A stretch of 64,000 bases of DNA from the NCBI GenBank assembly GCA_030594205.1, contig JAUVFR010000001.1:156252-220251 (forward strand). Reading direction: 5' to 3'. The notes under the pieces are model-generated. The model had not been told where the DNA came from and made no database searches. It was given only the letters and a program-made list of their open reading frames with translations. The stretch is from Methanobacteriota archaeon. Lineage in GTDB: Archaea > Thermoplasmatota > Thermoplasmata > RBG-16-68-12 > JAJISG01. The translations under genes were made by a program, and so were the position numbers. Shown one piece after another: positions 1-64,000 of the stretch. Positions within the stretch are counted from its first letter, which is position 1. Every line of letters starts with the position of its first letter.

Positions 1-421
1 CCTCGGATGCTCTCTTCGCCGCGAGGTCGAGGCCTCGCCGGTAGCCTTCGAGGATGGGTAGCGGGCGAAGTCCCGCATCGAGTATCTCCTCCGCCCGTCG
101 GAGCAGACGCAGCCCTAGAAGAACGGCGATCTTCGTCCCGTCCCGCCACTCGTTCTCTTGGGCCAGGGCGGCCGCGCGAAGGACGGTGGTCACAGGATGA
201 TCGCTCTCGAGTTTCTCGAGCATCCGGGCCCCATTGAACGTGGCCACGATCTTCCCCTTCTCGTCATCGAAGAGCTTGGCCCGGCCCCCGGGACCGTACG
301 TCGTGGTGAGGAACTCCTCGAGCGCTGTCGCCATACCCAGATTGTGACGCAGCAGGTCGAAGTCCGGGGGCTTGCCCCCGTCCGGCCGACTCCCCCCGGG
401 GCCCGCCTTCTGGCCATCCAT
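1..421 (-). CDS. Group II chaperonin (thermosome)-like paralog, N-terminal part only (continues past window start)
   Basis: Minus-strand frame from ATG at 421 reads MDGQKAGPGG...MATALEEFLTTTYGPGGRAKLFDDEKGKIVATFNGARMLEKLESDHPVTTVLRAAALAQENEWRDGTKIAVLLGLRLLRRAEEILDAGLRPLPILEGYRRGL. It aligns position-by-position with the N-terminus of the canonical thermosome in this window ([12 protein letters not shown]...[48 protein letters not shown]...HPT.I.QGYR). The frame is absent from the ORF track because it has no stop within the window. Confidence 0.55.
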   Translation of the reverse strand, partial: MDGQKAGPGGSRPDGGKPPDFDLLRHNLGMATALEEFLTTTYGPGGRAKLFDDEKGKIVATFNGARMLEKLESDHPVTTVLRAAALAQENEWRDGTKIAVLLGLRLLRRAEEILDAGLRPLPILEGYRRGLDLAAKRASE

Positions 422-655
422 TCGGTACACAACCTAGGCTTCCCCCCTTAAGCCCTTCTTCTCACGCTCCGTCTCGTCGAGGAGGAAATTGATTCCACGG
501 TCGCGACGGACAGCCCAGCGAAGGGACTCGTGAAAGGGGGATTCCTGTGCCCATCGCACGGGCAACGAAAACCAGAACGATCTGGAGCTGATTATCTGAC
601 CGAGGGTAGGGGCTCCGGAGGGGGCCCCTTGGGTTGGTGGGACCAGGTGTCTGGT

Positions 656-1030
656 CTACCGTTTTGGAGGGGGCAGACGGGTGCGAGGACGCACGTTCAG
701 ACGCCCCCGGAAACTCACGGGCCGGGCCCGTGGGGCCGGAACGACGCGAGCCGCAGGAGCCGTGTGTTCGGCGTAGTCTTCGCTCAGCCCCAGCTCGACG
801 GAGGCTGCGGGCGTGACCCTTTGGGTTCCAGGCCTTACGACACTTCCGGTGATTTTCGCCAGGAAAGCCCGAAGCCCCGGCCGGGGGGAGGGGGCGTGGT
901 TCGCCTCCGCGATGTACCGCTCCATCCCATTCGTGGATCCATATTCTCTTCGGAGGTAGTCCTCCAACGCGGCGAGGTGCCGGTTGTGACGGCGCTCCTC
1001 CATGACAGCCATTCCATATCGGTCTAGCAT
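656..1030 (-). CDS. Hypothetical protein (first ~45 aa protein-like, C-terminus low-complexity R/P-rich)
   Basis: ORF MLDRYGMAVMEERRHNRHLAALEDYLRREYGSTNGMERYIAEANH... Weak call. It overlaps other R/P/G-rich ORFs that look like GC artefacts. Confidence 0.2.
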   Translation of the reverse strand: MLDRYGMAVMEERRHNRHLAALEDYLRREYGSTNGMERYIAEANHAPSPRPGLRAFLAKITGSVVRPGTQRVTPAASVELGLSEDYAEHTAPAARVVPAPRARPVSFRGRLNVRPRTRLPPPKR

Positions 1031-1244
1031 TTCGTATCACCTTCCGGGGTCTAACGGAGGGTCCCCAAGCCTGGCTTGGCTAGGGCGGTCGTCAGGAGAC
1101 CTAGGGCTCCATCGACATCTTGCCGGGTCAATCGCCCGCTTTTCTTCCTGTATCCCATGTTTACACCACCCAAGTGTGTATTTGCCTGATACACATGGTA
1201 GTTATTAAAACTATCGTTTCACCAATGATAACCGTTATATAATG

Positions 1245-1252
1245 GTTAAATA
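1245..1252 (+). promoter_or_regulatory. Archaeal TATA-box-like element (ttatataa) 26 nt upstream of the ArsR-family gene start, implying a leaderless transcript
   Basis: AT-rich island (1140-1277) in otherwise GC-rich DNA. ttatataa lies at -33..-26 from ATG 1278. Confidence 0.4.
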
Positions 1253-1277
1253 GTCTATCTCTCTAGGTGAAACGGAT

Positions 1278-1892
1278 ATGAAAGCCTTTAAAGTGATCGA
1301 GAGTCCCGAGGCCTTCAAGCTGATGGCCGACAAGACACGCCGTCGGATCATTTTTCTCCTGCGGGCCAAGGAGATGACGGTGAGCCAGATTGCAGCGGAG
1401 CTGGGAATGACCCCGCAGGCCATCTACCATCACATTCGGAAGTTTAGGGACGCGGACCTGGTCGAGGTGGCTCGGGAGGAACGCATCGACCACTTCATCG
1501 AGACGTACTACCAGGCCACCGCCGAGGTCTTCGAGTTCCACCAAGGCAAGGGATCAGGCCGCGATTACACCAAGCAGCAGGTACGCGAGACGCTGGAGAG
1601 TCTCCCCAAGCTCGGCTTCGACGTGCGCCTGAACGACGAGGTGATTGATCGCCTCGTCAGCCTCCAGGTGGAGAAACGGGAGTTCGGGAAGTATGCCGAG
1701 TTCCACGAAAGGTCCGAGGAGATCGAAGACCTGAGCTTCTGGGCCCGGGGGATGGCCGCCGGGTTCGCGAACCTCCTCTCGATGACAGACGAGGAGTTTG
1801 AGACGCAGCAGAGGCTGTCCCGTGAGTTCCGGGACGCTCTCCGATCCACCCTCGTGGAAAAGACTCCGGCTAAGGTCAAGGCTCAGACCTAA
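1278..1892 (+). CDS. ArsR/SmtB-family winged-helix transcriptional regulator with C-terminal extension
   Basis: 204 aa. N-terminus ESPEAFKLMADKTRRRIIFLL..MTVSQIAAELGMTPQAIYHHIRKF is a classic ArsR HTH. Confidence 0.8.
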   Translation: MKAFKVIESPEAFKLMADKTRRRIIFLLRAKEMTVSQIAAELGMTPQAIYHHIRKFRDADLVEVAREERIDHFIETYYQATAEVFEFHQGKGSGRDYTKQQVRETLESLPKLGFDVRLNDEVIDRLVSLQVEKREFGKYAEFHERSEEIEDLSFWARGMAAGFANLLSMTDEEFETQQRLSREFRDALRSTLVEKTPAKVKAQT

Positions 1893-2524
1893 GTGGGCCC
1901 GTCCGGGTCCGACTCCGCGTGACGCAATCGGTACCGTACGATTGGGCGCGTGACCTTCCGGCGCAACACTTCATTGAATCCAGCTGCCTCAAAGGTGGGA
2001 AGGAAGCCAGTCCATGCCGAGGGGGCCGGGTAGTCCTTCCGATCTGTATCGAGGGGATATCCTTCTACGATCTGCGCGCCCTGTTCCTTCGCGTAGGCGA
2101 GGGCCGCTTCCAGAAGCTTCCCCGTGATGCCCTGACGGCGGAAGGCCCGCGCGACGTAGAAGCACACGATGGACAAGACAGGCTCTTCGTCCACCGGCTT
2201 GAGGAGGGGCGACCGATTCAGACGGGGAAATTCGTCTCGCGGGGCGATGGAGCACCACCCCACGGGCGTCCCCTCTTTGTAGAGAAGAATCCCGGGGACG
2301 CGATTCTCGTCTACGATGTCGCGCATGGTGGACTTGTTCTGGGCCCCTCGTTGCTTCTCGAACTCGGCAGCGGAGAGGCGCCACCACATACACCAGCAGC
2401 CTCCCCAAGCTCCGGATTTGCCGAAGAGGGTTTCCAGGTCCTCCCACAGTCCGGGTGTCAAGGGGCGGTATTCGAAGCCGTCTTCGAGGAGTCTCCCGGT
2501 TCTATCTTTCGAGCCGCTCTTCAT
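1889..2524 (-). CDS. GNAT-family N-acetyltransferase
   Basis: 211 aa. It has a CWCMWWR-type motif and an acetyl-CoA-binding segment (RRQGITGKLLEAALAYAKEQGA). Its end overlaps the convergent ArsR-family gene end by 4 nt. Confidence 0.8.
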   Translation of the reverse strand: MKSGSKDRTGRLLEDGFEYRPLTPGLWEDLETLFGKSGAWGGCWCMWWRLSAAEFEKQRGAQNKSTMRDIVDENRVPGILLYKEGTPVGWCSIAPRDEFPRLNRSPLLKPVDEEPVLSIVCFYVARAFRRQGITGKLLEAALAYAKEQGAQIVEGYPLDTDRKDYPAPSAWTGFLPTFEAAGFNEVLRRKVTRPIVRYRLRHAESDPDGPT

Positions 2525-2530
2525 ACGGAA

Positions 2531-3043
2531 TCAGCCTTCCCGTCTCCAGGTAGGAGCGCAGCGAATCGAGGGCCCAGCCCCATCCGTTCTAAGGTCCTCG
2601 AGCTCCTCTCGATTCTTCAGGCGGGAATGCTCGAGGCGGATCAGGGACCTCGCTTCATACTTGGGGTCAATCCAGATTTCGACCATGGTTCCGGGCGCGC
2701 GGCCTGGGTTCTCCCAGGTGTATTTGATCCGCCCAGGGGGGTCGAGGCGCAAGAACTTGCCTCGGTCTCCGTCCTTGTTTTCGTACCGCCCTCCGATTCG
2801 CACGTCCGCCCGCGCATCCTGAGCAAACCAGCGGGAGAGGTGGTCCGGCTCGGTGAGGGCGGCGTAGGCAGGCTCCGGGAAAGCTCGAATCGTCCGCTGC
2901 ACCGTGGCCACGAACTCATCCCCGCGCTGTCCGACTTCTCGCAGGCCCCGTACCCGCTCGAACTCTACGGTGACCTTCTGGGCCCACCACCCGCTCAAGT
3001 CGTATGCCTCCTCGAAGTGTTTGGCGGTGGGGGCATGGCCCAT
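2531..3043 (-). CDS. SRPBCC/AHSA1-like domain protein (start uncertain; ORF extends in frame to 3379)
   Basis: The segment FPEPAYAALTEPDHLSRWFA...VRIGGRYE...KFLRLDPPGRIKYTWE...TMVEIWIDPK...RLEHS resembles the Aha1/SRPBCC fold. The N-terminal part of the 282-aa ORF is low-complexity and overlaps the upstream regulator gene, so start was placed at internal Met (MGHAPT). Confidence 0.55.
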   Translation of the reverse strand: MGHAPTAKHFEEAYDLSGWWAQKVTVEFERVRGLREVGQRGDEFVATVQRTIRAFPEPAYAALTEPDHLSRWFAQDARADVRIGGRYENKDGDRGKFLRLDPPGRIKYTWENPGRAPGTMVEIWIDPKYEARSLIRLEHSRLKNREELEDLRTDGAGPSIRCAPTWRREG

Positions 3044-3203
3044 TTCCGTGGCCCCCCAGGCATCGAGGAGGGAGAACCACTCTTCCCAACCCCTCTCTGT
3101 TTCGGCCTTTGCCGATTCCTCTCCGATGCGGGATCGTTGACGACCCACGAACTCCCCGTCGGAGATGGGACACGGGCTATTAGCCGCTTGGCCCGCCCCT
3201 CGG

Positions 3204-3794
3204 CTAGCTGTCAGGGCCAGGAAGGGCCGATGCCCCTGCATCCATGTAAGCCCGAGTGACCTCATTGAGAATTCGGTGGGCGGCCGTGACCGCCTCGGGA
3301 AGACGGTTCGGGTCGACCAAGCGTCCGTCGACGGAAAGGAAGATGCCCTCGAAGCGGGCGTCGAGACGAATGCCCCCATCCTCGGTCGTCCAGGTCAAGG
3401 TCCGTCCTGCAGCATCTTCTGCGAACCCGTACCAACGCAGGGGGCCGAACCAGCGCTGCCGAAGGGCTTCGCTCGCGCGGCGACCTTCGCGCTCGCCGGG
3501 GAGAACCGTCCGGAGGACGGGGATGGGAGGGCTCTGAATGGGGTCACGGACCGCCTGCGCTAGAGAAACTCCCTGAGAACTCAGCCGATATCCCTCCTCC
3601 GTCCCACTCACGAGTCCTTCCTCTTGGAGGCGACGTAGGGCTCGTGTCAGGGACTCCTGGTGGATGTCGAGCAGCCGACGCAACCCCTGAAAGCTAACCT
3701 CGATCGCCGCCTCTCGTCCGAGGAGCGCGAGGATGTCTCGGTCGTGATCTGAGAGCGCCGGCCCACTGCCCGAAGGCAAGTAGAGGTCCGTCAC
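3204..3794 (-). CDS. Winged-helix transcriptional regulator, HTH N-terminal and unknown C-terminal domain
   Basis: 196 aa. HDRDILALLGREAAIEVSFQGLRRLLDIHQESLTRALRRLQEEGLV is a wHTH. Confidence 0.6.
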   Translation of the reverse strand: MTDLYLPSGSGPALSDHDRDILALLGREAAIEVSFQGLRRLLDIHQESLTRALRRLQEEGLVSGTEEGYRLSSQGVSLAQAVRDPIQSPPIPVLRTVLPGEREGRRASEALRQRWFGPLRWYGFAEDAAGRTLTWTTEDGGIRLDARFEGIFLSVDGRLVDPNRLPEAVTAAHRILNEVTRAYMDAGASALPGPDS

Positions 3795-3939
3795 CGTGTA
3801 AATTCAGGCCCCGGGCGGCCTTAAACCTTCTCGTCTCGGTCGCGGAGATGATTTCGGGCTTCCCAGAAGGAAGACCCGGACGCGTGACTGGCTACGGCCG
3901 ATGCTGGTCAACAAGGTCGGGCACGCCCTATAACACCGC

Positions 3940-4875
3940 ATGGTCAGCGAGCTGCAGGACGCCCTAACCGGGGCGGTCGAGAAGGCAGCGAAAAGCACCG
4001 TGAGCGTGAGTACGTCCGCCCGGCCGTATCGCGCGTCGGGTCGGTTCCCGCGGCAAGGGGCCGGTTCCGGCGTAGTAATGGACGCGAAGGGCCACGTTCT
4101 GACCAACTACCACGTCGTCAAGGGAGCGGAGAGGATTCTCGTCTCGCTGTCCGATGGCAGTATCGTCGGCGGCCGCGTTCTCGGAGGGGATGAAGAAACG
4201 GACATCGCTGTCGTCGAGGTCGATGAGGCAACGCTCCAGCCCGCGGAGTTCGGGGACTCGGATGCGCTGAAGGTAGGGCAACCGGTCCTGGCCATCGGGA
4301 ACCCACTGGGTCTCGCCGGCGGTCCGGCGGTGACGTCCGGAGTGGTGAGCTCCCTACGACGAAGCCTGCAGGTGGGCAACGGCAACGACCTGAAGATGAT
4401 TCAGACCGACGCGGCGGTCAACCCCGGAAACAGCGGGGGACCCCTTGTAAACCTCGAGGGCAAGGTCATCGCAGTCAACACGGCCAACATCCCCCACGCC
4501 GACGGGATCGGATTCGCCGTTCCGGCCAAGACGGCCCTCGCCACCGCAGAACAGATTATCGAGCACGGTCGGGTACAGCGACCGTGGGTGGGCATCGTCG
4601 GGTACGACGTGAACCGCCGGGTCGCGCGACACTACGGCCTGAAGGCATCCCGGGGCGTCCTCGTGGCAGAAATCACCGCCGGGGGGCCCGCCGAGTCCGG
4701 AGGTCTCCGAGTCGGAGACGTCATTCTCTCTCTGGCGGGGGAATCCCTCGACAACGTGGGCGACCTGGTGGATGTGCTACGAACACGAGACATCGGAGAA
4801 AAGATCGATATGGAGGTGGACCGAAGTGGTCAGTCTCTTCGCATCGAGGCAACCCTCGGCACCCGACCCTTTTGA
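3940..4875 (+). CDS. HtrA/DegP-family trypsin-like serine protease with C-terminal PDZ domain
   Basis: 311 aa. Catalytic-triad context: HVLTNYHVV, DIAVVEV and GNSGGPL. PDZ-like C-terminus: GVLVAEITAGGPAESGGLRVGDVILSLAG. Confidence 0.85.
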   Translation: MVSELQDALTGAVEKAAKSTVSVSTSARPYRASGRFPRQGAGSGVVMDAKGHVLTNYHVVKGAERILVSLSDGSIVGGRVLGGDEETDIAVVEVDEATLQPAEFGDSDALKVGQPVLAIGNPLGLAGGPAVTSGVVSSLRRSLQVGNGNDLKMIQTDAAVNPGNSGGPLVNLEGKVIAVNTANIPHADGIGFAVPAKTALATAEQIIEHGRVQRPWVGIVGYDVNRRVARHYGLKASRGVLVAEITAGGPAESGGLRVGDVILSLAGESLDNVGDLVDVLRTRDIGEKIDMEVDRSGQSLRIEATLGTRPF

Positions 4876-4981
4876 GCCGGATCCTTGGAATCCCTTTGAT
4901 CCGGCAACCCCTAACCCTCCCCCGGGTCCGCCGGGGGCCTCTGGGGATGCGTTATCGCCTTGGGTAGGGTATAAGCAATAG

Positions 4982-5614
4982 CACGGTCTCGCAGAACCGG
5001 AAATCCTGGGCCTGCCCCCTGGAGGTCTTCGTCTGGAGTTCTTCGATTCGGCATATGAGGGAACACCTCCATGGGACATCGGGAGGGCCCAACCCGAGTT
5101 CGTGCGCCTGGAACAGGCAGGCCGAATCGGGGTCCCGGTCTTGGACGTTGGGTGCGGGACAGGGGAGAACGCGCTGTACCTGGCACAGCAAGGACATGAG
5201 GCATGGGGCGTGGACGCCTCGTCTCGCGCCATCAGGAAAGCCAAGGCAAAGTCCAAGGGTCGAGGAATCCCCGTCACCTTTCGTGTGGCAGATGCGCTGA
5301 ATCTGGGTCGGCTCGGGCGGACCTTTGAGACGGTGATTGACTCCGGCCTGTTTCACACCTTCTCGGATCCGGAACGAGTTCGCTTCGTCGACAGCGTAGG
5401 GGGCGTCCTCCATCGAGGCGGGTCCTACTTCATGCTGGCCTTCTGCGACCAAGAGCCAGCGGATTGGGGCGGGCCTCGCCGTGTCACCCAAGAGGAGATT
5501 CGGGCCACGTTTCGGGAAGGTTGGACCGTGGAATCCGTCCAGCCGGCGAAATTTGCGAGCAAAATCCATCGCGACGGAGGTCTTGCATGGCTCTCCACCG
5601 TCACACGCCTCTGA
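4982..5614 (+). CDS. Class I SAM-dependent methyltransferase (start codon uncertain; the ORF-track start GTG 5102 is internal to the conserved N-terminal region)
   Basis: VLDVGCGTGENALYLAQQG is a GxGxG SAM motif. Upstream and in frame back to stop 4979-4981 is ...FDSAYEGTPPWDIGRAQPEFVRLEQ, a conserved methyltransferase N-terminal signature with no ATG/GTG/TTG in it. Confidence 0.7.
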   Translation, partial: HGLAEPEILGLPPGGLRLEFFDSAYEGTPPWDIGRAQPEFVRLEQAGRIGVPVLDVGCGTGENALYLAQQGHEAWGVDASSRAIRKAKAKSKGRGIPVTFRVADALNLGRLGRTFETVIDSGLFHTFSDPERVRFVDSVGGVLHRGGSYFMLAFCDQEPADWGGPRRVTQEEIRATFREGWTVESVQPAKFASKIHRDGGLAWLSTVTRL

Positions 5615-5669
5615 GGTTCCCCGGCAACGCTTATAGGTCCCCTATCTTTCGCGCCATTCGGGGAGAATA

Positions 5670-5954
5670 TTGGCAACCTACATTCGATTGGTTCGTTTGA
5701 CCGAACAGGGAAGAAAGGACATGACGGAGACCCCGGGGCGTTTGGCGGACGAGGCCGGCCGGATCTTGGAGGAGTACGGGGGGCGCCGGGTCTCTACATG
5801 GGCAACCCTGGGACGGTACGATTTTATCGTCGTCGTGGAGGCGCCCGATGACAAGGCGATGATGCAAATCAGTGCAAAAATCGGTGCGGGGGTGGGGGCC
5901 GATGTGGAGACCCTCCCGGCCGTTCCGTCGGACGAATTCATGGCCGGGCTCTGA
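5670..5954 (+). CDS. GYD-domain protein
   Basis: 94 aa. RYDFIVVVEAPDDKAMMQISAKIGA matches the GYD family signature. Confidence 0.7.
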   Translation: MATYIRLVRLTEQGRKDMTETPGRLADEAGRILEEYGGRRVSTWATLGRYDFIVVVEAPDDKAMMQISAKIGAGVGADVETLPAVPSDEFMAGL

Positions 5955-6068
5955 CCCGGCAGACTCAAATGCGAAACGATCGGCCAAGGGCCGAGGCATC
6001 TTCGCCTGCCTTGGTCAATCCTTAATGGGCTTCGCCCACGATTCGGATGCTCCCAGGAGGGAGGTAGC

Positions 6069-6926
6069 GTGGTACTCGATCTCCTCATGAGCGACCTCCT
6101 GGCCCTTTGGTGGCTCTTCCCGGTGGCCATCCTCATTGCGGGCGTGGCCATGACCTTCGGGATCGGCGGGGCCATCTTCTTCTCCCCCTTTTTTGTGATT
6201 TTCCTGTCCCTGAAGCCAGAAGTGGCCATCGCCCTGGCCATCCTCGTCGACGTCTTTGCCTTCGCGAGCGGCCTGGCCGGGTACGTGCGGAGCCGGCTGG
6301 TCAACTACCACGTGGCGACCCGGTTGCTGCCCTTCGTTGCCGTCTTCGCCCTCGTCGGGGCCCTCGTGGGGAAAGCCCTTCCTTCCCACGTACTGGAGCT
6401 GACTTTGGCAGTCGCGCTCTTCCTTCTCGCCGTCGCCTTCCTGGGCCGCGAACGAAGCGTCCACTTCGTGGACCACCCCCTCCATCCGACCCGGACCGAG
6501 TCCGAGCGGGCTTCTTGGGCGGACTGGTGGCAAGACATTGAGAATAAACCCCTCCTCTTCGCGACGAGCTCGATTGGCGGATTGTTTGTGGGGTTGGTCT
6601 CGGCGGGCATTGGCGAGGTGAATGCCTACAACTTCGTCCGCTGGTTGAAGATGGACCCCGCCTTTGCCGCGGGCACGTCGGTCTTCATCATCGCGTTTGC
6701 CAGCCTCGTGACGACCCTGTTCAACCTGTCCTTTTTTGCAGTGGCGGACCCGCAGGACCTCTTGGTCATGACGCAGATTGCCATTTGGGCCGTCCCCGGC
6801 GTGGTTCTGGGGGCGCAGCTCGGGGTGCGTACTTCAAAGCGGATCGACCGGCGGAAGGCACTTCTTGCGCTTCCCGTTCTCTTCGCGGCCGTGGGGATTC
6901 TCACCGTTGTCAACGCGCTCTTCTGA
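6069..6926 (+). CDS. TauE/SafE (DUF81) family anion exporter, polytopic membrane protein
   Basis: 285 aa, two homologous halves of 3-4 TM helices each. G-rich motifs GIGGAIFFSPF and GIGEVNAYNFV. Confidence 0.8.
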   Translation: MVLDLLMSDLLALWWLFPVAILIAGVAMTFGIGGAIFFSPFFVIFLSLKPEVAIALAILVDVFAFASGLAGYVRSRLVNYHVATRLLPFVAVFALVGALVGKALPSHVLELTLAVALFLLAVAFLGRERSVHFVDHPLHPTRTESERASWADWWQDIENKPLLFATSSIGGLFVGLVSAGIGEVNAYNFVRWLKMDPAFAAGTSVFIIAFASLVTTLFNLSFFAVADPQDLLVMTQIAIWAVPGVVLGAQLGVRTSKRIDRRKALLALPVLFAAVGILTVVNALF

Positions 6927-7074
6927 CGAACCGACGGCGAGGAGCCGGCGAGGGGGAGAAAACACACAAGGCTTATGCGAGACTCTAACACGCGGGGGAA
7001 AACCGCCTGCCTCGAAGGGTCCCAGCGGGGATTTATCGTAGGGGCGGCGGTTCGATTCTACAGGACTGAGAACC

Positions 7075-7688
7075 ATGGGCAAGCTTGAGCTAGAGAAGGG
7101 GAGCACGGCCGTCCTGATTACCGACCCGCAGAACGACTTCTTGTCGGAGGGCGGTTAGCCTGGGACGACCTCGGCGAACGTGTCAAAGAGACGAAGGTCG
7201 TGGAACACCTGCTTCAGATTCGGGATGCCGCGGAGGCCGCAGGAATCCCGGTATTCTACTCCCCGCATTACTACTCAGACGAGGAGTTTGAGCGCTGGCG
7301 GCATCTCAATTCCATCGACAGGATGATGTTCGAGAGCAAGATGTTCCGGGTGGGCTCCTGGGGAGCCGAATTCCATCCCGACCTAGAATCGGACGAGAAC
7401 ACGATTGTCCTTCACTCGCATAAGGGAGCGTCCAACTTCTGGACAGGGGATACGGCCCTGCTGCTCCGGCAGCGGGGCATCCAAAAGATCGTCCTCGCCG
7501 GTATGTCCGCGAACATCTGCACGGAGTCCCACCTTCGTGATGCCGTGGAGAACGGGTTCGACGTCATCGTGGTGAAGGACGCCACGACGGGGTTAACTCC
7601 GGAAGCGACCCAGGCGGCCTACACGAACTACGGCTTCTTCGCGGAGGAGGTCGTCACCACCGACGAAATCCTCGATCGGTTGAAGTAG
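7075..7688 (+). pseudogene. Isochorismatase/cysteine-hydrolase family gene interrupted by a frameshift near 7150-7158
   Basis: Frame 1 from ATG 7075 reads MGKLELEKGSTAVLITDPQNDFLSEGG then stops at TAG 7156-7158. This is the family N-terminus and carries the catalytic Asp. The remainder (LAWDDLGERVKETKVVEHLLQIRDAAEAAGIPVFYSPH...CTESHLRDAVENGFDVIVVKDA) continues in another frame to 7688. Confidence 0.6.
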
Positions 7689-7769
7689 GCCGCGGCTCCA
7701 CGTGCTACGCGGAGGACAGGCGTCAGGGGAGGGGTCGCTGGCTCGTAGAGCCGGGCCTTGGTGAGGATT

Positions 7770-8120
7770 CTAGGCAGGAATCGCGCCAGGGAGGGCCGTC
7801 GCATATCGCCCTCCCAGCCGTCCGCGCTCCGTCAGGAACGCCATGAAGCGGAACGGAGCTCGCCAGAGGACTCGGACGAGACCACGGAGGGAGAGATCGC
7901 GGAGGACGAGCTCCACCTGAGAGGGGGAGTATCCCTCCGTGCTCTCCAGAAGTTCGTCCTGGGAGAGGATGCCGGCTCCGTCCCGGTTGAGGGCTTCCAG
8001 GATGCGGCGATGGAGCGGGGTGGCGGACCCGTTGCGAAGGGGCGTCCGACTCAGGTCCACGACCTTGATCCCACCACTTCTGGGTGTGCGTGTGCCCAGG
8101 ACCTCTTGCTCGGGGTTCAT
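7770..8120 (-). CDS. Small winged-helix DNA-binding protein (hypothetical)
   Basis: 116 aa. HRRILEALNRDGAGILSQDELLESTEGYSPSQVELVLRDLSLRGLVRV is wHTH-like. Confidence 0.4.
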   Translation of the reverse strand: MNPEQEVLGTRTPRSGGIKVVDLSRTPLRNGSATPLHRRILEALNRDGAGILSQDELLESTEGYSPSQVELVLRDLSLRGLVRVLWRAPFRFMAFLTERGRLGGRYATALPGAIPA

Positions 8121-8258
8121 GAGTCTGAATGCCCTCGGGGGCTACTTGAACCCGAAAGAAAGATTCTTCCTGAAGACAGGAGTCGCCTCGAGGTCGCACG
8201 GGCAGCTTCATAGGCGACCGGCCTCGCTTGAGTCGAGAGAGCGGGAGACCATCCTACA

Positions 8259-8651
8259 ATGGTCCGCGGATCGTCCCACTTGGTTGCGGCTTGGAAGCTT
8301 CTGCGCTTCGATCCGGGTACGGGCTCCCTCGTGCCCCCTCTTCAGGGGACCGAACTCACGGCCGTGTTTCAAGACGATGGGAGGCTGGTCGGGTCGGCTG
8401 AATGCAACAGCTACGCCACGACCTACGAGGCGTCCAGTTCGTCATTGACAGTCAACTCTCTGGTCGCCGCGACTCGGATGTGGTGCGCAGATTCCGAAGG
8501 AGCGATGGCGCAGGAGGATGCCTTCCTTCAGGCCTGGGGCCGGGTTACCGCGTACGGCATTCACGAGAACCGTCTCGAGCTCGCGTATGCGAAAGGGATT
8601 ACCGTCCTCGACTTCATCCTTGCCGAAACCCCGGAACGGAACGCGGAGTGA
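8259..8651 (+). CDS. META/HslJ-like (DUF306) domain protein
   Basis: 130 aa. GRLVGSAECNSYATTYEA....ATRMWCADSEGAMAQEDAFLQAW...LELAYAKGITVLDF has the META-domain spacing. Confidence 0.55.
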   Translation: MVRGSSHLVAAWKLLRFDPGTGSLVPPLQGTELTAVFQDDGRLVGSAECNSYATTYEASSSSLTVNSLVAATRMWCADSEGAMAQEDAFLQAWGRVTAYGIHENRLELAYAKGITVLDFILAETPERNAE

Positions 8652-8717
8652 GCCCGTGCGGCTTTGAGAGACTCATATAGGACCAGGCACCTTCGAAGTC
8701 CGGCCGAGAGGCTTGGC

Positions 8718-9104
8718 ATGAAGCGCGTGACAGGCATTGGTGGAGTCTTCTTCGAGGCACGGGCTCCCGACGAGCTGAAGGCGTGGTACGTAAGCCACCT
8801 GGGCCTTCCGTCGCGCCCCGATGGCGACGTGATGTTCGAGTGGCGCGAAGGGGAGGGGCCCGACCGACAGGGCGAAACGGTCTGGAGCCCCTTTCCCCGA
8901 GATACGGACTACTTCGAGCCCAGCCAGTCGCCGTTCATGATTAACTGCCGAGTGGCCGATCTCGACGGCCTCCCCACGCAGCTTCGGCGCAAGGGCGTGG
9001 AGGGTGAGGAGTGGATCGAGGAGTACCCGTATAGCCGCTTCGCCTGGATCATGGATTCCGAAGGCAACCGGGTGGAGCTGTGGGAGCCCCCGGAGAAGTA
9101 CTGA
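8718..9104 (+). CDS. VOC (glyoxalase/bleomycin-resistance/dioxygenase) family protein
   Basis: MKRVTGIGGVFFEARAPDELKAWYVSHLG...FAWIMDSEGNRVELWEP. It is paralogous to the N-terminal domain of the 12350..13174 gene. Confidence 0.8.
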   Translation: MKRVTGIGGVFFEARAPDELKAWYVSHLGLPSRPDGDVMFEWREGEGPDRQGETVWSPFPRDTDYFEPSQSPFMINCRVADLDGLPTQLRRKGVEGEEWIEEYPYSRFAWIMDSEGNRVELWEPPEKY

Positions 9105-9113
9105 GGGAGCCGG

Positions 9114-9710
9114 ATGGCGGAGACATTCCCCGGAGACGACCTGACCCGATGCGACTGGGGCTTCCAGGAACCCCTCATGCTGGCCTACCATGACGAGGAG
9201 TGGGGGGTTCCTCTCCACGACGACCAAGCTCTTTACGAGCTGCTGGTGCTCGAGGGAATGCAGGCAGGGCTGAGCTGGATGACGGTCCTCCGGAAGCGCG
9301 CAAACTTTCGGGAGGCCATGGATGGCTTCGACCCCTCGCTGGTGGCTCGCTACAGCGAAGGGAAGATGAAGCGGCTCCTGGGTGACGCCGGTATCATCCG
9401 GAATCGCATGAAACTCGAGGCGGCCATCAACAACGCTCAGAGGTTTCCGGAGGTCCAGGAGGAGTCCGGCTCCTTCGACGCCTACCTCTGGCGTTTCGTC
9501 GGAGGCCGCCCGAAGGTGAACCGGTTCGCCACTCTCGCGGAGCTTCCGCCGGAGACCGATGAGTCGCGGGCCATGAGCCAGGATCTCCGACAACGGGGCT
9601 TCAGGTTCGTGGGTCCGACCATCTGCTACGCCTATATGCAGGGTGCAGGCCTGGTCAACGACCACACGACGGATTGCTTCCGACATGCGGAGCTCATCGG
9701 TGCGCGATAA
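9114..9710 (+). CDS. tag: DNA-3-methyladenine glycosylase I
   Basis: 198 aa. CDWGFQEPLMLAYHDEEWGVPLHDDQALYELLVLEGMQAGLSWMTVLRKR...GPTICYAYMQGAGLVNDHTTDCFRH is the Tag signature including Zn-binding C/H residues. Confidence 0.85.
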   Translation: MAETFPGDDLTRCDWGFQEPLMLAYHDEEWGVPLHDDQALYELLVLEGMQAGLSWMTVLRKRANFREAMDGFDPSLVARYSEGKMKRLLGDAGIIRNRMKLEAAINNAQRFPEVQEESGSFDAYLWRFVGGRPKVNRFATLAELPPETDESRAMSQDLRQRGFRFVGPTICYAYMQGAGLVNDHTTDCFRHAELIGAR

Positions 9711-9754
9711 TCCGCGGGCCCCTCCTTTTTAGGGACTTCTTGTTTGGTCGTAAG

Positions 9755-10732
9755 GTGCAAATTCTCGTCATTGGGGGTACGGAGTTCATCGGCCGGCACA
9801 CGGTGGAAGAGCTCCTTCGCCGCGGCCACGATGTGACGGTCTTTCATCGAGGTCGCTCGCCTAACCCCTTTGGATTCCAAGTCAGGGAGCTTCTGGGGGA
9901 TCGTATGCGCCATCGAGACGTTCAGGTCGCGTTCTCGGGGGCGGTGTTCGATGCGATCGTTGACCTTGTGTACGTGTGGGGACCGGGCACGGGTCCCCCT
10001 GAGATCGCGTCTGTTCTCGATGCGGCGAAGAAGGGGTTAGAGCGGTACGTTTTCCTGAGCAGCTGCGGGGTGTATGACCCCCACGGGCCTCTTCCGGCCA
10101 CGGAGGACGGCCCCCGCACGCCTGCCCTCGGGAAATACAGTGCCGACAAGATCGCGACGGAGGATTTCCTGCTCGAGGCCCAGCAGGAGGGCCGGGTTGG
10201 CGTCTCCATCATACGGCCCCCCCACGTCTACGGACCCTACAACAACGTGCCTCGGGAGTCGTGGTTCTGGGATCGCATTATGGCAGGCCGGCCTGTCATC
10301 GTCCCGGATCAGGGCGAAACTCTCACACATCTCGCCGCCGTTTGGGACGTTGCGTGGGCCTTGTCAGAGGCCGTTGAGAATCCGGTCGCAGAAGGAGGGA
10401 TCTTCAATATCGCGGACGCGGAGCCGATCAGTCAGACGGCTCTCGTTGATCTCTTGGCGCGGGCTGCCAGCCGCGATGTTGAGAAGATTCTTGTGCCCCG
10501 CTCACGCATATACGATTATGGAGGCCGCGCCTCGGCCCCGCCGTTGTACTTCGCCCTCGCGTTGGACACCGACTTCGATCTAACCGTCGACATCTCGAAG
10601 GCCGTCCGTGTCCTCGGATTCCAGCCTACCGATCCGCTCGAGGGCTTCCGGCGGACGTTCGACTGGTACATGGAGGCGGACCGTACACGAAGGCCGAAAT
10701 TCTCCTTCGATCGGCTGCTCCTGGGTCGCTAA
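9755..10732 (+). CDS. NAD-dependent epimerase/dehydratase (extended SDR) family protein
   Basis: Rossmann motif VQILVIGGTEFIGRH. YxxxK context GKYSADK. Start placed at GTG 9755 (TTG 9740 also possible); the ORF-track start 9674 would overlap tag. Confidence 0.8.
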   Translation: MQILVIGGTEFIGRHTVEELLRRGHDVTVFHRGRSPNPFGFQVRELLGDRMRHRDVQVAFSGAVFDAIVDLVYVWGPGTGPPEIASVLDAAKKGLERYVFLSSCGVYDPHGPLPATEDGPRTPALGKYSADKIATEDFLLEAQQEGRVGVSIIRPPHVYGPYNNVPRESWFWDRIMAGRPVIVPDQGETLTHLAAVWDVAWALSEAVENPVAEGGIFNIADAEPISQTALVDLLARAASRDVEKILVPRSRIYDYGGRASAPPLYFALALDTDFDLTVDISKAVRVLGFQPTDPLEGFRRTFDWYMEADRTRRPKFSFDRLLLGR

Positions 10733-11217
10733 GGGGTCACGTCTTTTTCCCGGGTCGTGACGACCTCTTCGGCAAAGATCGCTAGTCGGCCCAACATCCG
10801 TTCTTGCCGCCCGGGAAAGACGTCGGAAAGAGCCCGGGGTTCTCGGTCCTCGAAGACCCGGTCGGCATGGTGCCGCATTCCATATTGGATGAGAGCCGTC
10901 AAGATGGGAACCGCGTCCCGCCCCTGGGCGGTAATCCGGTATCGGATGTCCCGAGGTTTCTCCGGTCCGACCACCCGTTCAATCAGCCCCTCCGTCCGGA
11001 GGTCCCGCAGGCGCATCGAGAGGACCCGTGGGGTCAACCCGGGGTTGTTGCGGAGAAGTCGGGTGAAGGACATGTCCCCAAAGAAGGCGACATCTCGAAG
11101 AACGAGGCAGGCCCATTTCTTGCCCAGGACACCGAGACTGGCTCGGATAGGGCACGCCTCGAAGGGGATCTCCGGCAGAATCGGGTCCTCCAGGGCGATA
11201 GGTACTGGCCATGCCAT
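10729..11217 (-). CDS. HxlR-family winged-helix transcriptional regulator
   Basis: CPIRASLGVLGKKWACLVLRDVAFFGDMSFTRLLRN..GLTPRVLSMRLRDLRTEGLIER is the HxlR signature. It is divergent from the VOC gene at 11308, with an AT-rich TATA-containing intergenic region (11218-11307). Confidence 0.8.
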   Translation of the reverse strand: MAWPVPIALEDPILPEIPFEACPIRASLGVLGKKWACLVLRDVAFFGDMSFTRLLRNNPGLTPRVLSMRLRDLRTEGLIERVVGPEKPRDIRYRITAQGRDAVPILTALIQYGMRHHADRVFEDREPRALSDVFPGRQERMLGRLAIFAEEVVTTREKDVTP

Positions 11218-11307
11218 AGGATCACGCTATGCTTTCGTTCCCGACTGTTGTTATATACTATACTTTGTATATCATGTTTGCGGGCGGACCCGCCAAGGAG
11301 ACAATCT

Positions 11308-11709
11308 ATGAAAGAACCTGAGGCGAAGGGGAGGGATGTGGCGACGCGAGTCTGGGTCTCGTCGGTTTCCGTTTCGGATTTCGATCGTGCTCTGGCGTTC
11401 TACCGGGACGCTCTGGGCTTTCCGGTCCAGCTGGAGGCTAGGAACTTTGGCTGGATGGAGGTCGGGCCCGACGAACCCCTATGCAAGATCGGCCTCTCGT
11501 TGAGCGAGGACCCGAAGGAGGGCGTCACGCGGACAGGAATTGTCCTGGAGGTCGAGGATATGGATGCGTTCGCAGAGAGACTCCGCGCCCACAACGTGAA
11601 GTTCACGCAAGAGCCGGCCAAACAGCCGTGGGGTGGCGTGGTCGCGGACTTCCTCGATCCCGATGGAAACGAGATCGAAGCGGTCTATCATCCGGACCAT
11701 TATGAGTAG
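11308..11709 (+). CDS. VOC/glyoxalase-family protein
   Basis: 133 aa from ATG 11308. VWVSSVSVSDFDRALAFYRDALGFPV...GIVLEVEDMDAFAERLRAHNVKF...DPDGNEIEAV. The upstream part of the 301-aa track ORF is antisense to the HxlR gene and was rejected. Confidence 0.8.
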   Translation: MKEPEAKGRDVATRVWVSSVSVSDFDRALAFYRDALGFPVQLEARNFGWMEVGPDEPLCKIGLSLSEDPKEGVTRTGIVLEVEDMDAFAERLRAHNVKFTQEPAKQPWGGVVADFLDPDGNEIEAVYHPDHYE

Positions 11710-11775
11710 GAAGGGCGTCTTTCGTTCCGGGACCCGAAACAGCCTCCGCAAGTTCAGACAGAGTCCCAGAGGAGT

Positions 11776-12171
11776 CTAAGAGTCCACCAGGCTCGCGATC
11801 CGCTTCGGCGCCCCCCCGGCTCTCAGCTTAGCCACCGCCGCCTCTAGGATGGATATGAGCCTCTCTCGTTCGGATGGCCCTCGGCCCTCCATAGTCTGTC
11901 GCACCTGGCGAATCGAGGCAGGATCGGGGTCGACCGATTTCCGCGTGGTCCCGCCTCGGAGGAGCAGGAAGGCCACGAGGGCCAGGGCCACGCCGGCCGC
12001 GAGGAAGAAAAGGCTGAGTGCCGCCAGGCCTACCTGCAGCAGGAGAGCGAAGATGGCGTCCATGACCGCCCTTGGCGGTGCGAAGGCCAGGATTCGAACC
12101 TGGGGGAACCCCTTCGGGACTAGGCCCTGAATCCAGCGCCGTTGACAGAACTGGCACCCAAGATTCAGCAC
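11776..12171 (-). CDS. Small membrane protein or gene fragment whose middle part is paralogous to residues ~40-95 of the 8-TM protein at 13696..14703; possible pseudogene
   Basis: 131-aa ORF. Its segment FAPPRAVMDAIFALLLQVGLAALSLFFLAAGVALALVAFLLLRGGTTRKSV matches FAPPGAVIDALFDLLLTVGLAALNFAFLAAGVSLALMAFLLLRGGITRKSV of the 335-aa protein. The ORF reads through the tRNA-Leu-like fragment. Confidence 0.3.
   Translation of the reverse strand: MLNLGCQFCQRRWIQGLVPKGFPQVRILAFAPPRAVMDAIFALLLQVGLAALSLFFLAAGVALALVAFLLLRGGTTRKSVDPDPASIRQVRQTMEGRGPSERERLISILEAAVAKLRAGGAPKRIASLVDS
11930..12082. repeat. About 150-bp segment duplicated (about 80% identity) at 14406..14558, abutting a truncated tRNA-Leu-like fragment
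   Basis: Direct nucleotide comparison: gaccgatttccgcgtgGtcccgcctcggaggagcaggaaggcca... in both copies. The two copies diverge exactly where the tRNA-like sequence begins (about 12082). Confidence 0.6.
12079..12155 (-). tRNA. Truncated tRNA-Leu-like element: D-arm through 3' acceptor strand, with no matching 5' acceptor strand (pseudo-tRNA / att-site remnant)
   Basis: Minus-strand sequence GCCAGTTCTGTCAACGGCGCTGGATTCAGGGCCTAGTCCCGAAGGGGTTCCCCCAGGTTCGAATCCTGGCCTTCGCACC is about 88% identical to the 3' 60 nt of the intact tRNA-Leu(CAG) at 21434..21518, including the long variable arm and T-arm. No GCGAAGG 5' strand is present upstream and the anticodon stem has one mismatch. Confidence 0.5.
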
Positions 12172-12349
12172 ACAGAGCTTACAGATGACGGCAAGGCAAC
12201 ATTTGCACTGTTAGGTGGGCCTTCCGGGACTTTCGATGACCACGACTTGTCGCGTTATGGTTGGAGTCATGGGCCCCTCTTCCCTCGAGGAGGAAGTGTC
12301 AAAAGTCCTGGACGTCATCCAGGCGCAAAGGGGCTATGGGGCTGACAGA

Positions 12350-13174
12350 ATGAGGGGAGTGACGGGCATCGGAGGCGTCTTCTTCAAGTCGACGGATCCC
12401 GAGGAACTGGTGGCCTGGTACCAGGAGCACCTCGGGATCCAACTTCGGGAGGACGGGTCCGTCGACTTCGAATGGCGGGAGCGCAACGCGCCCCACGAGG
12501 TGGGCTACACTGTGTGGGCTCCTTTCCGGGAGGACACCACGTACTTCGATCCGAGCGAGAAGTCTTTCATGATCAACTTCCGCGTGGCCGATCTCGACTC
12601 CCTCCTGAGACAGCTCCAGGAGGAGGGCGTCGTGGTGGACGACCGGGTCGAGGATACCCCCCATGGTCGGTTCGGCTGGATCATGGACCCCGAGGGGAAC
12701 CGCGTGGAGCTGTGGGAGCCTGTCCCCAGGCCAGACAGCGCATCCCCGGCCTCCCTCCCCGGCGTCGTCGTCCCTGGTCGCGGGCTGGGGGCCGAGGTCA
12801 TGGCCGACCCGGAGCTACGGTCACGGCTGCGTCGCCTCTTCGGGTTCGACCCGGTCCCCGGGACCCTCAACGTGCTGCTCCTCGACCCCCTGCCGGAACC
12901 CCTTACTTCCTATGTGGGCTGGACGGATCTAGGCTTCGCGGAGGACGACCCTCAGGTCCCCGGTCGGCGCGGGCTCCGCTATGGCTCCGTTCTCATCGAG
13001 GGGAAGTATCAGGGAATCGCCTTCCAGGGTGATGAGCCCCGTTACCCTTCGAACCATATCGAGTTGATCAGCGACCGCCATCTGCGGGATACGCTGGGAC
13101 TCCGCAATCTCGACCGTATATGCTTCGAAATCTTGCCGACATCTGTAGATTCGGCCACCGAGCCCGACGACTGA
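12350..13174 (+). CDS. Fusion protein: N-terminal VOC/glyoxalase-like domain plus C-terminal archaeal CTP-dependent riboflavin kinase (RibK, DUF120/MJ0056-type) domain (ORF also open from 12215)
   Basis: N-domain [29 protein letters not shown]...[17 protein letters not shown] is paralogous to 8718..9104. C-domain [18 protein letters not shown]...[11 protein letters not shown]...[31 protein letters not shown] matches the MJ0056 RibK motifs ([23 protein letters not shown]). Confidence 0.7.
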   Translation: [274 protein letters not shown]

Positions 13175-13695
13175 GACAGTCGTCGTCTCGGGCGTGCTGC
13201 CGGAGCGCGCCGAGCATGATTCCTCTCCGCTCCGGAAATACGTCACCGAGCTCCCACTCACGGCCGACTTCCAAGGCCTGCCACTGAAGCAGCCCATTGC
13301 CTAGGTCCTTCTGTTCGAGGCAGTTCACAACCGCTCCGTGCTCCCTCGTGATCTGGGTGGCCCAACTGCAAGGGAGATTGACCCGAACGGTGGCTTCGAT
13401 CACCGCGCTGCCAATGTTCCGCCTGTTGTTTCCACCTAGCGAGGGCCCAGGTCAGAAAGTTTCCGAGCCGAGGACGTGGACAGCGGGTTATCATGCTCAT
13501 GACCCTATTGATCACTCGGGCGATTCGTTCGCAGAACTCTCGCTCGACATTTCATAGTCGTCGCTCCCCACCTGGGTCCATCAGTCCAGCTTTCGGACGC
13601 ATCGATCGCCCGGACAAATGGGGTCTGGTCGGGACGGCTCAGACCGCCCCTGACACATCAGGAGATGCCGTTCGACAGTCTGCCTGACTTCATCG

Positions 13696-14703
13696 TCACG
13701 TTTCCATACGGGGTCCGGCATTCTCCAATCCTGAGGGCTTCGGCAAGGTCCGGCTTTCCGCTTTCACCGGCGACCTCAGCCCGAAGGTCGAGGCCGGGAG
13801 GATGAAGAGGATGAGGCCCAAGAGGGAGAGCTGAGCGAGGTAAGTGTTCTGGAACATCCTCCCCGCGATACCGATCAGGAGGAATCCGACACCCATCCAC
13901 CGTTGCGGCTTGTCATGAAGGAGGTCCGCCAGATCGTACGCGTAGACGCCCAGGGCCAGGGCGTAGATGGGCGCGGGCAGGAAGAGGGTAAAATATACGG
14001 TCCAGACCGCAGCCAGGGAGGCGAAGGCCGACTGGGAGGCCAGCACGAAGGCGATCGCAGGCAGGGCGGCAAGGGGGACGAACCACGGTCTCCACCGGCG
14101 TCCGGGAAGGAGCAGGAAGGGCGCGGTGACCGCGAGGATTTCCCCCACGCTGAAGATCTCAGTGGCATAGGGCAGAGGAACCCCCATGGCGAACACGCTC
14201 AGGCTGGCCTGGAAATAGTAGGTGGTGCCGAGGGCGGCCGCGATGGCACAAGTGGCGAGGAAGTCCCAGGAGCGCTTCCGGGGAAAGAGGAGTAGAAGGG
14301 GGACGACGACGGCCATGGAAAGGCCATGATAGAGCAAGGGCACGCTGGGATGGAGGAGGAGGGGGAGCAGGAGTCCGAGCGCGAGGAGGAACCAGATGAG
14401 GAGGGCGACCGATTTCCGCGTGATCCCGCCTCGGAGGAGCAGGAAGGCCATGAGTGCTAGGGAGACGCCGGCGGCGAGGAAGGCGAAGTTGAGCGCCGCC
14501 AGGCCTACCGTCAGCAGGAGATCGAAGAGTGCGTCGATGACCGCTCCGGGAGGCGCGAAGGCACCCCCACGCAGGAGGAGGCGAAGCAGGACGAATTCGA
14601 CGATGGAAGCGGCGGCGACGGAGATCAGGAGAATGCGCAGCCAGGGGACGACTGCTTCTCTAGCCTGCGACGCCCCCATGTTGCGTCTCCGTCCGGTTCG
14701 CAC
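13696..14703 (-). CDS. Polytopic (~8 TM) membrane protein of unknown function, last gene of the molybdoenzyme operon
   Basis: 335 aa, highly hydrophobic. Its start overlaps the TorD-like gene end by 44 nt, which suggests co-transcription. Three His residues lie in predicted membrane segments. Confidence 0.6.
   Translation of the reverse strand: MRTGRRRNMGASQAREAVVPWLRILLISVAAASIVEFVLLRLLLRGGAFAPPGAVIDALFDLLLTVGLAALNFAFLAAGVSLALMAFLLLRGGITRKSVALLIWFLLALGLLLPLLLHPSVPLLYHGLSMAVVVPLLLLFPRKRSWDFLATCAIAAALGTTYYFQASLSVFAMGVPLPYATEIFSVGEILAVTAPFLLLPGRRWRPWFVPLAALPAIAFVLASQSAFASLAAVWTVYFTLFLPAPIYALALGVYAYDLADLLHDKPQRWMGVGFLLIGIAGRMFQNTYLAQLSLLGLILFILPASTFGLRSPVKAESRTLPKPSGLENAGPRMET
14406..14558. repeat. 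Second copy of the ~150-bp duplicated segment (inside the 8-TM protein gene)
   Basis: See 11930..12082. Confidence 0.6.
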
Positions 14704-15337
14704 CGGGAGGTACGCCCAGCCGGACCTTCTCGGCCTCGACGAGCTCCACGAGGACGTCTGCCAAGAGGGGATACAGGCTCACTCGAGCCTCCTTCTGGAT
14801 GGCATCTCGAAAGCGTCCTACCCAACGGCCTAGGTGGTCAGTCATGAACTTTCGTAGGGCATCGCGAACGACCGCGGCCGCCTCCTCCTCCCCCGCGAGC
14901 GTCGCCCGGGCCTCCTGGAGGCACAAGACCCCCATGAACTCGAGCTCCGAAACGAGGTGATCTGGCAGCTCCCCGCGGGGGATGAGGCCGAAGGCCCTGT
15001 AGAAGCCCGCCACGTCCGCCATGAGGACGTCCTTAAGGGGATCCGTTTCGTCGCGATACGAGCTCTCGTAAGGAGGGCACCGTCCCTTTTCGAAGAGACG
15101 GAGTCTCTCGGCCATGAGCGGCTCCAAGTCTTGGAGTTCTCGCTCCTCCACTTCTGAGAGCGAGGAGAGGGAGACCGTTCCCTCGGGCCCATTAGCTTCC
15201 AGACGGCGAAGTTCGCGGAGGGCTCGACCTTCGACCAGATTGTCCTTTACAGGACCGAAGGCCCTGGCGAGGGCGCCGTAGATGGCACCCATTTGAAGGG
15301 CAAACTCGGCCTTTTGCATGGCTTCGTGCTCAGTCAC
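14660..15337 (-). CDS. TorD/DmsD/NarJ-family molybdoenzyme maturation chaperone
   Basis: 225 aa, all-helical, acidic. It sits immediately downstream of the alpha/beta/gamma genes with an 8-nt overlap, which is the NarJ position in nar operons. Confidence 0.7.
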   Translation of the reverse strand: MTEHEAMQKAEFALQMGAIYGALARAFGPVKDNLVEGRALRELRRLEANGPEGTVSLSSLSEVEERELQDLEPLMAERLRLFEKGRCPPYESSYRDETDPLKDVLMADVAGFYRAFGLIPRGELPDHLVSELEFMGVLCLQEARATLAGEEEAAAVVRDALRKFMTDHLGRWVGRFRDAIQKEARVSLYPLLADVLVELVEAEKVRLGVPPGANRTETQHGGVAG

Positions 15338-16331
15338 GTTTCCGCCTCTGCCAGGTGGACCGAATCAAGAGATAGGCCGCCATCGCAGCTAGGATAATCA
15401 GGACCACTGGCACCAATATATCCAGGGCTGCGAAGGGGGGCGGCCCCGGGATATCTAGGGTGATCCAACTGGACACGGATTTACGAGCCCCCACGTCTCC
15501 CGAGGAACCATCCCAGACCGCGAGAGCGAAGTTGTACCGTCCACCCAGACCGAGGGACTGGTCCTGGGGATCGCCGGTGTTCAGCTGGCGGGCGATCGTT
15601 ACGCTCCACCGGCCGTTCGCCCAAACCCCACGGCCCAGGGCATCCTGGCGCTCCTGCGTGGTGATACTTCCGAAACCCTCGGCCACCGCGTCCTCCACGG
15701 CGGTAATCTTCAGAGGCTCGGAAAAGGGGTTGCCTACCGCCCACCCCACGAGGAGGTCCCGAGCCCCCTCGGGAAAGGCCTCGGGCAGTCGATAGGGGGG
15801 GTCCCCCACCGCGAAGGGGTAGAGGTCCACCCAGAAATTGGGGAAGGTATCCTGGAGGTCGTGGAAGCCTTCCTCGATGTCCGCCTGCCAATCGGCCTTC
15901 CACTGAACGATGTGGACCCGCTGACCGCGGGAGCCCATGCATATGCCCGGGAGATCGGAAGAGGCGAGGAGGAGGGCCGTCGCGTCCCGAAACTCAGAGA
16001 GGCCCGTGGTCCGGTTGTCCTGCGTCGCGTCGGGCCACGAGACCCTGAAGACGATATGGGTCCCGTTGTGGAGGGTGCGGACCTGGACGCTGTTGGCGAA
16101 GGGCTGAGGACGATTGGGCAGCGCCAACGTCTGTCCCGAGAGGGGAACCGTCACCTCATTCGCCTCCTCCCACGAAAGGCTGGCGGGGTCCGTGACCGGC
16201 AACTCTCCCTCCACCTCGACGCTCCGCAGAAAAAGGGCCTCCTGCCCCAAGGAGATGCCCGCCTGGACAAAGCCGATGGAGAGGACGGCCAGGGCCACCA
16301 GGACGAGCCACCGGAGCTTGAAGGCCTTCAT
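15330..16331 (-). CDS. Candidate gamma subunit: Sec-signal protein with EB_dh-like (type II DMSO-reductase heme-b subunit-like) body and a single C-terminal transmembrane anchor
   Basis: 333 aa. N-terminal signal peptide MKAFKLRWLVLVALAVLSIGFVQAG. C-terminal TM ILVPVVLIILAAMAAYLLIRSTWQRRKRD. 10-nt gap from the beta gene. The family assignment is inference from position and topology, not a clear motif match. Confidence 0.5.
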   Translation of the reverse strand: MKAFKLRWLVLVALAVLSIGFVQAGISLGQEALFLRSVEVEGELPVTDPASLSWEEANEVTVPLSGQTLALPNRPQPFANSVQVRTLHNGTHIVFRVSWPDATQDNRTTGLSEFRDATALLLASSDLPGICMGSRGQRVHIVQWKADWQADIEEGFHDLQDTFPNFWVDLYPFAVGDPPYRLPEAFPEGARDLLVGWAVGNPFSEPLKITAVEDAVAEGFGSITTQERQDALGRGVWANGRWSVTIARQLNTGDPQDQSLGLGGRYNFALAVWDGSSGDVGARKSVSSWITLDIPGPPPFAALDILVPVVLIILAAMAAYLLIRSTWQRRKRD

Positions 16332-16340
16332 GGAACCACC

Positions 16341-17489
16341 TCACGTGATGTTGTGGCGATAGACCCCTACGGTGTCGTCCCGGTAGGGGCGGACGATCTC
16401 CTTCTCCACCAGCATCACCCGAACGGCCTCCTGTCCGTTGACGTCGAACCCGACGGCTTCGTCCCCCTCGAGCCGGAATTTGGTGAGGATCTTGTTCGTA
16501 CTCGTGTTTAGGAGGAGAATCGCCCGGAGTTCGGGTTCCTGGCCGGTTCGTATCCGCTTGTAGGTCTCCACCGCTTCGTCGGCACCGGGGCCGAACATCT
16601 GGCGGTTGAACTCCGGAGGGACGTGGATGGGGGGCACGTAGTAGATGTTCGGCTCCAGGCCCAACTGTGGGTACAGGGGGAGGGCCAGTTTCTTCACGTA
16701 CACTAGGTAGTCGATCGGATTCTCGGGGTCCGCCTCACCGGGCGGGCTGATGTAGCCCACCATGCGAATCTTTCCGATGCAGTTGCGCATACACCGGGGC
16801 CATATGCCCTTCTCCACCGCCGGATAGCAGAAGATGCACTTTTCGGAAATCCGGGTCACGTGGTTGTAGAGCACCCGCTTGTAGGGGCAAGCCCGGACGC
16901 ACTCCCGGTACCCGCGACAACGCTCCTGATCGATCAGGACGATGCCGTCCTCCTTCCGTTTGTAGATGGCCTTCCGGGGGCATGAGGCTAGGCAGGCGGG
17001 ATAGGTGCAGTGCATGCAGATGCGGGCCAGGTAGAAGTTCCAGATTGCGTGGAGGTCCTGCAGGTGGAACTTGGAGGGGTCGATGGGCTCGCTGGTTTCG
17101 TCCTCTCCCCGGTTGGGGTTGGCATAATCCTCGTTCTCCGGCAAGTAGCCGAGGACGCGCTCCCCCTCCGGTGCAGCCTCAAAGACGGTCTTCCCCTCGT
17201 AGACCGCAGAAGGACCGCTGGTGTCCCATCGCTGAGGCCCCAACATGTCCAGGATCTTGACGTCCCAGCCCAGGGGGTACGATCCCCAGGGCTTCGTCTC
17301 GACGCTGTTCCAGAACATGTATTCCTGGCCTTTCCCCGAGGTCCAGATCGCCTTGCAGGACATCGTGCAGGTCTGACAGGCGATACACTTGTTGATGTCG
17401 AAGACCGAGCTCACCTGCCGATCCGGGCGAGACTCGTCGTAGATGTAGTCCATCTCCCGGCCGAGCTGCCAGTTTCGCACCGTTGGCAT
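16341..17489 (-). CDS. NarH-like iron-sulfur (4-cluster) beta subunit of a NarGH-type molybdoenzyme
   Basis: 382 aa with four Cys clusters: CIACQTCTMSCK, CMHCTYPACLASCP, CRGYRECVRACP and CIFCYPAVEKGIWPRCMRNC. WTSGKGQEYMFWNSVETKP closely matches E. coli NarH WTSREGVEYAWFNNVETKP. The central ICMHCTYPACLASCPRKAIYKRKEDGIVLIDQERCRGYRECVRACPYK is also NarH-like. Confidence 0.9.
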   Translation of the reverse strand: MPTVRNWQLGREMDYIYDESRPDRQVSSVFDINKCIACQTCTMSCKAIWTSGKGQEYMFWNSVETKPWGSYPLGWDVKILDMLGPQRWDTSGPSAVYEGKTVFEAAPEGERVLGYLPENEDYANPNRGEDETSEPIDPSKFHLQDLHAIWNFYLARICMHCTYPACLASCPRKAIYKRKEDGIVLIDQERCRGYRECVRACPYKRVLYNHVTRISEKCIFCYPAVEKGIWPRCMRNCIGKIRMVGYISPPGEADPENPIDYLVYVKKLALPLYPQLGLEPNIYYVPPIHVPPEFNRQMFGPGADEAVETYKRIRTGQEPELRAILLLNTSTNKILTKFRLEGDEAVGFDVNGQEAVRVMLVEKEIVRPYRDDTVGVYRHNIT

Positions 17490-17492
17490 TGC

Positions 17493-25716: not shown

Positions 25717-26936
25717 AGGCCTTCCTCTTGGCCGCGGGGGAGGGGACGCGGATGCGTCCCCTGACTGCCCATCGGCCCAAGCCCCTCCTCCCCGTTGCCG
25801 GGAAGCCCTTCTTGGCGCACCTTCTCGAGCGGCTGCAGACGGCCGGCATCTCGTCCTCCGTCGTCCTCCTCGGGTGGCGCGGACGTCTGCTCAAGGATCA
25901 CTTCGCGGGGGGGAGCGGAGGGATGGAGCTTGCCTACGTGGAGCAGGAGCCACTGGAGGGCACCGCCTCGGCGATTGCCCTGGCCGAGGGCCACGTCGGT
26001 TCCCGTTTCCTGTGCCTGAACGGAGACGTCATCTTCGACGCGCAGGATCTGCAGGCGATGCTCAAGGTCCACGGCAAGGGGAAGCGGACCGTCTTGGCGG
26101 TCGCGAAATCGGAACGCCCAGAGCTCTTCGGTACCGTCACCCTGGAGGAGGATCGGCTCGTCTCCCTCGAGGAGAAGCCGGTCGAGGCGGCCAGCCCGTG
26201 GGTCAACGCGGGAATCTACCTGTTCAACGACGAGATCTTCGATCTCATCCGCGAGACACCTCGCTCGCTTCGAGGCGAGTACGAGATCACGGACACCCTC
26301 AAACTCCTCCTCAGGGAGGGGGAAGTCGTGGCCCATCGCCTGCAAGGACCTTGGCTCGACGTGGGCTACCCGTGGGACCTCCTAAAGGCCAACGCGTTGC
26401 TCTTGGAGGGACTTGAACCGGAGGTTGCGGGTGAGGTGGAGAAGGGCGCCGTTCTGGAGGGTCCCGTTCGGGTCGAGGAAGGTGCCCGCGTCCGGTCGGG
26501 CGCGGTGATCGAGGGCCCGGTGCTCCTTGACCGCGGGAGCCATGTGGGCCCGAATTGCTACTTGCGGCCGGCGACCTACATCGGGCGCGGCGCGCGCGTG
26601 GGCAACGCCTGCGAAATCAAGAACTCCATCCTCATGGCGGACGCCCACGTCCCCCATCACAGCTACGTGGGGGACAGCATCATCGGCGAGGCGAGCAACC
26701 TGGGCTCGGGGACGAAGGTGGCCAACTTTCGCCTGGATGGTCGGCCTGTCTCGGTGACCATGAAGGGCCGTCGGGTGGATACGGGCCTGCGCAAGTTGGG
26801 CGTGATTATGGGCGATCGGGTGAAGACGGGCGTGAACGTGTCCATCGACGTGGGCACCATCATCGGGGAGGAGACGGCCATCGGACCCGGGGCTTCCGTC
26901 CGCGGGAACATCGCTCCGAAGAGCCGCATCTACTGA
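25713..26936 (+). CDS. Bifunctional sugar-1-phosphate nucleotidyltransferase plus left-handed beta-helix acetyltransferase (archaeal GlmU-like)
   Basis: 407 aa. N-terminus MKAFLLAAGEGTRMRPLT is an NTP-transferase motif. The C-terminal half is hexapeptide repeats (IGRGARVGNACEIKNSILMADAHVPHHSYVGDSIIGEASNLGSGTKVAN...). Confidence 0.85.
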   Translation: MKAFLLAAGEGTRMRPLTAHRPKPLLPVAGKPFLAHLLERLQTAGISSSVVLLGWRGRLLKDHFAGGSGGMELAYVEQEPLEGTASAIALAEGHVGSRFLCLNGDVIFDAQDLQAMLKVHGKGKRTVLAVAKSERPELFGTVTLEEDRLVSLEEKPVEAASPWVNAGIYLFNDEIFDLIRETPRSLRGEYEITDTLKLLLREGEVVAHRLQGPWLDVGYPWDLLKANALLLEGLEPEVAGEVEKGAVLEGPVRVEEGARVRSGAVIEGPVLLDRGSHVGPNCYLRPATYIGRGARVGNACEIKNSILMADAHVPHHSYVGDSIIGEASNLGSGTKVANFRLDGRPVSVTMKGRRVDTGLRKLGVIMGDRVKTGVNVSIDVGTIIGEETAIGPGASVRGNIAPKSRIY

Positions 26937-26937
26937 C

Positions 26938-28074
26938 ATGCGAATCGTGCAGGTCACTCCCTACTTCCACCCGCACCTGGGCGGCGTCGAGTCCCATGTC
27001 ATGAACATCAGCCAGGAGCTGGATCGCCGGGGCCACGCTCTCACCGTGGTGACCAGTTCCGACGATGGCGACGCCCGCGAGGAGTGGATCGGAGGGCTAC
27101 GGGTTCTCCGGTCGCGATCGTTCTTGACTCTCTTCCAAACGCCCGTCACCCCCACCATGGCCCGGGACATACGCGGCGTGGAGGCCGACCTGTACCACGC
27201 GCACACGCCCTCTCCCCTCCCGGCCTACTTCGCCGCGCGCGCGACCGGGACGACGGGGGTTCCCCTGCTCATCACCTACCACTGCGACGCCGAGATCCGA
27301 GGCCCGTGGGGCCCACCCGTCGTGGGGCTGTACCGTCGCATCCTGGAAGCGTACACCCTGAAGCGGGCCGCGGGGATCATCACCACGACCCGGACCTACG
27401 CAGCTACCTCTCGGGCCGTTTGGGATCAAGACACGATGACCATCCCGAATCCCGTCGACATCGCCCGGTTTCATCCCGATGTCCCCCCGGGGGATATCCG
27501 TGCTCGGCACGGGATCCCGGAAGACGGGTCTCTCGTCCTGTTCGTGGGACGGTTGGTCCCGCACAAGGGGACGGAGTACCTTCTTCGGGCCATGCTCGGT
27601 CTCCCGGTGCATCTCCTCTTGGTCGGAACGGGCCCCCGAGAAGCCCTCTTGCGAAAGATGGCGACCTTACCTGCCCTCGAGGGCCGGGTTCACTTCGCCG
27701 GGCGGGTGTCCTCCCGGGAACTCCCGCAATATTACGCCGCCTGCGACCTCTCGGTCCTCCCCTCCACCTCCCGCCTCGAGGCCTTTGGCATTGCGGCCCT
27801 GGAGGCGATGGCCAGCGGAAAGCCGGTCATCGTATCCGACGTCCCTGGGGTCCGGGAGTTGATTGAGGAAGGACAGGAGGGGCTCCGGGTCGACCCCATC
27901 GACGCCGAGGACATCGCTGCGAAAGTCCGGACGCTCGTGGAGGACGAGGGCCTTCGAAAGCAGATGGGACGTCGCGCGCGGGAGACGGTGGAACGGAACT
28001 TCTCCCTTGTCTCGGTCGTGGATCGCTTGGAAACCTTCTACGAGCGGACTCACTCGACGATGGTCAAGGGATAG
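26938..28074 (+). CDS. GT4-family (GT-B fold) glycosyltransferase
   Basis: 378 aa. The C-terminal domain EAFGIAALEAMASGKPVIVSDVPGVRELIEEGQEGLRV carries the E-x7-E motif. Confidence 0.85.
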   Translation: MRIVQVTPYFHPHLGGVESHVMNISQELDRRGHALTVVTSSDDGDAREEWIGGLRVLRSRSFLTLFQTPVTPTMARDIRGVEADLYHAHTPSPLPAYFAARATGTTGVPLLITYHCDAEIRGPWGPPVVGLYRRILEAYTLKRAAGIITTTRTYAATSRAVWDQDTMTIPNPVDIARFHPDVPPGDIRARHGIPEDGSLVLFVGRLVPHKGTEYLLRAMLGLPVHLLLVGTGPREALLRKMATLPALEGRVHFAGRVSSRELPQYYAACDLSVLPSTSRLEAFGIAALEAMASGKPVIVSDVPGVRELIEEGQEGLRVDPIDAEDIAAKVRTLVEDEGLRKQMGRRARETVERNFSLVSVVDRLETFYERTHSTMVKG

Positions 28075-28424
28075 GCATCCCCCTGACGATCCCAGGCCCG
28101 CCAGGACGCCTCGTCGTAGGGGTGCGCGACGATGATGTGGATGTAGCCGATGCGCTGAAAGAATTCGATGTCTTGCCGGGAGGGCCGGGGGTCCGGGCTC
28201 GGGTGGGAGTGGACCGATCCGACGACGGTAAAGTCGACTGGGAGGTTGTGCAGACGGAAGATGGCGTGGGACTGTCCGCCGATCGTGCCCGGGACGAGAA
28301 GGAGTTCGGAGACGACCCCTTCCTCGGCCCGGAGGATAGCCCCGAATTCCAACGGGTGGCTGTCTCGCGAGGCTTCCAGGATCATCTCGAGGGTGTGCCG
28401 GCGGATGGCCGTGACCCGGCTCAC
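28050..28424 (-). CDS. JAMM/MPN+ metalloprotease-family protein
   Basis: 124 aa. VGSVHSHPSPDPRPSRQDIEF is the JAMM motif H-x-H-x7-S-x2-D. 4-nt overlap with the upstream NAD kinase gene. Confidence 0.75.
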   Translation of the reverse strand: MSRVTAIRRHTLEMILEASRDSHPLEFGAILRAEEGVVSELLLVPGTIGGQSHAIFRLHNLPVDFTVVGSVHSHPSPDPRPSRQDIEFFQRIGYIHIIVAHPYDEASWRAWDRQGDAYPLTIVE

Positions 28425-29236
28425 GGGCCGGGGCCCTCCATGAGCTTCTCCCGGACGCGACTGTAGAAGTCGTCGGCGAATCGGACGAAACGTGCCTTGC
28501 GCTTGGCGACCGTGAAGTCCAGCCGGGCTCTCGCCTCCAGCTCTTGCTCGTATTGCCCGTCGAGAACAAGGAGGGAGGTGCCCTCCCCGGCGAGCTGGAC
28601 CTGCACATGTGCGTCGGCCGGAACCACGGTGGGCCGAAGGGTCTGTCGGAAAGGCGCCAAGGCCGTGATGACGAAGCCTCGGACGCGCGGGTCGAGGATC
28701 GGGCCGCCGGCGGAGAGGGAGTAGGCAGTGGACCCCGTTGGCGTGGCGACGATGATCCCGTCCCCCTCCACCCTCGAGGCGGTCTCCCCGTCGATGGCGA
28801 TCACAAAGCGCCGCACCTTGGCGAGGTTCGCCGTGTGAATGACGGCCTCGTTCGTGCAGTCGGGCCTCCTCCGGCCGTCGGCCTCGACACGGAGCTTGAT
28901 ACGCTCCTCGATGGTGAAATTCCCCTCCGCGAGCCGCGTCAACGCCCCTTCCACCCCGTCGAGGGACACCTCCGTCAGGAAGCCGACCCGGCTGATGTTG
29001 ACCCCGAGGATCTGGAAGTCCCCCAACTGGAGCGCCCGGAGGATGGTGCCGTCACCGCCTACCGTCACCAGGAAGTCCATGCTCATGGCGTCGAGGGACG
29101 TGCCCTCCTCCCCTAAGACCGCGGCCAGGTCCTCCTCGATGAGGACGCTGTGCTCTCCACGGAGGGTCTCTACCACCGAGCGACTGGCCTCCACGGCCCT
29201 GGGGGATTCCGGATTCGCCGTGACGCCGAACCTCAC
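28421..29236 (-). CDS. nadK: NAD kinase
   Basis: GGDGTILRA motif, NEAVIH, DGIIVATPTGSTAYSLSAGGPI. Start placed at GTG 29236 (VRFGVTANPE...); the upstream 87 codons of the track ORF are R/G-rich and overlap the IMPase gene. Confidence 0.85.
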   Translation of the reverse strand: MRFGVTANPESPRAVEASRSVVETLRGEHSVLIEEDLAAVLGEEGTSLDAMSMDFLVTVGGDGTILRALQLGDFQILGVNISRVGFLTEVSLDGVEGALTRLAEGNFTIEERIKLRVEADGRRRPDCTNEAVIHTANLAKVRRFVIAIDGETASRVEGDGIIVATPTGSTAYSLSAGGPILDPRVRGFVITALAPFRQTLRPTVVPADAHVQVQLAGEGTSLLVLDGQYEQELEARARLDFTVAKRKARFVRFADDFYSRVREKLMEGPGP

Positions 29237-30000
29237 AACACCACCTCCAGCAGGCTCGGATCGCTGACCGCGAAGAGATTCGATCGCTCGCGCGGGTCCA
29301 AGGGCATGTTCAGGGGATGCCCGCGGAGATCGTACACCTCGCCCCCCGCCTCGCGCACGATGAGGGACGAGGCGGCCACGTCGGTGACCCGAAGTTCCAG
29401 GTGAGGGGCCGTGGTCTCCATGTAGTAGAGGTCGGCTGAACCGGAGGCTACCAAGCACATGTCCAGAGACGCGGCCCCCAGGTTCCTGACCCTTCGGCAC
29501 AGCCGGGCCAGTTCGAAAGCCTTGGGCCCGGCCCGGTCCCCGAGGTAGAGGGAGAAGAGGGAGTTCCTGGGATCGTAGGCGGACACCTTGATAGGCCGGT
29601 CATTGAGGAAGGCCCCCTTCCCCTTTTCTGCCTGGTACGTCCAATCGTTTGTGAGGTTCCTCACGAGGCCCCACTGGGCCCCCAACAGGTCACCCCTGCA
29701 GATGGCGAGGGACACGGAGTAGTCGGGGAGGTTCCCCACGGCGTTGTAGGTCCCGTCCACGGGGTCGACGACGATGGTCCATTCCGCGTCGCGGTCCCCC
29801 GCTTCCGACTCCTCGCTCACGTAGTTCAGCTTCTCTCCAGAGGCCTCGACGACCTCCCAAATCGCCTGGTCGGCGGCCCGATCGAGGACTGAAGTGGAAC
29901 TTCCGTCGGGTCCGATTCCTACCTTTCGCCCCCATCCGGCGGGGTCCAACGACTGCGCGGCTCGTTCTGCGGCGTCTGCCGCTTCCACGAGGAGGTCCAT
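29233..30000 (-). CDS. Inositol monophosphatase / FBPase-family (IMPase-like) phosphatase
   Basis: 255 aa from MDLLVEAADAAE. Metal-binding motifs TIVVDPVDGT and WDAASL-like ASLDMCLVASGSADLY. 4-nt overlap with the nadK start. Confidence 0.85.
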   Translation of the reverse strand: MDLLVEAADAAERAAQSLDPAGWGRKVGIGPDGSSTSVLDRAADQAIWEVVEASGEKLNYVSEESEAGDRDAEWTIVVDPVDGTYNAVGNLPDYSVSLAICRGDLLGAQWGLVRNLTNDWTYQAEKGKGAFLNDRPIKVSAYDPRNSLFSLYLGDRAGPKAFELARLCRRVRNLGAASLDMCLVASGSADLYYMETTAPHLELRVTDVAASSLIVREAGGEVYDLRGHPLNMPLDPRERSNLFAVSDPSLLEVVL

Positions 30001-30406
30001 CACACCCCTTCCAAGGGCCCCCATTCTAAGAACCTTGCTTTGCGTCCCCTGTCTTGCGGGACCCCTTTGCCACGCGTGGCTCCACTCGCGCCAGAGGTCC
30101 TCACTTCCTTTGATGCCCGAAGAAGGGCCTTGCGCGCCCAGGGGTTGTTCGATCCCGCCGCATCCGATTGAGGAAACCCTGGTCCGGAGACGGGCGTGTC
30201 GGGTGGCATCCCCAGCGGCCCTCTGACGTTGGCGGCGCGGGTCAAGGACTTCACGCCTTCCGTCCTGGACCGGGTCATCGCCGAAGAGGGCTCGGTGCTT
30301 CCGATCCCCACTGCGAGGCTTCGCGTCCGCAGACATCCGGGAGTGAGTCCTAACCCCGCGGCGGGCGCCGATGGCAAGGGCCGCGTGCAGAGGAATGGTT
30401 CGATAT

Positions 30407-30416
30407 GCTTATATAG
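30407..30416 (+). promoter_or_regulatory. TATA-box-like element (gcttatatag) about 48 nt upstream of the thermosome gene
   Basis: AT-rich patch in the GC-rich intergenic region 30340-30463. Confidence 0.35.
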
Positions 30417-30463
30417 AAAGTCTAACATAGATAGCCAACCAACCATTATTGTGAGGTAAGAGC

Positions 30464-32137
<1,674 letters not shown>

Positions 32138-32175
32138 GTTCCCCTGCCCTCCCGGACTCCCGGGAGGCCGTTGCC

Positions 32176-32712
32176 TTGAGCAAGGAGGCCCCGCAGGCGC
32201 AGGAGGAGCAGGACCCCGAAACGACCGAGGTCGAAGCGGAGCCTGAAGGAGGGACAGAGCCGTCTGAGGATCCCGTGAAACGCCTCGCGGACCTCCAGAA
32301 CCAAATGGCCTACCTGCAGGCGGAGCTGGAAAACCAGCAGAAGCGGGCGGCCAAGGAGCGCATCGACCTCCTCCGGTTCGCTTCCGAGGGCGTCCTGCGC
32401 CAGATCCTGCCGGTCCTGGATGAGTTTGAGCTGGCCGTGGGGGTTCTGGCAGAGCGTGGAGACGACCTCGCCGACGGCTTGCGGATGGTGTACGAGAACT
32501 TGATGAAGGTCCTGCGATTCGAGGGCCTACAGGAGATCGAGGCGGACGGCCAGCCCTTCGACCCCTACCTGCACGAGGCCGTGGACTTCGTCGAAGCGGA
32601 GGACGAGGGCCGGGTCGTGGAGGTGGTCACCCGGGGATATCGCCTGGACACGAAGATTCTCCGCCCCGCCCGCGTGATTGTGAGCAAGAAGGAAGGTGAG
32701 TCCGATGGCTAA
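32176..32712 (+). CDS. grpE: GrpE nucleotide-exchange factor
   Basis: 178 aa, acidic N-terminus, coiled coil, C-terminal [14 protein letters not shown]. Confidence 0.9.
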
Positions 32713-34549
32713 GATGATTGGGATTGACTTGGGAACGACGAACTCCGAGGCGGCCGTCATGCAGGGCGGTCGACCCGTGATCATCCCCAGCGCTGAGGGG
32801 AGTTCCGATGGCGGAAAGAACTTCCCCTCCGTGGTGGCATTCACGGAGGACGGGGAGGTCCTCGTCGGGGGGCCGGCAAAGCGCCAGGCGGTCCTCAACC
32901 CCGACGGGACGATCATGCAGATCAAGCGAAAGATGGGGACCGATGAGAAGGTCAAGGCGCGTGGGAAGTCGTACACCCCCCAAGAGATCTCCGCGCGCAT
33001 CCTGGGCAAGATCAAGGCGGATGCCGAGGCCTTCCTCGGGGGGGAGGTCTCCCAGGCCGTTATCACGGTCCCGGCCTACTTCAACGACAACCAGCGGCAG
33101 GCCACCCGAGATGCGGGGACCATCGCCGGCCTCCAGGTCGAGCGCCTCATCAACGAGCCCACTGCCGCGGCCTTCGCTTACGGCCTGGAGAAGGAGGAGG
33201 AGGCGAAGATCGCCGTTCTGGACCTGGGCGGCGGCACGTTTGACGTCACCCTAATGGAGATGGGCGAGGGGGTCTTCGAAGTCGTCAGCACGAATGGGGA
33301 CACGCGCCTCGGCGGCCTGGACATGGACACCGCCATCATCGACGCCATTTTGGAAGAGTTCGAGAAGAAGGAGAAGGTGAACCTCCGCGACGACCGGAAT
33401 GCCATGCAACGCGTCCGGGACGCGGCGGAGAAGGCCAAGATCGAGCTCTCGGGCACCACGACGACCACGCTCAACCTGCCTTTCCTCGCCGAACGGGAGG
33501 GTAAGCCGGTCCACTTGGAGACGACCTTGACCCGCGCCAAGCTGGAGCGGCTCGTGGAGCCCGTGTTGGAACGCACGGTGACGCCCATCCAACAGGCCTT
33601 CAAGGACGCCAAGTGGGACTTCAGTGACGTGCAGCACGTGATACTCGTCGGCGGGCCGACCCGGATGCCCGTCGTCCGGAACCACTTCAGCAAAGTCCTC
33701 GGGCGAAAGTCCGAACGGGGCATCGACCCCATGCAGTCCGTCGCCCTCGGGGCGGCGCTCCAGGCGGGCGTCCTGGCGGGAGAGGTCAAGGACATCTTGC
33801 TGTTGGACGTGACCCCCCTCAGCCTCGGCATCGAGACGCTTGGCGGCGTCTCTACGAAGCTCATCGATCGAAACACGACCATCCCGACCAAGAAGGAGCA
33901 GATCTTCAGCACGGCGGATGACAATCAGAACACGGTCGAGATTAACGTTCTCCAGGGGGAGCGGGCCATGGCCTCCGATAACGTCTCTCTGGGGAAGTTC
34001 CTGCTGACGGGCATCCCTCCGGCCCCTCGGGGCACCCCCCAGATCGAGGTCACCTTCGACATCGACGCCAGCGGCATCCTCCACGTGGCCGCCAAGGATC
34101 TGGGGACCGGGAAGGAGGAGAACCTCACCATCGTTGCTCCTCAGCGTCTCTCCGAGAACGAGATCGACCGGATGGTCACAGACGCGGAGGCCTTCGCGGA
34201 GGAAGACCGTCGGCGCAGGGAGCTGGCCGACACCAAGAACCAGGCCGACAGCCTCGTGTATGCCACGGAGAAGATGCTCAAGGAAGTGGGAGACAAGGTC
34301 GAAGAGTCCACCCGCAAGGCCGTCGAAGAGAAGGTGGAAAATCTCAAGAAGGCCCTGGAGACGGACGACCTGCAGAAGCTCAAGAAGGGAATCGAGGAAC
34401 TCAACGCCGAGGCCCAGAAGATCGGCACTGAGGTCTACCAGAAGGCCCAGGAAGAACGGGCGCGGGAGGAGGCGAAGGAGTCCAAGGACGCCTCCGAACC
34501 GGACGTCGTCGACGCCGAGTTTGAGGACGTGGACGAGGATAATGACTGA
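32696..34549 (+). CDS. dnaK: Hsp70 chaperone DnaK
   Basis: 617 aa. [18 protein letters not shown], and a C-terminal EEVD-like acidic tail. Confidence 0.95.
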
Positions 34550-34590
34550 GAAAACCTTATTGCACGTACCTTCCGTATAACGATTCCCCC

Positions 34591-35760
34591 ATGGCGAAGC
34601 GCGATTATTACGAGGTTCTGGGCGTCCCAAAGGACGCCGCGGAGCCGGCGATCAAGAAGGCCTACCGCCGTCTCGCAAAGAAATACCATCCCGATCTCAA
34701 CAAGGACAAGCCCAAGGAGGCAGAGGCCAAGTTCAAGGAGCTCTCCGAGGCCTATGAGATCCTGATGGACCGCGAGAAGCGCTCCCTCTACGACCGATAC
34801 GGCCACGAGGGGGCGCAGCGGGCGTTCGGGGCCCAGGGCTTCGACTGGTCCGACTTCACCCACTTCGGCGACGTGGACGACATCTTCGGAAGCAGCATCT
34901 TTCGTGATTTCTTCGGAGGCGTCGCCACACCGGTAGGGGGAAGCCTCTTCGAGGAGTTCTTCCGCCGGTCCGGACGAGCTCCCTACGGTCCCTCCCGCGG
35001 TCGGGACCTCCGAATGGACCTCGAGGTGACCCTGGAGGAGGTGGCCAAGGGGGCCCAGAGAGAGATCCAAGTCCCCCATGGTGTCACCTGTGAGGACTGC
35101 CGCGGGACCGGAGCGAAGGACGGTAACCTGACGGATTGCCCCGCCTGCAACGGGACCGGACAGGTCCGGGACGTGCGACGGAGCGGGTTCAGCCATATGA
35201 TCAGCATCACCCCTTGCACCCGCTGTCGAGGCGAGGGCAAGCTGGCCTCGGAGAAATGCCCGGAATGCCGCGGACGCGGAGCGATTCAGAAGACCTCCAA
35301 GGTCTCTGTCGCCATCCCCAAGGGGACCCGCGAAGGACTGAGCCTCCGCGTTCTCGGCCAGGGGGAGGCGGGGGACCGGGGGGGACCCGTGGGAGACCTC
35401 TACCTCGTCCTCCACGTCAAGGACCACGACCGATTCCAACGCGATGGACGAAACGTCATTTTGGAGGCGCCGATCACCATTTCGCAGGCCGCCCTTGGGG
35501 GTGAGCTCACCGTCCCCACCCTCTTCGGGAGCGCCACCCTAAAGGTGCCTCCCGGAACCCAGACCAATACGCCCTTTCGGCTTCGGGGGAAGGGGCTCCC
35601 CGAGCTGAACGGGAGTCGTCGTGGCGATCAGCTCGTCCGTGTGGTCGTCAGGACCCCGAAGAGTCTATCGGCAGAGGAAAAGAAGTTCTTCCGACACCTG
35701 GGAGAATCCCTGGGGGAATACGCCGACTCCCACGAGGACACCTCGTTCCGTGTGCGCTAG
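34591..35760 (+). CDS. dnaJ: DnaJ (J-domain, G/F-rich region, four CxxCxGxG zinc-finger repeats)
   Basis: 389 aa. [48 protein letters not shown]. Confidence 0.95.
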
Positions 35761-35803
35761 GTCGGCGCGCACCTCTTTATCCGCCTTCACACTTGGGTCC
35801 ATT

Positions 35804-36562
35804 ATGGGAAGGGTTCTGGGGGTCCTGACCCGGGACTTTCGACTTTACCACGACCTCATTTCCTATCTGAAGGAAGGGAACGTTCCTTTCCAGAGCCTCT
35901 CCTTCGACCCAGGCATTCCCCCCGAGATCGGCGTCGTGTTGACCTCCTCCGAGGAGGCCCGGACCATCGACTTCCCGCTCATTGTGGCCGTCGACGAAGT
36001 CCCGGACGCGGTGGCCAAGGCGCAACAGTTGCTCCAAGGAAAGACCGCCTTTCGAAAGATCGTAATTGGCATCGATCCCGGCCCTCGGCCCGGGGCGGCC
36101 ATTCTGGGGGATGGAGAGGTCATCGATACGCGGACCGGCGCTTCCCCGGAAGCGGTTCTTGAGATCTGTCTCGGCGTTCTCCGCACCTACACGTGCGAGG
36201 CGTTCCAGGTCCGCATCGGTCACGGTGACCCGACCCACCGCAACCGCATCATCAACGTCCTGACGCGCCACGGCCTCCGAGTCGAGATTGTGGACGAACG
36301 GGGAACGACGCGGCACGACAGGAGACGGGAGGATGCCCGAGACATCGAGGCCGCCATGGACATCGCGATGGGCCGGGGGGTTCAGGCCGAAACCTCCTAT
36401 GAGATTCTCCCGACCCGAGGCGAGGTGAAGAACATTCAGCGAAGCAGCCGCATCCGCTCCGGGGGCCGCCTGACCATCTCGCAGGGTTTGGCGGAGAAGG
36501 TCGCGCGGGGCGAGATGACCCTGACCGAGGCCATCCAGGCGTCGGCTGCCGAGGCCCGCTGA
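35804..36562 (+). CDS. Predicted RNase H-fold nuclease-like protein (DUF460/COG2410-like), uncharacterised
   Basis: 252 aa from ATG 35804. KIVIGIDPGPRPGAAILGDGEVID resembles the RuvC/YqgF-type first beta-strand and catalytic Asp. The track ORF start 35621 overlaps dnaJ and was rejected. Confidence 0.5.
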   Translation: MGRVLGVLTRDFRLYHDLISYLKEGNVPFQSLSFDPGIPPEIGVVLTSSEEARTIDFPLIVAVDEVPDAVAKAQQLLQGKTAFRKIVIGIDPGPRPGAAILGDGEVIDTRTGASPEAVLEICLGVLRTYTCEAFQVRIGHGDPTHRNRIINVLTRHGLRVEIVDERGTTRHDRRREDARDIEAAMDIAMGRGVQAETSYEILPTRGEVKNIQRSSRIRSGGRLTISQGLAEKVARGEMTLTEAIQASAAEAR

Positions 36563-36630
36563 CCTCGGTTATCAGGCACGACCAGGTGACCCAAATCATC
36601 AAATAGCTCCGCTCGTGTTGAATAAATGGG

Positions 36631-38853
36631 ATGCCAGATCGGGTGATTTTGAAGGTTGCCGAGGCTCCCCAATCGGACGTCGGCCTGGGTCGCGCCCGGG
36701 TGGACACTCGCACCCGGATGACCCTGGGTGTCGACGTGGGGGAGATCATCGAGATCATCGGCAAGAAGAGCACCGCTGCGAAGCTCTTCCGGACCATGCA
36801 GGAGGACGAGGGGAAGGGCATCGTCCGCATCGATGGCCTCGTCCGGCGCAACTTGGGCGTCTCCATCGGCGATAAGGCCGAGGTCAAGAAGGCCACCGTG
36901 GACGGCGCGCAGCGGGTCACCATCGCCCCGATCATCAGCGAGGGGCACAAAGTGAGCTTCGGCCAAGGCATCGAGAACTTCGTGAAGCGGGGGCTCCTGA
37001 AGCGCCCCGTGGTGAAGGGGGACGTGGTCATCGTCCCCGGCATCGCCCTCATGGGCGGCGCGCTTCCTTTCATGGTCATCCGCACGGCCCCCCGGGGGAT
37101 CGTCCAGATCTCCGAGGAGACCTTCATCGAGATGAAGGAGGAGCCGATCAAGGAGGGGGAGATTCTCACCCCCACCATCACCTACGAGGACATCGGGGGC
37201 CTCCACGAGGAGCTCCTGCGCGTCCGGGAGATGATCGAGCTCCCCCTCAAGCATCCCGAACTCTTCAACCGTCTCGGCATCGACCCCCCCAAGGGGGTCC
37301 TGCTGTACGGGCCGCCCGGCACGGGCAAGACCCTGATTGCCAAGGCCGTGGCCAACGAGGCCGGGGCCAATTTCGCCTCCATTCAGGGCCCCGAGATCAT
37401 GTCCAAGTACTACGGCCAGAGCGAGGAGCGTCTCCGGGAGAAGTTCGAAGAAGCCGAGAAAAACGCCCCCTCGGTCCTCTTCATTGATGAGCTGGACTCC
37501 ATCGCCCCCAAGCGAGAGGACGTGACTGGGGAGGTGGAGCGGCGTGTGGTGGCCCAACTCCTCACGCTGATGGATGGTCTCAGCGGACGGGGCCAGGTCA
37601 TCGTCATCGGGGCCACGAACCGCGAGGACGCCATCGACCCTGCGCTCCGGCGGCCGGGCCGGTTTGACCGCGAGATCGAGATCGGCGTTCCCGACCGGGA
37701 CGGGCGTATGGAGGTCCTGCAGATTCACACCCGTGGCATGCCCACCGAGGGCGAACCGGAGGACCGGGAGGCCCTCCTCACGGAGATGGCCAGGATCACC
37801 CACGGGTTCGTCGGCGCGGACTTGGCTGCACTGGTCCGGGAGGCCGCGATGAAGGCCCTGCGCCGGTACCTGCCTGAAATCGATCTAGACAAGCCCATTC
37901 CTGCGGGGGTCCTCGAGAAGATGCGAGTCCTTCGGGCGGACTTCAGAGAGGCCCTGAAGGAGGTCGAGCCCAGCGCCTTGCGGGAGGTCCTCGTGGAGAT
38001 TCCGCGAGTCGCCTGGGACGACGTCGGCGGCCTGCATGAAGTGAAGGGCCAACTCTCCGAGGCCGTGGAGATGCCCATCAAGAACCCGGACGCGTTCCAT
38101 CGGATGGGCATTCGGCCGCCCCGAGGCATCCTGCTTTACGGCCCCCCGGGCACGGGGAAGACCCTCCTCGCCAAGGCCGTGGCTACAGAATCGGAGGCCA
38201 ACTTCATCTCCATCAAGGGTCCCGAGGTCATGTCCAAGTGGGTGGGGGAGAGTGAGAAGGCCATTCGCCAGATCTTCAAGAAGGCGAAGCAGGTCGCGCC
38301 CTGCGTGGTCTTCATCGACGAGATTGATGCCTTGACTCCACGCCGCGGCGCGGTGATGGGGGATTCGGGGGTGAGTGAGCGCATGGTGAACCAGCTCCTC
38401 ACATCACTCGACGGGCTGGAGACCATGGAGGGCGTCGTAACCATCGGGGCGACAAACCGCCCCGACATGGTAGACCCCGCCCTGCTCCGACCGGGTCGGT
38501 TCGATCGTCTCATTCTACTTCCCGTGCCCGAGGAGGAGGCGCGCCTCGAGATTCTGAACGTGCACACCCGTACCATGCCCGTGGACACCGACGTGAAATT
38601 GGGCAAGCTGGCAAAGGATCTCGTCGGGTACGTGGGCGCGGACATCGAGGCCCTGTGTCGGGAGGCGGCCATGCACGCCCTTCGCGAGAACCGAGACGCG
38701 GTCCTGGTTCAGGCCAAGGACTTCGAAGCCGCCCGGCAGGTAGTCTTCCCCTCTGTGGATGAGGAGACCGTCAAGCTCTACAATCGACTCGGAGAGGAGC
38801 TCCGGCGGCGCGCCGTCCGGCGGCGGGAAGAGGTCCCCGCGATCTATCGTTGA
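36631..38853 (+). CDS. CDC48/VAT-type AAA+ ATPase (N-domain plus two AAA modules)
   Basis: 740 aa, two copies of GPPGTGKTL plus DEID/DELD Walker B and second-region-of-homology motifs. Confidence 0.95.
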
Positions 38854-38910
38854 TCTCCCGGCAGGCTAATATAGGGGGAGGGAATTCCGGCCTCCTCAGA
38901 AGGTGATGGG

Positions 38911-39150
38911 ATGAAACGATTTGTGACCGAGCTGACAGGCAAAACCGTCATGACCAACGACGGCCGGATTCTCGGCGTCATCGACAACTTCGTCGTGGAC
39001 ACCAGGAACGGCCATGTCCAGGATGTGCTCGTGGCCGCCGCCGACGACGTGGATGTGCGAGCCTTTCGTGCCGATGCCCGGGGCCGCCTCTTGCTTCCGT
39101 TCCAGGGGATGCGGGCCATTCGCGATGTTGTCGTGATGGACCTGAGTTGA
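38911..39150 (+). CDS. PRC-barrel domain protein
   Basis: 79 aa. LTGKTVMTNDGRILGVIDNFVVDTRNGHVQDVLV is the PRC-barrel signature. Confidence 0.7.
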   Translation: MKRFVTELTGKTVMTNDGRILGVIDNFVVDTRNGHVQDVLVAAADDVDVRAFRADARGRLLLPFQGMRAIRDVVVMDLS

Positions 39151-39197
39151 AACAGAGAGCCAACAGGGTGATATAGCCCACTCTCGTACCTTACGAG

Positions 39198-39698
39198 ATG
39201 GTCACGTTTGAGGAGATTCTTGCCCTGTCCTTCCTGGTCATCGGGCTCGTTCTCCTCGTGGCGGAGGCCGCTTCGCCCGGCTTCTTCGTGGGCGTCGTCG
39301 CCACCATCCTCATTGCACTCGCGCTCTTAGGGCTCTTCATCCCGGGGTTCTTCACCTCTCCTCTCGCCCCCATTACCGTGATCGCGGTTGGGGCCCCGGT
39401 CACCTACGTCACGATCCTCCTCTACCAGCGTCTGGCGCCCCCCTCCCCGCCCATTACGACGGTGGGCGAATCTCTCATCGGGAGGCGTGGCCGGGTCGTG
39501 CGGCGAGTGATTCCCGACTCCATCGCCGGCAAGGTTAACATCGACAACACCGTGTGGAGTGCGACTGCGGAGGAGCCCATCGCGAAAGGCATGCGGGTCC
39601 AGGTGGTGGACAGCCGCGGCGTGCATGTCGTCGTGACGCCTTGGGAGGCGAAGGCCGCGGAGAAGACCACCGAGAAAGAGGAGAAACAGGAGGAATAG
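39198..39698 (+). CDS. NfeD-family membrane protein (short form: N-terminal TM helices plus C-terminal OB-fold)
   Basis: 166 aa, hydrophobic N-half, C-terminal GRRGRVVRRVIPDSIAGKVNIDNTVWSATAEEPIAKGMRVQVVDSRGVHVVV, and a K/E-rich tail. Confidence 0.75.
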   Translation: MVTFEEILALSFLVIGLVLLVAEAASPGFFVGVVATILIALALLGLFIPGFFTSPLAPITVIAVGAPVTYVTILLYQRLAPPSPPITTVGESLIGRRGRVVRRVIPDSIAGKVNIDNTVWSATAEEPIAKGMRVQVVDSRGVHVVVTPWEAKAAEKTTEKEEKQEE

Positions 39699-39700
39699 GA

Positions 39701-40873
39701 TTGGTACCGGGGGAGAGTGGGAACGTGTTCGGAGGTTTCTTTGGCGGCCTCCTGCAGGTGGACGTTGGCGCCCAGTTTCCGGGTGAGGTGATCCTCGCCC
39801 TGACGTTGCTCGTCCTGTTCGTGGTCATCGCCCTCTTCGTCAGTGCCGTGCGTATCGTCCAGCCCTACGAGCAGGGTCTCTCCATCCGTTTGGGGAAGTT
39901 CACGAGGGTCCTGAATCCGGGGTTCAACCTCGTGGCCCCGATGATCACCCAGGTCATCAAGCTGGACCTCCGAACCCAGGTCCTGGACGTACCCCGGCAG
40001 GAGGTCATCACCAAGGACAACGCGCCCACGAACGTGGACGCGATCATCTACATCAAGATCATCGACCCGAAGAAGGCCTACTTCGAGGTGACGGACTACC
40101 GGCTTGCCACCGTGGCCCTCGCGCAGACGACCCTTCGATCCATCATGGGCGACATGCAGCTGGACGAGATTCTGTACAACCGGGAACAGATCAACTTCCG
40201 GCTCCGGGACGTGCTGGACACCGCCACCGACGCCTGGGGAGTCAAAGTCGAGGCCGTGGAGATCCGGGAGGTGGACCCCCTCCGGACGGTCAAGGCGGCC
40301 ATGGAGGAGCAAACGGCGGCGGAGCGGCAGCGCCGAGCGGCCATCCTGCGGGCGGATGGCGAGAAGAAGTCCGCCATCCTGGTGGCCGAGGGGGATAAGC
40401 AGGCCCGCATCCTGGAGGCGGAGGGCGTCCGTCAGGCGAAGGTCCTCGAGGCCGAGGGGCAGCGCCTCGCCACCATCCTGGAAACCCAGGGCGAGTCCCA
40501 GAAGCTGCGCATCCTGTCCCTGGGCGCCTCCACCCTGGACACAAAGGCCATCGCCGTCCTCTCCATGGAAACCCTCAAGACCATGGCCGAGGGGGAGGCC
40601 ACGAAGATCATCTTCCCCTTCGAGATCAGCCGGATCGTCGAGGGGATCGCCGACTACCTGGGCGTCATGAAGAAGGTGCCCGAGCGGGAGATCGCCAGCT
40701 TCGAGGAGCTGGAGGGCCTCCTGGGGAAGGCGGACGACGTCCTGGGCCCCCTCCCCAAGGCCGAGGAGCTGGCCCGGGACATGGAGGCCGCCAAGATAGA
40801 GGCAGAGGAGGCGGCGGAGGAGGCCTCCCGGACCCGCGCCGAGATCGGGTCCGAGGACGACCTGGAGGACTAA
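39701..40873 (+). CDS. SPFH/band-7 (stomatin/prohibitin-family) protein, operon partner of NfeD
   Basis: N-terminal TM, SPFH core IVQPYEQGLSIRLGKF...VITKDNAPTNVDAIIYIKIIDP, and a coiled-coil A/E-rich C-terminus. Start set at TTG 39701 (GTG 39725 also possible), 3 nt after the NfeD stop. Confidence 0.85.
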   Translation: MVPGESGNVFGGFFGGLLQVDVGAQFPGEVILALTLLVLFVVIALFVSAVRIVQPYEQGLSIRLGKFTRVLNPGFNLVAPMITQVIKLDLRTQVLDVPRQEVITKDNAPTNVDAIIYIKIIDPKKAYFEVTDYRLATVALAQTTLRSIMGDMQLDEILYNREQINFRLRDVLDTATDAWGVKVEAVEIREVDPLRTVKAAMEEQTAAERQRRAAILRADGEKKSAILVAEGDKQARILEAEGVRQAKVLEAEGQRLATILETQGESQKLRILSLGASTLDTKAIAVLSMETLKTMAEGEATKIIFPFEISRIVEGIADYLGVMKKVPEREIASFEELEGLLGKADDVLGPLPKAEELARDMEAAKIEAEEAAEEASRTRAEIGSEDDLED

Positions 40874-41331
40874 AGGAGGACCCGCTTCTCCTCCTTCACC
40901 GTGTTCAGGACCACCTGGGTGTAGGTCCGCTCCACGTAGGGGAGCGCCAAGACCCTCTTGATGAAGGCGTCCAGCTCGCGGGTGTCCCGGAAACGGGCCA
41001 TGACGATGGAGTCCCAGTCCCCCGTCACGTCGTACACCCCGTAGACCCGGGGGTCCTCCGCGACCTTCTGCTGCACCTCCAAGAGCTTCCCCTTGGAGAT
41101 CTGAAGGCCGATGACGACCGGCAGGTCGAATCCCGTTTTGCTCTGGTCGATGATGGGGGCGTACCCCGTGATGATGCCCTTCTTCTCCAGGCGGTGAATC
41201 CGAGTGGACACCGTGCTCGTCGAGATCTTCAGCTGCCGCGCCAGGTCGCGATAGCTCTGTCGGGCATCGCGGTTGAGCAGGCGCAGGATTTCCAGATCCA
41301 GGTCGTCCCACGCCACGCGCGGGTCATCCAT
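40870..41331 (-). CDS. Lrp/AsnC-family transcriptional regulator
   Basis: 153 aa. LDLEILRLLNRDARQSYRDLARQLKISTSTVSTRIHRLEKKGII plus a RAM domain. Confidence 0.85.
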   Translation of the reverse strand: MDDPRVAWDDLDLEILRLLNRDARQSYRDLARQLKISTSTVSTRIHRLEKKGIITGYAPIIDQSKTGFDLPVVIGLQISKGKLLEVQQKVAEDPRVYGVYDVTGDWDSIVMARFRDTRELDAFIKRVLALPYVERTYTQVVLNTVKEEKRVLL

Positions 41332-41377
41332 GGCGCGTCCAACCGGACCGCGGGTTTAACCCCTTTGCCGGCCCGGT

Positions 41378-42250
41378 TCAGTAGTACTGACCAAACTCGC
41401 GAGCCAGCCTTCGCAGCCGCTTGACGCGCTTCTCCACGGGCGGGTGGGTGGAGAAGATGCGCACCAAGGTCGAGCGGCGCCGGAAGGGGTTCACGATGAA
41501 GAGGGAGGCGCTGGCGGGGTTTCCCCGCTGCATCGGACGGCGCTGGTTGGCCACGTCAAGCCTTTCCAGGGCCCGTGCGAGGTGCAACGGCTTGCGGAGG
41601 GTCCGCCCCCCCACCTCGTCGGCCCGGAACTCTCGGGTCCGCGAGACGGCGAGCTGGACAAGAATCGCGGCGAGGGGCGCCGTCACGGCGATGACAATGA
41701 GAAGCAGGAGGGCCCCCTGGTTCCGCTGGCGAAAGAGGGCGCCCCAGAGCGCGAACCGGGCCATGAAGGCGATCGCCCCCGCGAGGGTCGCTGCGACCGA
41801 CATCACGAGGATGTCGCGATCCTTGATGTGGGCCATCTCGTGGGCAAGGACTCCCTCAAGCTCCTCCTCCGGCAGGAGTCTGAGCATCCCCTCGGTCACG
41901 GCTACCACGGCGTTCTTGGGGTTGCGACCGGTCGCGAAGGCGTTGGGGGTCGGGGAGGAGATCAGGGCCACCTTGGGCATGGGAACGTCCGCCATCTGCG
42001 CGACGCGCCGGACGGACCGGTACAGCTTCGGGGCCTCTTTCTCCGACACCTCCTTGGCCCGATAGGACCTGAGGACGATGCGGGCGCTCCCGAAGTAGGC
42101 GATGAGGTTCATGACCCCCGCGAGGCCCAGGAAGATGGCCGCGCCGAGATACCACTCGTTGGCGAAGAAGCCGCCCAAGAGCCAGCCGATGGCGCCGAAG
42201 AGGGCGAGGAGGAAGAGGATCAGGCCTGCGGTACGCAATCTCCCGGCCAT
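41378..42250 (-). CDS. htpX: HtpX-family M48 zinc metalloprotease
   Basis: 290 aa. HEMAHIKDRD (HExxH), N-terminal TM helices, downstream Glu in REFRADE. Confidence 0.85.
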   Translation of the reverse strand: MAGRLRTAGLILFLLALFGAIGWLLGGFFANEWYLGAAIFLGLAGVMNLIAYFGSARIVLRSYRAKEVSEKEAPKLYRSVRRVAQMADVPMPKVALISSPTPNAFATGRNPKNAVVAVTEGMLRLLPEEELEGVLAHEMAHIKDRDILVMSVAATLAGAIAFMARFALWGALFRQRNQGALLLLIVIAVTAPLAAILVQLAVSRTREFRADEVGGRTLRKPLHLARALERLDVANQRRPMQRGNPASASLFIVNPFRRRSTLVRIFSTHPPVEKRVKRLRRLAREFGQYY

Positions 42251-42313
42251 CAGGAATTCTACGGGAGGGGCGGGATAAGAAGGTGAGGGCAGGTCGAAAT
42301 CTTGGAGGTTGCC

Positions 42314-44191
42314 TCACTCCGGCGCGAAGAGGTCCTCTCGGAGACCATGCACTTCCGTGACCTCGAAGGCGCCCGTCGGTAGGATGCGTTCCAACTCGTC
42401 GGCCGGGACCTCGAAGGCGTGGGAAAGGGTTCGCGCCAGGTCCTGGCGTCGTAGAGGCCCCCCGGGCTTCACGAGAAGGTACCGACTCGAGAGGGCGCGC
42501 AGGGCATCGGGATCGCCGCCGATCACTCTCCGGTTCCCCTCGACCTCCACCTCGCCGAGAGCGAGGACCAGGGCCAGCTTGTGGGCGTAGTTCCGCTTCC
42601 CCCGAATCACGAAGGATCCTTTCTTGAGGTACTCCCCGCTCTCGGCGGTCTTGCTCACTTGGTCGGGGGTCACCCAGAAGGCGCTGCCGGACCCCAGGCC
42701 GTGCCTCCACGCCTTGGAGTACACCAGGGCGAAGCGGCTGGCCTCCCGCAGTGTCTGTTCGTCCGCCTCGGCCCCCCCCTTCACAACCACGCTCGGGGCC
42801 CCCGTCAGATCGGCGTGGACGTACCGGTCTCCCGGGTTCAGGTGCTTGCGCACCAGCTTCTCGTTGGATCGCGCATCCCTGCCTCCGAGGATGAGGATCC
42901 TTCGACTGGAAAGGGTCCATCGATAGGCATCGAACCAGAATCGCTTCGAGGGAGCGTAGATCGGCTTCCTCCTCTCCCGCCGCTGTGCCGATTTCCGGAC
43001 GCGCCGGAGCTCGCGGCGGCTCTCCTCGAGAGCGTTCTCAATGCGGATCGCCTTCTCCGTGAGGACCTTCTTCTGCTCGTAGAAGCGCTGCGCGTTTTCG
43101 TCGACGCTCTCCTCGTAGTGGAGTTCCAGGGACGTCTGTCCCGCACGCACCGTGAAGGTCTTGCGTTCCGGATCCACACCCTCCCGGACGCGGCCTTCTC
43201 GAGCCAGCCGGATCTGACGATCCACATCCTGGTAATGGGCATACAGGTAGCCCGCCCCTTGGTCGGCAACCTCCGCGCCCTCGAGGGCCTCCGCCAGTGT
43301 CTTTTCCTGGCGTCGAATCCGGCGTTCCATGCGAGTGACCCCTGGGTCCGGCTTCTCCTTCTCCCTTGGCTTCAGGGAGGTGACGTAGAACTGGAGGGCC
43401 TCGCTCATGGTGGCGTAGGGGCGCGCCTCGTATCCCTCATAGACCTTCAACGGAAACGGAACGACGTCGATAGGCCCTTCGTTCAGGACCACCGCGGGGG
43501 TAGGGGATGCGAGCTGGCCCAAGAGGGCCTGGAGGCTTGTGTACAGGCCCTCGATCTCAGCTTCGGTGAGTTCCCCCGCAGGCTGCTGCTTCGAGAGCTC
43601 GGTCCGGGCGCAGAGTTCCTCGGCGTACAGTCTCCCCAGGCTTAGGGCCGTGGCGAGGATCTTCACGAGGGGGTCCGTCTGCCCCGCGAGCGATTTCGTG
43701 AGCGCATCCCTATCCATCTCGAGGAGATTGACCCCCTCGGGGGGAAACATGTAGGGGATGCCTCTCCGCACTTCGCGGGATTTCCACTTTCCTCCTGCGA
43801 GGGCCACTTCGATCTCTCCCTCCTTCAACAGGAGAAGGTTCCCACGACCGAACATCTCGAAGACCAACGTTCCCGGGGTCTTCCTCTCCCACTCGAGGAG
43901 GAGAATGCGGTCGAAACCCCTCTGGGACACCTCCCGGATCACCGCGTTGCTCAACGCTTTGCGCAGTGCCTGGGCGAAGGGGGGTGGCTGCGCGGGTCTC
44001 TTGAATCCCTGGCCGAGAAACAGCCAACGGCCGGGATGCACGAAGAGTTCTGTCTTTCCTCGACGTGGGACATGGAAGCGGAAGATGAACGAGGGCCCGT
44101 CTTGGTAGACCTTGCCCAGGTAGGCGCCGCGGAGGGCCTGCAACTCCTCGGCAAGCAGGCGGATGTCGAAGCTGGTCAAGGCCTCCTTCAC
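42314..44191 (-). CDS. NFACT-family protein (FbpA/Rqc2/NEMF homolog; DUF814-containing)
   Basis: 625 aa. N-terminal NFACT-N region (MKEALTSFDIRLLAEELQALRGAYLGKVYQ) and NFACT-R-like C-terminal region. Confidence 0.75.
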   Translation of the reverse strand: MKEALTSFDIRLLAEELQALRGAYLGKVYQDGPSFIFRFHVPRRGKTELFVHPGRWLFLGQGFKRPAQPPPFAQALRKALSNAVIREVSQRGFDRILLLEWERKTPGTLVFEMFGRGNLLLLKEGEIEVALAGGKWKSREVRRGIPYMFPPEGVNLLEMDRDALTKSLAGQTDPLVKILATALSLGRLYAEELCARTELSKQQPAGELTEAEIEGLYTSLQALLGQLASPTPAVVLNEGPIDVVPFPLKVYEGYEARPYATMSEALQFYVTSLKPREKEKPDPGVTRMERRIRRQEKTLAEALEGAEVADQGAGYLYAHYQDVDRQIRLAREGRVREGVDPERKTFTVRAGQTSLELHYEESVDENAQRFYEQKKVLTEKAIRIENALEESRRELRRVRKSAQRRERRKPIYAPSKRFWFDAYRWTLSSRRILILGGRDARSNEKLVRKHLNPGDRYVHADLTGAPSVVVKGGAEADEQTLREASRFALVYSKAWRHGLGSGSAFWVTPDQVSKTAESGEYLKKGSFVIRGKRNYAHKLALVLALGEVEVEGNRRVIGGDPDALRALSSRYLLVKPGGPLRRQDLARTLSHAFEVPADELERILPTGAFEVTEVHGLREDLFAPE

Positions 44192-44278
44192 GAATCGGAA
44201 AAGCCTGGGGCGTTACTTAAGCGTGGCTCGCAGTCCCCACGCTAAAGCTATATCGGCAGGTTTCTTGGGCACCTGTAC

Positions 44279-44352
44279 GCCGTTGTGGCTCAGCCTGGTA
44301 GAGCGACGCCTTGGTAAGGCGTAGGTCCCGGGTTCAAATCCCGGCAACGGCT
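44279..44352 (+). tRNA. tRNA-Thr (anticodon GGU)
   Basis: GCCGTTGTGGCTCAGCCTGGTAGAGCGACGCCTTGGTAAGGCGTAGGTCCCGGGTTCAAATCCCGGCAACGGCT. The acceptor GCCGTTG/CAACGGC pairs, the anticodon loop is TTGGTAA, and a TATA-like aaagctatat lies about 30 nt upstream. Confidence 0.85.
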
Positions 44353-44381
44353 CTATAACTAAGGGTCGCGGCTCCGTCAAA

Positions 44382-46142
44382 TTATGGATCAGACATGGGC
44401 TCGGCGGGCCCGTCCCTCCTGACGAGAGGAAGCTCCACTCGGCTCGGATGCTCCACATCGTGGTGGAGGATCACGTGGGCGGTCCGCGCGTCCCTTGCCG
44501 ATTCCTCGGCAACGACGCCCCCGCTGTTGTAGTTCTTCTGGACAAAGATGGAATTGGGCGAGCGGAGGAGGAGGCGTAGGCGACTGCCCCGGGCCACCTG
44601 TCGGGAGAAGAAGGTGAACCCGTCGAACACGTACTCGTGGGCCTCTCCAGGCGTGGCCAGCCTCTCCTGCGTGAGGGACTCGCGATAACGGGCCCGGAGG
44701 AGGTCCCGACTCAGGAAGACATGGGAGCCATCAGGGAGGAGTTCGGAGACGGTCACCACGAAATCGGTATCCGGCACGTCGAGGGTGATCCACGCCACAA
44801 GACGCAGGAAGCCCGTGACCTCTGTGTCCTCGGGGAACGGGGAACTATGATACACGAGACCGTTTCCGTACAGGCGGAGGGCGTAGCGCTGGTCTGTGAG
44901 GTAGTTCTTGACGAGTTTCTTCTCTAGCTCCGCGGGCCGGAGATCCAGGGGGTCGTACACGTACGCATCAGGCTCGGAGTCCTTCGGCGGGGCATCCTGC
45001 AGGGTGCCAGAGTGAAAGATGTCGTTCGCGCGACCGTCCCGGGAGTTCAGATAGAGCCTCTCCCGGCCGTCGGCGTTGGCCTCCAGGGCATCTGCGTACT
45101 TCCACTCTTCCGCACCCATCACGAAGTAGGCCACGCGCTTCTTCAGGAACTCGGGCTTGGAGCCGCCCTTCAGGGTCCAGTCGTACCACTCTCGGTGCAG
45201 CTCGTTCAGGTCGATCACGCTGACCTCGTCGAACTTCAGGCCCCCAACCTCCCTGTTCGGCGTCCGCGTGCCGGCGTGGTCCCAGGGGCCGATGACCAGG
45301 TGGTGTTTCGCCGTCGCCTCGGGCGTCCCGTGTTGCATGTGCATGCGGTAGTAGTGCAAGGCCCCGGGCTGGTCGCCGTCGTAGTGGCCGGTGATGGTCA
45401 GAATCGGGATGGCGATGCGCCGATACTCGTCCGGCGTCAACGCCATGGGCTCCCAGTACGGGTCCGGCGTCGGATGTTGGATCCATGTCTGAAAGAGGGT
45501 GGAGAGGTTGCCGACGACTTGGTCTAGGTCCTTGAACGGCCGGTGATGCAGGTACAGTTCGCGGAACTTCTCGATCCAGAAGGCATCCTCGCCGAAGAGG
45601 GCGGAGTTTGCCGTCAACCCGCTGGTTAGGGTGAGCCACCGCATCTCGTAGGGAAACAGGATGTTCTTGAAGAACGGGAAGTCCACGGCCGCGTGGGCCG
45701 CGGCCGCCGGCACGATGGCCTTCAGGTGGGGAGGGAACTCCTTCAGCGTGGTCCACTGGTTGAAGCCGGAGTAGGAGCCGCCCCACATTGTGACCGAGCC
45801 GTCGCACCAGGGTTGCGTCGCCAGCCACTCCACCACGTCGTGGCCATCCCGGCCCTCGTTCACGAAGGGCTCGAACTCTCCCTCGGAGTTGCCCCGACCC
45901 CGGCAGTCCACGACGAGGAAGGCGTCGCCGTGCTGCGCAAAGTTGTACGCCCGCTCGTGGTAGGTGTCCGCTGTGTAGGGGGTGAGGGTAAAGATGGCCG
46001 GAGTGGGCGTCTCCTCCTTGGGGCGATAGAGGGTGGCGTTGAGGCGGACGCTATCCCGGAGCGGAATCTGAACGCCCCAGCTGAAGTCCACCTCCCCCTC
46101 GGGGCCTTGTTTCGAGGCCCCCTTTCCCGATTCTTGTCTCAT
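44382..46142 (-). CDS. CocE/NonD-family alpha/beta hydrolase (S15 X-Pro dipeptidyl-peptidase-like)
   Basis: 586 aa. The nucleophile elbow MWGGSYSGF and an N-terminal alpha/beta-hydrolase region plus C-terminal beta-sandwich-like region are typical of the family. Confidence 0.8.
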   Translation of the reverse strand: MRQESGKGASKQGPEGEVDFSWGVQIPLRDSVRLNATLYRPKEETPTPAIFTLTPYTADTYHERAYNFAQHGDAFLVVDCRGRGNSEGEFEPFVNEGRDGHDVVEWLATQPWCDGSVTMWGGSYSGFNQWTTLKEFPPHLKAIVPAAAAHAAVDFPFFKNILFPYEMRWLTLTSGLTANSALFGEDAFWIEKFRELYLHHRPFKDLDQVVGNLSTLFQTWIQHPTPDPYWEPMALTPDEYRRIAIPILTITGHYDGDQPGALHYYRMHMQHGTPEATAKHHLVIGPWDHAGTRTPNREVGGLKFDEVSVIDLNELHREWYDWTLKGGSKPEFLKKRVAYFVMGAEEWKYADALEANADGRERLYLNSRDGRANDIFHSGTLQDAPPKDSEPDAYVYDPLDLRPAELEKKLVKNYLTDQRYALRLYGNGLVYHSSPFPEDTEVTGFLRLVAWITLDVPDTDFVVTVSELLPDGSHVFLSRDLLRARYRESLTQERLATPGEAHEYVFDGFTFFSRQVARGSRLRLLLRSPNSIFVQKNYNSGGVVAEESARDARTAHVILHHDVEHPSRVELPLVRRDGPAEPMSDP

Positions 46143-46149
46143 AGGGGAG

Positions 46150-46196
46150 CCCGAGAGGTAGCGGGATACAAACCTTTTCTCTGACTCCCGGCAACG
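46150..46196 (+). repeat. Direct repeat copy 1 (47 nt), ending in a core shared with the 3' end of tRNA-Thr
   Basis: cccgagaggtAgcgggatacaaaccttttctctGactcccggcaacg matches copy 2 at 52684 in 45/47 positions. The terminal actcccggcaacg matches the tRNA-Thr 3' end atcccggcaacgg. It ends 8 nt upstream of the hydrolase start codon. Confidence 0.75.
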
Positions 46197-46282
46197 CTCC
46201 TGTTAAGGGGTTCAGAGATCACAAGGCCTGTAAGGCTTGAGAAACGTTATCTAAGCTCAATCGGGTTAACCTCTGGGAACAC

Positions 46283-46705
46283 GTGACAGTCAGGGACCTC
46301 ACCGTCAAGGAACGCATCCTCCTCCACCTCTTCGACTTCAACCGTTTCGCCGAGGAATACGAGGCGCCTATCGAGGTTACGCAGAGCGGTATCGCGGAGG
46401 CCACAGGCATTCGGATTCAGCATGTGACGCAATACGTCAAACCGCTCCTTGAGGAAGGACGCGTGGAGGGCAGGATCTCACATATCAGCCAGAGGCCACG
46501 GCGCCGTAAGGTGTACTTTCTCACTGCCCAGGGGAAACATAATGCGGCTACTTTGCGGAACTCCCTCTTCAAGGAGAAGGTTCCACTCCGAACCCGGAGT
46601 GGGTTGATCCAGGAGTTTCCGCTCTCGAGAGTCTACCAGGCCGACCGTCGCGGGACACGTCTCCCCGAGCTACTGGATGAACTTCGCTCGACGGGATTCA
46701 TTTGA
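46283..46705 (+). CDS. Winged-helix (MarR/TrmB-like) DNA-binding protein
   Basis: 140 aa from GTG. LTVKERILLHL...EVTQSGIAEATGIRIQHVTQYVKPLLEEGRVEGRIS. The gene sits in a visibly lower-GC stretch. Confidence 0.55.
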   Translation: MTVRDLTVKERILLHLFDFNRFAEEYEAPIEVTQSGIAEATGIRIQHVTQYVKPLLEEGRVEGRISHISQRPRRRKVYFLTAQGKHNAATLRNSLFKEKVPLRTRSGLIQEFPLSRVYQADRRGTRLPELLDELRSTGFI

Positions 46706-46789
46706 ACTTCGAGGTCAGATTGGTGGGGCTCGAGAGGGAGGAACAGGGTCAACATCTCCGTGGGTGGCCACGCGCTGTGAGGAAGGCCC

Positions 46790-47539
46790 TCAGCCGCTCC
46801 CTTCAATGTGCGTCTGAATCTGAGGGCCCACGGACCTCCTAGCCCAGCTCAGGTCCTCCGGTGTGTCGACCTCTATCCAGGGACGTCCCTGGATGGACGA
46901 GGCCATCGCAGGACGGCCCGCGCGAGCCATCTGGGCGAAGGCCTCCTCGTAGTAGATGCGCGGTCCCTGCTGCCTGAGAGCCTCCCTCAGGCTGTCGTAG
47001 AAGCCGGCGGAATCCCTCACATGGGCAACCCCGATGTACTCCCCATCGGCCTCTGAGGGCTCCAGCTCCTTGCTTATGCGTACCACGCATCCATCCTCGA
47101 TGACGACCTTCATCTCCTCTCGGCCCAGCTCCTTCTCCGTGTCCACGGCCAGGACAGCGCTCTCGTCCCCGCTCCGAGTCACGTCCTCGGCGATCTCCGG
47201 GTGGAAGAGAGTGTCGCCGTTCACCAGCAGGAAGCTATGGCCCTCGACCCGCTCCCTGGCAAGGTACACGCTGTAGGCGTTCTCCGTCACCTTCGACCTG
47301 GGGTTCCTCACGTAGGCCACGTCGAAGCTCCACTCCTGGGCGGCGCCAATGTGATTCCGCAGGACCTCCTCCTTGTAGCCGACCACCAGGACCACCTCCT
47401 CCACATCCACCACCTTGCAGGCATGGCCGATATAGTCCAGGATGGTCCTGTCGCCGACCTCCAAGAGGGCCTTCGGCCTGTCCCGGCCCAGCTCCCCCAT
47501 GCGCCTCCCGCTCCCGGCCGTCAGGATCAGGGCCCTCAT
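46790..47539 (-). CDS. Sugar/polyol-phosphate nucleotidyltransferase (MobA-like NTP-transferase fold), a candidate CTP:inositol-1-phosphate cytidylyltransferase (IPCT-like)
   Basis: 249 aa. MRALILTAGSGRRMGELGRDRPKALLEVGDRTIL is an NTP-transferase glycine-rich loop. It is divergently paired (44-bp spacer) with a CDP-alcohol phosphatidyltransferase gene. Confidence 0.7.
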   Translation of the reverse strand: MRALILTAGSGRRMGELGRDRPKALLEVGDRTILDYIGHACKVVDVEEVVLVVGYKEEVLRNHIGAAQEWSFDVAYVRNPRSKVTENAYSVYLARERVEGHSFLLVNGDTLFHPEIAEDVTRSGDESAVLAVDTEKELGREEMKVVIEDGCVVRISKELEPSEADGEYIGVAHVRDSAGFYDSLREALRQQGPRIYYEEAFAQMARAGRPAMASSIQGRPWIEVDTPEDLSWARRSVGPQIQTHIEGSG

Positions 47540-47583
47540 TGCTCTCCCCCGGGGGCCCTATGCCGCAACCATAAAAAGTATTT

Positions 47584-48213
47584 TTGACTCTGGGTCGGAG
47601 GCACGGAGGGAGAGCCTTGGAATGGAAGTACCCCCTGACCACCTACGTATATCGTCGCCTCTCGAGGCCCCTGGCCGCCCGCCTGGCCAGGACCAGAATC
47701 ACGCCCAACCAGGTGACCTGGATCGGCGGCACCGTCGGCATGGCCGGGGCCGTCCTCGTGGCCCTGCAGCAGTTCTACCTGGCGGTCGCCCTGCTGTTCA
47801 TCTCCGGTATCCTTGACTGTACCGACGGCGACCTGGCCAGGGCCAAGGACCAGGTGACGCGCTACGGCGCCTACCTGGACCACATGATGGACCGGTGGGT
47901 AGACGGCGCCCTCGTCGTTGCCCTGGTCCTCACCAACTTCGAGAACCTCTGGCTGGTGGGGCTCCTGGCGATGATGGGCACCTACATGGCCACGGCCCCC
48001 AGGACCAAGGCGGAGGCTGAGGGTGTATCCTGCCTGGTGGGCCTGGCGACCAGGGACCTGCGCATGCTCATCTGGTGGGTGGGCCTCCTCCTGCTCCAGC
48101 CCTACTCGCTGCTCCTCCTCCTGGCCCTCTTGGGGCTCATCACCTCCATCCACAGGACCCACCACTCCCTGGGCCAGCTGCGGACCGCCGAGGCGGAAGG
48201 CGGGGCCGCCTAG
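47584..48213 (+). CDS. CDP-alcohol phosphatidyltransferase family protein, a candidate di-myo-inositol-phosphate-phosphate synthase (DIPPS-like)
   Basis: 209 aa. DCTDGDLARAKDQVTRYGAYLDHMMDRWVD fits D-G-x2-A-R-x8-G-x3-D-x3-D. 5-6 TM helices. Confidence 0.75.
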   Translation: MTLGRRHGGRALEWKYPLTTYVYRRLSRPLAARLARTRITPNQVTWIGGTVGMAGAVLVALQQFYLAVALLFISGILDCTDGDLARAKDQVTRYGAYLDHMMDRWVDGALVVALVLTNFENLWLVGLLAMMGTYMATAPRTKAEAEGVSCLVGLATRDLRMLIWWVGLLLLQPYSLLLLLALLGLITSIHRTHHSLGQLRTAEAEGGAA

Positions 48214-48955
48214 GCATCACCTGAGGAATGCCGCGATGCCATCGATGCCATGGCCAGCCAGCCAGGAATAATCGCAGCAGAAACGACGCTGTTGAACGCC
48301 AGAAGAGGTGTCCCTCGCGCAGCCGTCCGACGCCTTGCTATGTCTGGGGACGGCCTTCAACTACCTCCACGCGGCGGAGGATTGGCAGCGCGCCCTTCGA
48401 CGATTTCGGGATCACCTCCACGCCCTCGGTCCACCTCCCTCGATTGCGGGGGTTGGGATAGGGAAATCTACCCCTTGAGGCCAAACCGGTCCCGAGCGGA
48501 CTCCATAGGAGATCGCCATTGGATAGATGAAATCCCCAGCCGGACAACGCGCAGAGGGTATCGGACGCCCGGCGACGGCCGTAAGCCTCCTTCCATGCAT
48601 TTCCGCCTCCTTTGTGGTGCATGCGTCATGAACTTCGCTTACGGCCCATGCATTCTTATTCGATGACCGAACGTCCGTAGCTTTACTAACAACCTTACGA
48701 CACTTTTCACGCCTGGCGAAGTCCACAAAATGCCAGTTTTGAAGGTCTTTGGTATTCCAACCGCGCATTGGGGCGTCCGAAAGAGCATCAACCCCGCCAT
48801 TTCACTCACGGTGAACGCCCGAGAGCGCGGGCGTCCCCTTCGTCCCCCTGCGCGCGTGGGGGGTCCGGTGGATGCGGCGAGGCTCTTCAGGTGCCTCGCG
48901 TTTCGGCTCGAGGACACTAATCCGGTTCCCGCAGCCACTTGCTTACGTCGAGGAA

Positions 48956-48993
48956 AGCAGGCTACGAACCTTTTCTTCGACTCCCGGCAACGG
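48956..48993 (+). repeat. Direct repeat copy 3 (degenerate, about 33/38 identity to copies 1 and 2), with the tRNA-Thr 3'-end core
   Basis: agcaggctacgaaccttttcttcgactcccggcaacgg. It lies in about 950 bp of non-coding, lower-GC DNA. Confidence 0.65.
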
Positions 48994-49166
48994 AGCCTCC
49001 GAGCGGACTCCCAAGAATCGGGAGAACGGAAAATCTCCCGGCCCTACCCAGACCCTTCCTAGTCACTTGCTTAGTCTATAGTTTAATTGGTCCAAATGGT
49101 CCAAGTGGCTGCAATGCCAGACTCCAATTCCGGTGTGTCCGATTGCCGAGCGTAGAACAGGACAGC

Positions 49167-52100
49167 CTATCCCGGGGTTCGTCCGAGCAGTTCTTCCACG
49201 ACAGTCTCCAATTCGAGTCTCTCGGCCCGTTCCCGAGCCGCTTTATACGCCTTGGACGGAAGTTGGTCTTCGAGCTTCCTGAGAAGACTGCTCGCCTCTT
49301 CCTCGATAGCCCGCCGGCGAAGGGTCGAATACTGTCTGCTGGCTGGATGACGGAGGACAAGGCTCAGGAGCTCGACGGCCCGGTCCTCCTCCTGATTTGA
49401 GGCCTTCACCTTGGCCAAATCATACAGCGTTCCCACGATCTCTCGAGTCTGCCCAATCTCCTCAGAGATTGCCAGGCTGGTCAAGTAGTGCTTCTCGGCC
49501 TCCTGGATCTCGCCGCCTTGCAGGGCGACGCTCCCAAGGTTGTTCTGAAACAACTGTCTCCCGCGTTGGAATCCGATCTCCTCCACGTTCCTCAGACCGC
49601 GCTCGTAGGTGGCCCGGGCCTTTGGAAGGTCCCCGGTTGTGACCGCCAAGGCCCCTAGACCCACGAGAGGCCAGGTCTGTCCCACGCGGTCGCCCTGCTC
49701 TTCGAACATGGCGAGGCTCTGGTTCCCCAACCGGGCAGCCTTCTCCAAGTCCCCACTTTGGAACGCACCAAAGAAGAGCCAGGCCATCGAATAGGCTTCC
49801 ATCAATGCGTCTCCCAACTCCCGGGCAATCTCAAGCGCCTCCCCCGCGGCTGCCTCGACCTCCGCTTGCCGATTGAGAAACGCACCGTTTAGGGCGAGGC
49901 AGAAAAGCGGAATGAGCCGTTCCTGTCGGCGATCCATCTTCCGGAGGGTGTCCACGGCCTCTTCGGCGAGTCGTAGTCCCTCCTCCGGGGAACCCAGAAG
50001 GCTGGTAAAGTAACCCTGGATAGCTGTGACCCTCGCTTCCACAACGACGGATTCGGGGTCTTCTGGCTTGCCCTGAAGCGCCTCAGCCGCCGCCGCCAGG
50101 AGCTCGACAGCTTCGTGGTGCCAGCCGTGAAGGTCGTAGACGTGAAGAAAGCCGTTGAGAAATCGGGAGAGGCCACCGGGGTCCTTTCTTCCGACCCAGT
50201 AGCGCCAGGCGGCCCGAATGTTGACGATGTCGTCTTTGATCTCCCGATGGGCGGCCAGCTGCCGCTGGCCCTGAAGGTCGTCCAATCGGTTCTCCACGAA
50301 TCCTGCAAAGTAGGTCCCGTGGGCCTGATCGGCTGTCGCCCTTGCAGCCTCATCGCTCCCGAGCTTCTCCTCCGCGTATTGCCTCACCCCCTCGTGGATC
50401 CAGAAACGACCCGTGTCGGGGTCCCGATGCAGCAAGGACTTTCGTTCCAGGGCCACGAGGTCGCGGACGGAGGCGGTTGCAACCTCCTCCCCCGCCTGGC
50501 GGGTGAAGCCGCCCTGGAAGACGGAGAGCGCCCGTAGGAGGTCCTGGTCCGCGGGCGTGAGGAGGGACCATGAGGCCTCAAAGGCAGCCCGAAGGCTTTG
50601 CTGGCGGCGGGGCAGGTCCGGTGCCTCGGACTGGAGGAAGTCGAGGCTGGTTTCGATCTCCTTTGCGATTTCCGCAAGAGACAGGACGTCTACCCAGGCT
50701 GCCGCGAGGAGAATGCCCAGGGGGTTGCCCTCGACGGAGCGGAGGATCCCGCGGAGATTGGGGAGGTCGTCCTCCTGTAGCGCGAACCCAGGTTCCACAT
50801 TCTCCGCCCGCTGAAGGAACAGCTGCACTGCGCTGGACCCGAGCGCCTCCTCCGAGCGCTCCCATTCCCCGACCGCGAGCCCAGACAGAGGTCGGACCCG
50901 CTCCGCCTGGAGATTAAGCCTCTCTCTGGAGGTAACGAGGAGAGCGACTCTTGGGGCGGTCTCCAGGATCCGCTGGACAAAGTCCGCCCCGTCGAGGAGG
51001 TGTTCGAAGTTATCCATCACGAGGAGCAGCCGTCGCCGTTGCAGGTGGTTCAGAATCTGAATGTCCGGGTCCTCCTCCGTGGATAGGGGAAAGCCTAGCG
51101 CCTCGGCGACCGCCTGCGGAATCCCCTCGGGGGACGCAACAGGGGCCAAGGACACGATGAAGACGCCGTCGGCGAAGGAACGCAGCAGTCGATAGGCCAC
51201 CCTAAGAGCGACGCGGGTCTTGCCGATGCCGCCTGGACCCACGAGACTGACCAGGCGGGACTCGAGATTCTCGAAGGCCGTCACTACTTCCTTTAGCTCC
51301 TCCTCTCGACCGACGACGGGGGCGACCTCCGCAGGCAGGTTGTGGACCGGATCCCTCTGAGGACGAACGGCCAATGGCCCTGCCCCTCTCCCCTCAGTGA
51401 GCGAGAGCGCAGTGGCCTCCGTGGGAAGCGGGATCTCGAATCGTGCGAAGTAGCGTCGAAGGTGGGCCGCCGCGTGTATGAGGGCGGCCAGGCGCTCCCG
51501 GTCCGCCAGGGCCTTCTTGTTGCAGAAGTTCAGGCCGACCGCCGTGGCCGCGAGGAGGAATTGGCCCCAGAGATCGTCGGTCAGGCTCGGATGGGTCTTG
51601 TCCACCCAACCCTGAAAGGCCCGTCGAACGACGATCGAGATGGAGGCCGCCCCTGCCAGTTCGATGGGGACCTCGTCGGCATCCAGGAGGTCGCCCCGCG
51701 CAAACCCGGCCGCGAAGCTTGCCCATTTGGGCAACGACACCTGAGGGAGAAGGTGGAGCAGATGGGAGAGCTCGAGGTATGCGTGGTCGTAGAGGAGGGG
51801 GGATTGCTGCTTGTAGAGGGCGAAGTCGATTAGATAATACCCGTCGAGTTTGTTCTCTTGGGGCGAGAATTTTGCCAGGATGTTCCCCGTGTTGAGGTCG
51901 CCATGCTGAAAACCCAGAATGGAATCGATGGGTCTCGTGTCGGACCATAGGTCCGGATCTCGGGCGTAGGCCAGGGGGTTGGGGTACGCGACGCCCTCGA
52001 GGAGAAGTCCGGGGGTCTCGGGCCGAACCCGACATACGTCTTGGAGAAACGTCTCGATCCGGCCCCCTTCCTCGAGTCGGTAGCCCAGCCAACGAGTCAG

Positions 52101-52595
52101 GAGGTCGCGGGGATGAGTCGCCCTTTCGAAGGACGCGCCTTCATTCCACTCGCCGAGTAGTCCCCCCATGACTGTCTGGGCGATGGTTGCGAATTGACCC
52201 CGGGAGCGGAAGGCCGAGAGGGGACGGTAACTCTGCAGAGATTCGCCTGCGATGGTGTAGAAGATGACCACTGAATCCCCGTATTCCACCTGTTCCATGG
52301 CGAGGTCGGGCATGTGGTCCCGCGCGAAGGGGACGGGCGCCGCCGTCCGGGCCATGCGATGGCGCTCTACCTCTCCCGGACCGTAGGGGTTCCGGCGATC
52401 GAGCTTCAGGATCAGGTGTTCCAATCGAGGCGCGTTCGCGCGCGAAGCGCTTGCGAGATAGAGATAGGCGCCCGATCGACCCCCTCCCAATCGAGAGAGG
52501 GGTGTCACCCTCAGGCCATGTCGGGCCAGGGCCTCGCGAAGCGCTTCCTGAAGGTGTTCGGGAAGCTCCTCGAACTCAGGGGCAAGCTCTGGCAT
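49167..52595 (-). CDS. Multidomain signalling ATPase: N-terminal protein-kinase-like/APH-like domain, central STAND (NB-ARC-type) NTPase, C-terminal TPR repeats
   Basis: 1142 aa. Kinase-like features: G-loop LGGGRSGAYLY, VAIK-like HLILKLD, catalytic-loop-like HGDLNTGNILAKF and DFG-like YLIDFALY. STAND features: Walker A LVGPGGIGKTRVALRVA, Walker B RRLLLVMDNFEHLL. The C-terminal ~450 aa are helical TPR-like repeats. Confidence 0.85.
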   Translation of the reverse strand: MPELAPEFEELPEHLQEALREALARHGLRVTPLSRLGGGRSGAYLYLASASRANAPRLEHLILKLDRRNPYGPGEVERHRMARTAAPVPFARDHMPDLAMEQVEYGDSVVIFYTIAGESLQSYRPLSAFRSRGQFATIAQTVMGGLLGEWNEGASFERATHPRDLLTRWLGYRLEEGGRIETFLQDVCRVRPETPGLLLEGVAYPNPLAYARDPDLWSDTRPIDSILGFQHGDLNTGNILAKFSPQENKLDGYYLIDFALYKQQSPLLYDHAYLELSHLLHLLPQVSLPKWASFAAGFARGDLLDADEVPIELAGAASISIVVRRAFQGWVDKTHPSLTDDLWGQFLLAATAVGLNFCNKKALADRERLAALIHAAAHLRRYFARFEIPLPTEATALSLTEGRGAGPLAVRPQRDPVHNLPAEVAPVVGREEELKEVVTAFENLESRLVSLVGPGGIGKTRVALRVAYRLLRSFADGVFIVSLAPVASPEGIPQAVAEALGFPLSTEEDPDIQILNHLQRRRLLLVMDNFEHLLDGADFVQRILETAPRVALLVTSRERLNLQAERVRPLSGLAVGEWERSEEALGSSAVQLFLQRAENVEPGFALQEDDLPNLRGILRSVEGNPLGILLAAAWVDVLSLAEIAKEIETSLDFLQSEAPDLPRRQQSLRAAFEASWSLLTPADQDLLRALSVFQGGFTRQAGEEVATASVRDLVALERKSLLHRDPDTGRFWIHEGVRQYAEEKLGSDEAARATADQAHGTYFAGFVENRLDDLQGQRQLAAHREIKDDIVNIRAAWRYWVGRKDPGGLSRFLNGFLHVYDLHGWHHEAVELLAAAAEALQGKPEDPESVVVEARVTAIQGYFTSLLGSPEEGLRLAEEAVDTLRKMDRRQERLIPLFCLALNGAFLNRQAEVEAAAGEALEIARELGDALMEAYSMAWLFFGAFQSGDLEKAARLGNQSLAMFEEQGDRVGQTWPLVGLGALAVTTGDLPKARATYERGLRNVEEIGFQRGRQLFQNNLGSVALQGGEIQEAEKHYLTSLAISEEIGQTREIVGTLYDLAKVKASNQEEDRAVELLSLVLRHPASRQYSTLRRRAIEEEASSLLRKLEDQLPSKAYKAARERAERLELETVVEELLGRTPG

Positions 52596-52683
52596 GTTAC
52601 AGCTTCCGGGCCTCCCGGGGCGGTGGTTAGCCAGTGGATTTCCCGTCGAGCTTCACGGGCTTCTCCGCGCCCCGAGACAGGCT

Positions 52684-52731
52684 CCCGAGAGGTGGCGGGA
52701 TACAAACCTTTTCTCTAACTCCCGGCAACGG
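52684..52731 (+). repeat. Direct repeat copy 2 (48 nt), longest match to the tRNA-Thr 3' end
   Basis: cccgagaggtGgcgggatacaaaccttttctctAactcccggcaacgg. Its 3' tcccggcaacggct is a 14-nt exact match to tRNA-Thr 44339-44352. It lies 89-136 nt upstream of the STAND gene start. Confidence 0.75.
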
Positions 52732-52909
52732 CTTCGCTTGCCCTATTTTCACGGACCCGCTCTCCCCCTTTATATGCGGCTCGCGGTTCGTCCCAAGGGG
52801 GACATCCACGGAGCGGTCTTCTCTCTCCGTCTCACCTCTTGCCCAGGCGAGAGCGGAAGCCTCACCCCTGCCCCTCCCGGAAGGGACGGAGGGGCTCCGC
52901 GTGCTCGCC

Positions 52910-53941
52910 ATGTACCCGTTCCTCGCGGAGGCTTCCCGTTACATTCGCGACCAAGGCTTGTCCCTGGAGGAGGTTCTCGATCACCGCGCCTTCCAGGGAG
53001 CGCGGAACTGGGCCCGGGAACGGGTCTTCACCTCCTTGGAGACGGGCGATCTGCCCAACCCCCCCCTATCCCGTTCGGCCGAATGTTTGGAGGCCCTCTA
53101 CGCGTACCCCCTCGCCCGCATCCTTGTATCCTGCGTCGGCGACGGTTTCCTCGTTCGCCGATTCGCCTTGGCCGAGGCGGACCTGGCGCGCCGACGTCTC
53201 TCCCGGGAGAGTGACGACTTCCTCCTCGCGGCCAGTCACGCCCTCGGACTCGACGCCCTGCGCGATGGCGCCTTTCGCCTCCACTTCAGTGACTTCCTAC
53301 GAGCGACGCGGCAGCTCCGGGGGAAGGAGTGGAAGCTGATTAATCAACCCGTCCGGGAAGGATTTGTCCTGCTGAGCCGAGACCGTTTCCTCCGCGTCGT
53401 GGAAGGACACCTGCGCAACCGCTTCGAAGCGGAGCTCCCGCTGGAGGTCAACCCCACGCTCCTCCGCGCCTTCGAGGAGGAGGTGATCGAGTTGCACACG
53501 GCGCTTCGGGATCGCCGCTCCAGGCTTCAGGGGGAGGACCTCGGAACCATCCGGGTCACCAACTTCCCCCCTTGCATGGAGAAGCTCCTCGCGACGGTCC
53601 TCGCCTCGGAGAACGTGTCCCATCCGGGACGGTTTGCCCTCGTGTCGTTCATGAACAACATCGGCCTCGGCTTCGACGAGATTTACCAGATTTTCGCCTC
53701 CGTGCCCGACTTCCGGGAGAGCGTCACCCGATACCAGATCGAGCACATCACAGGACAGATCTCGGGCACGGTGTACACGGCCCCCGAGTGCAGCACGATG
53801 AAGTCCTACGGCATCTGCCCGGGGCCGGACCGGCTCTGCGAGACCATCACCCATCCTCTCTCCTACTACCGAAAGAAGACGCGGATGTCCGGGACGGCCA
53901 AGAAGGCCCCCGCGGACCGGCCCGCGAAGGCCGCCTCCTAG
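52910..53941 (+). CDS. priL: DNA primase large subunit PriL
   Basis: 343 aa from ATG 52910. The C-terminal domain has four Cys for the Fe-S cluster: NFPPCMEKLL ... APECSTMKSYGICPGPDRLCETITHP. The upstream part of the track ORF overlaps the repeat and was rejected. Confidence 0.75.
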   Translation: MYPFLAEASRYIRDQGLSLEEVLDHRAFQGARNWARERVFTSLETGDLPNPPLSRSAECLEALYAYPLARILVSCVGDGFLVRRFALAEADLARRRLSRESDDFLLAASHALGLDALRDGAFRLHFSDFLRATRQLRGKEWKLINQPVREGFVLLSRDRFLRVVEGHLRNRFEAELPLEVNPTLLRAFEEEVIELHTALRDRRSRLQGEDLGTIRVTNFPPCMEKLLATVLASENVSHPGRFALVSFMNNIGLGFDEIYQIFASVPDFRESVTRYQIEHITGQISGTVYTAPECSTMKSYGICPGPDRLCETITHPLSYYRKKTRMSGTAKKAPADRPAKAAS

Positions 53942-54594
53942 GCGGACCCCTCTCCCGCCCCGAGGCGCTTCCAGGCCTCCACCCCCCGTTGGATGGCGGT
54001 GAGATTTCCCAGGATGCCAAACAGGAGGAGGGCATACTCCATCATGGTGAAGCTGAGGGCCCCCAGGCCGAGGAAGAGGAGGGGCTCGCTGGGATCAAGG
54101 AACAAATGAAGGAGAAGGACCAGGAGAAGGATGACGAGTCGGTCGGCTCGGCCAAGGAGTCCCCCGTAGAGGCGTCCGATGCCCACGGCCTGCGCCTGGG
54201 TCCCCAGGTAGCTCGTCAGCAGGACCCCGAGGAGGCCAAAGAAGACGATGGGCTGGCGGGCGTAGATGCTGAAGAAGAGCCCCGTCAGGATGAGGACGTC
54301 CGCATAGCGGTCGAACACATGGTCCATGAAGTCCCCCCGGGGCGACGCGATTCCCCGCAGGCGCGCCACCTTCCCGTCCAGGGCGTCCAGGAGCGAGCTG
54401 ACGGCGAGGGCGATGAAGGCTGCTGCCAGGGCTAGGACCTCATTGATGACCCCCGCGAGGGCCACGGAGAGGCCCGCGAGGCCTGCGGTTCCGAGCCCGA
54501 GCCAGGAGAGGAGGTTCGGCGAAACGTGACGCAGGCGGACGGCCATGGGCGTCAGGATTCGGTCTGCGACCCGTCGGTACGAATCCAGCACCAC
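53938..54594 (-). CDS. CDP-alcohol phosphatidyltransferase family protein (second copy; lipid head-group synthase-like, e.g. archaetidylinositol-phosphate synthase-type)
   Basis: 218 aa. DALDGKVARLRGIASPRGDFMDHVFDRYAD is the family signature. Polytopic. Convergent 4-nt overlap with priL. Confidence 0.8.
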   Translation of the reverse strand: MVLDSYRRVADRILTPMAVRLRHVSPNLLSWLGLGTAGLAGLSVALAGVINEVLALAAAFIALAVSSLLDALDGKVARLRGIASPRGDFMDHVFDRYADVLILTGLFFSIYARQPIVFFGLLGVLLTSYLGTQAQAVGIGRLYGGLLGRADRLVILLLVLLLHLFLDPSEPLLFLGLGALSFTMMEYALLLFGILGNLTAIQRGVEAWKRLGAGEGSA

Positions 54595-54673
54595 GTTTTC
54601 ACCCTCACTCTCTTCCCATTAGGGGGATGGTGCATGGGCCATCTCCTTCATCACTTTTATCGCCCCGACCCGC

Positions 54674-55246
54674 TTGTGGAAGTTCATGGACCCGGAGCGC
54701 AGGGACAGGAGGCCCCCGCGATTCAGTCGCATCCGCGATCTCTTGGGTCTCCTCGTCCCGCTCCTCATGCTCGTGACTGGAATCGCACTAACCATCGCCT
54801 CCTCCCTCACGGTTTCCATGTTGGTCGGGACGGAGGACTTCCAGGGGTCAGCCGAGCCCGGCGACACATCGCGGCCCCTGGCGCGCATGGATTACAGCAT
54901 CGTGGCTTTCGAGGCCGATGGACTTCCCTGCCCTCTCCTCGTCTACCCCCTCAGCCTGGGAGAGCACACAATCTACCTGGAGAGTGGCACCCTTCCTCAG
55001 GCGAGCCTGAACTGCGACCGACCGTTCCTCAACCTGACGCAACAGGTGAGCCACTTTGTCCTTCGGAACCTGGACCCCATTGACGCCCAGAACTACTCCG
55101 TGAACGCCACGTTCTTCTCTGGGTCTCGCCCCTACCTCGGTCTCGCGATTCCCGCGATCTTCTTCATCTTCGTCGGCGGGGTCTCCCTGCTCGTCCGCAT
55201 GCTCACCCGCGGCATCGAGAAGTTCATGCGAGACGCTGAGAAGTAA
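54674..55246 (+). CDS. Hypothetical bitopic membrane/surface protein (N- and C-terminal TM helices; N-x-S/T sequons in the central domain)
   Basis: 190 aa. TM1 LLGLLVPLLMLVTGIALTIASSL, TM2 LGLAIPAIFFIFVGGVSLLV. Central-domain sequons NLT, NYS and NAT. Confidence 0.45.
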   Translation: MWKFMDPERRDRRPPRFSRIRDLLGLLVPLLMLVTGIALTIASSLTVSMLVGTEDFQGSAEPGDTSRPLARMDYSIVAFEADGLPCPLLVYPLSLGEHTIYLESGTLPQASLNCDRPFLNLTQQVSHFVLRNLDPIDAQNYSVNATFFSGSRPYLGLAIPAIFFIFVGGVSLLVRMLTRGIEKFMRDAEK

Positions 55247-55318
55247 AGAAAACAAAAGAAAGGGGAGGGGTGGGCGCCCGAAGGCGCGCCCCTCGAGAGT
55301 TGTGTTGGCTTGGTAGCT

Positions 55319-57985
55319 CTACGTCCCGCCTTTTCGTCCCCACACGACAGCGAAGGCGATGGCGACGACCGCGACCACCACGGCCACGATGGCCACGATG
55401 AGCACGGTGTTCGCGAGGCTCGTTGCCGCAGCCGCCGCCGCGTTCGCGGCGTCAGCTGCTTCCACAGCCACGTCGAGTTCTGTCTGGAAGGCGTTGAGCG
55501 CATCGTCAATGACGACCGTGAGGTCGGCGATGATGGCGCTGCTCAGACTGAGGCTGGTGAACGACTGGACGTTCACGACAGGAAGCGCTGCTTCCTCGCC
55601 CACGACGATGGTCTGCAGGTCGTACGTACCCGCCACGAGGGCCGTCGTCTGGTCGGCCGTGAGCGTAATGTCCCACTGGCCGGGCCCGGTGCGGACCGCG
55701 TCACCGCTGAAGAGAATGTTCTTCGTGGTCGGGTCCAGGAGGAGCCAGGCCGAGGTGGCAATCCGGTCGTACGGCACGCCCTCAAGGCTGGTCGCGAACT
55801 CGAAGGTGGCTGGGAAGGTCTGGATGACTGCGGGCGGCGTTCCGAGGACGACGTCGGGCACGCGGATCGTTCCGAGGAAGTCCCACGCGTCCTGCTCGAT
55901 CGGGTAGCCCGTGCGATGGGCCGTGTACAGGGCACCCTCTGGTGCCGTGAAGTACTGGTCGAGGTAGTACGGTCCTTGGCTGACGTAGTAGTTGCAGGTC
56001 CAGATGGATGGGCCGTTCACGCAGGCGGGGTTCACCCGGTTCCGCCACTCGTCCAGGGCCGTCCACCGGGCATCGGCCGCGGCGGTGTCGACGGCGACCT
56101 GGGCTGCGAGTGCCGGATCCAGGTTTCCCGCGAGCAGGAACGCCGGGATCATGCTGTTCGCCAGGTTGTCCGCAAGCCGCGGGTCGAAGAAGGTAAGGGT
56201 GGCTCCCTTGGCCAGGTCCAACTCCACCTGGTTCAACAGGCCGGCAGACGTGTCGTCGAAGGCGACTTCCGCGTTGCTGAGGACCGACTCCGTCATGATC
56301 TGGTTGAGCTCCCACGGGTACCACGGGAAGATGGGAATCCGTCCCGCGATGAGCGTTTCGTCTGGGTTGTACGTGTCGTAGTACATGCGGATGGTGTCGG
56401 CGTCAAGGACCTCGAATCCCTTGAACGAGGAGTCCCACCGAGTGAGGTAGATCTGGGCTGCGTTGTTCGGGTTCTGGATAGCGAGGTCTCCGGACGCCAT
56501 TCGTGACATCATGGCGATTTGCGCGACGACGTCGGTCATCGTGATCGCCTCGCCATGGTGGAACTCTCCGAAGAGCATGTCGAAGTCCACGTAGGCCCCG
56601 GTAGTCAGGCCCGCCGTCACGTTCTCGAACAAGTTCGAGGACACGTTGAACGCCTGGGCCGAGGTCGGGACGTCGTGTGTGCCCAGCGGTCCCACGTTGT
56701 TGATGGTGAACGGGGTACGCACCGGAATGGTGAGCCCGGTGTGGGGGTGGCTGTAGGTCCCGAAGTCCTGTATGGTAACCTGCGCGTACACGGAGTACAC
56801 ATCCTGGTGGCCCCCGTAGGCGTTCCAACCGGAACCCGTGTGGACCGGCTGCGCGATGTTCAGGGTGCCGCCGGCGACGCCGTTTTTCATCGTCGTTCGT
56901 AGGGCGAACGGCTGCAGGTTCCCTGCGAAGATGCCGAAGGCCGTGTTGCTGAGTACGTCGTTGTATGCGTACACGTCTGTCTGCGCCGTGACGAAGCTAC
57001 GGATGCCATCCTTCATGCCCAGTGACGTGCAGGCCCGCTGGAGATCGCGGCGCTCGTCGAGGGTCGTGTAGAGACCATCATTCAGGGTCTCGCAGGCGAT
57101 GGAGAGGGAGGCCGGTGGAGTGTAGTCATCCCACAGTGCACTCCCGAAGTCACCGTTGTAGAAGTAGTTCGTCTGGGTGTCCTCGAACTGGACGAATCCA
57201 GAGGATCCCCAACCTTCGGTGTACATGTTCCACTGGCCGAGCTTCGCATCGTTGAAGTAGACCTTGTCGAGTGCCTCGGAGAATGTCGAGGGGTCGAGCA
57301 CCGACGTGAAGCCCAACTTCGTGACTTCGGTGGCCACGTAGGCCCCGATTTCGAAGCGGGTGTCTTCGACACGCTGGACGATGATGACCTCGATGTTGGC
57401 GCCGTTCATCAGCCACTGGTTCGTGGCCGAATTGAAGGTGGCTCCGGAAACGCGGGACATGGCGTCATCGACTATGGCCTTCGCCCGCGCGGGGTCGTAG
57501 GAGTACGATGTCTCAATGCCTGCGAAGAAGGCAGCGTCCCGGACGAATTCGGGTTCTGCCTGGAAGTGGGCTGAATACATGGGAATGGCGAAGCCCCCCT
57601 CGATTTCGGTGGCGATGAAATCCCTGTCGTACGCCCAGTGCATGGCCTCACGAATCTCGCGGATAGTGAACGGGTTGAAGTCACCGCTAGACGGTGCTAC
57701 CGGGTTGACCTGCATGCCACGGAACCCGGAGAAGGCTTGCTTGACATTGATGTTCGGATCGTCCCGGGCCGCCACCTTGTCTGTGGCGGCATCCAACGAG
57801 AAGATATACATGTCGATATCTCCGGCCGAGAGGGCTGCGATGGACTGGTCCTGTGGTAGGACTGAGAAGACCATCGAGTCCACGTAGCCGCCGAAAACTT
57901 GGGCGGCGGCATGTCTAGGAAGGGCGAATGCTCCGACCGTCAGTAGCAATGCTGCTACTGCTATCACCACAATTGCTCTTTTCAA
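55319..57985 (-). CDS. ABC transporter substrate-binding protein, family 5 (oligopeptide/dipeptide type), large archaeal form with C-terminal TM anchor
   Basis: 888 aa. Signal peptide MKRAIVVIAVAALLLTVGAFALPRHAAAQ. C-terminal hydrophobic anchor LIVAIVAVVVAVVAIAFAVVWGRKGGT preceded by an A-rich linker. The body has periplasmic-binding-protein fold cluster C features. Confidence 0.8.
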   Translation of the reverse strand: MKRAIVVIAVAALLLTVGAFALPRHAAAQVFGGYVDSMVFSVLPQDQSIAALSAGDIDMYIFSLDAATDKVAARDDPNINVKQAFSGFRGMQVNPVAPSSGDFNPFTIREIREAMHWAYDRDFIATEIEGGFAIPMYSAHFQAEPEFVRDAAFFAGIETSYSYDPARAKAIVDDAMSRVSGATFNSATNQWLMNGANIEVIIVQRVEDTRFEIGAYVATEVTKLGFTSVLDPSTFSEALDKVYFNDAKLGQWNMYTEGWGSSGFVQFEDTQTNYFYNGDFGSALWDDYTPPASLSIACETLNDGLYTTLDERRDLQRACTSLGMKDGIRSFVTAQTDVYAYNDVLSNTAFGIFAGNLQPFALRTTMKNGVAGGTLNIAQPVHTGSGWNAYGGHQDVYSVYAQVTIQDFGTYSHPHTGLTIPVRTPFTINNVGPLGTHDVPTSAQAFNVSSNLFENVTAGLTTGAYVDFDMLFGEFHHGEAITMTDVVAQIAMMSRMASGDLAIQNPNNAAQIYLTRWDSSFKGFEVLDADTIRMYYDTYNPDETLIAGRIPIFPWYPWELNQIMTESVLSNAEVAFDDTSAGLLNQVELDLAKGATLTFFDPRLADNLANSMIPAFLLAGNLDPALAAQVAVDTAAADARWTALDEWRNRVNPACVNGPSIWTCNYYVSQGPYYLDQYFTAPEGALYTAHRTGYPIEQDAWDFLGTIRVPDVVLGTPPAVIQTFPATFEFATSLEGVPYDRIATSAWLLLDPTTKNILFSGDAVRTGPGQWDITLTADQTTALVAGTYDLQTIVVGEEAALPVVNVQSFTSLSLSSAIIADLTVVIDDALNAFQTELDVAVEAADAANAAAAAATSLANTVLIVAIVAVVVAVVAIAFAVVWGRKGGT

Positions 57986-58242
57986 CTTTCTTTCCTCCTC
58001 TTGCTCCCCCGATCAACTATGGAACAGGCGCTCTTGAGGTTCAAAGCCTCCAACCAGACCTCTCTATTTAACGCTTTCCTGGGCCAGAGGTCCAGAGTAT
58101 GGGCCCTCCAGTCAGTCGGCTGAGCGGCGATCGTTCGCCCCGACCCTCGGGTTCACACACCGAACAGACCACCGTCATCTTGCACTGCGCACAAAAGGTT
58201 TAGGAGGCCTGGCTTCCTCATTTCCGCCGGAGATTCAGAGAA

Positions 58243-59811
58243 GTGGCATCCAAGATTCGTGTGTTCCGAACCAGGGGCGGCACCCACCGCTTCTCCGCTC
58301 AGGAGCGAAGCGGCCCACTGTTTCGAACGACCGTCCTCGCACTCCTCTTGCTGTTGACCGTCCTAACGTGGTATCCCGCCACGACCGAGGGCCAGGGAGT
58401 CGGTCGGTTCTGGGCAAGGGAAACGGTGGAGGCGGGGACGCCCTCCGGCCTCCATACGAGCGTCGTCCTGGGGCCCACGGGCGCGCCACACATCACCTAC
58501 ATCGATCGAGGATCGGATGCGGTGAAATATGCGGTACTTCGCCCTGGAGGCTGGGACATCGAAGTAGTCGACATCAATGGGGGTTTCACGGGGGGCACGA
58601 GTCTCGTTCTTGACGCCACGGGTCGTCCTCACGTCAGCTACTTCAACGGCCGGGCGGGAATGGTCGTGTACGCGGTCCGAAACGAGTCCGCTTGGCAGCG
58701 CACGCCGGTCGACCGGGGGTCCTTCCTGGGACCAAACAGCCTCGCCGTGGATTCGTCCGGCCTCGTCCATCTGGCGTACGCCTTTCCCAACGCGAAGCTT
58801 CAGTACGCGTCCTGGGATGGGGCCCGCTGGACCATCGAGCAGGTCGATACAAGAAGAATCGCCGTGCACTACCTCTCTCTGGCCCTCGACAGCGACGATC
58901 GGCCCCACATCGCGTACTACGGCAACGCCAGTCTGAACTACGCATCCTGGAGCGGGCAGGCTTGGACGCTAGAGACGGTCGACGCGTCCGGCAATACCGG
59001 TCTGTACGCCAGTCTGGCCCTTGATGTGGACGATGTCGCCCACGTAGCGTATCGGGACTTCGTCACGCGGGACCTGCGTTACGCTCGCCTGGCCAATGGT
59101 TCCTGGCAGCTCGAGACCGTGGACTCGGCCGGTGACGCAGGCTGGTTCGCGAGCATCGCTGTGGACGAGGAGAACGTCGTCCACATGGCCTACTATGAGC
59201 GCATCCGCTCCGAGCTCCGCCACGCGCGTCGACAGTCCACCGCGTGGTTTGTGGAGCAGGTCGACTCGGAAGGCGTCGTGGGCTGGGACACATCCCTCGC
59301 CGTGGATTCCCAAGGGGATCCCCACATCAGCTACTACGACTGGAGTCGCGGCAGTCTGCGGTACGCTAGGGGCATGCTGCGGTTAGCCGTCCGTACGCTC
59401 ACAGCTCCACAGGTCGCTCCGACCGAGGCCCTGCTACGAGGAGAGCTGGTTTCCCTTGGCGGGTTTGAGAACGCGCAGGTCTCGTTCCAGTGGAGGCCGA
59501 AGGGGGCGGCCTATTGGAATTCGACACCCGCCGAGGCGAGGAACGCGGAAGGTGTCTACGAGGCGGTCCTGACGGGTCTTGATCCCGATCGGGGTTACGA
59601 GTTCCGCGCGGCGGCGGACATGCAAGGGTTTCTCGAGGTGGGTGAAACGCTCACCTTCACAACGCCTACTGTGGTGGATGAGCAAGCAGTCCGTGCCTTC
59701 TACCAGGGCACCCTCATCGCTATTGCGGGACTCTCCGGCGTGCTCCTCCTATGGCTCCTCTTCGTCATCAGGCGAGGGATGCGAGAGCGGCGGCGTGAGA
59801 AGGGCCTGTGA
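58243..59811 (+). CDS. Secreted/membrane-anchored beta-propeller-like repeat protein (about 7 repeats of ~45 aa) with C-terminal TM anchor
   Basis: 522 aa. Repeating unit W..E.VD..G..G...SLA.D..G.PHI.Y.......L.YA (e.g. GWDIEVVDINGGFTGGTSLVLDATGRPHVSYF; AWTLETVDASGNTGLYASLALDVDDVAHVAYR). N-terminal hydrophobic segment and C-terminal LIAIAGLSGVLLLWLLFVI. Confidence 0.6.
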   Translation: MASKIRVFRTRGGTHRFSAQERSGPLFRTTVLALLLLLTVLTWYPATTEGQGVGRFWARETVEAGTPSGLHTSVVLGPTGAPHITYIDRGSDAVKYAVLRPGGWDIEVVDINGGFTGGTSLVLDATGRPHVSYFNGRAGMVVYAVRNESAWQRTPVDRGSFLGPNSLAVDSSGLVHLAYAFPNAKLQYASWDGARWTIEQVDTRRIAVHYLSLALDSDDRPHIAYYGNASLNYASWSGQAWTLETVDASGNTGLYASLALDVDDVAHVAYRDFVTRDLRYARLANGSWQLETVDSAGDAGWFASIAVDEENVVHMAYYERIRSELRHARRQSTAWFVEQVDSEGVVGWDTSLAVDSQGDPHISYYDWSRGSLRYARGMLRLAVRTLTAPQVAPTEALLRGELVSLGGFENAQVSFQWRPKGAAYWNSTPAEARNAEGVYEAVLTGLDPDRGYEFRAAADMQGFLEVGETLTFTTPTVVDEQAVRAFYQGTLIAIAGLSGVLLLWLLFVIRRGMRERRREKGL

Positions 59812-59838
59812 AGGCGTCTCGCCTTTCGGGGTGCCCCC

Positions 59839-60816
59839 TCACTCCGCTAGGTGGCAGGCCACGAAGTGGCCGGGCCGAAGCTCACGTAACAACGGTTCTT
59901 CCACGTCGCAGAGTCCCTCCCTGGCAATCGGACATCGAGGGTGGAAGCGGCATCCCGCCGGGGGATTGACCAGGCTCGGCGGCTCCCCCGGGAGGGCGGG
60001 TCGTTCTCGGAACCGATTCTCCGGGTCCGGGTCGGGGATGGCTTCGATCAGGGCCTGGGTATAGGGATGCAGGGGCTCCGTGAGGAGACTCTCATGGGGG
60101 CCCATCTCTACGAGCTTTCCCGCGTACATGATGCCGATGCGCTCCGCGAAGTGGTGGGCCGTGGCTAGGTCGTGGGTGATGTGCAAGAAGCCCACTCCGA
60201 GATTCTCCTGAATCTCCTTCAGGATCCGGAGGATGCTCACCTTGACCGAGGCGTCTAGCATCGAAACCGGTTCGTCGGCCACGATGAACTCCGGATCGAG
60301 GATCATGGCCCGGGCGACCACGACGCGCTGCCGTTGGCCCCCACTGAGCATGTGGGGATACTTGTGGGCGAAGAACTCCGGCGGCGTAAGGTGAACGCTA
60401 TCCAACGCCGTGAGGATCCGCTCCCACCGTTCCTGCCGGTTCCCCAAGCCGTGGATGACGAGGGGTTCCTCCAACGCCTTGTTGACGGGATAGGTCGGGT
60501 TGAGACTGGAATACGGGTCCTGCGGGATCATCTGGGCCTTGCGGCGAAGCCACTTGAGGTCCTTGTCTTTCAGGTGGGTGACGATCTTGCCAGCGAACTG
60601 GATCTCCCCATCCGTGGGTTCGAGGAGCCGGAGGATGGTCCTTCCGAGGGTGGTCTTCCCGCTCCCGCTCTCTCCGACCAACGCGAGGGTCTCTCCTCGT
60701 TGAATCACGAGGGAGACGTCGTCCACGGCGCGAACGTGGAGGGGCCTCCGAAACATGCCGCCACCGATCTCGAACCACTTCGTGAGGCCAGTGAGGCTGA
60801 CGAGAGGCTCACCCAT
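59839..60816 (-). CDS. ABC transporter ATP-binding protein (OppF/DppF-type)
   Basis: 325 aa. Walker A GESGSGKTT, signature LSGGQRQRV, Walker B ILDEP-like FIVADEP, C-terminal oligopeptide-ABC extension with CRFHPRC. Confidence 0.9.
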   Translation of the reverse strand: MGEPLVSLTGLTKWFEIGGGMFRRPLHVRAVDDVSLVIQRGETLALVGESGSGKTTLGRTILRLLEPTDGEIQFAGKIVTHLKDKDLKWLRRKAQMIPQDPYSSLNPTYPVNKALEEPLVIHGLGNRQERWERILTALDSVHLTPPEFFAHKYPHMLSGGQRQRVVVARAMILDPEFIVADEPVSMLDASVKVSILRILKEIQENLGVGFLHITHDLATAHHFAERIGIMYAGKLVEMGPHESLLTEPLHPYTQALIEAIPDPDPENRFRERPALPGEPPSLVNPPAGCRFHPRCPIAREGLCDVEEPLLRELRPGHFVACHLAE

Positions 60817-62032
60817 CCTTCTCGCCCCCCTTCCTAAGGAGCAGGCAGGCGGCCCGGTGCGCCTCGCCGATCATATAGGGCGTGGTGGCTTCGTGGAGCG
60901 TGACGGCCACGCCGCCGTCCCGCACCTCGACCTTCGTGACCGCCTTGAAGGCCCGCGTGCTCTCTTCCTGCTCGTGAAACGCCTCTTCTAGAGCCTTCCG
61001 GTACGTCACCGGGTCCATACCGTCCTCCGGTTTGAGGACGAGCGTCAGGTCGTCCTCCACCTCGGCCTCTCCCCATCTGACGCCGCCATCCTCCCCCGAT
61101 GCCCGAAGGCGTTCGAGGATGTCGGCGAATTCCTGCGCACTCCACCCGCACTCCTCGAAGGAGACGGAGCAACGAGGATGGAAGCGGCAGGCAAACGGGG
61201 ACTCGATCAGGTCGGGGGGAACGCCCGGGATCGAGATTGGACTCTCCGAACTCCGCAGGATCGGGACGCTCTTCAGCAGGGCCTTCGTGTACGGATGCTT
61301 CGGACTCGGGTAGACGTATTCCGAGGGTCCAATCTCTCGGATCTGACCCGCATACATGATTCCAACCTCGTCCGCGAGCTCGCTGGCCAAGGCGAGGTCA
61401 TGGGTGATGAAAATGTAGGATAGCTCCTCCTCCTTCTTGAGCCGCTTGAGGAGGTTGATGATGTTGGTCTGGGTCATCACGTCCAGCGCGGAGGTCGGCT
61501 CGTCCAGAATCACGAGGCCGGGCCGCAGGATAAGCGCCATGGCGATGACGACGCGTTGTTTCATCCCCCCGCTCAGCTCGTGGGGATAGCTCCGTTCCAC
61601 GTACTCGGGGAGGCCCACGCTCCGGAGCGACTCGCTCGCCCTTGCCATGGCCTCCTCTTTCTCGGCGTCGAAGTGAATCTGGAGGGGCTCCGCCACCTGT
61701 TTCCCCACCCGAGCGGTGGGGTTCAGGGCGTTCATGGCGCCCTGAAACACCATGGAGATGCCCTGCCATCGAACGGTCTTCCGGAACTCCTCGTCGCTGA
61801 GTTCCATCACGTTTTTTCCATCCAACCGAACGATTCCGTCGTATCTCGCGACGTTCTTGGGGAGTAGTCGGAGGATGGCGGCGGCGGTGGAGGTCTTCCC
61901 ACAACCGCTTTCCCCTACGATGGCCAAGGTGTGACCCTTCTCGACCTCGAAGGAGATGTCGTCGACGGCCCGGACCGCCCCTCTCAGCGTGCGATAGTGA
62001 AAGTTGAGATGTTCGAGTTCCAGGATGGCCAT
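60809..62032 (-). CDS. ABC transporter ATP-binding protein (OppD/DppD-type) with about 100-aa additional C-terminal region
   Basis: 407 aa. GESGCGKTS, LSGGMKQRV, LILDEPTSALD, CRFHPRC, then an extra acidic/helical tail (QEFADILERLRASGEDGG...). 8-nt overlap with the downstream ATPase gene. Confidence 0.9.
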   Translation of the reverse strand: MAILELEHLNFHYRTLRGAVRAVDDISFEVEKGHTLAIVGESGCGKTSTAAAILRLLPKNVARYDGIVRLDGKNVMELSDEEFRKTVRWQGISMVFQGAMNALNPTARVGKQVAEPLQIHFDAEKEEAMARASESLRSVGLPEYVERSYPHELSGGMKQRVVIAMALILRPGLVILDEPTSALDVMTQTNIINLLKRLKKEEELSYIFITHDLALASELADEVGIMYAGQIREIGPSEYVYPSPKHPYTKALLKSVPILRSSESPISIPGVPPDLIESPFACRFHPRCSVSFEECGWSAQEFADILERLRASGEDGGVRWGEAEVEDDLTLVLKPEDGMDPVTYRKALEEAFHEQEESTRAFKAVTKVEVRDGGVAVTLHEATTPYMIGEAHRAACLLLRKGGEKDG

Positions 62033-62048
62033 ACGAATCCTCCCCGTG

Positions 62049-63473
62049 TCATTGCTCTCGCAGCCTCGGATTCAAAACTTTGTCGAAGGAATAACCGAGT
62101 AGTGCAAAGGCGACGGTCGCAAAGATGATGCCGGCGCTGGGGAGGGCGATCCACCACCAGAAGCCGTTGAACATGGCGTTGTTGTTGTAGGCGGTCCCCA
62201 GCAGGCTGCCCCAGGTCGGGAGGACGGGGTCCCCAAGGCCGAGGAAGGCGAGGGAAGCCTCGAGGAAAATGTAGGCGGGAACCGCCAGGGCGATGAGGGC
62301 AAACGTGTAGGGCATCACGCGGGGGAAGATGTGCTTGAAGAGGATGCGGATTTTGCTTGCGCCGTAGGACGTGGCCGACTCCACGTACTGCTCCTGCTTC
62401 ACCTGCAGGACGATGCTCCGAATGACCTTGGACGTGCCCCCCACAAGGCTGAAGGCGACCACCACGAAAAGAATCGCCCAGATGCTCGGCCGATAGAAGA
62501 TGGAGATGAGAATCAGGATGGGCAAGATGGGGATGATCAGAAAGAAGTCGGAGGCCCGCTGAACGGCCTCGTCGGTGCGCCCACCGTACCACCCGGAAAT
62601 AGCCCCAAAGACGGTCTGGGTCAAGATGACAATGAGGGCGGCGACGGTGCCAAAGGCGAGTGCCACGGGGGCGCCCCAAAGGATCCCCGTCAATAGGTCT
62701 CGCCGTAGGTGGTCGGTGCCCGCCAGGCCGAAAACTCGACCGAAGACAAGGAACCGGCCATCGATGTTGTCCTCGGAGTCGAAGGCGACCGCAATGACCC
62801 GGATCCCATACTCCCCTCTCATGAGGCGCGCTCGGTGGGGGTCGAGCATGTCCTCTCCGCCCTCCGCGAACAGGGTGACCTCGGGCTTCGGGAAGGCCAC
62901 ATCCGTGGCGTTGAAGTTGGAGGTGGCCCACGCGCGTATGTTCCGCAATGTCTCTGGCACGGTGATGGTCTGGGAGAAGGGGTAGCTGTTCGCCGTGGGC
63001 GCTTGATTCTCGGGCGTGGTTCGGAGAAGCTCGACGGTCTCTCCGTCGGGTCGCTCAAGCTGGACGGAGACCAGCGGGGTGATGTCTTTGAAGGTCGTAA
63101 AGAGACGGAAGGTCAGCTCGCCGGGGAAGTAGTCGGCACTGAAGTCGAAGGTACTGCGGAGGACAATCGTCGTGATACCAAACGTCTCGGACACGACCTT
63201 CGTCTTGCGGAAGTCCTCCGGCTGGATCGTAATGGTGCGAGGCAACGTACCGGGCACGAAGATGTCGGACCATTCAGGACCGGCAAGCCGCGGATTGTCC
63301 ACCCATGCCGAGACGTCCCCCCAAGTGGAGACGACGTCGAATGGGGCATAGATGGGCACGATGACGACCATCGCCAGGAGGGCCACAAGCATGCCGCCGC
63401 CGACGATTCCGGGCACCGTCCGAAAGGCATCTTTTAGGGTTGCGACAATTCCCAAGGCGGGTGGTGCGGCCAT
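62049..63473 (-). CDS. ABC transporter permease (OppC/DppC-type) with large N-terminal extracytoplasmic region
   Basis: 474 aa, one N-terminal TM, about 200 aa extracellular, then the 5-TM permease core with EAA-like motif (ATSYGASKIRILFKHIFP). Confidence 0.85.
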   Translation of the reverse strand: MAAPPALGIVATLKDAFRTVPGIVGGGMLVALLAMVVIVPIYAPFDVVSTWGDVSAWVDNPRLAGPEWSDIFVPGTLPRTITIQPEDFRKTKVVSETFGITTIVLRSTFDFSADYFPGELTFRLFTTFKDITPLVSVQLERPDGETVELLRTTPENQAPTANSYPFSQTITVPETLRNIRAWATSNFNATDVAFPKPEVTLFAEGGEDMLDPHRARLMRGEYGIRVIAVAFDSEDNIDGRFLVFGRVFGLAGTDHLRRDLLTGILWGAPVALAFGTVAALIVILTQTVFGAISGWYGGRTDEAVQRASDFFLIIPILPILILISIFYRPSIWAILFVVVAFSLVGGTSKVIRSIVLQVKQEQYVESATSYGASKIRILFKHIFPRVMPYTFALIALAVPAYIFLEASLAFLGLGDPVLPTWGSLLGTAYNNNAMFNGFWWWIALPSAGIIFATVAFALLGYSFDKVLNPRLREQ

Positions 63474-63477
63474 GTTC

Positions 63478-64000
63478 TCACGCCCCTCGGGTCGCCCTTA
63501 CCCGGGGGTCGAGGAGGCCGTAGGTGAGGTCAAGCACGAAGACCGTGGCGACCAGCAGGACCGCATAGACCGCAATGAGGCCGATGATTATGGGGGCGTC
63601 GAAGACTTGAATGGCCTGGAAGTACAGGAGGCCGATGCCTGGCCAGTTGAAGACTGTCTCGGTGATGATGGCCCCGAACCAGGAGCCAACGAGGGTGAGG
63701 GCCAGGGCGGTTACGATGGGAGGGGATGCCGCTCGGAGCACATATTTCCGCTGAACCGCTCCCTCGGACAGCCCCTTCGCACGCCCCGCCATGACGAAGT
63801 CCTCGTCCATGACCTGCAGCACGAGGTTTCGCGTCGTGTAGGCCCACGAACCGAAGATGGCAAAGACGACGGTCCCGAGCGGCAGCGCGAGGTGGTACAT
63901 GAAGTCGGCCGTGTACAACCAAGGATCCGTTGGTGGCGGTGTGGTCAAGAACCCCCCGGGCGGAAAGATTCGCAGCCCGTAGCCGAAAATGAGGATGAAG
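63478..64000 (-). CDS. ABC transporter permease (OppB/DppB-type), C-terminal part (continues past window end)
   Basis: Frame open to window end. EAA-loop region MAGRAKGLSEGAVQRKYVLRAASPPIV. 4-nt gap to the downstream permease gene. Confidence 0.8.
   Translation of the reverse strand, partial: FILIFGYGLRIFPPGGFLTTPPPTDPWLYTADFMYHLALPLGTVVFAIFGSWAYTTRNLVLQVMDEDFVMAGRAKGLSEGAVQRKYVLRAASPPIVTALALTLVGSWFGAIITETVFNWPGIGLLYFQAIQVFDAPIIIGLIAVYAVLLVATVFVLDLTYGLLDPRVRATRGA

Follow-up and report, generated by a model that had tools for sequence, protein, structure and literature searches.

A glyoxalase-like VOC domain fused to a divergent riboflavin kinase-fold domain in a narrow clade of uncultured Thermoplasmatota

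An uninterrupted open reading frame (12215..13174, plus strand) lies within the 64-kb stretch of archaeal DNA analysed here, which is referred to throughout as the window. The frame encodes a VOC half at the N terminus and a half that matches PF01982 (DUF120), the family of the archaeal CTP-dependent riboflavin kinases, at the C terminus. The coding sequence is taken to start at ATG 12350 rather than at GTG 12215, because the same ATG is common to the orthologs at three loci (L001, L005, and L006) in an alignment of orthologous loci, and because the ortholog in L006 has in-frame stops 5' of the equivalent codon. A sequence-only reading of this DNA had proposed a single reading frame that joins a VOC domain to a RibK-like domain; the proposal is confirmed, with the start corrected to the internal ATG and the product to 274 aa. 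The features of the gene are listed in Table 1.

Table 1. Coordinates of the fusion gene and its parts in the window
Feature	Position	Strand	Description
Fusion CDS	12350..13174	+	274 aa and TGA stop; conserved start ATG 12350, MRGVTGIGG...
VOC (glyoxalase/bleomycin-resistance/dioxygenase) domain	12350..12721	+	aa 1-124; two beta-alpha-beta-beta-beta modules; sub-family without conserved His
Inter-domain linker	12722..12760	+	aa 125-137; unconstrained; pLDDT <50 at residues 128-131 and pTM 0.52
Class-B DUF120 / CTP-dep_RFKase-fold domain	12761..13135	+	aa 138-262
Acidic disordered C-terminal tail	13136..13171	+	aa 263-274; pLDDT <50 at residues 266-274
Non-coding conserved stretch of about 75 nt directly 5' of the start	12275..12349	+	From the alignment of four orthologous loci

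The conserved stretch of about 75 nt upstream of the start is kept in all four orthologous loci despite their differing upstream neighbors, and probably serves as a promoter or leader that has moved together with the VOC half. Its consensus fold has two hairpins, with weak support from four sequences only, and an Rfam search of the 75 nt returned no match to a riboswitch or known RNA, even at E <= 1.

The fusion gene is positioned 640 bp downstream of a divergent HxlR-VOC2 gene pair. It lies upstream of a membrane-protein gene and of a molybdoenzyme operon of the NarG/H/J + EB_dh type. The remainder of the window is an ordinary archaeal chromosome (e.g., thermosome, DnaK/DnaJ/GrpE, CDC48, primase, and an Opp transporter). 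Within the 64-kb window there are no riboflavin, FMN/FAD, or F420 genes, and a six-frame HMM scan combined with phmmer found no second DUF120 or ribK gene. A role in anti-phage defense was considered and rejected, as PADLOC gave no match.

Homologs of the product include the fused proteins P0001 (98% identity) and P0002 (82% identity), and the same search returned an apparently stand-alone DUF120 protein (P0003, 156 aa) and an apparently stand-alone VOC protein (P0004, 174 aa), both from close relatives. Neither of the latter represents a separate gene of the kind its annotation implies. At the P0003 locus (L005), a single frame of the DNA carries the whole fusion, 91% identical, and the gene caller had begun at an internal codon; P0004 is a frameshifted, truncated remnant that is reproduced in four assemblies. 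The cluster of P0001 at 90% identity contains additional fused variants, among them P0387, which is encoded on a public 283.8-kb contig and is identical to the protein of the window. The fusion is represented by at least six sequence variants (P0387 and five others) from independent assemblies. Because an identical protein and further fused variants occur in separate assemblies, the fusion is real and no assembly artifact. A hidden frameshift or stop between the two domains, which had been named as grounds for refutation, is absent: one frame runs through both domains in the window and in all of these variants. Orthologous fusions, which were to be sought in other archaea, do exist, but the named sources of the fused variants are all Thermoplasmata or Thermoplasmatota MAGs. 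Besides the assembly with the 283.8-kb contig, the gene is carried by GCA_022848745.1, GCA_036482455.1, and GCA_046759185.1, in the last of which the class-B half is broken. The fusion is a real single gene confined to one narrow clade of uncultured Thermoplasmatota.

Both halves score above the Pfam gathering thresholds, in agreement with the domains first proposed, and each half scanned alone gives the same result. The N-terminal half matches PF00903 (36.7 bits) and PF18029 (34.7 bits), and the C-terminal half matches PF01982 over all positions of the profile (1-121 of 121), scoring 42.7 bits when the whole protein is scanned and 45.6 bits when this half is scanned by itself (gathering score 25). 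In the predicted structure, the N-terminal half has the paired beta-alpha-beta-beta-beta fold of a VOC protein, which agrees with the Pfam assignment, and the C-terminal half has the cradle-loop-barrel fold of MJ0056. Both halves are predicted to fold confidently. Structure prediction of the inter-domain interface, suggested at the outset as a check, yielded two folded modules with no interface between them. The product is thus predicted to comprise two modules that fold independently of each other and are joined by about 13 aa of freely evolving linker.

The nearest relatives of the VOC half, single or tandem VOC proteins that bear the annotation “predicted enzyme related to lactoylglutathione lyase”, are 50-67% identical to it. 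A few of them are named, all from bacteria, which suggests a possible horizontal origin of this half. Other members of the VOC sub-family are fused to SnoaL, ABM, AHSA1, or PGDH domains. The VOC half of the fusion keeps every invariant residue of the sub-family, in which no His is conserved and many residues of the conserved core are Trp, Phe, or Tyr. The classical metal-ligand positions, assigned here from the general VOC fold as His or Glu on beta1, beta4, beta5, and beta8, are occupied on beta1 by an invariant Gly-Gly (G8, G9) and on beta5 by the invariant N76 and R78; only the Glu of beta8 (E120) is present. The complete ligand set of the VOC metalloenzymes (glyoxalase I, extradiol dioxygenase, FosA, and methylmalonyl-CoA epimerase) is therefore absent, and the NCBIfam equivalogs for glyoxalase I and Fos give 13-19 bits against cut-offs of 120-280. 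We infer that the VOC half does not belong to the classical metal-dependent glyoxalases or dioxygenases. It shares the paired fold and a similar size with Rv0577 (PDB 3OXH), RHA04853 (PDB 2R6U), and the mitomycin-binding protein MRD (PDB 1KMZ), small VOC proteins that lack either a classical metal center or an assigned function, but identity to these proteins is only about 20%, a level at which function is not transferable.

In canonical RibK and RbkR, the CTP site (TA1064 numbering) is formed by Gly102, Gly104, Gly106, Thr131, Leu132, Asn133, Leu202, and Arg203, and position 128 is Tyr or Phe (PMC5397151). FMN is contacted by Tyr109 (Phe in MjRibK), Tyr115, Phe165, Pro185, Tyr190, and Glu195; Tyr115 is described as “absolutely conserved”, and Tyr/Phe109 and Phe/Tyr165 are conservatively substituted (PMC5397151). 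All eight CTP-site residues are kept in the fusion protein (G143/G145/G147, T172/L173/N174, and L245/R246), forming a GxGxG motif (G143-x-G145-x-G147), a GTLN motif (G171-T-L-N174), and an LR pair, and the equivalent of the catalytic Glu is also kept (E238, corresponding to E195 of TA1064). Three flavin- or cytidine-contacting aromatic residues of the canonical enzyme are aliphatic: Tyr109 is replaced by V150, Tyr115 by L156, and Tyr128 by V169 (VPGTLN), all in a gap-free stretch. This assignment is robust because the spacing from GxGxG to GTLN is 30 residues in both MJ0056 and the fusion protein. Three alignment methods (phmmer, hmmalign, and hhalign) were compared for the residue register. 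Pro185 aligns with G227, and Tyr190 with Y232, in two of the three alignments each, and the register of Phe165 is ambiguous, falling on R206, R210, or Y211. Some FMN contacts may survive, such as Y232 at the position of Tyr190, and an altered mode of flavin binding may be possible.

Overall, the kinase half is only about 25% identical to the canonical archaeal riboflavin kinase, and it has an 8-residue insertion (QVPGRRGL) before the strand that carries the Phe165 equivalent. Against the equivalog model NF040694 (ribK_Meth, cut-off 168), the whole protein reaches 29.6 bits and its C-terminal half 32.6 bits; against NF010762 (wHTH/riboflavin kinase, cut-off 279), the scores are 31.9 and 35.1 bits, respectively. 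By these scores, and by the replacement of Tyr115, Tyr/Phe109, and Tyr/Phe128, the protein falls outside canonical RibK/RbkR (EC 2.7.1.161). It also lacks the N-terminal winged-helix DNA-binding domain that marks RbkR, and has a VOC domain in its place. The original description of the C-terminal half as a RibK of the MJ0056 type holds for the Pfam family, the fold, the nucleotide motifs, and the catalytic Glu, but not for a functional RibK, given 30-35 bits against cut-offs of 168 and 279 and the three missing aromatics. As judged from conserved residues, the phosphoryl-transfer apparatus appears intact and the substrate pocket remodeled; loss of all flavin contacts is not claimed.

This divergence extends well beyond the fusion. 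HMMER was run exhaustively over 1.84 billion representatives clustered at 50% identity and recovered 436 family members. All matches down to about E=1e-11 are non-aromatic at positions 109, 115, and 128 and have Gly or Ala at 185; these are termed class B. Canonical RibK/RbkR-type sequences, including all of the wHTH fusions of about 215-245 aa, rank below class B in the search list. Position 128 is Val or Ile throughout class B. When near-full-length domains are placed in a neighbor-joining tree, all class-B members (17 of 17) group in one clean clade, and the kinase half of the fusion nests among its archaeal stand-alone members. Profile-profile comparison supports homology between class B and the canonical class at 99.7% probability. 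The catalytic Glu is invariant in class B. The class also has a conserved signature of its own (GRG, M151, Y188, G208, EPxYP, and HLR), which speaks for conservation of a different function and against decay. Within the fused clade, the family-wide DGD turn is changed to NLD, which could signal some relaxation.

Class-B proteins are mostly stand-alone and about 135-145 aa long. Among the matches listed, the bacterial members belong to Chloroflexota/Dehalococcoidia, Actinomycetes, Thermoleophilia, Limnocylindria, and Entotheonellaceae, and the archaeal members to Methanomassiliicoccales/Thermoplasmata. A contig scan with a narrower class-B alignment gave at least 11 loci, so that the taxa named here are a sample. 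FMN is made by RibF-type kinases in bacteria, where a housekeeping role of class B is therefore unlikely. Across 17 other class-B loci there is no conserved neighbor beyond shadow ORFs and the synteny of close relatives, and no VOC of the fused sub-family adjoins a DUF120 gene in any of them.

Several class-B proteins have a partner domain, in the arrangements EthD/ABM+DUF120 (P0127), DUF120+NUDIX (P0157 and P0167), DUF120+PEMT/ICMT (P0137), and DUF120+GDE_N. P0127 is the closest class-B relative outside the fused clade. Canonical-like members are found with HAD and PNPOx-like domains as HAD+DUF120 and PNPOx-like+DUF120. The only partner described in the searchable literature is the wHTH domain (PMC5397151; bioRxiv 10.1101/2021.04.15.440061). 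HTH domains had also been given as the known partners of archaeal RibK; the fusions in public data show that they are not the only ones. The combination of VOC with PF01982 occurs in only one of the 436 representatives (P0002) and is as unusual as was first supposed. Literature retrieved for DUF120, PF01982, or class B concerned canonical enzymes only, and the matches to “DUF120” were false positives for DUF1205 and DUF1220. As far as we could find, the searchable literature describes neither the fusion architecture nor the class-B clade, although public databases contain both.

The closest stand-alone class-B gene encodes P0125, a protein of 140 aa that is 55% identical to the kinase half over 128 aa. 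To either side of this gene, the locus (L025, GCA_012974985.1) has the same gene order as the window: upstream it shares the genes for adenine glycosylase, HxlR, and VOC2, and downstream those for a 626-aa protein, PGM/PMM, an NTP-transferase, a glycosyltransferase, a JAB protein, and NAD kinase. Because of this colinearity, P0125 is interpreted as the positional ortholog and the stand-alone gene as the ancestral state. An origin of the fused VOC domain as a duplicate of the adjacent VOC2 was rejected, as the two are only 25% identical.

Within the fused clade, dS is about 0.45-0.53 and omega is about 0.12 for the VOC half and about 0.20 for the DUF120 half, indicating purifying selection on both. 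The linker has dN/dS >1, and the C-terminal tail is also free of purifying selection. The fate of the two halves differs in the lineage of P0004 (L001), in which a 1-nt deletion lies in the linker and homology stops after codon 200. Unrelated sequence takes the place of the last 75 or so codons of the DUF120 half, a ferredoxin gene comes next, and the same state is repeated in three independent Logan assemblies (L002-L004). Directly upstream of the remnant in L001 is a gene for an F420H2-dependent quinone reductase. The VOC half remains under selection in this lineage (omega 0.09-0.16). Because the kinase half has been inactivated while the VOC half is still selected, the kinase half is dispensable, and it is therefore unlikely to be the sole riboflavin kinase, at least in the L001 lineage. 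RibK and RbkR are reported never to co-occur in one genome (PMC5397151). As for the earlier suggestion of a housekeeping enzyme in an odd guise, the protein is very unlikely to play that part, as the kinase half is pseudogenised in a sister lineage and the clade is also present in bacteria.

The reading preferred here, which we rate as about evenly balanced between right and wrong, is that of a lineage-restricted fusion of a non-canonical VOC domain with an NTP-dependent small-molecule kinase, whose substrate is probably not riboflavin; the two modules of the fusion would likely share a compound. In a small Thermoplasmatota clade, a stand-alone class-B DUF120 gene already present at the locus would have gained a VOC gene at its 5' end. 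The C-terminal module would still be an NTP-dependent, probably CTP-dependent, phosphotransferase because GxGxG, GTLN, LR, and the catalytic Glu are kept. It would not be a canonical or housekeeping riboflavin kinase because the aromatics have become aliphatic, the clade is also found in bacteria, and the domain was discarded in a sister lineage. Its physiological substrate would be a compound other than riboflavin, or riboflavin bound quite differently. Without a classical metal center, the VOC module would bind or transform a small compound that is probably aromatic. Single VOC domains normally dimerize, and the VOC module may thus make the kinase dimeric. The protein may belong to the neighboring HxlR-VOC2 xenobiotic- or electrophile-response neighborhood. 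The weakest step of the proposal is that both modules would act on the same small hydroxylated, probably aromatic, compound, which the VOC module would bind or convert and the DUF120 module phosphorylate: no interface is predicted, VOC and DUF120 genes are not adjacent in the 17 other loci, and the VOC half occurs alone in L001.

A broader form of the proposal is tentative. Class-B DUF120 as a whole might be an unrecognized family of NTP-dependent small-molecule kinases that uses the cradle-loop barrel of riboflavin kinase for a substrate other than riboflavin, in which case VOC-DUF120 would be a two-step enzyme. Candidate substrates would be a xenobiotic or antibiotic, a flavin analog, or a deazaflavin such as Fo. 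The named class-B hosts (Actinomycetota, Chloroflexota, Entotheonellaceae, and Thermoplasmata/Methanomassiliicoccales) overlap with lineages reported to make F420.

The history of the locus also accommodates a fusion without any coupling, in which two unrelated functional neighbors became one ORF when a stop or an intergenic stretch was lost, and each half keeps its own job; the architecture would then have no mechanistic meaning. Such an incidental event, a genuine if minority possibility, would fit the ancestral locus with its stand-alone DUF120 gene, the confinement of the architecture to one narrow clade and to a single representative among 436, the neutrally evolving linker, the absence of a predicted interface, and the lack of a VOC-DUF120 neighborhood elsewhere. 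It would also fit the persistence of the VOC half under selection after loss of DUF120 in L001, and the promiscuous fusion of the VOC sub-family to SnoaL, ABM, AHSA1, and PGDH domains. Against it, the fusion has been kept across a dS of about 0.5 in at least six variants without splitting again, and class-B DUF120 has repeatedly gained partners (EthD, NUDIX, and PEMT), suggesting that such a partnership is useful. Because the VOC domain does not derive from VOC2, a specific insertion directly before DUF120 would moreover have been needed.

It is unlikely that the protein is a bona fide CTP-dependent kinase of riboflavin, or of a flavin analog, with a VOC domain that gates FMN production through a ligand or detoxifies flavin analogs. 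The end-to-end match to PF01982 above its gathering score, the MJ0056 fold, and the intact CTP-site residues and catalytic Glu are all compatible with such an enzyme; Tyr190 is possibly kept, an aromatic residue lies near the position of Phe165, and the aromatic-rich VOC core could suit a planar ligand. These features are offset by Val at both Tyr/Phe109 and Tyr/Phe128, by scores far under the ribK equivalog cut-offs, by the dispensability of the kinase half in L001, by the occurrence of the same clade in bacteria, which use RibF, and by the lack of riboflavin genes nearby.

That the DUF120 half is instead a non-catalytic nucleotide or ligand sensor that allosterically controls a VOC enzyme appears highly improbable. 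The fold offers a precedent, as the kinase domain of RbkR doubles as a sensor of CTP and FMN (PMC5397151), and the nucleotide-binding motifs are conserved; however, the catalytic Glu does not vary within class B, the stand-alone proteins that make up most of the class have nothing to regulate, and the linker is flexible with no predicted interface. The chance that two genes were merely joined by an undetected sequencing frameshift or misassembly is practically negligible, since the short gene calls that might hint at it (156 and 174 aa) are a mis-called start in an intact fusion and a real frameshifted remnant, and the same continuous frame recurs in independent assemblies.

At present, a single function is assumed for the whole family with the fold of the archaeal CTP-dependent riboflavin kinase, and public pipelines give every member the name “CTP-dependent riboflavin kinase”. 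Class B is a sizeable clade of archaea and bacteria, with several partner domains, in which the phosphotransfer machinery appears to be kept and the pocket remodeled, and it thereby flags a systematic over-annotation. It offers a concrete family for enzyme discovery and for the correction of annotations. The VOC fusion itself is narrow and lineage-specific and may be of little mechanistic meaning; the stand-alone ancestor, the fused form, and the lineage without the kinase half are natural experiments on function.

Compared with the canonical riboflavin kinase, the domain of the fusion stands in a separate clade that is also present in bacteria, has a VOC domain as its partner, and has proved dispensable in a sister lineage. 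RbkR (TA1064; PDB 3CTA and 5TRD) is similar in architecture: PF01982 at the C terminus is preceded by an extra domain (about 90-130 aa) that probably mediates dimerization. In contrast to RbkR, the fusion has a VOC domain rather than a DNA-binding wHTH domain, a class-B rather than a canonical kinase domain, and no riboflavin regulon context; RbkR is spread across the major archaeal lineages, whereas the VOC fusion is confined to one narrow clade. Further parallels are P0127, P0157, P0167, and P0137, which combine the same divergent kinase-like domain with a small-molecule enzyme or binding domain, although the partner domains are others. In P0127, the partner is also N-terminal, as in the VOC fusion.

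The segment of the contig that contains the gene for the VOC-DUF120 fusion is flanked by direct repeats of tRNA-Leu(CAG) sequence. One repeat is an intact tRNA gene; the other is a partial, degenerate copy with 93% identity to it, which retains the part from the anticodon arm through to the 3' acceptor and has lost the 5' acceptor and the D-arm. The 9.35-kb segment between the repeats contains the fusion, a membrane-protein gene, and a Nar-like molybdoenzyme operon, and no integrase was found within it. The operon encodes a NarG-like molybdopterin subunit (1184 aa), a NarH-like 4Fe-4S subunit, an EB_dh (ethylbenzene-dehydrogenase gamma-like haem) subunit, and a NarJ-like chaperone. At the orthologous fusion locus L006, the stop codon of the fusion is directly followed on the 3' side by an intact tRNA-Leu. 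In L001, the GCA_046759185.1 locus in which the DUF120 half is disrupted, the Nar operon has 87-91% identity to that of the window but is placed differently relative to the VOC gene, on its opposite side. Overall, the tRNA-Leu-flanked segment resembles a rearrangement hot spot next to a tRNA gene, or what is left of an island. A gathering-threshold Rfam scan of the window reports only a tRNA-Thr (44279-44352); the intact tRNA-Leu(CAG) is an ARAGORN call.

The 131-aa open reading frame between VOC2, a separate VOC gene, and the fusion is probably not a real gene. Its 5' portion is read through the tRNA-Leu fragment, and the remainder duplicates the N-terminal region of the membrane-protein gene (84%; 11928-12087 versus 14403-14562). 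A 142-aa gene is annotated at the equivalent position in the orthologous locus L005.

Features of the window and of locus L001
Feature	Position	Strand	Remarks
HxlR-family regulator and VOC2	10729-11709		divergent pair; VOC2 PF00903/PF12681
131-aa ORF	11776-12171	-	between VOC2 and fusion
Partial degenerate tRNA-Leu(CAG)	12078-12146	-	short distance upstream of fusion gene
Conserved stretch	12275-12349	+	about 75 nt; upstream of fusion start codon
Membrane-protein gene	13696-14703		source of sequence copied in the 131-aa ORF
Nar-like molybdoenzyme operon	14660-21047	-	
Intact tRNA-Leu(CAG)	21433-21518	-	ARAGORN
1142-aa protein	49167-52595	-	TCAD9, AAA/STAND-type NTPase, TPR regions
DUF120 remnant	L001 8411-8711		GCA_046759185.1

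The dN/dS of the DUF120 remnant in L001 relative to intact orthologs is still about 0.22-0.29, which suggests that this half was inactivated recently. The 3' end of the remnant has been replaced by sequence that runs into a 142-aa ferredoxin gene, and the VOC in this locus is directly preceded upstream by genes for a GyrI-like protein and an F420H2-dependent quinone reductase. The stretch before the fusion start codon is kept in the window, L005, L006, and L001 despite differing upstream neighbours. It has no Rfam match, and its two hairpins are supported by a small number of compensatory changes among only four available sequences.

The HxlR-VOC2 pair is conserved close to the class-B DUF120 genes of L005, L025, and L026, and L013 likewise has a VOC2 homolog. 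Shared gene order in related genomes could account for this conservation, as could a functional neighbourhood serving an electrophile or xenobiotic response.

Elsewhere in the window, the 1142-aa protein combines TCAD9 (ternary-complex-associated domain 9) with an AAA/STAND-type NTPase and TPR regions, an architecture linked with prokaryotic conflict or signalling systems. Among public proteins outside the window, canonical-type DUF120 is joined to a PNPOx-like domain (an FMN-binding split-barrel) or to a HAD phosphatase (P0229 and P0258). No mention of either fusion was found in the searchable literature. The HAD-DUF120 fusion, from Dehalococcoidia, is reminiscent of the FMN-hydrolase/riboflavin-kinase fusions of plants.

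Follow-up and report, generated by a model that had tools for sequence, protein, structure and literature searches.

The DNA between a tRNA-Thr(GGU) gene and the promoter of priL, positions 44353 to ~52719 of the window (the whole 64-kb stretch of archaeal DNA analysed here), is probably a lineage-variable genomic island located at the 3' end of the tRNA gene. A repeat, R, has the role of an attR-type junction in this reading, and site-specific recombination is the likely origin of the arrangement. Accessory genes occupy about 8.4 kb from tRNA-Thr to priL and are cut into three blocks by the 47-base repeat.

The intact tRNA-Thr(GGU) gene forms the attL-like side of the island. It was placed on the forward strand at 44279-44353 by ARAGORN and at 44279-44352 by Rfam (RF00005, 71.2 bits), and was the sole match in an Rfam gathering scan for known RNA families. 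To its left is an NFACT/RqcH ribosome-rescue gene on the reverse strand (42314..44191; Pfam NFACT_N and NFACT-R_1), which is syntenic in all relatives compared. The right flank consists of the priL promoter and priL on the forward strand (52769..53941; Pfam DNA_primase_lrg). The priL TATA box (TTTATATG, 52769-52776) and leader are kept in relatives, and the start of priL is tentatively at 52901, as predicted by the gene caller in strain L051 (99.8% identical to the window). The last 14 nt of the tRNA gene (44339-44352, TCCCGGCAACGGCT), identified by k-mer sharing, are the left copy of a target duplication: an exact 14-nt direct repeat flanks the island in the same orientation, and the tRNA is intact.

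Three copies of R lie downstream of the tRNA gene in the same orientation, beginning at 46150, 48946 and 52684; a preliminary description of this DNA gave the same first and third positions but had the middle copy at 48956-48993. Copy 1 (46150-46196), the divergent copy 2 (48946-48992, or to 48993 with its tRNA-like end) and copy 3 (52684-52730, or to 52733 with the 14-mer) were all found on the forward strand by direct-repeat search, and scored 48.9, 44.8 and 46.6 bits, respectively, with R1, a sequence model built from the repeat. The preliminary description had paired copies 1 and 2 as 45/47 identical, assigned the exact 14-mer to copy 2 and set the priL boundary after that copy. Instead, the close pair is copies 1 and 3 (45/47 identical; arms 32/33), and the middle copy is divergent (34/47 to copy 1, 32/47 to copy 3, arm 19-20/33 to either). 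The exact tRNA 14-mer TCCCGGCAACGGCT is in copy 3 (52720-52733), and it is copy 3 that priL follows. Copy 2 ends in TTCGACTCCCGGCAACGG and has a 12-mer in common with tRNA-Thr, while the arm of copy 1 is followed by ACTCCCGGCAACG, with an 11-mer in common. Each copy consists of a ~33-nt non-tRNA arm and then 11-14 nt of the tRNA 3' end, and the proposal that the repeats derive from the tRNA holds for these last nucleotides and fails for the remaining ~33. The 11-mer TCCCGGCAACG occurs five times in the 64-kb window versus 0.15 expected, and the tRNA and the repeats account for four of these occurrences; the remaining one (25793, reverse strand) is inside a coding region with dissimilar flanks and was rejected as unrelated. 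No further copy of R with up to three mismatches is present in the window (0 expected).

Several candidate relationships of the arm were rejected. The 10-mer CGAGAGGTAG is common to the arm and to the tRNA-Thr body or the intron-bearing tRNA-Thr allele of relatives L043 and L049, but alignment of the arm to these sequences is still at shuffle level, with gapped scores reached by 26-300 of 300 shuffled arms. The resemblance of R to an intergenic repeat of L049, D2 (~73% over 22 nt by hand count), is also at chance level. For an attC-like or conserved hairpin in R, only copy 2 beats shuffles (z = -2.2), and three of the four copies tested are no better.

The array comprises three modules and three R copies, all of the latter on the forward strand, and the modules are without recombination genes of their own. 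Module A (44354..46149) is one gene, a CocE/NonD-family hydrolase on the reverse strand (44382-46142; Pfam Peptidase_S15 and PepX_C; NCBIfam CocE_NonD, 287 bits), with 28 nt between its stop codon and the tRNA end and 8 nt between its ATG and repeat copy 1. Module B (46197..48945) encodes, by Pfam/NCBIfam, a winged-helix regulator (46283-46705, forward), a nucleotidyltransferase (46790-47539, reverse) and a CDP-alcohol phosphatidyltransferase (47584-48213, forward); a reverse-strand ORF at 47536-48165 was dismissed as a shadow frame of the last of these genes. The ~950 nt that follow (48214-49166; 56-60% GC) have no codon-position GC bias or periodicity and appear non-coding. Module C (48994..52683) carries a 1142-aa STAND NTPase on the reverse strand (49167-52595; Pfam TCAD9, AAA_22/AAA_16/NB-ARC, TPR_12 and TPR_MalT), which has a kinase-like/TCAD9 N-terminal region and C-terminal TPRs. 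Pfam and NCBIfam confirm the cargo families named in the preliminary description (CocE/NonD; wHTH, nucleotidyltransferase and CDP-alcohol transferase; STAND-TPR), and its ~950 bp of decayed DNA in module B agrees with the lack of periodicity. GC3 is core-like (0.85-0.91) in the genes for CocE (0.85), the nucleotidyltransferase and the CDP-alcohol transferase, and lower in the winged-helix gene (0.70), the STAND gene (0.75) and the non-coding stretch.

Related genomes contain both empty and occupied versions of this site. In L047 and L048 the order is NFACT, tRNA-Thr, ~60 nt, priL TATA box and priL with nothing else between, which is the direct succession of tRNA-Thr and priL that had been predicted for a related genome. 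The tRNA end and flank of L047 (TCCCGGCAACGGCT/TCGCC) align with copy 3 and its flank in the window (TCCCGGCAACGGCT/TCGCT). We read this difference as probable insertion and not precise deletion in L047, a direction taken from genome comparison rather than from a phylogeny. Seven related genomes have the same flanks (NFACT/RqcH and tRNA-Thr on one side, priL on the other) around unrelated cargo, in islands of L043 (3.9 kb), L049 (8.6 kb), L001/L045, L002, L046 and L052, and blastn of the window island against the islands of relatives found no common island DNA. L049 has a heliorhodopsin among its cargo; in L002, one GNAT acetyltransferase ORF lies directly against the tRNA end, with R coming after it. 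A PKD-domain gene common to L043 and L049 has 86.6% nucleotide identity versus 68% for the core flanks, indicating that island genes are mobile. This module is on opposite sides of R in the two genomes, and its boundaries are without R or any repeat. Copy 3 is identical to its positional counterparts at 20/29 positions in L052 and 14/31 in L043, and L051, the only near-identical contig obtained, has the same arrangement of STAND gene, copy 3 and priL. Also in favour of an island at a tRNA gene, a tRNA-Leu 3' fragment is present inside the L052 island, and in the window the intact tRNA-Leu has a partial copy of 69 nt located 9.3 kb downstream; scars of this kind are common in these genomes.

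R is restricted to these islands. Over 185 kb comprising the window and related loci, R1 matches only at island positions and always in the tRNA orientation, in six lineages: the window (three copies), L052, L043, L002, L049 (8011-8045, E 2.5e-4) and L045 (1640-1684, E 0.019). The arm in L049 is still recognisable (~15/23 by hand alignment) where the core is only ~68% identical. Pattern scans of public genome, metagenome and viral collections found R in no other organism, and a generic repeat at many loci, the outcome that would have spoken against an origin by integration, was seen neither in the window nor in the collections. The genome-collection scan returned 18 matches, consisting of chance-level bacterial sequences and the contig of L002 itself, with a rough chance estimate of ~17. 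A metagenome match (L026) was rejected because it is a bacterial terminator hairpin that follows an XRE-type gene, and a viral or provirus source was rejected after four IMG/VR scans gave nothing or chance matches, among them a low-GC phage ORF (L053) and a phage tRNA-like region beside a ribosome-binding site (L085). The preliminary description had suggested looking for R adjoining an integrase; the scans gave no such match, and no free or integrase-bearing element with R was found in genome, metagenome or viral collections.

Pfam and PHROG searches detected no integrase or recombinase in the island ORFs, in line with the earlier view that none survives. None was found in ~30 other ORFs of the 64-kb window, nor in the seven islands of relatives according to precomputed Pfam annotation. 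A decayed integrase in 48214-49166 was rejected, since Pfam and PHROG searches gave no match even at E 1 and the stretch is without coding periodicity, and ORFs in 48250-49400 have no Pfam or PHROG match. SSV-type split int fragments were not found over copy 2, where the overlapping ORFs are without family matches and without codon periodicity; over copies 1 and 3, the ORFs either lie antisense to the genuine CocE and STAND genes or extend the priL ORF upstream.

Because no integrase was found in any island, we infer rather than observe site-specific integration, and the same applies to the recombinase and the order of events. The succession of ~33-nt arm and tRNA 3' end gives R the layout of an attR junction, in which the arm would come from the inserted DNA and the last 11-14 nt, equal to the tRNA 3' end, would be the crossover region. 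Copy 3 would then be the displaced original tRNA 3' end, still joined to its ancestral downstream flank (TCGC…), and copies 1 and 2 would be internal junctions from later recombination at like sites. The likely mechanism is a tyrosine-type integrase acting on a short att core, the integrase since being lost or encoded elsewhere in the genome. Of the successive integrations proposed initially, insertion at the tRNA 3' end is supported, but a three-step series is too simple: copies 1 and 3 (arms 32/33) are far closer to each other than copy 3 is to its counterparts in relatives, so that an oldest-to-newest succession misfits. Their near-identity suggests recent duplication of the site, and the latest event may have been entry of B and C as one block (46197-52683) at an R site already present beside priL, duplicating 47 bp. 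Island content probably also turns over through exchange among related lineages. Against this explanation as a whole, searches found neither an integrase nor an integrase-bearing element with R, identity to the tRNA covers only 11-14 nt, three cargo genes are native-like in composition, and the arm in L049 is less decayed than an inert scar should be.

Part of the same evidence would suit a different role for R, as a live recombination site at which integrase-less cassettes, often single-gene, are inserted, excised and shuffled by a recombinase encoded elsewhere, in the manner of CIMEs or tRNA-anchored integron cassettes. The one ORF of module A leaves just 28 nt to the tRNA end and 8 nt to R, the single GNAT ORF of L002 likewise lies between tRNA end and R, and integrases are present in 0/7 islands. 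The 45/47 identity of copies 1 and 3, while the counterparts of copy 3 have diverged, points to recent recombination at R, and the arm is kept in the distant L049, where greater decay would be expected of an inert scar. We nevertheless consider a live site unlikely. The gene-sized PKD-domain module does change sides relative to R between L043 and L049, but its boundaries are without R; no recombinase was identified and neither circular nor alternative junctions were seen; a conserved attC-type hairpin is lacking in R; module B combines decayed DNA with three genes that differ in orientation; and the 99.8%-identical L051 keeps the same arrangement. More doubtful again is the specific proposal of an active ~47-bp R site in an archaeal tRNA-anchored array of integrase-less cassettes, some of which would carry a promoter within the R arm, the recombinase being encoded elsewhere.

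In another reading, R would serve chiefly as a promoter or operator of the minus-strand genes on its left that has been duplicated, with its tRNA likeness secondary. Read from the sequence, the minus strand of copy 1 contains GAAAAGG-TTTGTAT centred at -27 from the CocE ATG, and these positions (-37 to -24) fit an archaeal BRE/TATA with a leaderless mRNA. A minus-strand gene is also mostly found to the left of R, including CocE, STAND, GNAT (L002), HTH_45 (L043), heliorhodopsin (L049) and a hypothetical gene (L045). This geometry fits copy 1 only, however, as distances from R to the start vary widely (8, 31, 89, ~180, ~300 and ~390 nt), the TATA-like bases are absent from copy 2, L049 and L045, motif and spacing are likewise not preserved in L002, copy 2 faces non-coding DNA, and a better TATA (TTTATT) is present between R and the gene in L002. 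With the tRNA-end 14-mer, the empty site and the sharp 47-nt boundaries at 96% identity also left unexplained, we regard a promoter origin as very improbable. Scarcely credible is a history in which the island varied only by homologous recombination in conserved flanks after DNA uptake from relatives, the R copies being passive duplications with no site-specific step. The flanks are indeed highly conserved, and the PKD gene of L043 and L049 (86.6% versus 68% for the core) has repeat-free boundaries, but the exact second copy of the tRNA 3' end at the far boundary, R at module boundaries and the constant orientation would have no explanation.

With insertion at the tRNA 3' end as the preferred reading, the gap between tRNA-Thr and priL is a hotspot at which an uncultured Thermoplasmata lineage gains and loses genes. 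Among the cargo are a STAND/TPR conflict-type protein, lipid- or solute-related transferases, hydrolases, acetyltransferases and, in one relative only, a heliorhodopsin. R, or model R1, provides a compact marker for finding such islands in metagenome-assembled genomes, with practical use for annotating genomes and comparing pangenomes. All seven islands lack an integrase, yet the R site is conserved and apparently recently duplicated; were R a live site after all, the array would be a Thermoplasmata counterpart, in function, of integrons or cis-mobilizable elements.

The structure is of a known kind, an ordinary scar of mobile DNA at a tRNA gene, and is closest to the Dehalococcoides ssrA islands and to tycheposon arrays. 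Integron arrays also have ordered small modules, sometimes of one gene, spaced by a recombination-site-like repeat beside a fixed anchor; here, in contrast, there is no IntI or attI, R is without the imperfect-palindrome structure of attC and lies on the 5' side of neighbouring genes, and module B is multi-gene with both orientations. Archaeal tRNA-integrated elements likewise target the 3' part of a tRNA (PMC8371274, PMC6563490), but are recognised by their integrase, or in the SSV type by a split int over att, none of which was found here. Short att sites, with a median of 17 bp, are described in mesophilic archaea (PMC6563490), and both tandem integration at one locus and integrase loss are known in archaea (PMC8371274). 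In the tycheposon arrays of Prochlorococcus (Hackl et al., bioRxiv 10.1101/2020.12.28.424599), newcomers similarly push older elements inward, and remnants and partial tRNAs are scattered; what defines tycheposons, however, is a tyrosine recombinase together with a replication module, and their excision has been demonstrated, whereas no recombinase was found in the present island. The ssrA islands differ in that 16 carry a serine-recombinase module (dsiB), compared to 0/7 islands with a recombinase here, and the present target is an archaeal tRNA-Thr with much smaller modules (1.8-3.7 kb). Both systems have tandem islands downstream of a gene for a small stable RNA; a direct repeat of the 3' end of that gene (20 bp of ssrA versus 11-14 nt here), preceded directly by a conserved non-target motif, bounds each island, and cargo is strain-specific (McMurdie et al. 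2011, PMC3146451). Some ssrA islands are also without integration genes, and the proposal for these is that cis-mobilizable elements came together by accretion (PMC3146451).

The intact tRNA-Thr(GGU) gene at 44279-44353 (+ strand), identified by both ARAGORN and Rfam, is followed by three copies of a 47-nt repeat family, R, found by repeat search at 46150-46196 (copy 1), 48946-48992 (copy 2) and 52684-52730 (copy 3), all in the orientation of the tRNA. A pattern of the conserved parts of R has exactly three matches in the 64-kb window, where none is expected. Copy 2, in the middle, is identical to copies 1 and 3 at 34 and 32 of 47 positions, respectively. Similarity to the tRNA is confined to the last 11-14 nt of R, and the preceding ~33 nt, referred to here as the arm, is not tRNA-like. 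Copies 2 and 1 have 12 and 11 nt in common with the tRNA-Thr 3' end. Against 0.15 expected, the window contains five occurrences of the 11-mer core: the tRNA end, the three R copies and one site inside an unrelated gene. The numbers given for these repeats in the preliminary description hold, but its copy labels do not: the pair identical at 45/47 positions is copies 1 and 3, and the exact 14-mer of the tRNA-Thr 3' end (TCCCGGCAACGGCT) is present in copy 3. With the labels corrected, the observation itself is confirmed.

Contigs of related genomes were obtained via homologues of the flanking NFACT/RqcH (NFACT) and DNA primase large-subunit (priL) proteins; the host is an uncultured Thermoplasmata archaeon. 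The tRNA-Thr gene had been predicted to lie directly before priL in a genome lacking the insertion, and such an empty site is present in contig L047, and in L048 from a second sample, in the order NFACT, tRNA-Thr, ~60 nt, priL TATA box and priL. When L047 and the window are aligned, the tRNA end and flank of the former (TCCCGGCAACGGCT|TCGCC…) pair with copy 3 and the sequence after it (TCCCGGCAACGGCT|TCGCT…), and the alignment continues into the conserved priL promoter, pointing to copy 3 as the displaced original tRNA end. On this alignment, the predicted insert is 44353 to about 52719, with a target duplication of 14 nt. R is laid out like an attR junction, with what would be an element-derived arm, a copy of the target 3' end and then whatever DNA followed at the time of insertion.

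The empty site and the target duplication support, in outline, the earlier reading of remnant integrations at a tRNA 3' end, although not three independent arrivals ordered by age. Copies 1 and 3 have 32/33 identical arm positions; the R copies in the same location in L052 and L043 agree with copy 3 at only 20/29 and 14/31, respectively. This suggests that copy 1 arose recently by duplication of the site already present in this genome. Judged from these sequences, insertion of blocks B and C (the DNA between copies 1 and 2 and copies 2 and 3) into an existing R beside priL fits better; B and C would have entered an R site already adjoining priL.

Block A (44354-46149) carries a single gene on the minus strand, for a CocE/NonD hydrolase; 28 nt separate its stop codon from the tRNA end, and 8 nt separate its ATG from copy 1. 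Block B (46197-48945) encodes a winged-helix regulator (+), a sugar-phosphate nucleotidyltransferase (-) and a CDP-alcohol phosphatidyltransferase (+, 47584-48213, GC3 0.91), and is non-coding from 48214. A 209-aa ORF at 47536-48165 (-) was rejected as a shadow frame of the latter gene (GC1 0.88, GC3 0.62, low-complexity translation). A second, core copy of the CDP-alcohol phosphatidyltransferase family lies at 53938-54594, beside priL in all relatives. Block C (48994-52683) consists of ~170 nt of non-coding DNA and then, on the minus strand, a gene for a 1142-aa STAND NTPase with TCAD9/kinase-like and TPR regions. The 950 nt at 48214-49166, which hold copy 2, display no codon periodicity and no family matches. 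GC3 is core-like in three cargo genes (0.85-0.91) and somewhat lower in the winged-helix (0.70) and STAND (0.75) genes. No integrase or transposase domains were found in the island ORFs or in ~30 other ORFs of the window.

Islands between the same flanks carry different genes in the relatives. That of L043 (3.9 kb) encodes a hypothetical protein, a PKD-domain protein, a GNAT acetyltransferase and an HTH_45 protein; that of L049 (8.6 kb) an AAA_16 protein, hypothetical proteins, a heliorhodopsin and a PKD-domain protein; and that of L002 a single GNAT acetyltransferase adjoining the tRNA end, followed by an R copy. The islands of L001/L045, L046 and L052 each carry still different genes, and blastn found no island DNA common to the window and its relatives. 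The PKD-domain gene of L043 and L049 shares 86.6% nucleotide identity, compared with 68% for the core flanks (blastn), indicating that island genes move between lineages. The shared segment (L043 7471-8882, L049 8408-9816) includes ~70 nt upstream, ends just past the stop codon, and differs in its position relative to R, being to the left in L043 and to the right in L049. In both contigs an intron of 50 or 52 nt interrupts the tRNA-Thr(GGU) gene at the canonical position (L043 5997-6121, L049 1326-1450); these genes were missed by ARAGORN in default mode and detected with aragorn -i. The T stem of these genes is altered on both strands (GGGGG/CCCCC vs CCGGG/CCCGG), and the CCCGG version is retained in the R copies at L043 9852-9867, near priL, and L049 8011-8045. 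Two intergenic repeat families alternate between the island genes of L049, one of 37 nt (1675-1711, 5547-5583, 6599-6635) and one of 34 nt (4818-4851, 5759-5792, 8254-8287). In the window, ~45 nt at 52790-52835 (+; CCCAAGGGGGACATCCACGGAGCGGTCTTCTCTCTCCG), immediately after the TATA box of priL, are nearly invariant in L043, L045 and L052 amid variable intergenic surroundings; this stretch may represent either a conserved 5' leader or N-terminal coding sequence that was mis-called.

A generic repeat would have been expected at other loci. R1, a sequence-only model from six R copies, was searched against 185 kb (the window and related loci), and its matches, all in tRNA orientation, are restricted to island positions: three in the window and others in L052, L043 and L002, with a new copy at L049 8011-8045 (E 2.5e-4, including TCCCGGCAACGGCTTC) and a weak match in L045 (E 0.019). 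Scans of the genome collection returned 18 matches, comprising chance-level bacterial matches and L002's own contig, where a rough estimate had put the chance yield at ~17; scans of metagenome and viral collections returned no true matches. We conclude that, across the sequences covered, R is confined to this island and to this lineage and is not a generic element.

The arm may also act as a promoter. Read on the minus strand, copy 1 contains GAAAAGG-TTTGTAT, with TTTGTAT at 46166-46172, spanning positions -37 to -24 relative to the CocE ATG, a spacing that suits archaeal BRE/TATA elements of a leaderless mRNA, and from this geometry a predicted promoter in the arm probably drives CocE. However, the other R copies do not preserve this motif and spacing, and the DNA that copy 2 faces is non-coding, so a promoter role would be at most secondary. 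Three observations would fit R being a site still serviced in trans, a reading that we nevertheless regard as unlikely: integrases are absent from all seven islands, the arm is recognisable in distant L049 (about 15/23 by hand alignment), and two single-gene modules, in the window and L002, are packed tightly against the tRNA end.

The window holds a second tRNA-bounded island, with an intact tRNA-Leu(CAG) at 21433-21518 (-) and, 9.3 kb downstream in direct orientation, a 69-nt partial copy at 12078-12146 (-; tRNA positions ~20-86, 90% identity). The intact gene was found by ARAGORN and is absent from the whole-window Rfam gathering-threshold scan that reported tRNA-Thr. Between the intact and partial tRNA-Leu are genes for a molybdopterin oxidoreductase, a 4Fe-4S subunit, an EB_dh haem subunit, a NarJ-like chaperone, a membrane protein and a glyoxalase/riboflavin-kinase fusion, and no integrase was found there. 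A 160-nt segment adjoining the partial copy (11928-12087) is 84% identical to 14403-14562, which lies within the island's gene for the 335-aa membrane protein, so that a truncated paralogue (ORF 11776-12171) is present in the flank. In L052, the R copy near priL has, ~40 nt to its left, an inverted 3' fragment of tRNA-Leu that comprises the variable arm, the T arm and the acceptor (~329-371, -; 38/43 identical to the window tRNA-Leu).

The window structure is a further instance of an already known kind of structure. Reviews of archaeal elements describe tandem integration, integrase loss and short att sites in mesophiles (PMC8371274, PMC6563490). Tycheposon arrays likewise have partial tRNAs between adjacent elements, plus scattered remnants. 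The arm and target-3'-end layout of R is closely matched by the ssrA islands of Dehalococcoides, which are tandem, in some cases without integration genes, and in which a conserved non-ssrA motif of 15 bp immediately precedes every 20-bp ssrA repeat (PMC3146451).

Follow-up and report, generated by a model that had tools for sequence, protein, structure and literature searches.

The complete open reading frame (ORF) at positions 49167-52595 (minus strand) of the 64,000-nucleotide stretch of DNA analysed here (the window) starts with ATG and encodes a protein of 1142 amino acids, in which an APH-like kinase domain (TCAD9) is followed by a STAND NTPase and TPR repeats. Its product shares 99.65% identity with a protein that bears the annotation 'AAA family ATPase [Candidatus Thermoplasmatota archaeon]', which is present in two independent assemblies, and more than 1,500 homologs were recovered at E<=1e-5, the full-length ones covering 100% of the query. 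Since both this nearly identical annotated protein and so many homologs exist, the ORF did not arise by chance; it is genuine and intact. The ORF translation and Pfam matches bore out the domain order given in an initial annotation of this DNA (kinase, then NB-ARC-type STAND, then TPR), and every motif quoted there, for kinase and NTPase alike, was located in the translation. Judged from its sequence, the protein is a member of a large, already catalogued bacterial family lacking an assigned function.

The gene occupies one end of an 8.4 kb insertion (44354-52730) between tRNA-Thr and PriL, recognised by comparison with relatives and made up of three repeat-bounded segments. The left boundary and integration target is tRNA-Thr(GGT) (44279-44353, plus strand; ARAGORN, Rfam 71.2 bits), the 3′ end of which, AATCCCGGCAACG, is the core common to three 47-nt repeats, all read on the plus strand. 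Copy 1 (46150-46196) marks the boundary of segments 1 and 2, and copy 2 (48946-48992), which shares 72% of its 47 nt and the entire 13-nt core with copy 1, that of segments 2 and 3. Copy 3 (52684-52730) forms the right end of segment 3 and of the island, is attR-like, and ends in the tRNA-Thr 3′ core TCCCGGCAACGG. The repeat family gave three matches in the window against 0 expected, and its core ACTCCCGGCAACG occurs three times in addition to the tRNA copy (0.2 expected by chance); the match to the tRNA is limited to 13 of the 47 repeat nt.

The tRNA-Thr site is an integration hot spot. Among relatives with about 70% identical PriL, L091 displays an empty site, with NFACT at 3-419 (minus strand), tRNA-Thr at 510-587 (plus) and PriL at 795-1772 (plus), and L093 is similar. 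The distance from tRNA-Thr to PriL in the uninterrupted L091 (207 nt) is about equal to that from repeat copy 3 to PriL in the window (176 nt). At the same tRNA-Thr/PriL site L089 carries different cargo of about 8.8 kb, and the same tRNA 3′ core was found upstream of PriL in L086-L090. The contig of a related assembly, L001, stops at window position 46201, that is, at repeat copy 1. The empty sites in L091 and L093, together with repeats carrying the tRNA 3′ end, confirmed that the gene is island-borne. No integrase or recombinase domain was detected in any ORF between 44354 and 52730 or adjoining the island, and base composition is not deviant (island GC 0.60-0.65, compared with 0.57-0.67 across the window).

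The repeats of segment 3 enclose 3,691 bp, 3,429 bp of which are taken up by the ORF; no further ORF in this segment has family support, and its description as the sole cargo of the third segment was correct. The rest of the island cargo is metabolic, comprising a CocE/NonD hydrolase and an NTP-transferase with a CDP-alcohol phosphatidyltransferase, and no defence genes were found in the island in the window. The earlier suggestion that such a segment is the usual home of defence or addiction modules was not supported. The gene region is followed by about 780 nt that look non-coding (48214-48945).

Residues 1-400 (51396-52595, minus strand) form a kinase domain of the APH/choline-kinase type. 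Pfam TCAD9 (PF19974) matched locally at residues 192-293 (51.1 bits, cutoff 40, E 1.5e-13), while alignments of all 400 residues to homologs reached E about 1e-120; every homolog has a precomputed TCAD9 annotation. TCAD9 is counted in KINtaro among protein-kinase-like families. The domain contains a G-loop (G37-GG-R-S-G-A43), a beta3 Lys in I62-L-K64, a catalytic loop (H231-G-D233-L-N-T-G-N238) and a metal-binding motif (D257-F-A). Conservation of the catalytic Lys and Asp, raised as a check in the initial annotation, was evident from an alignment of 52 homologs (43-87% identity), in which K64 (beta3 Lys), E75 (alphaC Glu), D233 and N238 (of HGDxxxxN) and D257 (of DFx) are invariant; the same five catalytic residues are conserved also in a 118-sequence alignment. 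Regarding the choice between kinase, APH and pseudokinase, the domain has a bilobal fold of APH/choline-kinase type with a complete catalytic set, and is predicted to be active. The closest folds are small-molecule and peptide kinases, including those that act on antibiotics (APH, corramycin, amicoumacin, hygromycin, viomycin), sugars or metabolites. The kinase is the best-conserved domain of the protein, and all relatives found have this same N-terminal effector.

The STAND module that follows has Walker A, Walker B, sensor-1 and GxP motifs and then a helical/winged-helix part. Its P-loop NTPase core (residues 426-600; 50796-51320, minus strand) carries Walker A at 453-460 (G453-PGGIGKT460), Walker B ending at D528 (L523-LLVMD528-NFEH) and sensor-1 at 555-557 (T555-S-R). 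The ARC-like helical/winged-helix part (residues 601-780; 50256-50795, minus strand) carries the GxP motif G623-N-P-L (623-626), lies within the AfsR match described below, and shows 47% mean identity to homologs of the same architecture, the G-x-P-L-x-I-x-L-A-A columns of the homolog alignment being almost invariant. In the region of residues 427-561, Pfam AAA_22 scored above its cutoff (31.8 bits vs 27), and NB-ARC (22.1 vs 23.5), NACHT (19.5 vs 26.7) and AAA_16 (29.2 vs 32.6) fell just under theirs. When the family profile was compared with the PDB, the top solved match was AfsR (8k60; positions 405-753, E 1.8e-33), and the plant NLRs Roq1, ADR2 and ZAR1 were matched more weakly (E 1e-8 to 1e-6). 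The STAND module resembles the PknK/AfsR/MalT class, in keeping with the PknK/MalT-like resemblance noted earlier. On plasmids, the STAND-TPR part matched BTAD/AfsR- and PknK-annotated genes (actinobacterial and Deinococcus plasmids).

The TPR region, the presumed sensor, spans residues 781-1142 (49170-50255, minus strand). It is about 300-360 residues long rather than the approximately 450 first claimed. Pfam TPR_12 (53.3 bits, cutoff 30.1) and TPR_2 were matched, TPR_MalT scored 35.7 bits (below its cutoff of 45), and PDB matches included the LGN/Pins TPRs and the MalT-like 'tetratricopeptide repeat sensor PH0952' (6mfv, E 5e-19). With a mean identity of 34%, this is the least conserved domain. 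A Pfam search detected no DNA-binding domain (HTH, SARP) in the protein, and the output is not of a regulator type (LuxR HTH, SARP or Hanks Ser/Thr kinase), the kinase being APH-type.

In a search of 185,579 species representatives the 80 best loci were all bacterial, which bears out the rarity in archaea previously asserted, and the nearest non-archaeal relative of the archaeal protein is 46% identical. On these two grounds the gene is, to all appearances, a bacterial import, acquired horizontally by the Thermoplasmatota archaeon (a MAG). Two archaeal orthologs have 88-90% nucleotide identity to the gene, with homology confined to the ORF and unrelated surroundings. Comparison with the 88% ortholog in L003, from which 12% of nucleotides differ, gave a dN/dS of 0.20 overall and of 0.15-0.22 by domain. 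Because of these values we conclude that all three domains are under purifying selection between archaeal orthologs and are functionally maintained. A Nudix-fold gene lies downstream on the same strand, often with a 4-nt overlap, in 46 of the 66 informative bacterial loci (70%); no such partner was found in the whole window, searched in six frames, or in any archaeal-type locus. The remaining 30% of informative bacterial loci likewise have no Nudix partner, among them those of L004 and L167, the nearest relatives in bacteria. In some relatives a class III nucleotide cyclase, a second signalling-type output, is inserted between kinase and STAND module.

The protein is most likely a ligand-gated STAND switch controlling a kinase output. 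By analogy with AfsR, MalT, PH0952 and NLRs, the TPR array would keep the NB-ARC-type NTPase off until a ligand is bound; nucleotide exchange and oligomerisation would follow, and the N-terminal APH/choline-kinase-type domain would become activated or clustered. This domain would phosphorylate small molecules or peptides and would not act in the manner of a Hanks protein kinase. In most bacterial relatives the gene would be co-transcribed with a divergent Nudix hydrolase gene, which suggests a kinase substrate or product with a nucleoside-diphosphate-type linkage, removed or reset by the Nudix enzyme. As the archaeal copies have no such partner, they may work in another way than the two-gene form of bacteria. 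The archaeon would have gained the gene horizontally and would now hold it, under purifying selection, as a single-gene cassette with flanking att-like repeats at tRNA-Thr. On balance we lean towards this reading, that of a bacterial-type STAND signalling switch with kinase output on a bacterial-derived tRNA-Thr cassette kept by selection, and its role would lie in regulation or stress signalling, not in immunity.

Mobility as a single cassette and a patchy occurrence, both common traits of accessory and defence genes, speak against signalling, as does the derivation of the Pfam name TCAD9 from conflict systems. The architecture by itself does not tell signalling from immunity, because the layout of effector, NTPase and repeat sensor found here is equally that of antiviral STAND proteins. 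The initial annotation had offered both roles; signalling proved the better supported, and a specific tie to virus defence is not supported. It is rather unlikely, in our view, that the protein is an Avs-like antiviral or anti-invader sensor, in which the TPR region would sense a viral protein, the STAND module would oligomerise and the kinase would be an abortive-infection effector, phosphorylating for instance an essential metabolite, nucleotide or protein, with the bacterial Nudix enzyme as co-effector or resetting antidote. The layout would fit, as it is that of Avs (PMC13581612), but none of the Avs or NLR models in PADLOC was matched significantly, and the search gave nothing beyond generic TPR (E 1.9e-7) and P-loop matches, apart from mad8 (E 0.0018). 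The NTPase has the regulator AfsR as its nearest solved structure, and the PDB profile matches listed (best 60 of 94) include no Avs chain. Catalogues list TCAD9 as a domain of conflict systems, named from vWA-MoxR-VMAP 'ternary' systems that count active APH-type kinases among their effectors (Kaur et al. 2020, PMC7159879), and a published survey shows it at type III CRISPR loci, where it occurs in proteins linked to CARF/SAVED (PMC10910872). However, vWA, MoxR and VMAP genes were found neither beside the gene in the window nor in the 25 commonest families among 149 neighbours of the 80 bacterial homologs. These neighbours are mixed housekeeping and regulatory proteins (response regulators, cyclases, metabolic enzymes), and PADLOC gave only scattered generic matches among them (mad2 four times, one Cas4-like, others); no defence-gene clustering or enrichment was seen in this informal survey, which used simple ORF calls and PADLOC 2023 models and is not a statistical enrichment test. 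The gene is a single mobile cassette in a variable tRNA-linked island with close orthologs in unrelated contexts, as might be expected of a defence gene, but the remaining island cargo has no link to defence, the viral contigs searched held no copies of the gene, and the plasmids and phages searched held no copies of the kinase domain. A kinase-Nudix pair would recall toxin/reset logic. The defence reading is weakened by a sensor domain in which the comparison of orthologs (dN/dS 0.22) gave no hint of diversifying selection, and by an effector that is the most conserved domain and uniform in the relatives found; Avs7, by contrast, is reported to have at least 20 different N-terminal effectors (PMC13581612).

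A bolder version, which we consider improbable, is that of a so far unrecognised STAND-gated kinase/Nudix conflict module: the TPR region would detect an invader, the NB-ARC part oligomerise, the kinase phosphorylate a nucleotide-like metabolite so as to halt the cell or produce a signal, and the Nudix enzyme reset the system, the archaeal single-gene cassettes being inserted in tandem at tRNA-Thr by an integrase encoded elsewhere. If so, no Avs-like immune sensor with a kinase effector would have been known from archaea before these copies, and the island would be an integrase-less cassette array at tRNA-Thr comparable to bacterial CIMEs. The nearest folds, antibiotic kinases among them, would instead suit a detoxification or metabolite kinase that (in)activates an antibiotic, a compatible-solute precursor or an inositol derivative, with the STAND-TPR part limiting when it acts. 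This seems to us quite improbable: resistance kinases are as a rule stand-alone enzymes, none of them known to us to be under the control of a STAND NTPase, and the bacterial Nudix partner would be left unexplained. Inositol-phosphate cytidylyltransferase or CDP-alcohol transferase-like genes do lie within 2 kb of the gene in 2/3 archaeal contexts, but this co-location with inositol-lipid/solute genes amounts to two cases only, and the genes of the two contexts share only 33-35% identity. Finally, the absence of the partner and the non-coding DNA by the gene region might mark a hitch-hiking remnant, what is left of a two-gene module from bacteria after loss of the Nudix gene, decaying with no archaeal role. 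That is hardly credible for a full-length ORF with all motifs intact, constrained across three domains between orthologs 12% apart in nucleotides, when many bacterial loci, including those of the closest relatives, also have no partner.

The signalling switch that we favour shares features with several known systems. The island resembles tRNA-linked islands and integrase-less, CIME-like att accretion in its tRNA neighbour, its direct repeats containing the 3′ end of the tRNA and its tandem segments, and, as for CIME-like islands, an empty site and alternative cargo are seen in relatives; it differs in the lack of a detected integrase, in a tRNA match of 13/47 nt and in a GC content that is not deviant. 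The TCAD9 proteins of vWA-MoxR-VMAP systems have the same Pfam domain as residues 192-293, which is here fused to an NB-ARC-type STAND module and TPR, with no vWA/MoxR/VMAP neighbours. Avs and bacterial NLR-like proteins likewise combine an N-terminal enzyme, a central STAND NTPase and C-terminal TPR-like repeats (PMC13581612), and have a similarly patchy, horizontally mobile distribution, whereas the protein described here has no PADLOC sequence match, no defence neighbourhood and a kinase as effector. We found no Avs effector of kinase type shown by experiment.

The bilobal fold of the N-terminal domain is common to LxmK, APH, methylthioribose kinase, NahK and choline kinase, as are the G-rich loop, beta3 Lys, alphaC Glu, HGDxxxxN and DF(A/G) Asp. 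Identity to these kinases is only 9-19%, from which the substrate pocket is not assignable, and none of the matched structures is fused to a STAND NTPase. AfsR, a Streptomyces SARP-family regulator (PDB 8k60, 8jke), and other BTAD-NB-ARC-TPR regulators have the same order of NTPase, helical/winged-helix part and TPR; the AfsR match extends over about 350 positions and is joined by a partial match to NCBIfam AfsR and by the BTAD-annotated plasmid genes. The output of AfsR is a SARP/BTAD DNA-binding domain, in contrast to the APH-type kinase here. PknK-type actinobacterial proteins have an N-terminal kinase, a P-loop STAND NTPase and MalT-like TPR, with the same logic and order of parts as here, and the STAND-TPR part is 26-29% identical to 'protein kinase'/'pknK' genes on Rhodococcus plasmids.

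The 1142-codon ORF at 49167..52595 on the minus strand of the window encodes a protein that differs at four positions (99.65% identity) from an 'AAA family ATPase [Candidatus Thermoplasmatota archaeon]' found on contigs from two further assemblies. At E<=1e-5 it matched more than 1,500 database proteins, many over their full length; P0001, a near-identical cluster representative, stood in for the window protein in the look-up of database records. The surrounding genes are archaeal, encoding an NFACT protein, PriL (the DNA primase large subunit) and archaetidylinositol-phosphate-synthase-like transferases. Near-identical copies, numerous homologs and archaeal neighbours together establish that this STAND gene is real and sits in an archaeal chromosome. 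An assembly chimera was ruled out by the neighbours and by the near-identical protein in the two other assemblies.

All motifs quoted in the initial annotation were found in the protein sequence. The kinase motifs are GGGRSGA (residues 37-43), ILK64, H231-GDLNTGN238 and D257-FA, and those of the NTPase are GPGGIGKT (453-460) and LLLVMD528NFEH; beyond the quoted set, the NTPase has the TSR sensor-1 (555-557) and the GNPL 'GxP' motif (623-626). Pfam TCAD9 (PF19974) matched residues 192-293 with 51.1 bits against a cutoff of 40, and the conserved kinase unit comprises the whole first ~400 residues, shared with all relatives at ~45-53% identity (E ~1e-120). An AlphaFold2 model of this domain, with 52 sequences as input, was confident (pLDDT 90.2). 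In the 52-sequence alignment the beta3 lysine K64, the alphaC glutamate E75, the catalytic D233 and N238 and the metal-binding D257 were invariant, so that the catalytic lysine and aspartates (K64, D233 and D257) are conserved throughout. The N-terminal domain is thus predicted, from these conserved residues, to be an active kinase of the small-molecule/peptide type; of the label first given to it, 'APH-like' was right and 'eukaryotic-like' was not.

The central module is a STAND NTPase. Single-sequence Pfam searches left NB-ARC, NACHT and AAA_16 slightly under their cutoffs and AAA_22 over its own. A family profile run against all PDB sequences matched AfsR, a Streptomyces regulator, far better than anything else (E 1.8e-33, positions 405-753), followed by the plant NB-ARC receptors Roq1, ADR2 and ZAR1-like (1e-8 to 1e-6), and no Avs protein was among the matches listed in this search. 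The C-terminal ~360 residues matched TPR_12 and TPR_2 in Pfam, with TPR_MalT under cutoff, and in the PDB profile search they matched the TPRs of LGN/Pins and the Pyrococcus STAND 'tetratricopeptide repeat sensor PH0952'. Against 14 homologs of equal length, the kinase averaged 48% identity and the NTPase and helical parts 46-47%, with the TPR region lowest at 34%.

Kinase-domain loci numbered 199 in a pattern scan covering 185,579 species, with one genome for each. The best 80 of these 199 all lay in bacterial MAGs, chiefly of Anaerolineales and other Chloroflexota, with further groups from Ignavibacteria/Bacteroidota, Gemmatimonadota, Actinomycetota, Calditrichaceae, Acidobacteriota, Zixibacteria and Thermodesulfobacteriota, which makes fair the earlier remark that such fusions are rarely described in archaea. 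Exhaustive HMMER searching of 1.84 billion cluster representatives with residues 1-400 returned 825 proteins at E<=1e-3, 105 of them at E<=1e-30, and the kinase domain occurred at either terminus of proteins of many lengths. In a large sister group (P0011-P0056 and others, ~1,325-1,335 aa), a class III adenylate/guanylate cyclase (PF00211) lies between TCAD9 and the STAND-TPR part; one switch thus bears two catalytic heads of signalling type.

Given this bacterial distribution, the archaeal copy is best explained by horizontal acquisition from bacteria. The nearest non-archaeal protein was 46% identical over its full length. The donor lineage is not nameable, as the best bacterial relatives (35-46% full-length identity) are spread over Chloroflexota, Ignavibacteria, Gemmatimonadota, Actinomycetota and Calditrichota. 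Carriage by viruses or plasmids was rejected: 2.9 million viral contigs held no relative, and plasmid and phage records matched the STAND-TPR part alone, distantly (26-37% identity), the plasmid matches being BTAD/AfsR-type and 'pknK'-annotated genes.

Two orthologs, P0002 on contig L003 and P0241 on contig L166, came from other large environmental assemblies and, compared with the window gene or with one another, are 88-90% identical in nucleotides. Similarity starts within ~12 nt of the start codon and stops near the stop codon, the flanks and neighbour genes are unrelated, and the repeats and tRNA that accompany the window gene are absent from both flanks. Homology confined to the ORF between unrelated flanks indicates that the STAND gene has relocated as a unit. 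An HTH_10 gene and an IPCT/DIPPS-like gene fit an archaeal origin of the two contigs, of which the flanks are no proof. Between the window and L003 genes, dN/dS was 0.20 overall (kinase 0.22, NTPase 0.15, TPR 0.22), indicating purifying selection throughout; the same comparison gave no sign of an arms-race sensor, the TPR value included.

In the window, the gene lies in an island between tRNA-Thr(GGT) (44279-44353) and PriL. This island contains three copies of a 47-nt direct repeat (46150-46196, 48946-48992 and 52684-52730); copy 1 shares 96% identity with copy 3 and 72% with copy 2. A search allowing up to three mismatches gave three matches against 0 expected. Every copy ends in ACTCCCGGCAACG, which has one mismatch to the tRNA-Thr 3' end, and the tRNA 3' core occurs four times in the window against 0.2 expected. 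Island GC content was unremarkable, and Pfam and PHROGs searches of all small ORFs in the island detected no integrase, transposase or virus-like protein.

Searching metagenome contigs with PriL as query yielded relatives with ~70% identity. In L091, NFACT(-), tRNA-Thr(+) and PriL(+) lie side by side; 207 nt separate tRNA from PriL, where the window has 8.4 kb between the corresponding genes, and L093 is similar. Repeat copy 3 lies 176 nt from PriL, roughly the position of the tRNA end in L091. The core TCCCGGCAACGGCT recurs upstream of PriL in five other relatives (L086-L090), with a non-tRNA left arm that resembles the left arm of the window repeats (...AAACCTTT...). L086, L087, L088 and L090 have one or two extra copies there (those of L090 at 63-73 and 826-836); these extra cores enclose 0.6-2 kb and look like small or emptied cassettes. 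At the corresponding NFACT/PriL site, L089 carries ~8.8 kb of other cargo. Within 1851-9805 it encodes a heliorhodopsin (E 9e-86), a PKD/Ig-domain protein and a 976-aa wHTH-STAND-TPR protein whose NTPase has just 25% identity to that of the window protein; no tRNA was detected in L089 by ARAGORN, yet the tRNA 3' core is present at 8026-8036.

This comparison, with its empty site, recurring cores and alternative cargo, leads us to read the repeats as putative att sites. The site between NFACT and PriL is a tRNA-Thr integration hot spot, occupied in the window by three att-bounded segments in tandem. Of these, segment 1 (44354-46196) codes for a CocE/NonD-family hydrolase; segment 2 (46197-48992) a small wHTH-like ORF, an NTP-transferase and a CDP-alcohol phosphatidyltransferase; and segment 3 (48993-52730) the kinase-STAND-TPR protein alone, as its description as sole cargo gene of the third segment had it. 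The accompanying suggestion that defence or addiction modules typically reside in such places found no echo in the remaining cargo, which is metabolic. Repeats acting as mere minus-strand promoters were rejected in favour of att sites, since the STAND ATG is 89 nt away from copy 3, copy 2 stands ahead of no supported gene, and relatives too have tRNA-core repeats upstream of PriL. The minus strand of the repeat includes GAAAAGGTTTGTAT, an archaeal BRE/TATA-like element. In copy 1 it lies ~30 nt before the hydrolase ATG (46142), which would give a leaderless transcript, and in copy 3 ~110 nt before the STAND ATG; besides its att-like role, the repeat may serve as an outward promoter for the cargo.

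In segment 2, the NTP-transferase (46790-47539(-)) and the CDP-alcohol phosphatidyltransferase (47584-48213(+)) are divergent and resemble the two halves of a bifunctional IPCT/DIPPS. The latter is a true gene, archaetidylinositol-phosphate-synthase-like (E 2e-37); the overlapping ORF 47536-48165(-) has no family match and was discarded as spurious. Each has 209 codons, an example of the long antisense ORFs of a 63% GC genome. No supported gene was found in the ~730 nt between the transferase and copy 2 (48214-48945), whose small ORFs lack Pfam or PHROGs matches and in whose L001 counterpart the depositors annotated no gene. A perfect 7-bp hairpin (CGGGAGA-N8-TCTCCCG, 49019-49040) lies ~130 nt past the STAND stop, just before copy 2. 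On L166, a fused IPCT/DIPPS-like gene (6560-7879(-)), 33-35% identical to the window pair, lies 1.7 kb from the 88% ortholog. The proximity of STAND and IPCT/DIPPS-like genes may be coincidence (two cases) or a hint at the kinase substrate class.

Two other assemblies, L001 and L002, align with the window at 96-97% nucleotide identity; the match starts at 46201 (or 48574) and breaks off at exactly 54595, where the CDP-alcohol transferase gene beside PriL ends. Past this point (54596-62348) gene order is kept (SBP_bac_5, BNR protein, ABC ATPases) at an identity of only 66-73%. So abrupt a mosaic boundary suggests that either a block including the island and PriL or the peptide-transporter operon was recently recombined or transferred.

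We surveyed the neighbours of the bacterial homologs by simple longest-ORF calls in 80 loci, followed by clustering. A single conserved family came out among the neighbours: a gene of ~276 aa on the same strand, directly downstream and frequently overlapping the stop codon by 4 nt. Profile searching found it in 46 of the 66 loci with enough downstream sequence. Pfam and PADLOC did not annotate it, save for 1 of 57 members touching Sa_NUDIX. It has a Nudix fold with an intact REx2EE core, the R-E-x-x-E-E residues of the Nudix box (R128, E129, E132 and E133) being (near-)invariant. The bacterial family is therefore typically a two-gene unit, kinase-STAND-TPR plus Nudix, and this pairing points to a kinase substrate or product with a nucleoside-diphosphate-type linkage. 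The partner was absent from archaeal-type loci and from L004 and L167, two of the closest bacterial relatives, and a six-frame search of the window with a profile of 36 partner sequences was empty, ruling out a degraded copy downstream of the STAND gene. We found nothing specific on Sa_NUDIX or on a kinase-STAND-Nudix module in the searchable literature, where the pairing seems undescribed.

By analogy with the established STAND models AfsR, MalT, PH0952 and the NLRs, the NTPase would be held closed by the TPR arm as long as no ligand is bound. Binding would cause nucleotide exchange and oligomerisation, bringing together or releasing the kinase domains, whose substrate would be a peptide or a low-molecular-weight compound. 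In bacteria, the Nudix enzyme might degrade or reset the substrate or product of the kinase. The firm part of this scheme is the parts list, the catalytic competence predicted from conserved residues and the selective constraint.

Innate immune receptors and many bacterial regulators are built on a common chassis, a STAND NTPase with an enzymatic head. The window protein is, judged by its sequence, a new archaeal member of a large catalogued bacterial family (APH-like kinase, NB-ARC and TPR, usually with Nudix) that has crossed into archaea, its catalytic role being predicted. There selection maintains the gene, which appears to move at a tRNA hot spot as a cassette of its own. Of the new leads, the conserved bacterial Nudix partner is the most useful; the kinase-Nudix pairing, with the nucleoside-diphosphate-linked substrate that it suggests, offers a biochemical handle on family function. 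If the protein served signalling, it would be an ordinary accessory regulator; if defence, antiviral STANDs would gain a new effector chemistry, and with it a rare case from archaea. The finding would gain much in significance were the family shown to be an immune module whose effector is a kinase, or were the integrase-less tRNA-Thr cassette array actively mobile.

The initial annotation proposed a signalling protein or an Avs-like defence sensor. Its outline of a STAND switch with a predicted active kinase head, acquired horizontally and rare in archaea, was borne out, and its defence reading was not. We lean towards a signalling switch. An antiviral, STAND-like immune role would agree with the module layout, which is that of antiviral STANDs (PMC13581612), with the mobility and patchy distribution of the gene, and with the name TCAD9, which derives from conflict systems. 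TCAD9 also figured in CARF/SAVED-linked loci in a CRISPR survey (PMC10910872), and Kaur et al. (PMC7159879) described rare active APH-type kinases, equated here by inference with TCAD9, among vWA-associated effectors. However, vWA, MoxR and VMAP genes were found neither in the window neighbourhood nor among the commonest neighbours of the bacterial homologs, and PADLOC gave generic TPR and P-loop matches only for the window protein. The 149 flanking genes of bacterial homologs, in an informal survey, encoded response regulators, methyltransferases, acetyltransferases, PPK2, redox and other metabolic enzymes, with isolated generic PADLOC matches only, and their 25 most frequent families included no integrases or transposases. 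The NTPase, moreover, is nearest to a transcriptional regulator, AfsR.

On this evidence, with the neighbour survey an informal one, signalling is somewhat the better bet and an immune role rather doubtful. A regulated kinase acting on a metabolite or antibiotic is improbable, and a functionless remnant is hardly credible, because purifying selection in all three modules argues against decay. The likeness to antiviral STANDs is also weaker at the effector: those of Avs7 are reported to be interchangeable (PMC13581612), whereas the kinase head described here is constant across the family and is its most conserved part.
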